Shown here: positions 1 to 32,000 of the stretch, in pieces
How positions within the stretch are numbered: the first letter of the stretch is position 1
Layout of the letters: every line of letters begins with the position of its first letter
Assembly: GCA_934435205.1 (NCBI GenBank)
Contig: CAKSAK010000005.1
Span: forward strand, 23,906 to 55,905
Length of the DNA stretch: 32,000 nucleotides
Reading direction: 5' to 3'
From: an uncultured Ruminococcus sp.
GTDB lineage: Bacteria > Bacillota > Clostridia > Oscillospirales > Ruminococcaceae
Program-made: the position numbers and the translations under genes
The notes under the pieces: generated by a model
What the model saw: the letters and a program-made list of their open reading frames with translations, nothing else
Database searches by the model: none
What the model was told of the DNA's origin: nothing

Positions 1-1579
1 CACGGCACTTTGCAAGGCTTATTTCTCCGCCCCCTGTGGCAACTGCTCTTGTGCGGTGCTTGGAGTCTTTCACAAGTCCGAACATTGGGCAGGTCACACC
101 CATTCGCTCTAAGACAGGCTCAACGGCATTGACGTGGCCGTTTCCACCGTCGAGCAAGATAAGGTCGGGCATAATGGAAAAGCCCTCGTCTGTTTTCTCA
201 AAATAGTTTCTGAATCGACGTTCTATGACCTCCTGCATACAGGCATAGTCATTTTGCTCTGCCACTGTTTTGATAGAGAACTTTTTATAATACTTCTTGC
301 ATGGTCTGCCGTTTTCAAAGACCACCATGCCTGCTACCATATTTGTGGAGGCGAGGTTTGAGATATCGTAGCACTCGATATATTTCGGAGTTTTGGGAAG
401 TCCCAGTGCTTTGGCAAGCTCTTCAAGGGCGGTTATCTCACGGCTCGTTCTGCCGACTTTTATGGAAAGATACTCGGTGGCGTTGCTTTTGGCAAGGGTG
501 GTAAGGCGGAGAAACTGTCCTCTTTTCGGGGTGGAGATATTCACGGCATGGTCATACTTCTGGCGGAGAAATTTTTCTATTATCTCTCCGTTTGTAATAT
601 CCTCGTCAAGGAGGATATCTTTCGGTATGCTGTCTTTGGAAGAATAATACTGCATGAGAAAATCTTCACGCATTTTTACACTGTCGTCTTTCTCTCCCAG
701 AAAATAGGAAGCCTTATCAAAAAGTCTGCCCCCACGGTACATTATAACGCTGGCACAAGCCATTTCGCCATTTTGAGCAATGGCGATTATATCAGTGTCA
801 CGAATATCGTCATTAATTATCTTCTGACTTTCAGCGGCTTTCTGTATGGCTTGGATACGGTCACGGAGCTTTGCGGCAAGCTCAAAGTCAAGCTCTTCGG
901 CGGCTTTGTTCATTTCCTCGGTGAGCCTTTCAACTGAATCTGACGAGCCGTTTCGGATATAGTCCACCGCCTGACGGACGATAGAATTATACTCCTCTTT
1001 TGAGAACTTCCCTGTGCAAACGCCCATGCACTGCTTGATGTGCAAATTAAGGCAGGGACGCTGTTTTCTGAAATCCTGAGGGAATTTTCGGGTACAGGTA
1101 GGGAGCATAAAGACTTTATTGGCCTCGATAACGGCTTGTTTTACTGCGAAGGAGCTTGTATAAGGTCCTATATACTCTGCACCGTCGTCATATTTTTGCA
1201 GGACAGCTTGCAGGCGTGGATAGTCCTCATTTGTGACCCTGATATAGCTATAGCCCTTATCGTCTTTCAGCAGGATATTATACTTCGGGGTATACTGCTT
1301 TATAAGAGAACACTCCAGCACAAGGGCTTCAAACTCAGAGTCGGTGACGATAAAGTCATAGTCATAGACGTGGGACACCATTTTCCAAACTTTCGGAAGA
1401 TGATCCTGACCCTTTCTGAAATAAGATGTCACACGGTTGCGGAGATTTTTCGCTTTGCCGATATAGATTATCTTTTTCATTTTGTCTTTCATTATATAAC
1501 AGCCCGGTGAGGTGGTGAGCTTTGAAGTTTTATCACGCAGAAATGGCAGTCGTGGGTTGTCTTCATCTGTAATATACAT
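1..1579 (-). CDS. uvrC: Excinuclease ABC subunit C (UvrC); C-terminal part runs off the left edge
   Basis: Absent from the ORF track because no stop lies in the window. My reverse-strand translation from ATG 1579 reads MYITDEDNPRLPFLRDKTSKLTTSPGCYIMKDKMKKIIYIGKAKNLRNRVTSYF (GIY-YIG N-terminus), then ...LDFELAAKLRDRIQAI (UVR motif), and stays open to position 1. AGGAG lies 5 nt upstream (1585-1589). Confidence 0.9.
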   Translation of the reverse strand, partial: MYITDEDNPRLPFLRDKTSKLTTSPGCYIMKDKMKKIIYIGKAKNLRNRVTSYFRKGQDHLPKVWKMVSHVYDYDFIVTDSEFEALVLECSLIKQYTPKYNILLKDDKGYSYIRVTNEDYPRLQAVLQKYDDGAEYIGPYTSSFAVKQAVIEANKVFMLPTCTRKFPQDFRKQRPCLNLHIKQCMGVCTGKFSKEEYNSIVRQAVDYIRNGSSDSVERLTEEMNKAAEELDFELAAKLRDRIQAIQKAAESQKIINDDIRDTDIIAIAQNGEMACASVIMYRGGRLFDKASYFLGEKDDSVKMREDFLMQYYSSKDSIPKDILLDEDITNGEIIEKFLRQKYDHAVNISTPKRGQFLRLTTLAKSNATEYLSIKVGRTSREITALEELAKALGLPKTPKYIECYDISNLASTNMVAGMVVFENGRPCKKYYKKFSIKTVAEQNDYACMQEVIERRFRNYFEKTDEGFSIMPDLILLDGGNGHVNAVEPVLERMGVTCPMFGLVKDSKHRTRAVATGGGEISLAKCR

Positions 1580-1675
1580 AAATTCTCCTATCTTTAAACT
1601 GAGTGGGACGCATGGGCGGTATGTGAAAATTTGGGGTGTATCGTGAGAAAATTCGTGGGAGTTATGTGAAAAGGC

Positions 1676-1698
1676 GGGCGACCTCAGGTCGCCCCTAC
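1676..1698 (-). repeat. REP-like hairpin GGGCGACC-TCA-GGTCGCCC + CTAC (GTAG head on minus strand)
   Basis: 8-bp perfect stem with a 3-nt loop, 38 nt downstream of the L,D-transpeptidase stop. Read on the minus strand, the hairpin is followed by GCCTTTT. Confidence 0.8.
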
Positions 1699-1735
1699 AA
1701 AGGGTGCGGAGAGTTCGCCCGTTATTTCGCAGTTT

Positions 1736-3538
1736 TTACCAATACATAAATACAGGAGTACCCATATCTATTTTTTCATAAACGTATTTTGCTTTATCAA
1801 AAGGCATATTTATACAGCCGTGTGAGCCCCATGTGCTTGACTTATAACGCTCACCGCCAAAGTTGCCGTTCTGCCATGATGCGTCATGAAGTCCTATGCC
1901 TATAGTCGAGATATTGTTCCAATAGTCAACATAGGAAGCATATGACTGTCCGTCTGCTGAGCCTCTGAGGGTCTTGCCCTTTTCCTTATACCAAAGCTTA
2001 TAAACACCGCCAGGGGTATTTCTTGACTTGCTTGGATAGCCTGAAACTATATCAGACTCCATTGTGAGCTTGCCGTCTTTATAATACCACAAATGCTGTG
2101 CGGTAAGGTCTACCTCGATATAAGTGTTGCCGTAATCCTTATCGGCTGTACGCCAATCCTTATTGCAGGTATACTCATAGGCTGAGTCAGGGTTTACATA
2201 GTAGACAGGCTCAGTTTCGGCAGACTCGCCTTTTTCAACAAGGTCTACGATAAGGCCGCAGGTCTTTTGCTGGTCTATCCACCAGCCGTAACAGCCCTCG
2301 CCCTGGGAGATAGTGATAGTTCCACGCTTTGTGGTCTTGAACTCTCTGTCCTTATTAAAAGTATCATACTTATCTGCAAGGTCTTCAACATATGCCATTG
2401 CCTTATCTTCGTCAACTGTATAGCCAGCTTCGGCGTTATCCTCGTCAAAGGTTATCCAATCCATGATAGTATCGCCCGTGAGAGTTTCGGTGGTGTAGAT
2501 AAAGTCGAATGTTATTTCGATATCGTTAAGGTTATTGAGCTTCTGGCAGGTCTCTTCAAGCATATCCGCTGTTATGGCAGGCTTTTTATAGCAATCTGCC
2601 TGTGAGATATCAACATCAAAGCTACCGTCGTCAAGCTGTTCTTCCACATAGGAATAAAGCTCGTCTATCTTATCCTCCTCCACAGCGTCGCCCGTGGTCT
2701 CTTTCACAACAACATAGCTGTTATCGTCGCCCTTTTTGATATAGGCGTCCTCTGGCTCTTTTGTGCTTTGGGAGTCAAGCACCTTTCTTTTCAGCACCTT
2801 TTCAAGCTTAGCCTTATCGTACTTGAACTTTGATTCAAAAGTGAAATCCGTACGCTTCATGGCAGAAGAGAACCATGAATAGTGGTTTTGCTGAGTATAA
2901 TACTGTGTGATAAGGTTTTGAGTATTATCGTTATAGCCTATTTCAGACAGCTTTATGGAAAAAGCTGTGCCGTCTTTCTTTGTAACGGTTATGGCTTTAG
3001 GGATAACAGCCTGCTCGCTTACCAGCTTATAGGCCTCCGCCTTGGTCTTTCCGCTGACCTCTATGCCGTTTATATATGTATTTCCAAGAAACTTATCCTT
3101 ATACGAATTCATGCCCCACAGATAGAATCCGCCTGCGGCGACTATCATAACGCCAACAACTGAGCATATTGCGATTGCGGCGGTCTTTCCTGACGAGGAC
3201 TTCTTTTTCTTCTTTTTACCATTCTTTGAGCCGTTCTTTGAAGTCTGCTTTGATGCAGGCTTTGCATTTTTACTGCGTGTTTCAGTCGTTTTTGGCTTTT
3301 TAGGCTTGACAGTTTCCTCGCCAAAATCTGAAACTCCTCTTACGGGAGTGATAGGCTCGTCAAAGCCGCCGTCCTGCATTGCCATATTTTTGGCGATCAT
3401 TCTTGCCATATCCTCATGGCTCATAGGGCGGTTCTGCGCCTGCGGCTTTGCGGCGTCATCGCTGTCTAGGGTAAGACCTTTCATATCAAGGTCAAGATCT
3501 ATACCAAGGTCATTATCCTTTCTTTCTCTATCGTTCAT
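1736..3538 (-). CDS. L,D-transpeptidase (YkuD domain) with N-terminal Lys/Ser-rich region, one TM segment and a large extracytoplasmic region
   Basis: C-terminal GLHDASWQ...GSHGCINMP matches the YkuD catalytic His/Cys signature. TM segment is TAAIAICSVVGVMIVAAGGFYLW. ATG has an AAGGAAAGG SD. Confidence 0.85.
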   Translation of the reverse strand: MNDRERKDNDLGIDLDLDMKGLTLDSDDAAKPQAQNRPMSHEDMARMIAKNMAMQDGGFDEPITPVRGVSDFGEETVKPKKPKTTETRSKNAKPASKQTSKNGSKNGKKKKKKSSSGKTAAIAICSVVGVMIVAAGGFYLWGMNSYKDKFLGNTYINGIEVSGKTKAEAYKLVSEQAVIPKAITVTKKDGTAFSIKLSEIGYNDNTQNLITQYYTQQNHYSWFSSAMKRTDFTFESKFKYDKAKLEKVLKRKVLDSQSTKEPEDAYIKKGDDNSYVVVKETTGDAVEEDKIDELYSYVEEQLDDGSFDVDISQADCYKKPAITADMLEETCQKLNNLNDIEITFDFIYTTETLTGDTIMDWITFDEDNAEAGYTVDEDKAMAYVEDLADKYDTFNKDREFKTTKRGTITISQGEGCYGWWIDQQKTCGLIVDLVEKGESAETEPVYYVNPDSAYEYTCNKDWRTADKDYGNTYIEVDLTAQHLWYYKDGKLTMESDIVSGYPSKSRNTPGGVYKLWYKEKGKTLRGSADGQSYASYVDYWNNISTIGIGLHDASWQNGNFGGERYKSSTWGSHGCINMPFDKAKYVYEKIDMGTPVFMYW

Positions 3539-3761
3539 AACATTACCTTTCCTTATATATCCTTATTATATACTCGTTTCACATTTATTTTACCCTATTA
3601 TACAACACTATCACCTTTTTTTCAAGGAGTATTTCCTACAATATAAAGACAATTTTATGACGATTTCTCAACAGTTTTCATACAGTTGTATAAAAATGCA
3701 GTTTTCAAAAAGTTATCCTGCATATTTTTCCTGTGACAAGGAATTTTTTTTGCAAAACCTC

Positions 3762-3790
3762 TTGAAAAAGATCACAATAAGTATTATAAT
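3762..3790 (+). promoter_or_regulatory. Sigma-A type promoter for ilvE
   Basis: TTGAAA (3762-3767), 17-nt spacer, TATAAT (3785-3790), about 60 nt upstream of the ilvE ATG. Confidence 0.55.
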
Positions 3791-3848
3791 ATATGTGGTA
3801 AAGGTTCGCTTGGCGAGCCGATCATTAATTTAAGAAAGAAGGATCTGT

Positions 3849-4919
3849 ATGTTAGATATCAAGATCGAACGTACCACTACTCCAAAGGAAAAACCGGCTG
3901 ACGAGACAAAGCTTGGTTTCGGTCACATTTTTACTGACCATATGTTTGTTATGAATTATGACGCAGGTCAGGGCTGGCATGACGCTAGGATCGTGCCTTA
4001 CGGCGACCTTTCGCTCTCCCCTGCTGCTATGTGCCTGCACTACGGTCAGGAGATATTCGAGGGTCTTAAGGCTTATCGTACTGCTGACGGCTCTGTTCAG
4101 CTTTTCAGACCTCAGGAGAACTTCAAGAGAATGAACAACTCTGCTGAGAGAATGGTAATTCCTAAGATAAACGAAGAGGATATGCTTTATGCTCTGAAAA
4201 CTCTCGTTAAAATGGAGCAGGACTGGGTTCCTCACACTGAGGGTGCTTCCCTTTACATCAGACCATTTATCATCGCAGTTGACCCATATGTAGGTGTTAA
4301 GCCTGCTGACCACTATCTGTTCATCATTATTCTTTCACCTTCTGGCGCTTACTATTCAACCGGTCTTAACCCTGTTAAGATCTACGTTGAGAACAAGTAT
4401 GTAAGAGCCGTAAGAGGCGGTACAGGCTTTGCTAAGACAGCCGCTAACTACGCTATCTCACTTGCTGGTCAGGAAGAAGCTCACGAGCAGGATTACGAGC
4501 AGGTACTTTGGCTTGACGGTGTTGAAAGAAAGTATGTTGAGGAAGTTGGCTCAATGAACATCTTCTTCGTTATTGACGGCGAAGTTGTTACACCACAGCT
4601 CCTTGGCTCTGTTCTCCCTGGTATCACAAGAAAGTCTGCTCTTGAGATATGCAAGAAGAAGGGTTACAAGGTAAGCGAGAGAAAGATCTCTATTGAGGAG
4701 ATCGCTGAGGCTTACGACAACGGCAAGCTTGACGAGGTATTCGGCACAGGTACTGCTGCTGTTATCTCACCTGTTGGTCATCTTAAGTGGGGCGACAAGG
4801 TAATGGAGATAAACAACAACAAGATCGGCCCTGTTTCACAGATGCTTTATGATACAATGACAGGCATTCAGTGGGGCAAGATACCAGACGAGTTCGGCTG
4901 GATCGTTAAGATCGACTAA
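3849..4919 (+). CDS. ilvE: Branched-chain amino acid aminotransferase
   Basis: 356 aa. Class IV aminotransferase features are present along the whole length (FGHIFTDHMF, YGQEIFEGLKAYR, GTGFAKTAANYA, GITR, GTGTAAVISPV). Confidence 0.93.
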   Translation: MLDIKIERTTTPKEKPADETKLGFGHIFTDHMFVMNYDAGQGWHDARIVPYGDLSLSPAAMCLHYGQEIFEGLKAYRTADGSVQLFRPQENFKRMNNSAERMVIPKINEEDMLYALKTLVKMEQDWVPHTEGASLYIRPFIIAVDPYVGVKPADHYLFIIILSPSGAYYSTGLNPVKIYVENKYVRAVRGGTGFAKTAANYAISLAGQEEAHEQDYEQVLWLDGVERKYVEEVGSMNIFFVIDGEVVTPQLLGSVLPGITRKSALEICKKKGYKVSERKISIEEIAEAYDNGKLDEVFGTGTAAVISPVGHLKWGDKVMEINNNKIGPVSQMLYDTMTGIQWGKIPDEFGWIVKID

Positions 4920-4934
4920 TATCGTGAATAATCA

Positions 4935-4968
4935 ATGCGGTCTGTGCTTCGGTATAGACCGCATTTTT
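4935..4968 (+). terminator. Rho-independent terminator after ilvE
   Basis: ATGCGGTCT / AGACCGCAT 9-bp stem followed by TTTTT. Confidence 0.75.
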
Positions 4969-4984
4969 CATAGGAGTGATAAAA

Positions 4985-5695
4985 ATGGAACTGCAGCAGA
5001 TAATAGACAAATCACACAGGATAGTTTTCTTTGGCGGTGCAGGGGTATCAACAGAGAGCGGCATACCTGATTTTCGGTCGGTGGACGGGCTTTACAATCA
5101 GAAATATGATCATCCCCCTGAGCAGATACTTAGCCACACGTTTTTTATGCGGCACACAAAGGCGTTCTATGATTTTTACCGTGACAAAATGCTTTGTTTG
5201 ACGGCAAAGCCTAACAAGGCGCATTACAAGCTAGCGGAAATGGAGAGGGCAGGCATACTTTCTTCTGTTATCACCCAGAACATTGACGGACTTCACACAG
5301 CGGCAGGAAGCAAAAAGGTGCTGGAGCTTCATGGAAGCGTTCACCGCAACTACTGCATGGACTGCGGAAAATTCTACACGGCTGAGGATATTTTAAACAG
5401 CACAGGCGTGCCGAAATGCACCTGTGGCGGAACTATCAAGCCTGACGTTGTGCTTTACGAGGAGGGGCTTGATGATGAAACCGTGACGGAGGCGGTGAGA
5501 GAGATCTCTCAATGCGACACGCTTATTATTGCAGGCACTTCTCTGACAGTTTATCCTGCGGCAGGAATGGTGAGATATTTTCAGGGGGATAATCTTGTGC
5601 TGATAAATCGGGACAAGACTTCCATGGACGGTTCCTGCGACCTTGTTATCCATGACAAGGTGGGGGAAACGCTGGACAAGATAGTGATAAAGTAA
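4985..5695 (+). CDS. cobB: NAD-dependent protein deacylase (Sir2 family)
   Basis: GAGVSTESGIPDFRS, TQNIDGLH and a Zn-ribbon CxxC...CxC are present. The track start (GTG 4976) overlaps the SD. ATG 4985 sits 8 nt after AGGAG (4972-4976), so I prefer it. Confidence 0.9.
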   Translation: MELQQIIDKSHRIVFFGGAGVSTESGIPDFRSVDGLYNQKYDHPPEQILSHTFFMRHTKAFYDFYRDKMLCLTAKPNKAHYKLAEMERAGILSSVITQNIDGLHTAAGSKKVLELHGSVHRNYCMDCGKFYTAEDILNSTGVPKCTCGGTIKPDVVLYEEGLDDETVTEAVREISQCDTLIIAGTSLTVYPAAGMVRYFQGDNLVLINRDKTSMDGSCDLVIHDKVGETLDKIVIK

Positions 5696-5731
5696 AGATA
5701 ACAAACGCAATTACAAGGCGAGATAACAAAC

Positions 5732-5754
5732 GGGCGAACGCTGTTCGCCCCTAC
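5732..5754 (-). repeat. REP-like hairpin GGGCGAAC-GCT-GTTCGCCC + CTAC
   Basis: Lies between the convergent sirtuin and ABC genes. On the minus strand the hairpin is followed by GTTTGTT, 45 nt after the ABC stop. It shares the flank CTAC-MGGTGGTGG with the copy at 24262. Confidence 0.8.
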
Positions 5755-5798
5755 CGGTGGTGGGGGTGATATGCGGTCGCCCGTGTTTTTATGTGATT

Positions 5799-7574
5799 TT
5801 ATTCGTCCATATGCTGTGCGGTATAAAGCTTGTAGTATTCGCCCTTCTTTGCGATAAGCTCGTCATGAGTGCCGCACTCTGCGATACCCTTATTGTCGAT
5901 ATACATTATCTTATCGCAGTTTTTGATAGTGGAAAGTCTATGTGCGATAATAAATGATGTTCTGCCAACAAGAAGTCTTTGAAGTCCCTGCTGGAGGAGC
6001 TTTTCTGTTCGTGCGTCTATTGATGAAGTGGCTTCGTCAAGGACAAGTATTTTCGGGTCGGAGAGGAGCGTTCTTGCAAAGGAGATAAGCTGTTTCTGTC
6101 CGCCTGAAAGCTTTGAGCCACGCTCGTTGACCTCGGTCATATAGCCGTCTTTCATTTCGCTTATGAACTCGTCTGCGCAGACTATCTTTGCGGCTTCTCT
6201 TATTTCTTCTTCCGTTGCGTCAAGTCTGCCGTAGCGGATATTATCGTAAATAGTGCCGCTGAAAATAAAGCTGTCTTGGAGCATTATGCCCATTTGTGAG
6301 CGAAGTGAATGCAAGGTCGCCTGACTTATATCCTTACCGTCTATGGTTATCTTACCGCTGTCTAGGTCATAAAATCTTGACAGCAGGGAAACTACTGTAG
6401 ATTTTCCTGCGCCTGTTGGTCCAACGAGGGCAACGCTTTCGCCCGGCTTAACGTCAAAGGAGATATGCTCCAAAACTGTTTTGTCCTGCTCATAGCTGAA
6501 TGTAACGTCATCAAATTTTACTTCGCCTGTGATATCACCGATATCCTGAGCGTTCGGCTTGTCTGCGATAGTGGCAGGCTCGTCAAGAGTTTCAAAGATA
6601 CGCTCAAGATAGGCGATATTGTTGATGAAGTTATTGAAGATGTTTGAAAGGTTCATGATAGGCTGCCAGAAGCTTGAAGCATAGCTTGTCATGGCAACGA
6701 TAGTTCCAAGGCTCACTGCCGCAGGGGTCAGAACCAGCAGACCCACCACGAATATTGCGGCTCTCACAAGAGTAGAAACGTTGTCGGTAGCAGGCCAAAC
6801 AAGGTGTGAATACTTCACGGCGTTTATCCAGCTTTTACGATATTTTTCTGAGAGCCTGTCAAATATCTCAGCGTTTTCTTCCTCACGGGTGAATATCTGG
6901 GTCACTCTTGCGCCTGTGATGTTTTCCTGCAAATAGGCGTTAAGGTTGGAGGACTTGTTGGAAACGTCCTGCCATGCTTTACGCTGTCTTTTCTTTATCA
7001 TCATCATTATGACCGCAAATATCGGCAGACCCGAAAGCACCACCAATGACAGCTTCACGTTCACAAAGAACATGAATATCATAATGAAAAGCATATTAAG
7101 GCACTCGAGTATAACATTGATGATACCGTTTGAGAGCATATCCGACACGGAGTTTACATAGTTTACAACTCTTATAAGAATCTTGCCGTGTGGGCGGTTG
7201 TCGTAATATTCAAATGGCAGTTCCTGCAAATGCTTGAAAAGGTCGGTACGGATATCGAAGATTATATCCTGACCAACAACGGTCATTATCCTTGAACGGA
7301 TAGTGGAGAATGTTATGGACACTGCTATCGTGCCCACAAATGCGAGGGTGAGCAGGACGAGCTGTCCCATGTTTTTCTGCGGAATGGTGTTATCAAGGGC
7401 GTACTGTGTGATAAGCGGTCCGAGAAGTCCCGAAATTGCGGCGAACACGCTGAGCACAAGGGCGGTTATCATTTTGCCCTTATATTTTTTGATATACACA
7501 AAGGAGCGTTTCAGGTGGGCGAAGTCGAATGGAGTTTCAAGGACTTCGTCAACGTCATAACGGTTTCTTGCCAT
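5799..7574 (-). CDS. ABC transporter, fused permease/ATPase (exporter type), subunit 2 of a heterodimer
   Basis: 591 aa with an N-terminal 6-TM domain. Walker A GPTGAGKST, signature LSGGQKQ, Walker B ILVLDEATS. Confidence 0.9.
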   Translation of the reverse strand: MARNRYDVDEVLETPFDFAHLKRSFVYIKKYKGKMITALVLSVFAAISGLLGPLITQYALDNTIPQKNMGQLVLLTLAFVGTIAVSITFSTIRSRIMTVVGQDIIFDIRTDLFKHLQELPFEYYDNRPHGKILIRVVNYVNSVSDMLSNGIINVILECLNMLFIMIFMFFVNVKLSLVVLSGLPIFAVIMMMIKKRQRKAWQDVSNKSSNLNAYLQENITGARVTQIFTREEENAEIFDRLSEKYRKSWINAVKYSHLVWPATDNVSTLVRAAIFVVGLLVLTPAAVSLGTIVAMTSYASSFWQPIMNLSNIFNNFINNIAYLERIFETLDEPATIADKPNAQDIGDITGEVKFDDVTFSYEQDKTVLEHISFDVKPGESVALVGPTGAGKSTVVSLLSRFYDLDSGKITIDGKDISQATLHSLRSQMGIMLQDSFIFSGTIYDNIRYGRLDATEEEIREAAKIVCADEFISEMKDGYMTEVNERGSKLSGGQKQLISFARTLLSDPKILVLDEATSSIDARTEKLLQQGLQRLLVGRTSFIIAHRLSTIKNCDKIMYIDNKGIAECGTHDELIAKKGEYYKLYTAQHMDE

Positions 7575-9338
7575 TCAGACCGCCTCCTTTCCAAAGCCCT
7601 CGTTCTGGAGCTTGAATACCTCATAGTAATAGCCCTTTTTGGCGATAAGCTCTTCATGAGTGCCCATTTCGGTTATTTTGCCGTCGTCAAGGATTATTAT
7701 GACATCTGCGTCCTTGGTGGAGGAGATACGCTGGGCAATGATAAGCTTTGTGCATGGGAAGTCAAGGTTTCTCAGGCTGTCCTGAATATACTTTTCCGTT
7801 TCCATATCCACGGCGGAGGTGGTATCGTCAAGGATAAGAATGGCAGGCTTTATGGCAAGTGCTCTTGCAAGAGACAATCTCTGTTTCTGTCCGCCTGAAA
7901 GACCTACGCCTCGCTCGCCGACGATAGTGTCATAGCCCTCAGGCATTTTCTCAACGAACTCGTTTGCTGCCGCAAGCTTTGCATAGTGCTTAACGTCCTC
8001 TTCAGACATATCGGAATCGCCGTATGCAATATTGCCGTCTATGGTATCAGAGAAAAGCAGGACGTCCTGCGTTGCCATGCCTATCTGCGAGCGGAGCTGT
8101 GAGAGCTTACGCTTTCTTACGTTCACACCGTCAACGAGAACTTCTCCTGAGTTGGTATCATAAAATCTTGGAATGAGGTTTATAAGCGAGGTCTTGCCTG
8201 AACCTGTTTCGCCCATTATGGCAACGGTCTGACCTGCTTTTATCTTGAAGTTCACGTTGTCAAGGACTATATGCTTGCCAAACTTGAAGGTAACGTCCTT
8301 GAACTGGATATCTCCGTGAAGCCTTTCTGTCTGGTCAACTGCGTCTTCACGGTCGGAGATGATAGGTCTTGCATAGTATATCTCGATGACCTTCATTGCG
8401 GAAGCCATGAACCTTTGCATATCGTTCACATAGATACCAAGGTTTCTGACAGGGTTTGCGATGCCCCAGATAAGTCCTGAGATAGCAACATACTCGCCCA
8501 TGGTTATTTCCCCTTTTATAAGGAAAAATCCGCCGCCAAGGAGCATTATAACTGACAAGGCGTTTGCGAAAGCTTCCATATAAGGAAAGAATTTCAGCCA
8601 CAGGAGTGAGGCTTTTTTGTTTGCATCGGAATAATCTTTATTGGCTTTTTGGAACTTTTCTATCTCATAGTCCTCACGGGCAAAGGCTTTTACAACTCTA
8701 TTGCCTGAGATGTTCTCCTGAGCGTCTGTATTCATTTTGGATAGCTTCTCACGGAGGTCAACGTAGACCGGCTTTGCCTTTTTATCAAGAAGCACCACCA
8801 CGCCAAATATGAATGGTGTAACAGCCAGCAGGAGAAGTGCCATTTTCCAGCTTACCATAAAGAAATAAACTGACGAGGCTATGAACAGCGAACATGATTC
8901 AAGCATTCCTTTGAAAACGAATGCCACTGCATGACGCACCATATCAAGGTCGCCTGTAAGTCTTGTCATAAGGTCGCCTGTACGGTTGCGGTCATAAAAC
9001 TCCATATCCTGATTTTCGATACGTCTGAAAAGGTGCGTTCTTATTCTGTATATCATGCCCTGAGATGATAATTCATAGGTCATGTTGCAGGTGTACTGAC
9101 AGATAGTTCTAACCAAGGTAAAGCCCACCATGCCTGCAAGCAGCAGCCAGAACAGCTTTCTTTCATGCTCAAGGTTGAAAAGTGCGTCCTTGCTTGAAAG
9201 AAACTTATCCACAAGCTCTTTGCTGAAATAAGGTGTGGTAAGATACAAGGCGTTGCATACGATAGACAGCACAAGGGCTGTTACATAGAATTTTCGGTAG
9301 CCTTTCAGGTTGTGCCATATCCATTGAAGCTGGAACAT
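7575..9338 (-). CDS. ABC transporter, fused permease/ATPase (exporter type), subunit 1 of a heterodimer
   Basis: 587 aa. GETGSGKTS, LSGGQKQR, ILILDDTTSAVD. Its stop directly abuts the start of the downstream paralog (7575/7574). Confidence 0.9.
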   Translation of the reverse strand: MFQLQWIWHNLKGYRKFYVTALVLSIVCNALYLTTPYFSKELVDKFLSSKDALFNLEHERKLFWLLLAGMVGFTLVRTICQYTCNMTYELSSQGMIYRIRTHLFRRIENQDMEFYDRNRTGDLMTRLTGDLDMVRHAVAFVFKGMLESCSLFIASSVYFFMVSWKMALLLLAVTPFIFGVVVLLDKKAKPVYVDLREKLSKMNTDAQENISGNRVVKAFAREDYEIEKFQKANKDYSDANKKASLLWLKFFPYMEAFANALSVIMLLGGGFFLIKGEITMGEYVAISGLIWGIANPVRNLGIYVNDMQRFMASAMKVIEIYYARPIISDREDAVDQTERLHGDIQFKDVTFKFGKHIVLDNVNFKIKAGQTVAIMGETGSGKTSLINLIPRFYDTNSGEVLVDGVNVRKRKLSQLRSQIGMATQDVLLFSDTIDGNIAYGDSDMSEEDVKHYAKLAAANEFVEKMPEGYDTIVGERGVGLSGGQKQRLSLARALAIKPAILILDDTTSAVDMETEKYIQDSLRNLDFPCTKLIIAQRISSTKDADVIIILDDGKITEMGTHEELIAKKGYYYEVFKLQNEGFGKEAV

Positions 9339-9724
9339 ATTCTTTCACTCTCCTTTTATTCTTCTAAACTTCATGCTCTCATAGGCACATATATAAAAAT
9401 ATGAAACCCATATTCTTTTTAAGCTATGGGATATTATAAGCCCTTTTGAAAGTAAAGTCAAGGGGGTAAAAGCATTTAGTTTAAATAAAACAAGCTAAAA
9501 AACCAACGAAGATACGAAGCTTTTGTTGTGCTTTTTCACAAATTATGAATATGTTGTTATCTAACGATAGTCATATTTAGAAGAAAACGTTTTCTTTGAC
9601 TGTTTTATTATATTAAACTAAGTTTTCGTACAATAAAATATCCGCCCTGAGATAACAAAGCGGATAGTAAATATTTTTGGTTGTCACAAAAATGGGTGAC
9701 AGAGCGGACGAGAATTTGCAAAGC

Positions 9725-9747
9725 GGGCGACCTCAGGCCGCCCCTAC
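9725..9747 (-). repeat. REP-like hairpin GGGCGACC-TCA-GGCCGCCC + CTAC
   Basis: Same variant as 1676 with one A.C mismatch. Lies 20 nt downstream of the phosphatase stop. Confidence 0.75.
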
Positions 9748-9766
9748 GGATATTCTGATAGTTTAT

Positions 9767-10474
9767 TTAGTCCTGAAAAACGTCGGTGAAGTAGCCTGCG
9801 TTGGAGATAGGTTCATTACCGCCTGCAAGGTGCTTTGTACAGCCCATGACGTGGCATCTGAAAAAGCCATAGTCGCCCTCACGCTCTTCACAGCCGAGGA
9901 CTGTCACAGAGGTAGGCTGCATATTGAAGCCATGCCACATATTCATGGTGGAAATGCCAAGGATATGTCCTATCATCACCATTGATACGGCAAAGTGACA
10001 GAAGAACACAAGGGTTTCATCGCTGTGTTTTTCAATGCGGAACATACCGTTCTCATGGATATAACCATGGTCGGCAAGAAGCTTATCAATGCCCTCATGC
10101 ACCCATTTAAGCTGTTCTTCAACATTGCCTGTTTGCATATAATCGGACTTGAACCAATTATTGCGGTCATAGTATATCTCTTTATCCGCCCACTCGGTGG
10201 GGTACATATCCCAAGGGATACGATGTCCTCCGTCGGAGGTGGGTATTATGCCGTTAAATTCTCTCAGCCAAGGGAGAGTTTCAGCGGTATCTCCACGAAG
10301 CTTCAGAGAATATTCCGCTGTGAGCTGTGCTCTGCCAAGGGGAGAAACATAGAACTTTGAAACGTCCCAGTTCTTTACACGCTGTGCAAGAAGCTCGGCT
10401 TCACGCTTGCCCTTTTCAGTAAGGGTATCATGAACGTAATCGGGATCGCCGTGTCTGATAAAAATAAGCCGCAT
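9767..10474 (-). CDS. Histidine phosphatase family protein (phosphoglycerate-mutase-like)
   Basis: N-terminal LIFIRHGDPDY (RHG catalytic motif) and a later HxxxM histidine region. 235 aa. Confidence 0.8.
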   Translation of the reverse strand: MRLIFIRHGDPDYVHDTLTEKGKREAELLAQRVKNWDVSKFYVSPLGRAQLTAEYSLKLRGDTAETLPWLREFNGIIPTSDGGHRIPWDMYPTEWADKEIYYDRNNWFKSDYMQTGNVEEQLKWVHEGIDKLLADHGYIHENGMFRIEKHSDETLVFFCHFAVSMVMIGHILGISTMNMWHGFNMQPTSVTVLGCEEREGDYGFFRCHVMGCTKHLAGGNEPISNAGYFTDVFQD

Positions 10475-10489
10475 AAAAATACCTCCTGT

Positions 10490-11848
10490 TTAGTCTGCCA
10501 TTGGTTTTATTTCAGCGTTATATGCTCTTCTCAGGAAGAAAAGTGACGCCAATATGCAGAAGATCTCGGCGATAGGGAAAGCCCACCATATGGCGGCAAG
10601 CTTGCCTGTAAGAGAGAGAAGATACGCCACAGGTAGCAGCACCACAAGCTGTCTTGTGAAAGAGATGAGCATAGAGGAAAGTCCCTTGCCGAGAGCCTGC
10701 AATGATGAGATTATGATTATATCGAAGCCTGCGAAGAAGAAGTGTATGCTGATTATACGCAGGGCTGTTACGCCGATAGTAAGCATATTGTCGCTTGCGT
10801 CAAAGAGTTTCAGAAGCTGTGCAGGGAAAATCTGCATTATGATAGTGCCAACTATCATGATAGACACAGAATAAATCATGGCATATTTTATTGCACCTGT
10901 GATACGCTTTTTCTTTCTTGCACCATAGTTATAGGCAACGATAGGGATAAGACCGTTATTGAGTCCGAAAATAGGCATGAAAACGAAGCTCTGAAGCTTG
11001 AAATACACACCGAAAACTGCGGCGGCAGTGTTTGAGAAGCCGATAAGTATTTTATTCATGCTGTAGGTCATGATAGAAGAGATAGACTGCATGATTATGG
11101 ACGGCAGACCGACAGCGTAGATCTTCTTGATTATTTTCGCCTGCGGTCTATACTTAACAAGGTTTATGGTTATCTCTTTGTTAAACTTCATATTGAAGAA
11201 CAGACCGAAAGCTGCAGCGGTGAACTGACCGATACAGGTAGCGACGGCAGCACCTGTCACGCCCCACTTAGGGAAAAAGCCCACGCCGAAGATAAAGCAA
11301 GGGTCGAGGATAATATTTATCACTGCGCCTATTCCCTGAGTATACATAGAGTAGATAGTTTTACCTGTAGCCTGCAGGAGCTTTTCCATGGTCATCTGGC
11401 AGAAAAGACCGATACTGAGCAGGCTGATGACAGTGAGGTACTGGTCGCCGTATTCGATGATTATTTTGCTTGAGGTTTGTGAGCGATAAAAGATCTCGGT
11501 GAAAAATGCACCGAAAACCACGAAGATAGCGAAGTTCACAAGGCAGAGGAAAATGCCGTTATTGGCGGCGCTGTTAGCCTGCTTGAAATTCTTTTCACCA
11601 AGTGATTTTGACAGCAGTGCATTGATACCGACACCAGTGCCTGCACCGAGGGCTATCATAAGATTTTGCACAGGGAAAGCCAGTGACACGGCAGTAAGTG
11701 CGTCCTCGCTTATTTTTGCCACGAATATGCTGTCAACGATATTATAGAGAGCCTGCACGAGCATGGATATCATGATCGGCAGGGACATTTTGAACAGCAG
11801 ATCGCCTATTGGCTGCGTTCCCATTTTATTTTCTTTTACTTCTTCCAT
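10490..11848 (-). CDS. MATE family efflux transporter
   Basis: 452 aa, about 12 TM segments. N-terminal PIGDLLFKMSLPIMISMLVQALYNIVDSIFV is typical of MatE repeats. Confidence 0.88.
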   Translation of the reverse strand: MEEVKENKMGTQPIGDLLFKMSLPIMISMLVQALYNIVDSIFVAKISEDALTAVSLAFPVQNLMIALGAGTGVGINALLSKSLGEKNFKQANSAANNGIFLCLVNFAIFVVFGAFFTEIFYRSQTSSKIIIEYGDQYLTVISLLSIGLFCQMTMEKLLQATGKTIYSMYTQGIGAVINIILDPCFIFGVGFFPKWGVTGAAVATCIGQFTAAAFGLFFNMKFNKEITINLVKYRPQAKIIKKIYAVGLPSIIMQSISSIMTYSMNKILIGFSNTAAAVFGVYFKLQSFVFMPIFGLNNGLIPIVAYNYGARKKKRITGAIKYAMIYSVSIMIVGTIIMQIFPAQLLKLFDASDNMLTIGVTALRIISIHFFFAGFDIIIISSLQALGKGLSSMLISFTRQLVVLLPVAYLLSLTGKLAAIWWAFPIAEIFCILASLFFLRRAYNAEIKPMAD

Positions 11849-11970
11849 TTTACGATTCCCACCTTAGAGTTACTTTTTCTTAGAATATACACTTTAACCT
11901 TTTTATTATAGCATTTTTACACGAAAGGTGTATGAATTATTTGTTAAATCAGCACAAAAGGAGGCTGAGT

Positions 11971-12019
11971 GTAGGGGGACGGCATTTTCTGAACACGGGC
12001 GAACGCTGTTCGCCCCTAC
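11971..12019 (-). repeat. REP-like unit: GTAGGGGGACGGC head fragment + GGCATTTTCTGAACAC-GGGCGAAC-GCT-GTTCGCCC-CTAC
   Basis: The segment starts with GTAGGGG and ends with CCCCTAC (7-bp terminal inverted repeat). The 39-nt right part is near-identical to 27085-27123 (3 differences). Confidence 0.8.
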
Positions 12020-12081
12020 CGATGTTTGTGGGGTTATCAAGGGTTGAGAGATAAACAATAATGCGAAATGTCAAGGGGGGT

Positions 12082-12107
12082 GGGCTGTCGAGGGCGCCAG
12101 CCCCTAC
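12082..12107 (-). repeat. REP-like hairpin GGGCTG-TCGAGGGCGC-CAGCCC + CTAC
   Basis: It has the same 10-nt loop and CTAC tail as 27045-27070, but the stem carries a compensatory double change (CT/AG versus AC/GT). Confidence 0.8.
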
Positions 12108-12280
12108 AGATTGTTAGGGGAAGTTTGTTGTGCCGCAAAATCGCTACGCTCTTTGCGGGGGTGCGTTGTGCAGGAGGATAGTAAAGCGGTGCAGGTTGGT
12201 ACTTCGATTTTGTGTTTGTGATAGGAGAAAGTTTGGCGTTCTTCTTTTTCTGTCTGCACCGCTTGATCGGCTTGCGCCGA

Positions 12281-12351
12281 ATGAGGCTCTGCCTCATACT
12301 CCGCAAGGGACTCTGTCCCTTGACCCTGCAAGCCCTCTAACGCCGGGCTTG
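12281..12351. repeat. Three consecutive short hairpins in the MATE-metG spacer
   Basis: ATGAGGC-TCT-GCCTCAT (12281-12297), AAGGGAC-TCT-GTCCCTT (12305-12321), CAAGCCC-N9-GGGCTTG (12329-12351). Confidence 0.7.
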
Positions 12352-12410
12352 AGCCTGCGTTTTATCTCTCGCTACGCTCGGTGCTGGGTGCACAACTCTG
12401 GTAGGCTTTG

Positions 12411-12473
12411 CTCATTCCTCATTCCTCATTCCTCATTCCTCATTCCTCACTCCTCATTCCTCATCCCTAACTC
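12411..12473. repeat. Heptanucleotide tandem repeat (CTCATTC)n, 9 units
   Basis: ctcattc x4 perfect, then ctcactc, ctcattc, ctcatcc, ctaactc, ctcactt. Ends 22 nt before the metG -35 box. Confidence 0.95.
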
Positions 12474-12495
12474 CTCACTTAAATCGCTTTACCGC

Positions 12496-12524
12496 TTGAC
12501 GAAACCTCTGTAAAGTAGTATAAT
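12496..12524 (+). promoter_or_regulatory. Sigma-A type promoter for metG
   Basis: TTGACG (12496-12501), 17-nt spacer, TATAAT (12519-12524), 45 nt upstream of the ATG. No T-box-like leader is visible. Confidence 0.6.
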
Positions 12525-12569
12525 ATAAGAAATGCTGCTTATGCAAATTCTTTTACGGAGGTCCTTTAT

Positions 12570-14522
12570 ATGGAGAAAAAACCGTTTTATATCACTACCC
12601 CGATATATTACCCTTCAGGTAATCCTCATATCGGTCACTGCTACACCACTGTTGCCTGCGATTCTATTGCCAGATACAGACGTATGCAGGGCTATGATGT
12701 CATGTTCTTAACAGGCACTGACGAGCATGGTCTGAAAATTGAACAGAAAGCCGCTGAAAAGGGTGTTACGCCTAAGGAATATGTTGATGAGATAGTCAAG
12801 ACTTTCAAAAAGCTTTGGAGCTACATGAACATCAGCTACGACAGATACATCAGAACTACTGACGATTATCACATTGAAACTGTTCAGAAGATCTTCAAGG
12901 CTCTTTATGACAAGGGCTACATTTACAAGGGCGAATACAAGGGCAAATACTGCACGCCTTGCGAGAGCTTCTGGACTGAGTCACAGCTTGATGAGAACGG
13001 CTGTTGTCCTGAGTGTCACAGAGAGGTAACAGAGGCTAAGGAGGAGGCTTACTTCTTCAAGATGTCGCCATTTGCGGAGAGGATCGAGAAGCTTCTCACT
13101 GAGACAGATTATCTCCAGCCTAAGACGAGAGCCACTGAGCTTGTAAACAACTTTATCAAGCCCGGTCTTGAAGATCTTTGTGTATCGAGGACCTCTTTCA
13201 AGTGGGGTATTCCTGTTACATTTGATGACAAGCACGTTATTTACGTTTGGATAGACGCACTTTCCAACTATATTTCTGCACTTGGTTTCTGGAACGAGCA
13301 GTACAATGATTTTGACAAGTTCTGGCCTGCTGATGTTCACATGGTAGCAAAGGATATCATGAGATTCCACGCTATCATTTGGCCTGCAATGCTTATGGCA
13401 CTTGATCTTCCACTGCCTAAGCATCTTGCTGTACACGGCTGGATAACATTCAACGGACAGAAGATGTCCAAGTCTTTGGGCAATGTTGTTGACCCATTCA
13501 TTCTTGGTGAGAGATATGGTGCTGACGCTATCAGATATCACATTCTTCGTGAAATGGCTTTGGGCGCTGACAGCTCATTCTCAAACGAGATAATGATAAA
13601 CAGAATAAACTCTGACCTTGCAAATGGTCTTGGCAATCTTGTTTCAAGAACTGTAGCAATGGCTGACAAATACTTTGGCGGCACGCTTCCTGCTGAGAGA
13701 GAAGAGGGCGATTTTGACGCTGAGCTTATTGCTGAGGCTGAGGGACTTGTAGCAAAGGTTGACGAGTTCATGGACAAGACTCAGATAAACAATGCTTTGG
13801 CTGAGATATTCAAGGTAGTATCGAGAGCTAACAAGTACATTGACGAGACAGCTCCATGGGTACTTGGTAAGGACGAGAGCAAAAAGGCAAGGCTTGCGAC
13901 AGTTCTTTACAATCTGCTTGAAACTATCAGGATCGTATCCACACTTTTGAGCAACTTTATGCCTACCACGATGCCAAAGGTATGGGAGCAGATAGGTGCG
14001 GCTGAGAGCGACATCACATACGAGAACGCCGGCAAGTTTGGTGTACTTCCTGCTGACGTTACAGTTCACAGGGGCGAGATAATCTTCCCAAGAATTGACG
14101 TTGACAAGGAGATAGAGGAGCTTAACAAGATAATAGGCAGCAAGGCAGAGCCTGAGGAAAAGGCTGACGATGGATTTGAGCCTGCGCCTATAGCTGACGA
14201 GATAACCATAGATGATTTTGCGAAAGTTGATCTGCGAGTTGCACTTGTAAAGGACTGCGAGAAGGTAAAGAAGTCCAAGAAGCTTCTTTGCTTACAGCTT
14301 GATGACGGTTTTGGCGGCAGGCAGGTTGTATCGGGCATTGCGGCGTGGTACAAGCCTGAAGATCTTATTGGCAAGAAGGTAGTTATTGTAGCCAATCTGA
14401 AGCCTGTGAAGCTTTGCGGAGTTGAGTCAAACGGCATGATATGTGCGGCTGACACACCTGACGGTGCGGCAAGCGTTATTTTCCCGGATCAGGACTTGCC
14501 ATGCGGAGCTAAGCTTAGATAA
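12570..14522 (+). CDS. metG: Methionine--tRNA ligase with C-terminal tRNA-binding (EMAP/Trbp111-like) domain
   Basis: 650 aa. HIGH-type motif (PSGNPHIGH), KMSKS (QKMSKSLGN), Zn knuckle CTPCESF...CPECH, and a C-terminal DLRVALV...ESNGMI tRNA-binding fold. Confidence 0.95.
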   Translation: MEKKPFYITTPIYYPSGNPHIGHCYTTVACDSIARYRRMQGYDVMFLTGTDEHGLKIEQKAAEKGVTPKEYVDEIVKTFKKLWSYMNISYDRYIRTTDDYHIETVQKIFKALYDKGYIYKGEYKGKYCTPCESFWTESQLDENGCCPECHREVTEAKEEAYFFKMSPFAERIEKLLTETDYLQPKTRATELVNNFIKPGLEDLCVSRTSFKWGIPVTFDDKHVIYVWIDALSNYISALGFWNEQYNDFDKFWPADVHMVAKDIMRFHAIIWPAMLMALDLPLPKHLAVHGWITFNGQKMSKSLGNVVDPFILGERYGADAIRYHILREMALGADSSFSNEIMINRINSDLANGLGNLVSRTVAMADKYFGGTLPAEREEGDFDAELIAEAEGLVAKVDEFMDKTQINNALAEIFKVVSRANKYIDETAPWVLGKDESKKARLATVLYNLLETIRIVSTLLSNFMPTTMPKVWEQIGAAESDITYENAGKFGVLPADVTVHRGEIIFPRIDVDKEIEELNKIIGSKAEPEEKADDGFEPAPIADEITIDDFAKVDLRVALVKDCEKVKKSKKLLCLQLDDGFGGRQVVSGIAAWYKPEDLIGKKVVIVANLKPVKLCGVESNGMICAADTPDGAASVIFPDQDLPCGAKLR

Positions 14523-14541
14523 AAAAGTTACCCCAAAAAAC

Positions 14542-14563
14542 AAGGAGCGGATTTCCGCTCCTT
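14542..14563. terminator. Stem-loop between metG and the tRNA; the T-tract is only on the minus-strand side
   Basis: AAGGAGCGG-ATTT-CCGCTCCTT. On the plus strand ATATGCG follows (no U-tract). On the minus strand GTTTTTTGGGG follows. It may block antisense transcription into metG and allow metG-tRNA read-through. Confidence 0.5.
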
Positions 14564-14567
14564 ATAT

Positions 14568-14644
14568 GCGTCTGTAGCTCAGTTGGATAGAGCGCAAGAC
14601 TCCGACTCTTGAGGCCGCAGGTTCGATTCCTGTCAGGCGCACCA
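14568..14644 (+). tRNA. tRNA-Arg (anticodon CCG), CCA encoded
   Basis: Manual cloverleaf: acceptor GCGTCTG/CAGGCGC, D arm GCTC-AGTTGGATA-GAGC, anticodon arm CAAGA-CTCCGAC-TCTTG (CCG), variable AGGCC, T arm GCAGG-TTCGATT-CCTGT, discriminator A + CCA. Confidence 0.9.
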
Positions 14645-14662
14645 GCAGGGGCGTGCCCCTGC
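14645..14662. repeat. Palindrome GCAGGGGC-GT-GCCCCTGC directly after the tRNA
   Basis: The core GGGGCGTGCCCCTGCACC recurs at 14920-14940, there with a GTAG head. Confidence 0.7.
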
Positions 14663-14670
14663 ACCCAAAT

Positions 14671-14701
14671 TACGCCCTACTTTGTGTAGGGCGTATTTTT
14701 T
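14671..14701 (+). terminator. Rho-independent terminator for tRNA-Arg; copy 1 of a repeated hairpin module
   Basis: TACGCCCTAC-TTTGT-GTAGGGCGTA (10-bp perfect stem) + TTTTTT, followed by GCACCGCT. Confidence 0.75.
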
Positions 14702-14760
14702 GCACCGCTTGGTTTATTTTGTAGTGGAGCTTTACTTTGTTGGCTTGCACCCGTTTTTCT

Positions 14761-14791
14761 TACGCCCTACCTTGTGTAAGGCGTAATTTTT
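14761..14791 (+). repeat. Copy 2 of the terminator-like hairpin module
   Basis: TACGCCCTAC-CTTGT-GTAAGGCGTA (one mismatch) + ATTTTT + GCACCGCT. No gene lies upstream of it. Confidence 0.7.
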
Positions 14792-14919
14792 GCACCGCTG
14801 ATATAGTTTTGCAAAATAAAGCACTTTGTCTGCTCGCCGTGACGGGCGATTTACGCCCAACTTTCTTCTAAACCTTACTATTACGCCGCTGGGTGTAGTT
14901 GATTGTTATTTTTTACTTT

Positions 14920-14940
14920 GTAGGGGCGTGCCCCTGCACC
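14920..14940 (+). repeat. REP-like hairpin GTAG-GGGC-GT-GCCCC-TGCACC
   Basis: GTAG head plus the same GC palindrome as 14645-14662. It is followed by a further hairpin ATATCCGC-N14-GCGGATAT + TTTATT. Confidence 0.7.
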
Positions 14941-15034
14941 ATATCCGCTATCATTTATGGTGGCGGATATTTTATTGCCGCCCATTGGTGTGATATGCTG
15001 GGAGAGCTATGATGTTCGCCGTGACGGGCATTTT

Positions 15035-15064
15035 ACGCCTTACTTTGTGTGGGGCGTTTTATTA
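15035..15064 (+). repeat. Copy 3 (degenerate, G-U containing) of the terminator-like hairpin module
   Basis: ACGCCTTAC-TTTGT-GTGGGGCGT + TTTTATT. It is preceded by TCGCCGTGACGGGC, which also precedes a degenerate copy at 14834-14857. Confidence 0.6.
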
Positions 15065-15538
15065 ATTGCATATTTCATTAAGGCACTTTGTCACACGCCT
15101 GCGCAGTTCTTCTCCTCCAAAGGGAAAGCCGAACTCTGCGGCGGAGCTTCCCCACTCTGGTGGGTGCTTCTTTGAGCCGTCAAAATAGCGGCTTTTCACC
15201 ACGCCACGATAGCGTTTTGGCATTTTTGCCGCAAGCTCCTCACATTCTCTCAAGCGAAGCTGCACCTTTGCAAGATCAAGCCACAAGTCAGTAAGCTTTT
15301 TCCCTCTGTGGGCTACCCTGCCGCAATGCTCCCCCACTGCGGCAAGCTGTGAGGACATTTCGCAGATATCTTCTTTAAGCTTCCACTCCTGCCACCTTAG
15401 TTTGCGATACTGTGAAAGCTTTCGCAGTGCGGCTGTATTAGCTCTGCTTCCACCGCTTCTGAAATTATATCGGCTCGCTGAGGGCGCAAGCCTTTTTATG
15501 GAATTTACCTCTACGGAATAATCTATATTATCGTACAT
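15062..15538 (-). CDS. Small sigma-70 region-4-like / phage-type (ArpU/RinA/DUF1492-like) transcriptional regulator; family assignment is weak
   Basis: C-terminal MPKRYRGVVKSRYFDG...LRRRVTKCLNEI resembles a region 4.2 layout (LPxRxRxVxxLRYxxG ... HTH). I prefer ATG 15538 (AGGAG 4 nt upstream) over the track start 15568, which has no SD. Confidence 0.45.
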   Translation of the reverse strand: MYDNIDYSVEVNSIKRLAPSASRYNFRSGGSRANTAALRKLSQYRKLRWQEWKLKEDICEMSSQLAAVGEHCGRVAHRGKKLTDLWLDLAKVQLRLRECEELAAKMPKRYRGVVKSRYFDGSKKHPPEWGSSAAEFGFPFGGEELRRRVTKCLNEICN

Positions 15539-15680
15539 TTTTCTCCTTTCGCCTTTTTGTACAGACATTTGGACAGTTAGTATGATATACTGTAAATAAA
15601 ATAAAGCAATGACATTTCAGATAACCGTTTTCTGTATATCTCTCGGGGCAGAGATGTCAAAAAGGGGGCGGTTTATCCTC

Positions 15681-15709
15681 TTGACTTTTACAGGAAAATG
15701 TATTATAAT
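15681..15709 (+). promoter_or_regulatory. Sigma-A type promoter for the XRE-ImmA operon
   Basis: TTGACT (15681-15686), 17-nt spacer, TATAAT (15704-15709). Confidence 0.55.
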
Positions 15710-15803
15710 TATATCAAAGCCAGATTTTATGCAGATATCTGTACTAACGATACATACAGTATACTACAGGTTTCTGCAAAAGTCAATAGGTCTTAGCAAA
15801 TTT

Positions 15804-15821
15804 GATACAGACTTCTGTATC
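15804..15821. promoter_or_regulatory. Perfect 8+8 palindrome GATACAGA-CT-TCTGTATC (candidate XRE operator)
   Basis: Lies between the promoter and the XRE RBS. Related CTGTA/TACAG half-sites recur at about 15579-15600, 15631-15640 and 15738-15775 in the divergent control region. Confidence 0.5.
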
Positions 15822-15855
15822 TTTTGTGAAATGATCACAATTGGAGGAAGAAAAT

Positions 15856-16203
15856 ATGACTGAAATGTACAAAAGGATAAAAGAGCTATGCGAGGAAAAC
15901 TATATGACTGTATCGCAGATGTGCAAGGAGCTGTCTATAACGAGGAGCTGTTTATCTGAGCTGAGCAAAGGCAGGACGGAACGACTTTCCGCAGAAAATT
16001 CTACAAAGATAGCGAACCGATTTGGAGTGAGCGTACAGTATCTTATATCTGGCAGGGAAGAAGATTTTGACACGAAGCTGAAATATGCATTATTCAACGG
16101 CACGCTTGGCGTGACGGACGAAATGTTTGACGAGGTCAAGCAGTATGCAGAAATGGTCATGCTCAGAGAGGAAGCAAAGCGCAGAAAGGCTGGTGAAAAG
16201 TGA
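15856..16203 (+). CDS. XRE-family helix-turn-helix transcriptional regulator
   Basis: MYKRIKELCEENYMTVSQMCKELSITRSCLSELSKGRTERLSAENSTKIANRFGVSVQYLISG is a classic HTH_3 pattern. ATG 15856 lies 8 nt after GGAGG. The track start is a TTG at 15841. Confidence 0.85.
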   Translation: MTEMYKRIKELCEENYMTVSQMCKELSITRSCLSELSKGRTERLSAENSTKIANRFGVSVQYLISGREEDFDTKLKYALFNGTLGVTDEMFDEVKQYAEMVMLREEAKRRKAGEK

Positions 16204-16206
16204 GAG

Positions 16207-16611
16207 ATGACGAACATACAGGAATTGTATGATATTTGCAGCAGAGAGAACATAACTATAGATTTTATTGATTGTCCGAAGTGCGGAGCGATATCTCTTT
16301 TCGGTGCAGGTGGCTGTGCGATCGGCATAGACAGCCAGACGCCTGCAAGGCTTTTGAAAGAGCGCACTGCTCACGAGATAGGTCACTGCGTAAAGGGAGC
16401 GTTTTACAACAGATACGCCACGGCAGACAACATCTCACAGCATGAATACCGAGCAGACAAATGGGCGATAGAAAATCTGATACCGAAAAGCGAGCTTATC
16501 AAAGCCATAAAGAAAAATCTTGACAGCATTTATCTGCTTGCACAGCATTTTGATGTGAGCGAGGATTTTATGCTAAAGGCTTGCAGGTATTACGGGGTTT
16601 ATTTTGGGTAG
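16207..16611 (+). CDS. ImmA/IrrE-family metallopeptidase (DUF955-like)
   Basis: HEIGH zinc-binding motif (TAHEIGHCV) and a downstream E...ADKWA. Located 3 nt after the XRE stop, the typical ImmR/ImmA pairing. Confidence 0.8.
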   Translation: MTNIQELYDICSRENITIDFIDCPKCGAISLFGAGGCAIGIDSQTPARLLKERTAHEIGHCVKGAFYNRYATADNISQHEYRADKWAIENLIPKSELIKAIKKNLDSIYLLAQHFDVSEDFMLKACRYYGVYFG

Positions 16612-16615
16612 AAAA

Positions 16616-16650
16616 ATACCGCCGGGGGCGTTGTGAGTCCTCGGCGGTAT
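16616..16650 (-). terminator. Terminator hairpin shared by the convergent ImmA and GT-C genes (U-tract on the minus-strand side)
   Basis: ATACCGCCGGGG / CCTCGGCGGTAT, about 12-bp stem. The minus-strand reading is followed by TTTTTC. Confidence 0.7.
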
Positions 16651-16655
16651 TGGGG

Positions 16656-18359
16656 TTAGTATAACGATTGTGCAGGTATTTCTTCAAATGTTCCTATTTT
16701 GTCAAACAGTTCCTTTGTTACATAGATGGTTATATATTGGTCATTTGTTTTAAACTTATAAGGTTTATAAACCTCTACTCGCTTTACGGCAACATAATCA
16801 TCGACATCAATATTAGGGTATATCTTTGTTATTTCACAACGATCAATAACAACATCAGGAGCTCCCTGTTCACGCCACTTATCAAAAATCGTTTTAGTTT
16901 CTTCTTCAGTTGATGATTGATAGTACATAAATGTTTTATTATGGTTATCAATATTGTAGTTGTAAAAAATATTGTCATCAAAATACGGAAGAATAGCTGT
17001 AGCCAATGCCTGAAGTTTTGGATAATCATGCCATTGATAGTCAGATTCATCAACCTTTGAGTCAGTTTTTTTTGAAGTATCATTACTTACAGCGATGTGT
17101 CCCCATGACGATAAAATTTTATAATCATAAAGCCTATATTCTTTGATAAACTCTGCAGCTTCTTTATACCAATAATCAAAGCGGACATCGATATATGAAG
17201 AATATGCACTCCATGCAATAGGCACTACCATAGGCAAAAAAGCTATAGCTACTACTACTTTTTTCAAACCTCCTCTAAGGGAAGAAACCGCCTTATTTAT
17301 GTACTCTGGCAACTCAATTTTGCCGTTATCGGCGAGTATACCCCAAAACACAAATATCAAAAATACACCAACCATCCCCGAATGATAAGGCGAAGAATAA
17401 ATTAATGCCGAAAACAATCCAAAAAACGAATATGGTATTATAAAAGTAAGAAGCTTTTTATTTTTATGCAGAATACTTACTGCAATAATGAACACCAAAA
17501 TTGCGGTGATAAACTGAGGTATAATACTTGCCACATCATATGAATCCAGTTTACTGTCTGGCATTTGTATCAGAAAAGCTTCAGAGAGATACATTATATA
17601 CCACATTACTTGAACGTAACTGAACGAGAATGCAAACAATTCTTTTGTTGTTTCATGACCTGCGGTATATGTATTTTCATTTGGAAAAATCTCTATAATT
17701 ATTGCTATTGCCAGAACAAGCAGACCAAGCATCATCCAACAGTGTTTGTCAGAAAATATTTTTAAAAATGTTTTTTCTTTAACATACTTGCTTATTATTT
17801 CTGAAAGCCACACCACACACAATCCACCTGCAAATATTATACCAAACGAGTGAATCATACACATAAATGCCAATGAAAATACATACCTTAGTGGCTTTTC
17901 ATTTCGGGAGGAATAAAATACTGCTGCGAGAAAAAATGACAATGTTAAGATAGAATAGGGTCTGCTAATAACACCGTACTGATAAAACAGGAAGAAGTTA
18001 AATGGCAGCAGACAACGTATCAGCTTTGGAAAAGGCGACTTAAAGAGCAACACTGCTACTGCAAGAGTCATGAAAAAGATATTTACTATGGCAAGGGACA
18101 GCTCATATGGTGCGCCAAGCTTTGCGAAAGGCACCAATATCAAATGCCACAGCGGCGGGTGACCCTCATAGTGTGGTATCTCAAAAAGTATCTCCTTTAT
18201 AGTTCCCGAACGTGCTATCGCCCACGACTGAGCTTCATCAAACCACGGCTCGTGAAAAAACGATATAGTGCAAACGCCAAGCAGGTATATTATCAGCGTT
18301 ATAACATCGCATTTTCCATGCTCTTTACTGAACGCCCAGCTTTTAAATTTCTCTTTCAT
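16656..18359 (-). CDS. Polytopic membrane glycosyltransferase, GT-C fold (PMT_2/ArnT-like), with C-terminal soluble domain
   Basis: 567 aa, about 11-13 TM segments. First-loop motif FHEPWFDEAQSW resembles the DE-x-x-(Y/W) acidic loop of GT39/GT83 enzymes. GGAGG lies 6 nt before the ATG. The gene is AT-rich: spot counts give 25-32% GC per 60-nt line here versus 50% on one 60-nt metG line. Confidence 0.65.
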   Translation of the reverse strand: MKEKFKSWAFSKEHGKCDVITLIIYLLGVCTISFFHEPWFDEAQSWAIARSGTIKEILFEIPHYEGHPPLWHLILVPFAKLGAPYELSLAIVNIFFMTLAVAVLLFKSPFPKLIRCLLPFNFFLFYQYGVISRPYSILTLSFFLAAVFYSSRNEKPLRYVFSLAFMCMIHSFGIIFAGGLCVVWLSEIISKYVKEKTFLKIFSDKHCWMMLGLLVLAIAIIIEIFPNENTYTAGHETTKELFAFSFSYVQVMWYIMYLSEAFLIQMPDSKLDSYDVASIIPQFITAILVFIIAVSILHKNKKLLTFIIPYSFFGLFSALIYSSPYHSGMVGVFLIFVFWGILADNGKIELPEYINKAVSSLRGGLKKVVVAIAFLPMVVPIAWSAYSSYIDVRFDYWYKEAAEFIKEYRLYDYKILSSWGHIAVSNDTSKKTDSKVDESDYQWHDYPKLQALATAILPYFDDNIFYNYNIDNHNKTFMYYQSSTEEETKTIFDKWREQGAPDVVIDRCEITKIYPNIDVDDYVAVKRVEVYKPYKFKTNDQYITIYVTKELFDKIGTFEEIPAQSLY

Positions 18360-18391
18360 TAATATCCTCCAAAAAAATAATTGACATATAA

Positions 18392-18420
18392 ATTATACCA
18401 TTTATTAAGAAATTAGTCAA
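18392..18420 (-). promoter_or_regulatory. Sigma-A type promoter for the GT-C gene
   Basis: Minus strand: TTGACT (18420-18415), 17-nt spacer, TATAAT (18397-18392). Confidence 0.55.
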
Positions 18421-18449
18421 TGTTTTTGTAAAACTTTTTGCGACAAATA

Positions 18450-18478
18450 TTGACAAAGAAACAAATGTGTGATAAAAT
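18450..18478 (+). promoter_or_regulatory. Sigma-A type promoter for the small-peptide (toxin-like) mRNA
   Basis: TTGACA (18450-18455), 17-nt spacer, TAAAAT (18473-18478). The predicted start is about 18485, immediately before GGCATACTGC. Confidence 0.55.
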
Positions 18479-18557
18479 TACTTTATGGCATACTGCAAAA
18501 CGGTAGGCGGTTTAAATCATCCTCCAAAAGCCTCATGGCTAAGGAGGTGAGCGACAC

Positions 18558-18644
18558 ATGAGCGTTATGGAAGTCTTAACTTTGCTTCTACTTATAACAA
18601 ACATAATTGGGATTGTGCTCAATGTCTGCAATAAAAAGAAATAA
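18558..18644 (+). CDS. 28-aa hydrophobic peptide MSVMEVLTLLLLITNIIGIVLNVCNKKK (type I toxin / holin-like-toxin candidate)
   Basis: Below the ORF-track size cut-off. Strong SD AAGGAGGTGA 7 nt before the ATG. One TM helix followed by a KKK tail. From memory it resembles the short Firmicute peptides annotated as putative holin-like toxin (Pfam Hol_Tox). This was not computed. Confidence 0.55.
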   Translation: MSVMEVLTLLLLITNIIGIVLNVCNKKK

Positions 18645-18730
18645 CCGCCCAACTACCACATAGGACGGTTATTATAAATAATAGTCAACCATGGAGGTAA
18701 ACCGCTTACAGCAGTATGCCTCTTTTTGTT
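18633..18730 (-). ncRNA. Putative convergent antisense RNA (antitoxin candidate) overlapping the 3' end of the peptide mRNA
   Basis: Bounded by a minus-strand promoter (18765-18737) and a minus-strand terminator ATAACCG-N18-CGGTTAT + TTCTTTTT (18672-18633). It contains TTACCTCCAT, which is complementary to 8 of the 10 nt of the peptide SD region AAGGAGGTGA. It could alternatively be the pilin-2 3' UTR. Confidence 0.4.
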
Positions 18731-18736
18731 ATCTTT

Positions 18737-18765
18737 ATCATACCACAATCGTGGCAAATTGTCAA
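18737..18765 (-). promoter_or_regulatory. Sigma-A type promoter for the antisense RNA
   Basis: Minus strand: TTGACA (18765-18760), 17-nt spacer, TATGAT (18742-18737). Starts 6 nt after the pilin-2 stop codon. Confidence 0.5.
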
Positions 18766-18770
18766 GTGTG

Positions 18771-19238
18771 CTAGAACTTCACGCCCCAACTGAAATTCTC
18801 AGGGAGATCGTCAAGTTTGTTCGCAGGGTCAGGATACTGCCCTACTATGCTTTTAGACGTGGGTGTTCTTGAATCACACCACTGTGCAAGCTTGTATCTG
18901 CCGTCCTCCCCTGCTATCCAAAAGGCATAGCCTGCATTATCGCCATTGACGTTAAGTGCGTCATGGACGGCTTTTTCAAGCTTTTTGGATTCGTCAGGTT
19001 CAGCGGAGCAATCGATCACAGCCGTGCATGACTGAACGTCGATATCTTTGCCCTCACACTGCATATCTGTCACGACCGCATTTACAGTATTGAACACTAT
19101 CTTTGCATTGCTGTTTGCGCTTTTATGCTTCGCTTTTCTGATATAACTCATCATAGTTGGCACAAGAATAGCCGCAAGTACGCCTATTATGGCAATAACC
19201 ACCACAAGCTCCACCAAAGTAAAGCCTTTTTTATTCAT
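18771..19238 (-). CDS. Type IV pilin-like protein (prepilin N-terminal cleavage/methylation domain), paralog 2
   Basis: MNKKGFTLVELVVVIAIIGVLAAILVP is a class III signal peptide (G/FTLVE). It shares the AQW...GQYPDP C-terminal motifs with paralog 1. Confidence 0.88.
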   Translation of the reverse strand: MNKKGFTLVELVVVIAIIGVLAAILVPTMMSYIRKAKHKSANSNAKIVFNTVNAVVTDMQCEGKDIDVQSCTAVIDCSAEPDESKKLEKAVHDALNVNGDNAGYAFWIAGEDGRYKLAQWCDSRTPTSKSIVGQYPDPANKLDDLPENFSWGVKF

Positions 19239-19297
19239 GTCTTTCCCTCAATTCTTTCATCAAAATATTGATCCCCATTTAATATTTCGACAAGTAT

Positions 19298-19326
19298 ATT
19301 ATACAAAATTTACCCGATTTTGTCAA
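19298..19326 (-). promoter_or_regulatory. Sigma-A type promoter for pilin paralog 2
   Basis: Minus strand: TTGACA (19326-19321), 17-nt spacer, TATAAT (19303-19298). Confidence 0.55.
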
Positions 19327-19408
19327 GGAAAAGGCAAGCTTTATTACTCAATTTTACCATTTGTACAAAGACAAGCTATTCTTATTGGCTATTTTATATA
19401 TTTTCAGA

Positions 19409-19440
19409 CAAAAAAAGAACCGCTCATTTGAGCGGTTCTT
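19409..19440 (-). terminator. Rho-independent terminator after pilin paralog 1
   Basis: Minus strand: AGAACCGCTC-AAAT-GAGCGGTTCT followed by TTTTTTTG. Confidence 0.8.
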
Positions 19441-19458
19441 GAAGATTCAAAGTTAAAA

Positions 19459-19971
19459 TTACCAGTTAGTAATCTTTGAGCCGAATGCCTTGTTAGCCTT
19501 ATCTGCGTCCTTGCAAGGATCAGGATACTGACCAAGAACACCCTTAGTTGGATCTGTAACATCAGACCACTGAGCGTACTCAACGTTACCAGAAGTACCG
19601 ATAGAATATACGCAATAGCCAGCACCATCGCCATTGTCCTTAAGTGCCTCATATACAGCGTTGCCAAGCTTTACCTTCGTTGTTCTAGTATCGTTACCAG
19701 AAGCAGGAGCAGCTGATGCCAATGTCTTGATCTCAACACGTGCTGTCTGACCATCGCCAGAACCAACTGTTTCACCATTTACGAGCATATCAGCAGCTTC
19801 GTTGTTTACAGTTGTGAAAACGAGCTTAGCGTTTGAGTTAGCTGTCTTGAGCTTTGACTTCTTTACATAGTTCATCATTGTAGGAACGAGGATAGCTGCA
19901 AGAATACCGATGATAGCGATAACAACTACGAGCTCTACAAGGGTGAAACCTTTTCTGTTAGATTTCTTCAT
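19459..19971 (-). CDS. Type IV pilin-like protein (probable major pilin), paralog 1
   Basis: MKKSNRKGFTLVELVVVIAIIGILAAILVP. I prefer ATG 19971 (GGAGG 8 nt upstream) over the track start 19986, which lies inside the SD. It has a consensus promoter and a strong terminator. Confidence 0.9.
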   Translation of the reverse strand: MKKSNRKGFTLVELVVVIAIIGILAAILVPTMMNYVKKSKLKTANSNAKLVFTTVNNEAADMLVNGETVGSGDGQTARVEIKTLASAAPASGNDTRTTKVKLGNAVYEALKDNGDGAGYCVYSIGTSGNVEYAQWSDVTDPTKGVLGQYPDPCKDADKANKAFGSKITNW

Positions 19972-20099
19972 AGAAAATCCCTCCATAATAAATTAAATAA
20001 ATTTGTTTATAAAAGTGCCGCAAGCCGATTTAAGCGACTACTTTCCAATAATTAAGTGGCTTTCGGAGTTCTTTGTGTTCTCCTTATCACCATGATTAA

Positions 20100-20128
20100 A
20101 GTATACATCATCTTGTCCAAAATGTCAA
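20100..20128 (-). promoter_or_regulatory. Sigma-A type promoter for pilin paralog 1, giving a 5' UTR of about 120 nt
   Basis: Minus strand: TTGACA (20128-20123), 17-nt spacer, TATACT (20105-20100). The UTR can form a CCGAAAGCC...GGCTTGCGG stem. Confidence 0.55.
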
Positions 20129-20400
20129 TAGTTTTTCCGATTTTTTCTCAACTTTGTTCAATTTGACGAAAAACTAATTTTCAATCAGGCATTTTGACGA
20201 TTGATAACACTATGTTGACATTTTCACAAGAAATTATGTCACACACCGTTTTATGATGTATCGCCTTACATCGTTCTTAATTATATCTTAAAACAAATAA
20301 ATTGTCAAGACTTATTTAACACTTTCGTTATTTTTGTGAACTCTGTACATTTCTCATTCATTTTTGAATACAATTTGCACTATTTGTTTCGCATATTTAA

Positions 20401-21669
20401 CTATTTGTATAATTCCTTCATCTTATTATACAGATTTTCAGAAGCGTTTTCTATCTCCGCCCTGCCATAATAGAGCGACTCGGAGGTGCTTATAAAAAGG
20501 TCAAGTACCCCCTGATCTTCAAGCTTCGGGGACATTATTTCAAGCTCCTCTGAGTTTGCCATTTTCTCGTTGGCTTTATACTCTATCCCGTCAAGCATAT
20601 CCCTTGCTTCAAGGGCTTCCAATGCCGCCTTTGATGCAGGCACGCCCTTTCCTATGCCCTGCAGGAGAGCCATTTCCTCACCGTTCACAAGATAGTCAAG
20701 AAGCTTTGCGGCTTCCTCAGGGGACTTGGTATTTTTCTTTATAGCATAAACGCTGGTGGGCTTTTTATACCAACCGCTGCTCACGGCCTGCTTATGCTTT
20801 GGATAGTCGCCTATAACGATGTCAAAGCCAAGCTTCTGAGCAGGCTCGCAGTAATACTCTGCGTCTGATATCCAGGAAGCCACTCCTGCCGTCAGGCACT
20901 TTTCGAGATCGTTCCTATCGAAATCCCACGCAGGCTTTGTGACCTTTTTATTCAGCATTTCCTGATAAAAGGCGAGCATGAGCCTTACGTCCTCCGTGGT
21001 ATACTGAAACTCACCGCTGTCGGAGAACATTTTTCTTCCCGTTGCCTGCTCCACATAAGCCACAGAGCTGAGATAAGCCGCCTTTTTCGTCATTTCAACA
21101 GGATAGACCTCGTCTGACTTCATGACCTCTGCCGCATTTATAAGGTCAGACCAATTTTCAGGCAGGCTCAGACCATAGCTGTCATACATCGTCTTATTAT
21201 AGTAGAAGGTTATACAATTCGTACCGGTAGGCAAGGCGTTAAGCTTGCCGTTTATAGTGCCGTATGAAAGGCTGTCATCATCAAATGCTGAAAGATTTAT
21301 GTATTCTGACAGCTCATTAAGGTCATAAAAGCCCTCGCCGTCGGGAGAATATTCATAGAGCCAACTGTAGTTTAGCTGCATGATATCTGCGGTGGTGTCA
21401 GAGAAAAATTCCACGTCCATTCGTGTTTTGAAGCCGTCAAAGTCTGCATACTCAGGTCTTACCACAACGTTCTTATTGCTGTTCTGATAGGCTTTAAGTC
21501 CGTCGAGAGTATACTCGTTACGCACGTCCTTGCCCCACCACGAGAAGGACACCTCGGTCTTTACAGTATGCTCCATTCTTCTTTCAGACAATGCACAGCC
21601 CGTCATGACCGTCGCTGTGCAGATCGCTGAAGCGGTCAAAGCCGCACACTTCACAATGCGTGTTTTCAA
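20401..21669 (-). CDS. ABC-type extracellular solute-binding lipoprotein (carbohydrate SBP family-like)
   Basis: 422 aa. Signal peptide with lipobox (TATVMTG/C). TTG start with GAGGTG 8 nt upstream. SBP_bac_1/8-like length and composition. No permease or ATPase genes lie adjacent. Confidence 0.8.
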   Translation of the reverse strand: MKTRIVKCAALTASAICTATVMTGCALSERRMEHTVKTEVSFSWWGKDVRNEYTLDGLKAYQNSNKNVVVRPEYADFDGFKTRMDVEFFSDTTADIMQLNYSWLYEYSPDGEGFYDLNELSEYINLSAFDDDSLSYGTINGKLNALPTGTNCITFYYNKTMYDSYGLSLPENWSDLINAAEVMKSDEVYPVEMTKKAAYLSSVAYVEQATGRKMFSDSGEFQYTTEDVRLMLAFYQEMLNKKVTKPAWDFDRNDLEKCLTAGVASWISDAEYYCEPAQKLGFDIVIGDYPKHKQAVSSGWYKKPTSVYAIKKNTKSPEEAAKLLDYLVNGEEMALLQGIGKGVPASKAALEALEARDMLDGIEYKANEKMANSEELEIMSPKLEDQGVLDLFISTSESLYYGRAEIENASENLYNKMKELYK

Positions 21670-23168
21670 CTGCGGCTCACCTCTTCCTCTTTTTTATCAT
21701 ATATCACCGCTCTTGCGTCCTCGCTGTGTTCTGCTTCTTCGCAGGCTTTTTCTGCCATTTCGTAAAGTTCATCATAATCGTCGCTTGTTTCAGGGTAGAC
21801 CGACGCACCCACTGCACATTTTATGTAGCCCCTGTCATCGTCAAGGCAACACTCCTTCAGCTTATCGTTAAGCTCTTTAACATAAGCCCTCACATTACCA
21901 TAGGCTTTTACAAGGTCAAAGTTCGTGTGGTCTGCAAACAGAGCAAACTCGCCCTCCCTGAAAATTCCGCAGATATCGCCCTCCCTGCGGTTCTCCACCA
22001 GTATTTCGGCGACCTTTCGCTCAGCTTCCGCCACTGTCTCCTCGCCATAGTTTAGCCTTATAAGCTCCAGATTTGTTATTTTCACGATAATAAATGCGAT
22101 AGTCGAGCCTGAGATACAAGTTTCCATTTTATCCATAATGCTGTTTTCGGTATATTCCGCAGTGAAAAGCCCTGTATTTTCGTCCACCTTTGGATATTTT
22201 CCAAACTTTGGTCCGTTCTGCGGGTCGTTATCCGCCGCCGCTGCCGCAGATATCATAATAAATATAACTGCGCAGCAAATAAAGATACCAAGGCATTTAA
22301 GCCCTGTTCTCACATAGTGACGCAAAGTGTCTGACATATCCACGGTAGTAATGACCACCCAATCGTCACTGCAATCATCAATAGCACAGATAGTAGTCAT
22401 ATCAGAAACGGTGACGCCAGTGCCTCCATCAAGAAATTTAGAAAGCTTTTCATCGAGCTTTTCGCCGACAACACTTTTTCCGTCGTTAGCATAGATTATC
22501 CTGCCTTCGTCATCACACAGCATGGTATTTATCTCGCTGTAATTGTCAGAGGGCAGAAAAACAAGATCAAACTCCGTTGAAAACACAGAGGAGATAAAAA
22601 TAAGATCGTCATTTATCCTGCCTGCGAAATACACACGTCTGTAGTTATCGTCCTGTCCCGTGAACCATTTTATCTTGCTGTCACCCATAAGGTCGGAAAC
22701 TCTCTTGTATATCTCATCGTCAAAGATATCCTTTGTACCGTCGGTTATCTTTCCTACATTATGTTCATTACTGCTTACAATGCCAAAATCTGTATAGTTA
22801 CCCAATGTACTAAGCTCAATAAGCCTATCAGTGAGAACATTTTCTTCATTAAGCACAGCAAATTCGCTCTTTGACGTATCAGTAGGATCATATTTCGCAT
22901 AGTCCTCATTGCCCATTATAAGCTTGGCAGTGTCCTCCATTTTCTTCATAAAGGCAGCCACATTCTGGTCTGCTTCCGCATTTATGGCAGAGCAAAGCTG
23001 AGCCTCTTTCTGAAATGCGTTCACACCGCTGTAATAGCAGGCACACGCATACACAAGCAGACAAGCAACGAACAGCACTAACACGCTTGTTTTCAAAATA
23101 GATCTTCTATACTTTTTTATTTTATCATACAGTTCAAAATCAGCAGAATTTTTCAAAAGCGGTATCAC
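21666..23168 (-). CDS. Membrane receptor: TM - extracytoplasmic Cache-like domain - TM - degenerate GGDEF domain
   Basis: 500 aa. TM1 is at about res 27-47 and TM2 (CLGIFICCAVIFIMISAAAA) at about res 293-312. The C-terminal domain aligns to GGDEF, but DENTGLFTAEY replaces DxLTGLxNR and FREGEF replaces GGDEF/GGEEF. Its stop overlaps the SBP start (TTGA). Confidence 0.7.
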   Translation of the reverse strand: MIPLLKNSADFELYDKIKKYRRSILKTSVLVLFVACLLVYACACYYSGVNAFQKEAQLCSAINAEADQNVAAFMKKMEDTAKLIMGNEDYAKYDPTDTSKSEFAVLNEENVLTDRLIELSTLGNYTDFGIVSSNEHNVGKITDGTKDIFDDEIYKRVSDLMGDSKIKWFTGQDDNYRRVYFAGRINDDLIFISSVFSTEFDLVFLPSDNYSEINTMLCDDEGRIIYANDGKSVVGEKLDEKLSKFLDGGTGVTVSDMTTICAIDDCSDDWVVITTVDMSDTLRHYVRTGLKCLGIFICCAVIFIMISAAAAADNDPQNGPKFGKYPKVDENTGLFTAEYTENSIMDKMETCISGSTIAFIIVKITNLELIRLNYGEETVAEAERKVAEILVENRREGDICGIFREGEFALFADHTNFDLVKAYGNVRAYVKELNDKLKECCLDDDRGYIKCAVGASVYPETSDDYDELYEMAEKACEEAEHSEDARAVIYDKKEEEVSRS

Positions 23169-23242
23169 CTCTCAGGCTAAATTATTACAATCATTATTAA
23201 TTATAACACATATGCCCATAAAATAAGTGATTTTTTTGTTAA

Positions 23243-23542
23243 TTATCGCTCAATTTGTAATGTACGGTTTATATTTTCTCTGACACGGCACTGTCTTACC
23301 TTCTTCGCATGGCGTTTTTTCTTGGTCTCCGCTTCAAAAAGCGACAGTGCCGCCCATGCCGCCGTCAGCACGATGCCTGCGGCAAACACTGCACCCATGT
23401 TTCTCTCCGCTACCGCAACAAGCAGGAAAAACAGCACCATTCTCATTATAGTTTTCATAAGCCACCTGTCACCGCCTGCACCTGCCGCAACGATAAAAAC
23501 ATTCATCATGATTATCCATATCATTTTTACACACATCCTCAT
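23243..23542 (-). CDS. Small hydrophobic protein (2-3 TM), unknown function; start uncertain
   Basis: 99-aa ORF with hydrophobic segments and a basic C-terminus. Same strand as the receptor gene and 74 nt upstream of it. Weak SD. No family recognised. Confidence 0.35.
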   Translation of the reverse strand: MRMCVKMIWIIMMNVFIVAAGAGGDRWLMKTIMRMVLFFLLVAVAERNMGAVFAAGIVLTAAWAALSLFEAETKKKRHAKKVRQCRVRENINRTLQIER

Positions 23543-23670
23543 ATTTTTCTATTTCGGGGCTGTATGTATGATAACACAACTTCATGAATTTGAGGGGTAA
23601 TTTTTTGGACAGCAAGATTTTTGTCGATATGCACAGATAAGAACGTTTGTTTTGATAAAAATTCTACAAA

Positions 23671-23706
23671 TCCAAAAGACCCCGTGGCAAAAGCCGCAGG
23701 GTCTTT
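23671..23706 (-). terminator. Orphan rho-independent terminator inside the 0.8-kb spacer
   Basis: Minus strand: GACCCTGCGGC-TTTT-GCCACGGGGTC (one mismatch, one G-U) followed by TTTTGGATTTG. No annotated gene ends here. Confidence 0.55.
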
Positions 23707-23855
23707 CAGAGAAGTAAGAAGTATAATATGAAGAAAAAATTATGAATGGGGAATGCTTAAGTTATGTATTTTCCTATGCCATTTCACTTTTGCCGCACTC
23801 TGAAAATTCAGAGTACAGCGTTATGAAATGAAAAGAAGAATGAAGGAAAATTATT

Positions 23856-24029
23856 GGGCAATGCCACGCAAGGATTGTGCGTAAGATGCGTAGTCAGATT
23901 TTTCGTCAGATCATCTAAAAGTGACGCAGGCTGGCTGACGCCAGTCAAGGAGCTTTTGGGTGATATGGCGGAAAATCTGCAAGCAGATTGCGTGCAAAGC
24001 CGACAGGCGTTCCTTGTGCGGCATTGCCC
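23856..24029. repeat. 174-bp element bounded by 18-nt inverted repeats (structured RNA or MITE-like element)
   Basis: GGGCAATGCCACGCAAGG (23856-23873) versus CCTTGTGCGGCATTGCCC (24012-24029): 10 + 5 bp around a 3-nt internal mismatch. Internal hairpins include AATCTGC-AAG-CAGATT and GGCTGGC-TGAC-GCCAGTC. Confidence 0.6.
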
Positions 24030-24261
24030 ATGTATGAAAACTCATTATAAGTAATTGGTTGGCGGAACTTTCAGCAAGCTCTCAAAGCTTTTGCCTGAGG
24101 TCTTTCTCGGTGTTCCTCTGACCTTGTATATATAATACCTGTTTAATATGATAGTTTTATGAAAAGACCCTGAAAATAAGCTGATAAGAAAAGCAAAGTG
24201 GTTTTCATAAAAATACAGTACACAAAGCCTGCTCACATCAGCATACACCATGCCACCACCT

Positions 24262-24284
24262 GTAGGGGCGAACAGTGTTCGCCC
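24262..24284 (+). repeat. REP-like hairpin in opposite orientation: GTAG-GGGCGAAC-AGT-GTTCGCCC
   Basis: Reverse complement of the 5732/11997/27101 type. Followed by GTTTTT on the plus strand. The flank CCACCACCT-GTAG mirrors the flank of the 5732 copy. Confidence 0.8.
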
Positions 24285-24300
24285 GTTTTTAACTTTCGCA

Positions 24301-24338
24301 CACAAAACGAGGGCAGACCATTGTCCACCCTCGTTTTT
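24301..24338 (-). terminator. Terminator after the AraC::GGDEF gene (bidirectional shape)
   Basis: AACGAGGG-N14-CCCTCGTT. The minus-strand reading is followed by TTTTGTGTG and the plus-strand reading by TTTGC. Confidence 0.7.
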
Positions 24339-24343
24339 GCTCT

Positions 24344-25195
24344 CTATTTCTGCTCTGCTTTCGCAAAATGCACCTCTCCGTCATTTCTCGCAAAGCTTAT
24401 GACCTCGTCAAAATCATGACAAAGCATGGAATATTTCAGCGGCTTTCTTATCATCACCGCTCCCGACCTTATGGATACCGGCACTGTTCCGTCCTTGTAT
24501 GCCGTTTCAATGCCGTTTTTCGCCATGACGGCTTTCGCTATCTTTGTCACCTGGTCAACATCGTCAAGCCCTGTGACCATAACGAACTCGTCACCGCCTA
24601 TCCTAAGCACAGGCATATCTTCTCCTGCGGCGGCGTTTATCCTTTTAAGGCTCTCAAGTATCACCTTATCTCCTGCTTCTCTGCTGATATCGTCATTTAT
24701 CCTCATCAGCCCCACAATGTCAAAGCACAATACATATGTGCCTGTTCTTTCGTTAAGATAATCAAAAAGCTCAGTTACGTCAAATTTCTTGTTGCCCATA
24801 TAATACGCTCCTTCTAAATAGTCACGGTTGAGCTTCGGAAAAAGTCCACAGCTCTTGTTCCACTCTTTCTTGAACACTGAGGGTGCAACGCCCCACTGCT
24901 TTGTGAACGCCCTTGTAAAGACCTCATGGGAATTATACTGATACTTCATGGCGATATCCATGACCGTCATATTAGTGTTCAGAAGATCCATTCCTGCATT
25001 TGTGAGCCGTCTTTTGGAGATATACTCCTTAAGGCTTGTGTGGGTGGCGTATCTCCAAAGCTTTTGAAGCGCAGAAAGAGAACAATAGCACACTGCGGCT
25101 ATATCCTCCTGTGTGAACTCACTGCACAGATTTTGCTCGATATAGTCAAGCGCTGTGGTGAAAATACAGAAATTGTTCTGATCTTCTTTTCTCAT
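24344..25195 (-). CDS. AraC-family HTH (N-terminal) fused to a compact GGDEF domain (C-terminal)
   Basis: Res about 10-110 match the AraC/XylS double HTH (SLSALQKLWRY...RRLTNAGMDLL...IAMKYQYNSHEVFTRAFTKQWGVAPSVFKK). The C-terminus has FDIVGLMRINDDISREAGDKVI...LRIGGDEFVMV...FARNDGEVHF. There is no RxxD I-site (AGED instead). Confidence 0.8.
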   Translation of the reverse strand: MRKEDQNNFCIFTTALDYIEQNLCSEFTQEDIAAVCYCSLSALQKLWRYATHTSLKEYISKRRLTNAGMDLLNTNMTVMDIAMKYQYNSHEVFTRAFTKQWGVAPSVFKKEWNKSCGLFPKLNRDYLEGAYYMGNKKFDVTELFDYLNERTGTYVLCFDIVGLMRINDDISREAGDKVILESLKRINAAAGEDMPVLRIGGDEFVMVTGLDDVDQVTKIAKAVMAKNGIETAYKDGTVPVSIRSGAVMIRKPLKYSMLCHDFDEVISFARNDGEVHFAKAEQK

Positions 25196-25234
25196 TTCCC
25201 TGCCCCCTCGTATATAGACTAGCCTATATTATAT

Positions 25235-25246
25235 AGTAACGTTACT
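25235..25246. promoter_or_regulatory. Perfect 12-bp palindrome AGTAACGTTACT upstream of the AraC::GGDEF gene
   Basis: Located 40-51 nt upstream of the ATG, adjacent to a minus-strand TATAAT. Its function is unknown. Confidence 0.3.
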
Positions 25247-25294
25247 GTACTTATAGTATAGCATACTTTTTATTACTGTGCTTGATTTTTTGAG

Positions 25295-25326
25295 TAAAAA
25301 AAGACGGCAGAAATTTTCCGCCGTCT
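25295..25326 (-). terminator. Rho-independent terminator after the antiporter gene
   Basis: Minus strand: AGACGGC-N11-GCCGTCT followed by TTTTTTTAC. Confidence 0.75.
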
Positions 25327-25335
25327 GAATATGAA

Positions 25336-26958
25336 CTATCCTGATGTGACAACAAGCACATCTCCCTCTTTCAGCCGCAGTCTGCCGTTTGGGATAAGTA
25401 TACGCCCCTGACGTTTTATCATTACTATCAGGCTGTCCTCTGACATTGTTATCTCCGACACTCTCAGACCACACCACTCGTGATGCTTATCAAGGTTCAT
25501 TTCGCTTAGTACAAAATGGCTGTCGTCATAAAAGCCTGCCGCACTCAGCACCACAACGTCCCCTGCAAGTATCTGCGTTTTGCCTGTTGGTATTATCTTC
25601 TCTTTGTCACGAAGTATCATCACCACAAGCAGACCTCTCGGAAACGGTATATCCTTTATCTTCCGCCCTGCCCAATTGCTGTCCGGCTGAACGGAAAGCT
25701 TTATAAACTGCACTTCCGTTTCGTCGCTGTAGTCATTGAACGTTTTCATTACGTTCTCCTCATCGTCTATCATATCGAGCTTTTTAGCAAACAGCGGCAG
25801 AAGCGTACCCTGAATACCGATAGACATAAGCACGATACAGAAAACGATATGGAAAACGTCATTTTTCATGTATGCATCATCAACTGTCGCCATGATAGCG
25901 AAAACTATAGAGGTCGCTCCCCTTAGTCCTGCCCACGAGATAAGGGCTATCTGCTTCCACTTTGCACCGAAAGGCTTCATGATAACAGTAACAGCCGCAG
26001 GTCTTGCGATGAATGTAAGGAACAAAGCTATCGCCGCCGCAGGAAGTATTATTGACGGCATTTGCGACGGGAACGCCAAAAGTCCAAGGAGGAAGAACAG
26101 CAATATCTGCGTGAAGCCCGTTATTCCGTCAAAGAAATGCACTAGAGCTGTTTTGCCTGATATTTTTGTGTTGCCCAAAACTATTCCCACAATGTAACAG
26201 CTAAGATAGCCGTTTCCGCCCACCGCTGAGGGCAGAGCGTAGGAAAGTATGGCTATGGCAGTGACAAAGATAGCGTCAAAGCCTGCGGCGTCAAATCGCA
26301 CACGTTTTATGAGATACACTGCGCCCAAAGATATAAGCGCACCGAATCCCACGCCGAAGAACACCTGTGCAAGCAAGCTCACAACAAAGCCTCCTGCCGT
26401 CGCACCGCCTTTCATTACTGAAAGTATTATAATAGTGAGCATATAAGCCCAAGGGTCGTTGCTTCCGCTTTCAAGCTCCAGTATTGAAGCCGTACCGTAG
26501 CGCAGGTTCAGCTTTTTGCTTCTCAGCACCGAGAACACCGAAGCGGCGTCTGTGGAGCTTATAACAGCGCCTATAAGCAAACTTTCCAGCCACTCGAAGC
26601 CCAGCACGAACTTACAGAATGCTCCCGTTGCAAAGGCTGTGAGCAAAACTCCTGCGGAGGCAAGTATGAGTGACTTGCCTGCCACCTTTTTGGCTTCGCT
26701 CCATTTTGTGCCGAAACCGCCATAAAAGATTATGAAAACAAGTCCCACCGAGCATATCTCCTCGGCAAATTTATAATTATCGAACTCTATTTTAAAAAGC
26801 CCGTCAGAGCCGAACAACATTCCAAGTAGAATGAACGCCAGCAATGCAGGAAGCCCAAACTTATCCGATATTTTATTGAAAAACACACAGCACAGCACTA
26901 TCACAGAAGATAAAATGAGCATTGTGGTCAAATGTATCACTCCTTTCACAACAAACAC
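25336..26958 (-). CDS. K+/H+ (cation:proton) antiporter, CPA1/NhaP2-like, with C-terminal TrkA-C (RCK_C) domains
   Basis: About 400 aa of Na_H_Exchanger-like TM region, then two RCK_C-like repeats (...ILAGDVVVLSA..., ...LKEGDVLVVTSG). The true start is probably the in-frame TTG at 26931 (AGGAG 8 nt upstream) rather than 26958. Confidence 0.85.
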   Translation of the reverse strand: MFVVKGVIHLTTMLILSSVIVLCCVFFNKISDKFGLPALLAFILLGMLFGSDGLFKIEFDNYKFAEEICSVGLVFIIFYGGFGTKWSEAKKVAGKSLILASAGVLLTAFATGAFCKFVLGFEWLESLLIGAVISSTDAASVFSVLRSKKLNLRYGTASILELESGSNDPWAYMLTIIILSVMKGGATAGGFVVSLLAQVFFGVGFGALISLGAVYLIKRVRFDAAGFDAIFVTAIAILSYALPSAVGGNGYLSCYIVGIVLGNTKISGKTALVHFFDGITGFTQILLFFLLGLLAFPSQMPSIILPAAAIALFLTFIARPAAVTVIMKPFGAKWKQIALISWAGLRGATSIVFAIMATVDDAYMKNDVFHIVFCIVLMSIGIQGTLLPLFAKKLDMIDDEENVMKTFNDYSDETEVQFIKLSVQPDSNWAGRKIKDIPFPRGLLVVMILRDKEKIIPTGKTQILAGDVVVLSAAGFYDDSHFVLSEMNLDKHHEWCGLRVSEITMSEDSLIVMIKRQGRILIPNGRLRLKEGDVLVVTSG

Positions 26959-27044
26959 ATCGCATTTACTGCGATCTCATTTGTGTATCCGCACAATGTT
27001 GATCTACACAAATTCTGGATAATTCAAACCTCGTCACTTCGGTC

Positions 27045-27070
27045 GGGACGTCGAGGGCGCCGTCCCCTAC
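27045..27070 (-). repeat. REP-like hairpin GGGACG-TCGAGGGCGC-CGTCCC + CTAC
   Basis: Partner of 12082-12107: identical loop and tail, covarying stem. Confidence 0.8.
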
Positions 27071-27084
27071 AATTCAGAATTTAT

Positions 27085-27123
27085 GGCAATTTCTGAACAC
27101 GGGCGAACACTGTTCGCCCCTAC
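27085..27123 (-). repeat. REP-like unit GGCAATTTCTGAACAC-GGGCGAAC-ACT-GTTCGCCC-CTAC
   Basis: 39-nt near-copy of 11981-12019. Confidence 0.8.
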
Positions 27124-27273
27124 ATATAGATATGGCAGTTACCGTCTTATTATAAAAATAGCGCTTTGGGTATCTTCTACTCAAAGCGCCTTTGCTTGTG
27201 TAAATATTATAACATATTCGCCCCTGTGCTGTCAACTTTTTGCCGACATCTTACGGAAATTTTACATTACCTC

Positions 27274-27302
27274 TTGACAAATGCGAACATATGTGCTACA
27301 AT
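27274..27302 (+). promoter_or_regulatory. Orphan consensus promoter with an embedded Cheo-box-like site
   Basis: TTGACA (27274-27279), 17-nt spacer, TACAAT (27297-27302). The spacer contains CGAACATATGTGCT, which matches the Firmicute LexA consensus CGAAC-N4-GTTCG at 8 of its 10 specified positions. No ORF lies downstream, and it faces the 3' end of the WYL gene. Confidence 0.4.
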
Positions 27303-27325
27303 CAATAGTGAAGCAGTATATCCAA

Positions 27326-27358
27326 ATAAAAAAACGCCTGCCTTTTACAGCAGACGTT
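27326..27358 (-). terminator. Rho-independent terminator after the WYL regulator gene
   Basis: Minus strand: AACGTCTGC-N8-GCAGGCGTT (one mismatch) followed by TTTTTTTATTT. Confidence 0.7.
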
Positions 27359-27399
27359 CGCCTATTTATATCTCGGCTCTTTTATCCTTGTCCAAATTT

Positions 27400-28386
27400 T
27401 TATTTGTAGCAATCGGCAATGTTTGAAATAGCGTCCCTTGCCATTTCCACTGCCCTTTCAGGTCCAAGCACCTTTGCCTGTGATCCAAACTGGAAAAGCC
27501 AGCCCCAGAATGTTGGTGCGACCTGCACCTCCTCATTTATATAGAAGGTATTGTCGGAATTTTTGTGACATATGGTTTTCTCACCAAAACGATCCATTAC
27601 AACATCTATGAGCTTATTGTCAAACTGCAACTGCAACGTCATAAGCTCGCCGCCGTACATTCCGTAGATAGTCTGACGATTTGTGACCTCGGTCTTCTCC
27701 TCCTCGGAAAGCTCCCTCCTGGGGATATCTGTAACAGTGACCTGAGTCATTCTGTCAACTCTGTAGCGGCATATCTTTTCATGCTTTTCGCAATAGCACA
27801 CAAGGTAATAGTTGTCGTTCTCCCAAACCAGAGAATACGGTGAAACCGTATACACCTCGCCACCGTGGCGAAGCTGTTTGCGTTTTTCAACTGTGTATTC
27901 GTAATACTTGAAGCGTATCTCCAAGCCGCTGAAAATGCCCTCTTGTATGCTGTTTATAGCATAGTATATCTGCTCGTTGAAGGTCTTTGTCCTGTTTGAC
28001 ACATAGACCATTCGACGCAGATCCTTTGCCTTGTGTTCTGATGTAAGTGATTGTATCTTCTTTAACAGCTCCTTTGATTTCTTCTGTGTAAGAAACCTGC
28101 TGGAAGCCACTGCGTCCGCAAGAACATACAGCTCCTCGTCCTGAAACAGTCTTTGAGCAAGATAATAAGCGTTGGAGTGACCGTCCTTTGTTATCTCGAT
28201 ATCCATTCCGCTGTCGCAGAGGGTCTTGATATCATCATAGATAGTCTTACGCTCAGCCTTTATGCCGTAGTCGCCCAGAATCTCGATAAGCCTGTTTCCT
28301 GTAATGGTGTGCTTTTCGTCTGTCTTGGTCTCAAAAAGCTTTTTCATGGTCAAAAGCTTCTGCTTCTGTCTGGAAACTCCTGTCAC
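27400..28386 (-). CDS. wHTH - WYL - C-terminal extension transcriptional regulator (YafY/PafBC/DriD/BrxR-type architecture)
   Basis: 328 aa. N-terminal winged-HTH region (ITGNRLIEILGDYGIKAERKTIYDDIKTL) and WYL core (YTVSPYSLVWENDNYYLVCYC...YRVDRM). GTG start has GGGGAGGA 9 nt upstream and overlaps the DUF896 stop (GTGA). Confidence 0.85.
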   Translation of the reverse strand: MTGVSRQKQKLLTMKKLFETKTDEKHTITGNRLIEILGDYGIKAERKTIYDDIKTLCDSGMDIEITKDGHSNAYYLAQRLFQDEELYVLADAVASSRFLTQKKSKELLKKIQSLTSEHKAKDLRRMVYVSNRTKTFNEQIYYAINSIQEGIFSGLEIRFKYYEYTVEKRKQLRHGGEVYTVSPYSLVWENDNYYLVCYCEKHEKICRYRVDRMTQVTVTDIPRRELSEEEKTEVTNRQTIYGMYGGELMTLQLQFDNKLIDVVMDRFGEKTICHKNSDNTFYINEEVQVAPTFWGWLFQFGSQAKVLGPERAVEMARDAISNIADCYK

Positions 28387-28610
28387 TTTATTTTATCCTC
28401 CCCGCTGCGTTTCATATCCGAAACCTTAATTCTTGAGCCGTCCGGCTCAATGATCGTCGTGGCTTCAAGCTGACCTGTCAGGTTAGCTATAACGCTTCTG
28501 CGATACTCATTTCTCAAAGCCTCACGCTCAGACTTCTCCTCTGACGTAAGCTCTCTTTTTCTCGCAATAGCAGTAAGCTCAGACAATCTGTTAAGCTTTA
28601 CTTTCTCCAT
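28383..28610 (-). CDS. DUF896 (UPF0291, YnzC-like) small helical protein
   Basis: 75 aa. KLNRLSELTAIARKRELTSEEKSEREALRNEYRRSVIANLTGQLE matches the DUF896 helical-hairpin pattern as I remember it. Confidence 0.75.
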   Translation of the reverse strand: MEKVKLNRLSELTAIARKRELTSEEKSEREALRNEYRRSVIANLTGQLEATTIIEPDGSRIKVSDMKRSGEDKIK

Positions 28611-28976
28611 AAATTTTTACACTTCTCCTTAAAGCTTCACACTGCCCTGTGTTTTTATTTTTATCCGCAGTATTCGGCTCAAAATAGAACGGGCAGCTTA
28701 CACAATACCGCCCTTTGCGTTCAAAAGATGTTCATATCGGCTTTTTTCTTTATTTATATTTATAAGTCCAACAAAACACCCTCAAACAAATTTGCAGATA
28801 CATTATAACACATATTTCTTCAAATTGCAATGGTAAAATGCACAAACAGTCCGTTTAATTTCCCACAAATTAAACAAGAATTTTGAAAATTGTGTTTGTC
28901 CAAAAAATTGCCCACAATATATAGTGGGTAAAAAAATGGTCAGAAAACATCAAAAAAAGATAAAGAAAGGAATTTT

Positions 28977-29291
28977 ATGCAGCACACAAAGGTATCATAC
29001 GAGCTTACACAAAACTATATCCCAAGTCCTCAGGTCACTGAGAATGATAGTCCCGACCCTGCCTCTGCCATAGAAAACAGGCTCATGCGTGAGATAGTGC
29101 GGGAAAATTTGACGAAACGGCAGAAATGTTATATAATAATGTATTATACAAAGGGCATGACAATGCAGGAGATAGCTGACGCAGAGGGGGTCTCAAAATC
29201 CACTGTATCCAGAACTATCGGACTTGCAAGAAAGCACATATCCTGCGGCATGAAGCCTGCCATGCTCAAAAGCGCACTGAAAGGGAGATAG
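28977..29291 (+). CDS. Stand-alone sigma-70 region-4-like HTH protein
   Basis: 104 aa. LTKRQKCYIIMYYTKGMTMQEIADAEGVSKSTVSRTIGLARKHI follows the region 4.2 layout. No region 2 is present. Confidence 0.6.
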   Translation: MQHTKVSYELTQNYIPSPQVTENDSPDPASAIENRLMREIVRENLTKRQKCYIIMYYTKGMTMQEIADAEGVSKSTVSRTIGLARKHISCGMKPAMLKSALKGR

Positions 29292-29293
29292 CA

Positions 29294-30625
29294 TTGAACG
29301 CAACTGTGAATAAATTCGTTAGAGAATATGCAAAGTCAGGCATAGCGAGGTTTCATATGCCTGGTCACAAGGGGCAGAAATTCCATGGTCTTGAGCCTTG
29401 GGATATCACTGAGATAAAGGGTGCGGACTATCTTTTTGAAGCCGAGGGAATAATAGCACAGAGCGAAGCCAAAATGGCGGAAGCCTACGGCAGCAGGCGG
29501 ACTTTTTACTCCGCCGAGGGGTCTAGCCTTTGCATAAAGGCGATGCTTGGCATAGTGTGCCGCAGTGGGCAAGGGAAAAAGATAACTGTTGCCGCACCGA
29601 GAAACGTCCACAAGGCGTTTATAAACGCCTGCATACTTCTTGATGTGGACGTGGAGTGGATATATCCAAAGGGCGAGTTTACCTCCATATGTGCAGGAAG
29701 CGTCACTCCCGAGGACGTTGAGGAAGTGCTGTCAAGGACAAAGGCAGATTGCGTTTATGTGACCTCACCTGACTATCTTGGCAATCTCAGCGACATAAAG
29801 GGCATGAGCGAGGTTTGCAGAAAATACGGTGTGCCGCTTCTTTGCGACAACGCTCACGGAGCTTATCTGAAGTTTCTCCCTGAGAGCCTGCACCCCATGG
29901 ACTTGGGGGCTGATATGTGCTGTGACTCCGCTCACAAAACGCTTCCATGCTACACAGGGGGAGCAATGCTCCATATTTCAAACCACGCTCCTGCGGAATA
30001 TGATGATTGTGCTAAAGAGATAATGTCAATGTTCGGCTCAACAAGCCCCTCCTATCTTATAATGGAGAGCCTTGACCTTTGCGCTGACTATGTGAATAGC
30101 AATTTTCCTCATGACCTTGAACGCACTGTGGAAAGGGTAAAAGTCTGCAAAGATAGGATAACGGCTTTCGGCTGGCACACCATAGGTGAAGAGCCTATGA
30201 AGATAACCGTTGCCGCATACAAAAGCGGTATCACAGGGGACGACCTTGCAGACAGGCTGAGGGAATATAGCATCGAGCCTGAATACAGCGACACACAATA
30301 TGTTGTGCTTATGCCGTCGCCTTTCAACAGCGAGGAGGACTTTTTGAGGCTTGAAAAGGCGTTCTCTGAGATAAAACAGCCTAGGATAAGGCTTTTCGGT
30401 GACTTACCCGCTATACCAAAAGGGATAAAACGCATGGGTATAAGGCAGGCGGCTTTCTCGGCTCAGCACACCGTAAACGTGGAGGACGCCTGCGGTCTTA
30501 TATGCGGAATGACCGTCACAAGCTGTCAGCCCTCTGTGCCCGTGGCAGTGAGCGGTGAGGAGATAACACCGCAGGTAATAAAAATTTTGAAAAGCTATGG
30601 AATTGAACGCATAAATGTGCTATAA
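29294..30625 (+). CDS. PLP-dependent Orn/Lys/Arg decarboxylase family protein (B. subtilis YaaO-like)
   Basis: 443 aa. FHMPGHKG N-terminus and the PLP-lysine motif DSAHKTLP. TTG start lies 5 nt after GGGAGA. Confidence 0.85.
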   Translation: MNATVNKFVREYAKSGIARFHMPGHKGQKFHGLEPWDITEIKGADYLFEAEGIIAQSEAKMAEAYGSRRTFYSAEGSSLCIKAMLGIVCRSGQGKKITVAAPRNVHKAFINACILLDVDVEWIYPKGEFTSICAGSVTPEDVEEVLSRTKADCVYVTSPDYLGNLSDIKGMSEVCRKYGVPLLCDNAHGAYLKFLPESLHPMDLGADMCCDSAHKTLPCYTGGAMLHISNHAPAEYDDCAKEIMSMFGSTSPSYLIMESLDLCADYVNSNFPHDLERTVERVKVCKDRITAFGWHTIGEEPMKITVAAYKSGITGDDLADRLREYSIEPEYSDTQYVVLMPSPFNSEEDFLRLEKAFSEIKQPRIRLFGDLPAIPKGIKRMGIRQAAFSAQHTVNVEDACGLICGMTVTSCQPSVPVAVSGEEITPQVIKILKSYGIERINVL

Positions 30626-30681
30626 TATAAGGTGTAGCTAAAAAAGCTATTCTTACATTAAAAATAACAGGAGGCAAAATC

Positions 30682-31005
30682 ATGAAACTTGTCTATGCTA
30701 TCGTAAACAGCGATGATACCTACGCTGTAAATAAAGGACTTCTGAAAGCCGGCATAAGAGCCACAAAGCTTTCTTCAACAGGCGGTTTTCTTATGTCAGG
30801 AAACACCACCTTTCTTATCTGCTGCCCTGACGAGCAGGTAGACCTTGTTATAGAGGTATGCAAAAAGTATTCAAAGAAAAGAAAGCAGTTTGTTCCGTCA
30901 TCAACTATCATGGAGCCTGACGGTGCGGCTTCATATCCTGTTGAGGTGGCTATCGGCGGCGCAACTATTTTCGTTACGGATATCGAGCGTTTTGAGAAAG
31001 TCTAA
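30682..31005 (+). CDS. darA: PII-like cyclic-di-AMP receptor DarA/PstA (YaaQ, DUF970)
   Basis: 107 aa. MKLVYAIV...ATKLSSTGGFLMSGNTTFLI...YPVEVAIGGATIFV closely parallels B. subtilis DarA as I recall it (TKLATTGGFLKSGNTTF...PVEVEVGGATVFV). Confidence 0.85.
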   Translation: MKLVYAIVNSDDTYAVNKGLLKAGIRATKLSSTGGFLMSGNTTFLICCPDEQVDLVIEVCKKYSKKRKQFVPSSTIMEPDGAASYPVEVAIGGATIFVTDIERFEKV

Positions 31006-31039
31006 GGGATAGAAAATTTTCAGAAAGGGGTCTGAGGGC

Positions 31040-32000
31040 TTGATAATATACGGAAACAGCGAGCCTCGCAGGCTCGTATCTGAGATGATAAAAAAGAAAC
31101 GAGAGCCCCACTCCATAATGATACACGGTGAAAAGGGGCTTGGAAAAAAGACCCTTGCACGCTGGATAGCGGCGGCACTCTTGTGCGAACGTCAGACAGG
31201 CGAGCCTTGCGGCATTTGCAGAACTTGCAGAATGATAGCCGACGGAGCTCACCCTGACGTTATGGTGGCAAAGGCAAACAGCAACGGCAACTATATCGTT
31301 GACGATTCTATCAGACCTATAGTTGCGGAAGCTCCCGTTGCACCGAACGAGGCGAGAATGAAAGTATACATTATCCCTGACCTTGACTTGTCGGTGAACA
31401 CTGTTATTCAGGTGCAGAACATTCTGCTGAAAGTCATTGAAGAACCACCTGAGCATACTGCTATAATACTTACGGCGAGGAGCAAGGAAATTTTTCTGCC
31501 GACCATAATCTCACGAGTGCTTTCCCTTGGCATGACCTCTGTCACGGAGGCGGAGAGCATGGCGTGTTTGCAGGAGAAATATCCTGCCGTTGCCCCTGCA
31601 CTCATAAGCGAAGCTGTTTCAGCAGGGCGTGGAAATATCGGCAGATGTGTCGAGTATCTTGAACACTCCCAGTTTTTTGACAGCGTGAAGCTTGCAAGAG
31701 GTCTGTGCGACGCAATGTGTGGTGGAAACGAATATGACGTTTTGAAAACGCTATTTGCGGCAGACGGCAAAAAAGCGTTGCTGAGAGAGGGGCTGAGCCT
31801 TTTTCAGGAGATACTCCGTGACAGTGCGGCATTCAGGCTCGGGGGAGAAAGCGAAAAGTCTGTGAGCTGTGCAAAAGAGGGTGCAAAGACGCTCAGCAGA
31901 AGCCTTTCCTCAGATCAGGCGGTCAGGCTTTACGATATAGTTTCAGACTACATAGGCAGGATCGACGCAAACTGCAACATAAGCCTGACTATAAACAGTC
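31040..32000 (+). CDS. holB: DNA polymerase III delta-prime subunit; 3' end runs off the right edge
   Basis: Absent from the ORF track (TTG start, no stop in the window). My translation reads LIIYGNSEPRRLVSEMIKKKREPHSIMIHGEKGLGKKTLARWIAAALLCERQTGEPCGICRTCRMIADGAHPDVMV...LLKVIEEPPEHTAIILTA...SR. P-loop-like region, Zn module CxxCxxC, and an SRC-like motif. Confidence 0.85.
   Translation, partial: MIIYGNSEPRRLVSEMIKKKREPHSIMIHGEKGLGKKTLARWIAAALLCERQTGEPCGICRTCRMIADGAHPDVMVAKANSNGNYIVDDSIRPIVAEAPVAPNEARMKVYIIPDLDLSVNTVIQVQNILLKVIEEPPEHTAIILTARSKEIFLPTIISRVLSLGMTSVTEAESMACLQEKYPAVAPALISEAVSAGRGNIGRCVEYLEHSQFFDSVKLARGLCDAMCGGNEYDVLKTLFAADGKKALLREGLSLFQEILRDSAAFRLGGESEKSVSCAKEGAKTLSRSLSSDQAVRLYDIVSDYIGRIDANCNISLTINS

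Follow-up and report, generated by a model that had tools for sequence, protein, structure and literature searches.

A putative type I toxin–antitoxin cassette of a previously undescribed family in Ruminococcus, Hominimerdicola and their phages

The 32-kb stretch of DNA analysed here (hereinafter the window) contains a 411-nt intergenic region in which a segment of about 300 bases (18450–18765) carries no annotation. The original prediction had read this segment as a type I toxin–antitoxin (TA)-like module with the 3′-overlapping layout of txpA/RatA and bsrG/SR4, lying between a glycosyltransferase gene and a pilin gene. The pilin assignment is correct, as that product bears an N_methyl motif, but the name glycosyltransferase is unsupported, the protein in question being a 567-aa product with no sequence match in Pfam, NCBIfam or the PDB. 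The sequence features listed for the module were all recovered in the places where they had been predicted, and they stand above chance in terms of fold z-score and promoter enrichment. From these and from the comparative evidence laid out below, we posit, with a probability of about 0.72, that 18450–18765 is an intact type I TA cassette of a previously undescribed family.

The predicted toxin mRNA and its antisense gene

The putative toxin gene is preceded on the plus strand by a promoter (18450–18478) with a TTGACA −35 box (18450–18455), a 17-nt spacer and a TG-extended TAAAAT −10 box (18473–18478), matching the consensus at 11 of 12 positions. A second promoter of equal quality faces it from the minus strand (18737–18765; TTGACA at 18765–18760, 17 nt, TG-extended TATGAT at 18742–18737; 11/12) and begins 6 nt past the stop codon of the pilin gene. 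Promoter-like sites with at least 11/12 matches are about 20-fold enriched across the window as such (16 versus 0.8 ± 1.0 in shuffled sequences), with three of the 16 falling in the intergenic region of the cassette. With its 5′ end placed from the −10 box and its 3′ end from the U-tract CTCTTTTTGTT that follows the 3′ arm, the toxin mRNA is predicted to span about 250 nt (18485–18735, plus strand).

Folding of this 251-nt transcript yields a minimum free energy (MFE) of −77.3 kcal/mol, as against −53.6 ± 4.6 for 200 dinucleotide shuffles (z = −5.18; 0/200), and the MFE structure holds precisely the two elements that had been proposed, namely a long-range 5′–3′ helix and a hairpin enclosing the Shine-Dalgarno (SD) sequence. 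The 5′ strand of the long-range helix (18487–18514) comprises GGCATACTGC (18487–18496) and GTAGGCGGTTTA (18503–18514), with its MFE partner at 18698–18720. The pairing of the first segment with GCAGTATGCC (18711–18720) is as originally described; the second helix, which had been given as GCGGTTT (18507–18513) with AAACCGC (18699–18705), proved to be longer, extending over 12 bp between 18503–18514 and TAAACCGCTTAC (18698–18709). In the hairpin, the upstream anti-SD TCATCCTCC (18517–18525) pairs, as had been claimed, with the SD GGAGGTGA (18543–18550), which lies 7 nt upstream of the ATG. The unpaired probability of the SD is 0.02–0.05 in every modelled state of the mRNA, and its occlusion is also predicted in all types of the family. 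Together, the low fold energy, the occluded SD and a long helix backed by covariation (see below) suggest that features of intrinsic translational repression are present in the toxin mRNA. That the SD is predicted to be occluded both with and without the antisense RNA counts, in turn, against the type I reading with respect to the activation step.

The 3′ arm (18693–18720, plus strand) combines a pseudo-SD, GGAGG (18693–18697), with the 3′ strand of the long-range helix, and its complement forms the 5′ hairpin of the antisense RNA. As an alternative to the long-range pairing, the arm can fold into a local hairpin (−13.4 kcal/mol) followed by the U-tract, which in this model is a plausible terminator of the toxin mRNA. 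A pairing of the anti-SD with the 3′ GGAGG was considered for the window and rejected, being absent from the MFE fold; it is present in the MFE structure of one of the phage types of the family (type 3).

Transcription from the convergent promoter is predicted to generate an antisense RNA of about 100 nt (18631–18730, minus strand; ends placed from the promoter and the terminator), consisting of an A-rich leader, a 5′ hairpin, a linker and a terminator (fold energy −28.3 kcal/mol, z = −2.95). It would be fully complementary to the 3′ untranslated region (UTR) and the last 4–5 codons of the toxin mRNA. Its intrinsic terminator (18628–18673, minus strand) has the stem AATAACCGTCC/GGCGGTTATT, with the hairpin at 18673–18640 and a U-tract that is the complement of 18639–18628, confirming the minus-strand terminator of the original prediction, and it overlaps the KKK-stop codons of the toxin. 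Hence, the sequence contains a candidate antisense gene that has its own promoter and terminator and overlaps the toxin gene. The minus strand also carries TTACCTCCAT, whose complement agrees with the SD region AAGGAGGTGA at 8 of 10 positions, as had been noted. Between the terminator and the 3′ arm lies a spacer (18674–18692), the single-stranded linker of the antisense RNA, in which 100% of the ungapped columns vary among 11 chromosomal copies of the family; we propose that it might be a copy-specific recognition determinant. At the Rfam gathering thresholds the window matches only a tRNA, and the best hits within 18350–18850 are at chance level (RnaG 18.7/153, RT-6 15.6/46.7 and Chlorobi-RRM 14.5/45 bits).

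A family in chromosomes and tailed phages

Although no paralogue of the cassette is found within the window, the search for further copies that the original prediction called for was otherwise productive. We recovered 11 distinct full-length chromosomal copies from Ruminococcus/Hominimerdicola genomes, spanning at least four Ruminococcus lineages; one genome carries three copies and another has tandem copies. Pilin genes are not a constant neighbour: other chromosomal copies sit between secDF, aminotransferase and radC genes. Further, 36 viral contigs from IMG/VR encode cassettes of three sequence types, all within tailed-phage structural operons. Owing to a different anti-SD in the phage copies, a viral scan with the window's exact anti-SD..SD pattern returned no match; a peptide-based pattern and a core 5′ UTR pattern brought these copies to light. 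The metagenome scan gave two true matches alongside 15 unrelated ones, and the genome scan included eight chance matches in unrelated genomes (e.g., Bacteroidota and a cyanobacterium).

In all copies the order of parts is the same: convergent promoters, the 5′–3′ helix, the SD hairpin, a short hydrophobic ORF ending in KKK and a shared terminator. The toxin promoter (TTGACA/TTGACT −35 and TAnAAT −10) keeps its position, with differing spacers, in all three phage types and in every full-length chromosomal copy but one (L016); wherever it is recognisable in a chromosomal copy, exactly 8 nt separate the end of its −10 box from the 5′ arm. The antisense −35 (TTGACA-like) and −10 (TATAAT-like) boxes can be found in every full-length copy and phage type and even in alleles from which the toxin has been deleted, again with diverged spacers. 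Divergence is concentrated in loops, spacers and third codon positions: 7–10% of the columns vary in the helix strands, as compared to 67–100% in the hairpin loops and the spacer and 48% in the ORF, where the changes are mostly synonymous or conservative. The 3′ arm (7% variable columns) is nearly invariant even in toxin-deleted alleles, the terminator conserves its stems around a loop with 73% variable columns, and the CCUCC core of the anti-SD is invariant except in phage type 3, where anti-SD and SD change together.

Covariation offers further support for the RNA structure. Across 18 variants, 100% and 99.5% of the cells in the two segments of the long-range helix are paired, and the 5′/3′ duplex is predicted at −30.5 to −35.7 kcal/mol in 18/18 of them; phage type 3 has a duplex of −40 kcal/mol with a new outer helix. 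Three pairs of the outer helix have changed on both sides, with compensatory changes in two phage lineages, and the 5′–3′ helix attains a covariation score of 0.083 versus 0.036 ± 0.005 in shuffled alignments (0/500), with all slid controls scoring lower. In the terminator, one compensatory replacement of an A-U by a G-C pair is seen in a single copy (L045c), accompanied by a TAA to TGA change of the toxin stop codon. The anti-SD/SD helix shows one compensatory pair, and its covariation test is not significant (56/500). The chromosomal copies by themselves yield no informative covariation since the helices are invariant there; the signal comes from few independent lineages, i.e., two phage types for the first helix and single events elsewhere.

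The toxin ORF (18558–18644, plus strand, with its ATG at 18558) codes for the 28-aa peptide MSVMEVLTLLLLITNIIGIVLNVCNKKK, which has about 23 mostly hydrophobic residues with one predicted transmembrane helix, followed by CNKKK, a pattern kept in relatives of 26–36 aa; in this it agrees with the general picture of a type I toxin as a hydrophobic peptide of <60 aa that has a transmembrane segment and charged residues at its C-terminus. The alignment of the family retains M1, E5, L7, T8, I16 and an N..KKK tail. With a pN/pS of 0.31 and variable columns distributed 12:4:16 over the three codon positions, the ORF is, on the comparative evidence, evolving as coding DNA under purifying selection as a protein, and we reject the reading of it as a spurious ORF. 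The sole Pfam family approached by the peptides is Hol_Tox, which had been suggested as a profile to check: it is matched by 8 of 11 variants, in every case below the 23.3-bit gathering cut-off, with the best scores at 19.5 bits (E = 8.9e-4) and 17.9 bits (E = 2.9e-3) and the window's own peptide at 7 bits (E = 7.2). TxpA was confirmed as a member of the same Pfam family (PF16935), and an hhalign comparison of our family with a TxpA alignment of only three sequences aligns 22 columns from residue 1 of both (probability 39.8%, P = 3e-4). The N-terminus of the family peptide also resembles M-T-V-Y-E-S-L, which we take to be that of BsrG. Searches of NCBIfam, PADLOC and PHROGs gave nothing meaningful for the peptides, and tblastn against phage and plasmid GenBank collections gave no match, to which the low-complexity filter may have contributed. 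A large protein collection, queried with the 63-aa stop-to-stop ORF of a paralogue, contains one 36-aa family member and no 28-aa form.

Conservation of both the peptide and the paired RNA structure among the family's copies, one of the points by which the original prediction was to be judged, is what we find, and comparison across the family favours the 3′-overlapping type I layout that it had suggested. The assignment of the cassette to a previously undescribed type I TA family of Ruminococcus/Hominimerdicola (Oscillospiraceae) and their phages may be regarded as well supported by the comparative evidence.

Proposed mechanism, rival readings and decayed alleles

We propose that a consensus sigma-A-type promoter directs the synthesis of the approximately 250-nt mRNA, whose first and last ~30 nt would be held in a 22-bp interrupted helix, the element with covariation support, and whose SD would be locked by the upstream anti-SD in an 8-bp hairpin. 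With both in place, the mRNA alone is predicted to be compact and translationally inert. The convergent consensus promoter would produce the ~100-nt antisense RNA, perfectly complementary to the last codons and the 3′ UTR, where the 3′ strand of the long helix also lies. Pairing probably starts through the complementary terminator loops and the hypervariable linker and would end in a duplex of about 100 bp, a potential substrate for RNase III-type decay by analogy with the B. subtilis systems. In the models, pairing frees the 5′ strand of the mRNA while leaving the SD hairpin in place or making it tighter, as happens in bsrG/SR4. A drop in the antisense RNA would allow synthesis of the 28-aa peptide and its insertion into the membrane with the KKK tail inside, presumably leading to growth arrest.

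The strongest competitor, to which we assign a distinctly minor share of the probability, agrees with this scheme except for the toxicity: the product could be a conserved small membrane peptide under cis-antisense control that serves as a regulatory or accessory protein, its level tuned by the antisense RNA. Purifying selection indicates that the peptide is functional and says nothing of toxicity, and no family member passes the Hol_Tox threshold. There is also precedent in some candidate type I toxins, such as YhzE-2, that turned out to be non-toxic on overexpression (PMC2887945), and in BsrE, whose toxicity is seen only on overexpression (PMC6562991). Against it speak several hallmarks of type I systems, i.e., the multi-copy and tandem spread, carriage as phage morons, the double lock on translation and the repeated loss of the peptide half with the antisense half kept.

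The last of these hallmarks is evident at the locus itself. In most related genomes, a 148-nt segment corresponding to 18456–18603 is missing in the alignment, removing the toxin −10 box, the 5′ UTR, the SD, the start codon and codons 1–15. Its boundaries are ambiguous by 3 nt, with ACA microhomology at both ends; the deletion is present in L004–L012 and, with the same junction, in L036 and L041, and the antisense gene is nearly invariant in these alleles. Other lesions likewise retain the antisense gene: L035 has an ATG to ATT change and has lost the SD, and L042b has a frameshift and a 15-nt promoter spacer. Independent toxin-inactivating lesions with a retained antisense gene fit a toxin/antitoxin relationship and are the one indirect hint of toxicity and its neutralisation. 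The prevalence of the toxin-deleted allele among relatives at this locus and the phage carriage of the family had both escaped the original prediction.

The same alleles also lend themselves to a second reading of the minus strand. Conservation of the antisense region where no toxin is left implies that it may have another role, and its terminator would also serve the upstream pilin gene, both of which count against the type I reading. Taken further, the minus-strand elements might chiefly serve the pilin operon, as its 3′ UTR and terminator, or else make up an independent sRNA acting in trans, with the plus-strand ORF being incidental here. The location of the antisense promoter 6 nt past the pilin stop codon, the lack of any other terminator from the pilin gene to 18633, the near-invariance of the antisense region in toxin-less alleles, and the genome scan, which in H. 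aceti and UMGS91 brought up a toxin-deleted copy only, are in its favor. Nevertheless, we consider it improbable: the two-strand cassette recurs elsewhere (between the secDF, aminotransferase and radC genes and in phage operons), each time with both promoters, the SD hairpin and the ORF; there is coding selection on the ORF; and the 5′ arm, which is part of the plus-strand transcript only, covaries with the 3′ arm.

Within the type I reading, a more speculative possibility, which we advance tentatively, is that the toxin-deleted alleles, instead of being dead remnants, are domesticated orphan antitoxins, whose strongly conserved antisense RNA neutralises the toxin mRNAs of related cassettes, be these brought in by Ruminococcus phages or located at other sites in the genome. 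Predicted non-cognate antisense/mRNA duplexes of −96 to −144 kcal/mol, as compared to about −175 for cognate ones, are in line with this idea, and if it is true, such alleles would act as RNA-level anti-addiction or immunity elements. As part of the same conjecture, the family might additionally use a three-way switch, in which one anti-SD chooses between the real SD and the 3′ pseudo-SD and the antisense RNA, with its own copy of the anti-SD, decides the outcome; the concerted change of anti-SD, SD and pseudo-SD in phage type 3 supports such a switch.

Finally, the copies in differing intergenic sites and phages and the ~27-nt imperfect inverted repeats near their ends recall a miniature non-autonomous mobile element (MITE) with the 5′/3′ arms as its terminal inverted repeats, but this is very unlikely in that both conserved promoters lie outside the repeats, inter-copy homology runs beyond them, their changes are G-U-tolerant and compensatory, keeping RNA pairing rather than DNA repeat identity, what lies between the repeats is an SD and a conserved coding ORF, and neither target-site duplications nor a transposase were noticed, albeit outside a systematic search.

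Implications and relationship to known systems

To our knowledge, work on type I TA systems has been confined almost entirely to Proteobacteria, Bacilli and Clostridioides difficile, and a full-text literature search retrieved no paper linking them to Ruminococcus. If the module works as proposed, it would add a family that is at home in the abundant Oscillospiraceae of the human gut and in their phages. Its natural allelic series, which runs from the intact form through a start-codon mutant and a frameshift to the 148-nt deletion of the toxin that leaves the antitoxin in place, would help in probing the role of such systems in commensals and prophages, and the compact ~300-nt cassette would lend itself to use as an RNA-controlled kill-switch or regulatory part in anaerobes that are hard to manipulate genetically. 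More generally, the cassette flags a class of genes missed by standard gut-metagenome annotation.

Among the known systems, bsrG/SR4 from the B. subtilis prophage SPbeta offers a detailed parallel. The probed structure of the bsrG mRNA has 5′ nt 1–35 paired with 3′ nt 232–262 and the SD in a stem, with SR4 complementary to the 3′ half (PMC3834814). Both systems share a small hydrophobic toxin (here putative) with a lysine tail, prophage carriage, an mRNA of ~250–300 nt with its 5′ ~30 nt in a long helix with a 3′ segment and its SD in a stem (here predicted and backed by covariation), and a convergent antisense RNA whose complementarity lies in the 3′ part and takes in the 3′ helix strand. In bsrG/SR4, antisense binding frees the 5′ strand and the SD stem persists or extends, and our models indicate the same for the cassette. 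However, the antisense RNA is predicted at ~100 nt as opposed to 180 nt, its terminator lies directly on the toxin stop and KKK codons, and there is no separate mRNA terminator stem-loop beyond the long helix, with the 3′ strand or the local hairpin leading into the U-tract instead. Moreover, the SD hairpin measures 8 bp even in the mRNA alone, and the host, a member of the Oscillospiraceae, is strictly anaerobic. The likeness is one of architecture, the peptides of 26–36 aa having no demonstrated homology to BsrG.

[quoted passage not shown] In the low-probability hhalign alignment with TxpA, the N-termini of both read M-S-x-x-E-x-L, and the transmembrane helix that comes next has an Asn at about position 15; TxpA, at 59 aa, has a long polar tail, and our family scores below the PF16935 gathering threshold. 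In hok/Sok of plasmid R1 and aapA1/IsoA1 of Helicobacter pylori, the full-length mRNA is likewise inert through a 5′–3′ long-distance interaction and an anti-SD (PMC8309996, PMC8594479). These systems differ in that the target of the antisense RNA is the 5′ region or the ORF, activation proceeds by 3′ processing and the hosts are Gram-negative, and they show no sequence relationship to our family.

In fst/RNAII (par of pAD1) and sprA1/SprA1AS, the SD is in a 5′ stem-loop, a bidirectional terminator is common to the antisense RNA and the mRNA, and a second antisense motif allows pairing at the translation-initiation region as well, outside the overlap (PMC8309996), comparable to the CCUCC opposite the SD here. 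The fst interaction, however, occurs at 5′ direct repeats and results in translation inhibition only, whereas about 100 nt of full complementarity at the 3′ end is predicted here, and the family peptide lacks the APxxxG motif of Fst. Within the class Clostridia, there are counterparts in CD0956.2/RCd10, CD2907.1/RCd9 and their relatives in C. difficile, with convergent overlapping genes and unannotated toxins that have a hydrophobic N-terminus and a lysine-rich C-terminus, are often in prophages, occur in multiple copies and show mostly cognate specificity (PMC6563280). Those toxins are 34–53 aa, and the review reports no sequence homology to other families (PMC6563280).

Organization of the cassette and its peptide

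The cassette occupies window positions 18450–18765 within a 411-nt intergenic gap, flanked by the start of a gene for a 567-aa membrane protein (16656–18359) and the stop of a gene for a type IV pilin-like protein (18771–19238), both on the minus strand. We posit that it is a working type I toxin–antitoxin-like module, with presumed transcript ends and peptide toxicity, a reading to which we assign a probability of roughly 0.7. Direct reading of the sequence located all the elements of the original prediction where it had placed them. [quoted passage not shown] The upstream anti-SD segment TCATCCTCC is able to pair with this SD, and the 5′ segments 18487–18496 and 18503–18514 are complementary to the 3′ segments 18698–18709 and 18711–18720. 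The minus strand carries a convergent antisense promoter (18765–18737; TTGACA, 17 nt, TG-extended TATGAT) and an intrinsic terminator (hairpin 18673–18640, followed by a U-tract). The KKK-stop codons of the toxin (AAAAAGAAATAA; 18628–18644) are the reverse complement of this U-tract and the stem base, and the segment is invariant among the variants with a TAA stop; the stop codon differs in L045c (a single copy within contig L045) and in phage type 3 (one of the three types of viral copies). A single DNA stretch thus serves both genes, so the lysine tail and the antisense terminator would constrain each other.

Near-consensus TTGACA-17-TATAAT (sigma-A-type) promoters, often TG-extended, are very widely used by this organism. 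Promoter-like sites that agree with the consensus at 11 or all of its 12 positions number 16 in the window as compared to 0.8 ± 1.0 in shuffles (about 20-fold); three of the 16 are in the intergenic region of the cassette, the third driving the 567-aa gene.

The ORF differences fall on codon positions 1:2:3 as 12:4:16 with a pN/pS of 0.31, a pattern that, at the sequence level, marks the ORF as one translated into a hydrophobic peptide. The peptide could also be a small membrane protein that is antisense-controlled but not toxic, though we consider this unlikely. The unannotated status of the module holds: no Rfam family matches the cassette, and the protein database lacks the 28-aa form, containing a single family member of 36 aa. 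The 36-aa variants (L042 5643–5753, minus strand; L045 10001–10111 and 13084–13194, plus strand) arose from a 21-nt internal duplication (DIC[K/R]LLF-DICN), and one chromosomal site holds either a 29-aa or a 36-aa toxin form depending on the genome.

The original prediction had named Hol_Tox (PF16935) as a model to search against. It is the only Pfam family approached by any variant; the eight of 11 variants that match all score below the 23.3-bit cut-off (best 19.5 and 17.9 bits; window copy 7 bits). TxpA is a member of PF16935, and Fozo et al. treat the “holin-like toxins” and the TxpA family as one and the same (PMC2887945). In a profile–profile comparison with a 3-sequence TxpA alignment, both align from residue 1 (probability 40%, P = 3e-4) and have M1, S2, E5, L7, N15 and G18 in common. 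As the defining threshold is missed, TxpA/Hol_Tox membership is not established; a remote kinship is plausible.

Chromosomal and viral copies

The search for paralogous copies uncovered a multi-copy family, both chromosomal and viral, carried by abundant commensals of the gut and by their phages. The 567-aa protein has homologues that assign the window to gut Ruminococcus and Hominimerdicola (family Oscillospiraceae). When 185,579 species representatives were scanned for the pattern, the 3′ arm of the long-range mRNA helix turned up in five Ruminococcus/Hominimerdicola representatives, the remaining matches in unrelated genomes being due to chance. HRGM_1952 (L042) has three copies at unrelated intergenic sites, adjoining aminotransferase, secDF and radC genes, with the same synteny in the related contig L045, and S27_Bin2 (L035) has two tandem copies beside a pilin gene. 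A chance match of the anti-SD..SD..ATG pattern in an environmental metagenome (L021, contig Ga0153923_101667; 1693–1800, plus strand) encodes MSELIRYVLAPLFVGLTIALVNHWLGGRDP behind a sequestered SD; this peptide, which we take to be Fst/Ldr-like (APxxxG motif), is a candidate type I toxin unrelated to the cassette.

Scans of IMG/VR recovered the cassette in 36 viral contigs of three sequence types: type 1 (27 contigs), whose peptide differs from that of the window by one residue, type 2 (3 contigs; MSVLEILTLINVVINIINLANNSKKK) and type 3 (6 contigs; MDLMELLTFCLVIINIISLCNNIKKK). In the two phage contexts examined, it is a moron-like insert, with its own convergent promoters, in a tailed-phage structural operon: in L049 (type 1; 10810–11130) it separates the major tail protein gene from the next gene, and in L048 (type 2; 4165–4497) it is flanked by head-completion genes (PHROG matches with E = 1e-20 to 1e-100).

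Nearly all full-length copies share the order: consensus plus promoter, 5′ arm, anti-SD, variable loop, SD, a 26–36-codon ORF ending in KKK, terminator hairpin on the stop codon, hypervariable spacer, GGAGG, 3′ arm and U-tract, and consensus minus promoter. The plus promoter ends 8 nt before the 5′ arm, a distance that differs in phage types 1–3. The exception is the metagenome contig L016, whose −35 (TTAACA) and −10 (TACAAT) leave the promoter pattern without a match.

The full cassette is present at the syntenic loci with a 95–100% identical 567-aa protein (L001–L003, L043, L044) and in two metagenome contigs (L016, L019). All loci with a more divergent 567-aa protein lack 148 nt (window 18456–18603), with ACA microhomology at the bounds. 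Among these loci are P0015, P0041 (R. bicirculans), those of H. aceti strain Sanger_31 and Ruminococcus UMGS91, and P0003, for which the assembly collection has 1,893 indexed blocks. The missing bases comprise the toxin −10 box, 5′ UTR, SD, start codon and codons 1–15. In the deleted alleles the antisense promoter, antisense 5′ hairpin and terminator are almost invariant, while the linker and promoter spacers are much diverged. Thus, an orphan antisense gene is the common state of the locus, and the window represents a minority intact allele. Together with L035 (ATG to ATT, SD lost) and L042b, a copy within L042 with a frameshift and a shortened promoter spacer, the deleted alleles constitute a natural series of toxin-inactivated alleles. 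Given this strong retention and the predicted stability of non-cognate antisense/mRNA duplexes, the orphan antisense genes may have a role in RNA-level immunity or anti-addiction.

The 567-aa protein is a polytopic membrane protein with 62–64% identity between Ruminococcus lineages, and the promoter region of its gene (18360–18449) is about 99% identical in those loci, making it a hypervariable gene with conserved flanks. Its earlier labeling as a glycosyltransferase is unsupported, as it has no match in Pfam, NCBIfam or PDB. In R. bicirculans-type loci, it adjoins GtrA, GT2 and NTP-transferase genes, neighbors that hint at a surface-glycan role. In window-type loci (window 15841–16611 and 14568–14641, plus strand), a tRNA gene and metG are followed by genes for an XRE-type HTH protein and an ImmA/IrrE-like M78 peptidase, immediately beside the 567-aa gene; absent from R. 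bicirculans-type loci, this pair may be a small variable island.

RNA folds and helix covariation

The predicted plus-strand transcript (251 nt) folds at −77.3 kcal/mol as compared to −53.6 ± 4.6 for shuffles (z = −5.18), and its minimum-energy structure has the anticipated 5′–3′ helix and anti-SD/SD hairpin. The predicted minus-strand RNA (~100 nt; z about −3) has a hairpin at its 5′ end, joined by a single-stranded linker to the terminator. Among the 11 chromosomal copies, variable columns make up 7–10% of the long-helix strands, 48% of ORF codons 2–22, 67% of the anti-SD loop, 73% of the terminator loop and 100% of the spacer.

The chromosomal helices alone are too invariant for testing covariation, the variation coming from the phage types. 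Type 2 changes GGCAUACUGC/GCAGUAUGCC to GGGCGACUGC/GCAGUCGUCC, altering 3 adjacent pairs on both sides, and in type 1 each helix strand is shorter by two nucleotides. Over 18 variants, 100% of the outer-helix cells are paired with 3 pairs altered on both sides, and the covariation score is 0.083 versus 0.036 ± 0.005 in shuffles (reached by 0 of 500), all slid controls being far lower. The 5′/3′ duplex energy is −30.5 to −35.7 kcal/mol in 18/18 variants; type 3 keeps the interaction at −40 kcal/mol through a different outer helix. In the terminator, one A-U pair has become G-C through a compensatory change that is linked to a switch of the stop codon from TAA to TGA, and in type 3 one U-A pair of the anti-SD/SD stem has become C-G (56/500 shuffles); these are single events of little statistical weight. 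Both the peptide and the paired structure are thus kept among related copies, consistent with the original prediction.

In type 3 (L076–L081, e.g., L076 3423–3810, minus strand), the anti-SD, SD and pseudo-SD (the GGAGG motif beside the 3′ arm) read CCCUC, GGGGG and GGAGGGA, against CCUCC, GGAGG and GGAGGU in the window. These differences are mutually compatible: the altered 3′ motif again complements the altered anti-SD and, in the minimum-energy structure, pairs with it in place of the SD, which hints at a three-way switch.

The minus-strand parts, adjoining the pilin-like gene, might instead be purely its 3′ UTR or terminator; this is very improbable, as phages and loci without a pilin gene carry identical cassettes and the covariation includes the 5′ arm, found on the plus strand only. 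A MITE-like element is scarcely credible, since promoters and homology reach outside the repeats and the substitutions keep RNA pairing rather than DNA identity.

Proposed mechanism and known systems

The SD has an unpaired probability of 0.02–0.05 in all four modeled states (nascent 5′ UTR, full-length mRNA, mRNA ending at the internal hairpin, and mRNA with its 3′ ~100 nt antisense-occupied), and a local SD hairpin is predicted in all types. The mRNA 3′ end is predicted to form a local hairpin with a U-tract (−13.4 kcal/mol), a plausible toxin-mRNA terminator. This hairpin would form first, after which the 5′ end would draw the 3′ end into the long helix, which is far stronger. From its last codons through its 3′ end, the mRNA is a perfect complement of the antisense RNA. 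Pairing would start at the terminator loops and the hypervariable linker, which might also give copy specificity, and would displace the mRNA 5′ strand to yield a ~100-bp duplex.

In bsrG/SR4, structure probing found 5′ nt 1–35 paired with 3′ nt 232–262 and the SD within a stem. Complementary to the 3′ half of bsrG mRNA, SR4 on binding renders the 5′ strand single-stranded, extends the SD stem and leads to RNase III-dependent decay (PMC3834814). In all characterised B. subtilis systems, the overlap at the 3′ end spans 100–140 bp and decay is assisted by RNase III (PMC6562991). Based on these likenesses, we propose that the outcome for the cassette would be mRNA degradation, presumably involving RNase III, and a maintained translational block.

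The nearest taxonomic precedent is offered by the lysine-tailed, prophage-borne and unannotated toxins of C. difficile (PMC6563280), and the 5′–3′ lock is reminiscent of those of hok and aapA1. The closest functional and architectural model is bsrG/SR4, which the predicted RNAs match feature for feature. The cassette represents a new family within an already known kind of system.

Follow-up and report, generated by a model that had tools for sequence, protein, structure and literature searches.

Does this locus encode a single sensor of three parts, in which a sugar signal would reach a transcription regulator without phosphotransfer, or do separate signaling systems lie side by side? The window, a stretch of 32,000 nucleotides from an uncultured Ruminococcus sp. 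that we treat as the gut bacterium Ruminococcus bicirculans, carries a regulator with AraC and GGDEF domains (AraC::GGDEF), a membrane receptor, and a solute-binding protein (SBP), and the original prediction wired all three together. We found that the receptor and SBP form a conserved two-gene sensor and that AraC::GGDEF is an independent gene rather than its third component. On balance, we favor the reading that two separate signaling units, an operon (unit 1) and a stand-alone regulator (unit 2), adjoin here only through lineage-specific synteny. The three genes and their domains were recovered, by open reading frame (ORF) check and Pfam searches, where they had been placed:

24344..25195, minus strand: gene for the AraC::GGDEF regulator, 283 aa (Pfam, NCBIfam, PDB profile searches, AlphaFold, and Foldseek)
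21666..23156, minus strand: receptor with TM1, a dCache-like ectodomain, TM2, and a GGDEF-fold domain predicted to be dead (Pfam, AlphaFold, Foldseek, dN/dS)
20401..21669, minus strand: orphan lipoprotein SBP of the TogB (oligogalacturonide-binding) family, 422 aa (Pfam SBP_bac_1, E 8e-15)

As anticipated, neither Pfam nor the gene calls revealed a kinase or receiver domain in the window, and no ABC importer permease or ATPase lies within these 32 kb, where the sole ABC genes (5799-9338) encode fused exporter-type proteins.

The regulator combines an N-terminal MarA/Rob-like AraC double helix-turn-helix (HTH; residues ~8-111) with a C-terminal GGDEF domain (~140-275) containing an intact RIGGDEF motif. 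In Pfam, residues 33-110 match HTH_18 (E 1.7e-13) and residues 150-273 match GGDEF (E 2.5e-10). The GGDEF hit runs only from position 30 to 158 of a 161-position profile, in keeping with the compact domain first described. By sequence, the N-terminal domain matched RamA, MarA, SoxS, and Rob best among PDB entries (E 4e-19 to 6e-16), and the AlphaFold model (pLDDT 80) matched GGDEF domains in Foldseek at a target-normalised TM-score of 0.75. Family representatives down to 22% identity share D159, N167, G175-D176, and R198 without exception, and conservation of D202, E203, and F204 of GGDEF is at least 90%; active-site residues are the most conserved positions of this domain. Clustering at 90% identity splits the family into 437 clusters; of those formed at 50% identity, 113 have E <= 1e-30, and relatives of 413 aa carry 2 tandem GGDEF domains. 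A conserved neighbor gene was sought across the family and none was found; AraC::GGDEF belongs to a large stand-alone family.

In a three-component relay, the dead GGDEF domain of the receptor would pair with the live one of the regulator, sequestering the regulator at the membrane or blocking its productive homodimerization, and thereby pass the sugar signal to transcription without phosphotransfer. GGDEF domains function as dimers, both proteins carry the fold, the tandem-GGDEF relatives show the importance of pairing in the regulator family, and the receptor domain, being under purifying selection without a conserved I-site (see below), would need some protein partner. Furthermore, regulator and receptor share a strand and adjoin each other in 3 related lineages, namely the window's species, the 84% identity clade, and the 58% identity clade, with orientation shared; this is more than a one-off and counts against the two-unit reading. 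However, a Na+/H+ exchanger gene upstream is conserved in the same manner, so the adjacency is as expected from plain vertical synteny. These 3 lineages are also the only ones: the regulator gene is not present at the other 13 of 16 receptor-SBP lineages, including some with equally degenerate GGDEF domains. The regulator family, for its part, outnumbers the receptor family about 30-fold. We sampled 80 species-level AraC::GGDEF loci, 79 of them informative (contig L011, from the window's own species, stops before the downstream region), and neither receptor nor SBP was found nearby in 78 (fetched flank of up to 10 kb), the exception being a close relative, L012.

Variation within the species points in the same direction. 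The AraC::GGDEF cassette is cleanly absent from the locus in 24 of 41 same-species metagenome assemblies; among the 23 of these examined in detail, the 496-aa receptor is intact in every one and the 422-aa SBP in 22, running off the contig end in the last. The junction in these strains is formed by the tail of the terminator hairpin at 24304..24333, and presence and absence of the gene are interspersed on the receptor+SBP tree, both occurring in each of 2 sub-lineages. Between the window and the 84% clade, dS is 0.46 for AraC::GGDEF versus 0.99-1.20 for the receptor and SBP, values that suggest a history of its own for the regulator. We read AraC::GGDEF as an accessory gene of R. bicirculans that the upkeep of the receptor-SBP unit does not need.

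The intervening DNA had been described as a repeat-filled spacer of 0.8 kb. Repeats and hairpins are indeed present; the spacer nevertheless measures ~1.18 kb and is not empty, containing a gene for a small membrane protein:

24304..24333, minus strand: intrinsic-terminator hairpin (CGAGGG...CCCTCG, then TTTT) directly 3' of the AraC::GGDEF stop codon (sequence reading)
24261..24289, minus strand: REP-like dispersed intergenic hairpin GGGCGAACACTGTTCGCCCC (repeat families D1/D3 and I1/I2/I4; terminator scan)
23856..24029, no strand: MITE-like element of 174 nt with 19-nt terminal inverted repeats (inverted-repeat search, folding)
23673..23706, minus strand: terminator-like hairpin AAAGACCCTGCGGC...GCCACGGGGTCTTT (sequence reading)
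23243..23542, minus strand: gene for a small two-TM membrane protein of 93-99 aa, shortly upstream of the receptor (gene calls of public contigs)

Further copies of the REP-like hairpin begin near 1671, 5727, 9720, 11992, and 27096. The MITE-like element folds into a long hairpin (z-score -4.4) and is strain-variable, many strains lacking window positions 24033-23855; its paired inverted-repeat pattern was found in 11 fetched loci. After the hairpin at 23673..23706, a promoter scan located promoter-like sites for the receptor operon at 23690-23661 and 23627-23600. Every same-species assembly keeps the small membrane-protein gene, and it is also conserved in the lineage at 58% identity; its product is 43% identical to the counterpart at locus L006 (E 1e-21) and clusters with those of L012 and L128. 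Terminators and a promoter region separate AraC::GGDEF from the receptor operon, and with a promoter region and terminator of its own, found by sequence reading and promoter and terminator scans, the regulator gene reads as a separate transcription unit, a further point against the relay. We consider the relay unlikely, including its weaker form as a facultative add-on in this narrow lineage: the receptor-SBP part of the proposed wiring holds, whereas AraC::GGDEF, which is not co-conserved with the pair in related genomes, drops out as third component.

The receptor itself conforms to the proposed two-TM architecture with a Cache-like ectodomain and a degenerate GGDEF fold. Its ORF is open up to a GTG at 23168 (21666-23168, 500 aa), the extent first given; the start is most likely the TTG at 23156 (496 aa), which lies behind an AGGTGA Shine-Dalgarno sequence, whereas in most strains a stop follows the GTG two codons on. 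In the 500-aa numbering, the ectodomain covers residues ~50-280 and the GGDEF-fold domain ~325-490; Pfam matches there are GGDEF (328-483, E 1.1e-11) and dCache_1 (66-247, E 4.7e-5, under the Pfam cut-off). The AlphaFold model (pLDDT 75) comprises TM1 with a long helix, 2 PAS-like modules, TM2, and the GGDEF fold, with target-normalised TM-scores in Foldseek of 0.61-0.63 to the dCache ligand-binding domains 7k5n and 8w7p and ~0.8 to GGDEF domains. The output domain contains the motifs DENTGLFTAEY and FREGEF; where canonical relatives have the metal-binding Asp, the GTP-binding Asn and Asp, and the GG of GGDEF, this receptor has other residues throughout, and the domain is predicted to be catalytically dead. 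Several clades of the receptor family have canonical DIDNFK...ND...GRIGGDEF motifs and several others are degenerate, each differently, and the dead domain appears to be a derived state in this lineage. With dN/dS at 0.09 for the whole receptor and 0.14 for the pseudo-GGDEF domain, purifying selection still acts on the latter. The ORF runs to full length in 37 of 37 same-species assemblies examined (496 aa; one 492-aa allele), and motifs such as EN.I.DK.ETCISGSTI are kept across clades at 33-89% identity.

An RxxD I-site often lets degenerate GGDEF domains act as c-di-GMP receptors. Like the receptor described here, PelD, PopA, and Bacillus subtilis YdaK have lost catalysis from the GGDEF fold and retained the fold for signaling, and they depend on a conserved I-site of this kind. 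A receptor working in this manner could integrate c-di-GMP from other cyclases with the SBP signal, possibly inside-out like LapD, and in the window's allele, REGD stands exactly five residues ahead of the GGDEF position. The Arg, however, is not conserved, most same-species alleles reading KEGD and related lineages SGD, END, or SGN, and no conserved I-site was found in the receptor family, canonical members included, which sets it apart from PelD, PopA, and YdaK. Neither a c-di-GMP riboswitch nor a PilZ gene was found in the region, and binding of c-di-GMP by the receptor is, like the relay, improbable.

The SBP begins with a signal peptide and a lipobox-like VMTGC, and a 4-nt overlap joins its TTG start to the receptor stop, as had been noticed. 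It matches, over its full length, PDB 4ry1 (E 3e-50) and TogB (2uvg-2uvj, E 1e-49; PMC8839585). All 16 non-redundant divergent lineages, reaching as low as 23% identity, have the SBP gene directly after that of the receptor, frequently with the stop codon of one overlapping the start codon of the other, and the SBP gene is the sole conserved neighbor of the receptor; no permease or ATPase occurs near the pair in any lineage examined. The proposal of an orphan SBP feeding a Cache receptor is supported by this constant gene order. Most dCache domains bind ligands directly, and the receptor could conceivably sense a small ligand through its dCache pocket while a co-expressed SBP that does not touch it mainly serves a distant ABC importer. 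Such importers are the normal partners of TogB-family SBPs (PMC8839585). Against this stand the invariance of the gene pair and the missing importer genes, as well as the observation that SBP genes adjoining signaling genes are typically those that stimulate these receptors (PMC8050422), and we regard such a division of labor as quite unlikely. That the receptor is a decaying, non-functional cyclase remnant, as the loss of every catalytic residue might suggest, is contradicted by the selection data, the full-length ORFs, and the retained motifs, and is very improbable.

Under the favored reading of two units, unit 1 would be an operon of the small membrane protein, receptor, and SBP. From homology at roughly 30% identity, the TogB-like lipoprotein would bind an extracellular plant-derived oligosaccharide, possibly pectic or otherwise acidic; R. 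bicirculans is described as a glucan user rather than a pectin user, which counts against a pectic ligand. By analogy with NspS on MbaA and ScrB on ScrC, the SBP would dock on the dCache ectodomain and shift the receptor's transmembrane helices. In the ancestral and several extant relatives, the output would be c-di-GMP synthesis by the canonical GGDEF. All catalytic and GTP-binding residues have been replaced in this lineage, and since the domain is under purifying selection, its output would have to be non-enzymatic, most likely a ligand-dependent contact between the pseudo-GGDEF dimer and some partner. Unit 2 would be a stand-alone one-component protein with a MarA/Rob-type monomeric DNA-binding domain, and its conserved active-site residues point to a probable role as a DNA-associated diguanylate cyclase or as a GTP-dependent switch needing GGDEF pairing.

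The regulator resembles Rob, which with MarA, SoxS, and RamA of the AraC/XylS family provides the best PDB matches, in that an N-terminal DNA-binding domain precedes an effector domain; the C-terminal domain of Rob is GyrI-like, in contrast to the GGDEF found here. PucR proteins have a degenerate GGDEF-like domain, whereas the regulator has a conserved GGDEF active site and an N-terminal AraC-type HTH. As described in PMC11617747, PucR-type regulators such as MabR likewise unite a GGDEF fold and an HTH in one polypeptide, the effector domain with the HTH lying at the C-terminus. The Firmicutes carbohydrate sensors XylFII-LytS-YesN are similar in that a membrane sensor takes its input from an orphan sugar SBP (PMC8050422) and an AraC-type protein is encoded nearby, but the locus here has no histidine kinase or receiver domain, its AraC domain is N-terminal and MarA-like, and its third gene lacks co-conservation with the other two. 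NspS-MbaA of Vibrio cholerae and ScrB-ScrC of V. parahaemolyticus belong to an established class of GGDEF/EAL receptors that have dCache-like ligand-binding domains and are stimulated by SBPs; in these two systems, as here, an orphan SBP gene adjoins that of a two-TM receptor with a dCache-like ectodomain and a cytoplasmic GGDEF (PMC8050422). Those systems are from Proteobacteria rather than Firmicutes and use SBP_bac_8 or SBP_bac_3 rather than SBP_bac_1/TogB proteins; moreover, the receptor here lacks an EAL domain, and its GGDEF appears fully dead, which would preclude c-di-GMP turnover in this lineage. Because several lineages of the pair keep a canonical GGDEF, whose bearers would, by analogy, convert SBP occupancy into c-di-GMP levels, we regard the receptor-SBP pair as a putative clostridial counterpart of these SBP-gated c-di-GMP receptors.

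Comparative genomics indicates that the regulator gene is not part of the module formed by the receptor and the solute-binding protein (SBP). The three genes, each where the original prediction had put it, and their products are as follows.

20401-21669, minus strand: orphan lipoprotein SBP (ORF of 422 aa; SBP_bac_1; lipoprotein-type N-terminus)
21666-23168, minus strand: receptor (ORF of 500 aa; Pfam GGDEF, E 1.1e-11, and a dCache_1 match, E 4.7e-5, short of the Pfam cut-off)
24344-25195, minus strand: AraC::GGDEF regulator (283 aa; Pfam HTH_18, E 1.7e-13, and GGDEF, E 2.5e-10)

The receptor most probably starts at a TTG codon at position 23156, giving a protein of 496 aa. Its AlphaFold model runs from TM1, which continues as a long helix, through two PAS-like modules, TM2 and a disordered linker to a GGDEF fold. 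Foldseek matched the ectodomain to the dCache ligand-binding domains 7k5n and 8w7p (target-normalised TM-score 0.61-0.63) and the cytoplasmic domain to many GGDEF structures. In alignments, KITNLELIRLNYGEETVAEA and REGEF replace the DIDNFKNVNDTMGHAVGDQV and GGDEF of canonical relatives, and the metal-binding Asp, the GTP-binding Asn/Asp and the GGDEF are all substituted in the window's lineage; no EAL domain was found in the receptor using Pfam. The place of the receptor, its Cache-like ectodomain and its degenerate C-terminal domain of GGDEF fold, all proposed from the sequence, were confirmed by Pfam, AlphaFold, Foldseek and alignment.

The TTG start of the SBP gene overlaps the receptor stop codon by 4 nt. 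The original prediction had noted the lack of an ABC importer nearby, and indeed neither permease nor ATPase was found in the window, the sole ABC genes being exporter-type fusions. Full-length alignments of the SBP were obtained with 4ry1 and TogB (2uvg-2uvj; E ~1e-49 to 3e-50), the latter being the oligogalacturonide-binding protein of Yersinia (PMC8839585). Homology to TogB suggests an acidic plant oligosaccharide as the ligand and so points to a concrete ligand class. Directly upstream of the receptor, inside the spacer that separates it from the regulator, lies a small two-TM protein gene (23243-23542), which all strains keep and whose product is 43% identical to that of the 58% lineage; the receptor operon may include it as a third gene, in the window's clade only.

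To compare gene neighborhoods, we built profiles for the receptor, SBP and regulator and searched with them the ORFs in all six frames of every locus fetched. The receptor belongs to a small family, of 14 protein-database clusters and 78 loci from metagenomes. At every receptor locus with enough downstream sequence, down to 23% identity, the SBP immediately follows the receptor; it does so in 16/16 non-redundant lineages and is the sole conserved neighbor, upholding the proposed pairing of an orphan SBP with a Cache receptor. Judged by this sequence record, the two are a genuine, old pair. The one exception, a contig of 2x coverage (L126), was considered as a natural orphan receptor and rejected: at 2835-6365, sequence with repeat regions and a 920-aa ORF that by eye resembles a relaxase or mobilisation protein stands in place of the SBP and the last ~20 residues of the receptor, and the join at the receptor 3' end is either a mobile-element insertion or an assembly chimera.

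The family alignment also bears on the origin of the dead GGDEF domain. Several clades of the receptor family retain the canonical cyclase motifs DIDNFKGVND...GRIGGDEF, and these are replaced, in differing ways, in the window's clade and several others. The dead domain is therefore derived from an SBP-coupled diguanylate cyclase. It bears conserved motifs of its own and is not decaying: compared between the window and the 84% lineage, its dN/dS is 0.14, and that of the whole receptor gene 0.09. At the I-site position, REGD is found in the window and a few other alleles, KEGD in most strains, and SGD, END or SGN in related lineages, so that the RxxD of the window receptor is not conserved, even inside the species. 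The family has repeatedly given up enzymatic output for an output that is non-enzymatic but conserved, and it offers a tractable case for the role of dead GGDEF domains without an I-site.

The regulator was confirmed by Pfam and by its AlphaFold fold as the predicted fusion of an AraC-type double HTH to a compact GGDEF domain. Its AraC domain, a double helix-turn-helix of ~100 aa, is also matched by HTH_AraC, and the N-terminus matches the NCBIfam models of RamA, Rob and SoxS with E-values of 1e-16 to 3e-18, under their equivalog cut-offs; RamA, MarA, SoxS and Rob are the top PDB sequence matches. The AlphaFold model has a seven-helix MarA-like domain (residues 8-111), a disordered linker and then a GGDEF fold. 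The Pfam GGDEF match spans profile positions 30-158 of 161, the first 29 being absent, and Foldseek aligned 154-159 columns to DosC structures of 161-165 residues (target-normalised TM-score ~0.75); the modeled GGDEF fold is complete. RIGGDEF is intact, and the GG[DE]EF, metal-binding Asp and GTP-binding Asn/Asp are all there. The 33 representatives, which go down to 22% identity, all share D159, N167, G175-D176 and R198; together with the DEF of GGDEF, these are the best-conserved positions of the C-terminal domain among representatives of ~22-25% identity, which argues for true GTP binding or catalysis. No RxxD was found at the I-site position in the family consensus.

Some relatives of the regulator carry two GGDEF domains in tandem after the AraC domain (P0026-P0029; 413 aa), and the 50%-identity library holds variants of 407-624 aa (P0190, P0193, P0201 and P0203). 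MarA-type domains bind DNA as monomers, and the GGDEF domains of the regulator would therefore need to pair between molecules; speculatively, such pairing could link c-di-GMP synthesis to DNA occupancy. In the promoter region of the regulator gene, at ~25243-25254, AGTAACGTTACT forms a perfect 12-bp palindrome, a possible operator.

The regulator family, with 437 clusters at 90% identity, is much larger than the receptor family. Nearly all of the best 120 of these clusters carry both domains (roughly 260-413 aa), 113 clusters at 50% identity have E ≤ 1e-30, and at least 374 relatives occur in species-representative genomes. MarA-like::GGDEF fusions are thus a sizeable family, found in hundreds of species of Ruminococcus, Oscillospiraceae and other Clostridia. 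Receptor and SBP were nearby in only 1/79 regulator loci, that of a close relative (L012, 77% identity); these 79 are the best 80 species-level loci minus one from the window's species (L011), whose contig ends before the downstream region. Comparison of the loci revealed no conserved neighbor of any kind for the regulator family, and the only clustered neighbors were antisense ORFs overlapping the regulator gene itself. Seen from the receptor, the regulator is upstream in only three lineages, which are closely related and also share the Na+/H+ exchanger, as expected from vertical synteny, and receptor clades with an equally degenerate GGDEF have other genes upstream. In the 35%-identity clade (L007-L009), the gene that immediately precedes the receptor (275-281 aa) was a candidate divergent AraC::GGDEF by size alone; it encodes an EamA-like membrane protein with no similarity to the regulator and was rejected. 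Wherever a contig has the exact regulator protein of the window, the gene lies behind the Na+/H+ exchanger and nowhere else.

We aligned to the window 57 metagenome contigs (L091-L147) from its species and the 84% sister clade; the names that identical proteins bear identify the species as Ruminococcus bicirculans. Among 41 informative contigs of the 94-98% identity group, the regulator is present in 17 (15 complete and 2 starting inside the gene) and absent from 24, in which synteny jumps from the Na+/H+ exchanger (window position 25317/25329) to 24213 or 23854; the junction joins the exchanger terminator to the tail of the regulator terminator. Both states recur in the 84% sister clade (with the regulator in L128 and L130, without it in L129). 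Detailed examination of 23 contigs without the regulator showed an intact receptor (496-aa ORF) in every one, and an SBP that is intact (422-aa ORF) in 22 and runs off the contig end in the remaining one. On a neighbor-joining tree of receptor and SBP DNA, presence and absence of the regulator are interspersed and several sister pairs differ, which indicates that the cassette has its own course of gain, loss or recombination, independent of the sensor genes. With the 84% clade compared to the window, dS is 0.46 for the regulator, 0.99 for the receptor and 1.20 for the SBP, hinting at a separate history of the regulator. The regulator gene has its own promoter region and terminator, and the receptor operon is in turn preceded by another, terminator-like hairpin and by promoter-like sites. 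Co-conservation of the three genes as a unit is thus contradicted by the 79 regulator loci, the 16 receptor lineages, the same-species contigs and the tree.

One contig with a YetF gene upstream (L005) was rejected as a third genomic configuration: its breakpoint, at window position 24028, is the end of a MITE-like element, so that it may be an assembly join through the repeat, and it was left out of the counts. Public cluster sizes were likewise uninformative as an estimate of prevalence because receptor and SBP are merged in one 16,515-member cluster at 90% identity, likely through fused gene calls across the 4-nt overlap, which makes the statistics for both genes unreliable; the AraC::GGDEF cluster (1029 members) and that of the flanking WYL gene (1041) are similar in size. 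The MITE-like element and other features of the window are listed below.

1671-1716, 5727-5772, 9720-9747, 11992-12037, 24261-24289 and 27096-27141: dispersed intergenic REP-like hairpin, ACGGGCGAACrCTGTTCGCCCCTAC
12082 and 27045: second short repeat family, GGGCTGTCGAGGGCGCCAGCCCCTACA
14568-14641: tRNA gene, with the 40-nt repeat array just downstream
14670-15072: 40-nt repeat with a hairpin, TTACGCCCTACTTTGTGTAGGGCGTA..., in four copies at a spacing of ~90 and 182 nt
16656-18359: gene for a 567-aa multi-TM protein, downstream of the SBP; no Pfam or NCBIfam match
18771-19238 and 19459-19986: type IV pilin/pseudopilin-like genes (N_methyl), downstream of the SBP
23856-24029: MITE-like element of 174 nt with 19-nt terminal inverted repeats, GGGCAATGCCGCACAAGGA / TCCTTGCGTGGCATTGCCC
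27400-28386: WYL-domain regulator (WYL, weak HTH_11 and WCX), upstream of the Na+/H+ exchanger; unrelated to the present finding

The 174-nt element folds as a long hairpin (z-score -4.4) and, being found in some same-species assemblies and not in others, looks like an insertion polymorphism; a 66-aa plus-strand ORF on it (23854-24054) is probably spurious. The six REP-like hairpins stand after gene 3' ends. The region 16656-19986 is strain-variable, many same-species contigs jumping from 18753 to 16687 and thus being without the 567-aa gene, and a perfect TTGACA-17-TATAAT promoter-like site at 20308-20280 is associated with the first pilin gene. No c-di-GMP riboswitch was found near the receptor, pilin or regulator genes using Rfam at gathering and permissive thresholds.

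We propose that the SBP would dock on the dCache domain of the receptor, by analogy with NspS-MbaA and ScrB-ScrC, that its ligand would be a plant oligosaccharide, and that the pseudo-GGDEF domain would signal by protein contact. The original prediction had the signal pass on to the AraC regulator, through contact between GGDEF domains or local c-di-GMP, in a three-component relay free of phosphotransfer. Domain searches agree that phosphotransfer parts are lacking, as HisKA, HATPase and REC were not found in any window gene; for the relay itself, comparative genomics gives no support. We regard a facultative interaction of regulator and receptor, in strains carrying both units, as unlikely. 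Very unlikely, in our estimation, is that MarA-like::GGDEF proteins are a so far undescribed kind of regulator, in which DNA binding is coupled to c-di-GMP synthesis and which the receptor pseudo-GGDEF captures as a decoy in the R. bicirculans lineage. Monomers at neighboring DNA sites would then pair their GGDEF domains, yielding local c-di-GMP or a transcription switch, and the membrane-anchored pseudo-GGDEF would capture the regulator in the presence, or else in the absence, of the sugar signal; if so, extracellular oligosaccharide would be connected to a promoter without phosphotransfer in strains with both units. Natural R. bicirculans strains with and without the regulator, at an otherwise identical locus, provide a ready-made test of the relay hypothesis.

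Searches of the accessible literature on HTH-GGDEF or AraC-GGDEF fusions and on c-di-GMP signaling in R. bicirculans returned nothing relevant. The regulator is like Rob in layout and shares the combination of a GGDEF fold and an HTH with PucR and MabR, yet differs from all of these. The three genes differ from three-component sensors composed of an SBP, a LytS/YesM kinase and a YesN regulator in that they encode neither a histidine kinase nor a receiver domain and that the third lacks co-conservation with the other two. The receptor is, by its motifs, not a PelD-type I-site receptor: in the degenerate-GGDEF receptors PelD, PopA and YdaK, an RxxD I-site is conserved five residues ahead of the GGDEF position, and in this family it is not. 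Parallels to the pair are NspS-MbaA and ScrB-ScrC, with dCache-like domains and adjacent SBP genes (PMC8050422). As in those systems, the receptor gene stands next to that of an orphan SBP, with neither an ABC permease nor an ATPase, and its predicted dCache-like extracytoplasmic domain lies between two TM helices. Unlike them, the window's receptor has neither an EAL nor a functional GGDEF domain and so should fail in enzymatic c-di-GMP turnover; a GGDEF domain that is functional by its motifs is found in other clades of the same family. From this analogy, we infer that the receptor-SBP pair works like NspS-MbaA or ScrB-ScrC. SBP-gated receptors of the c-di-GMP type have so far been characterised in Vibrio and other Proteobacteria, and the pair described here would extend them to abundant gut Clostridia.
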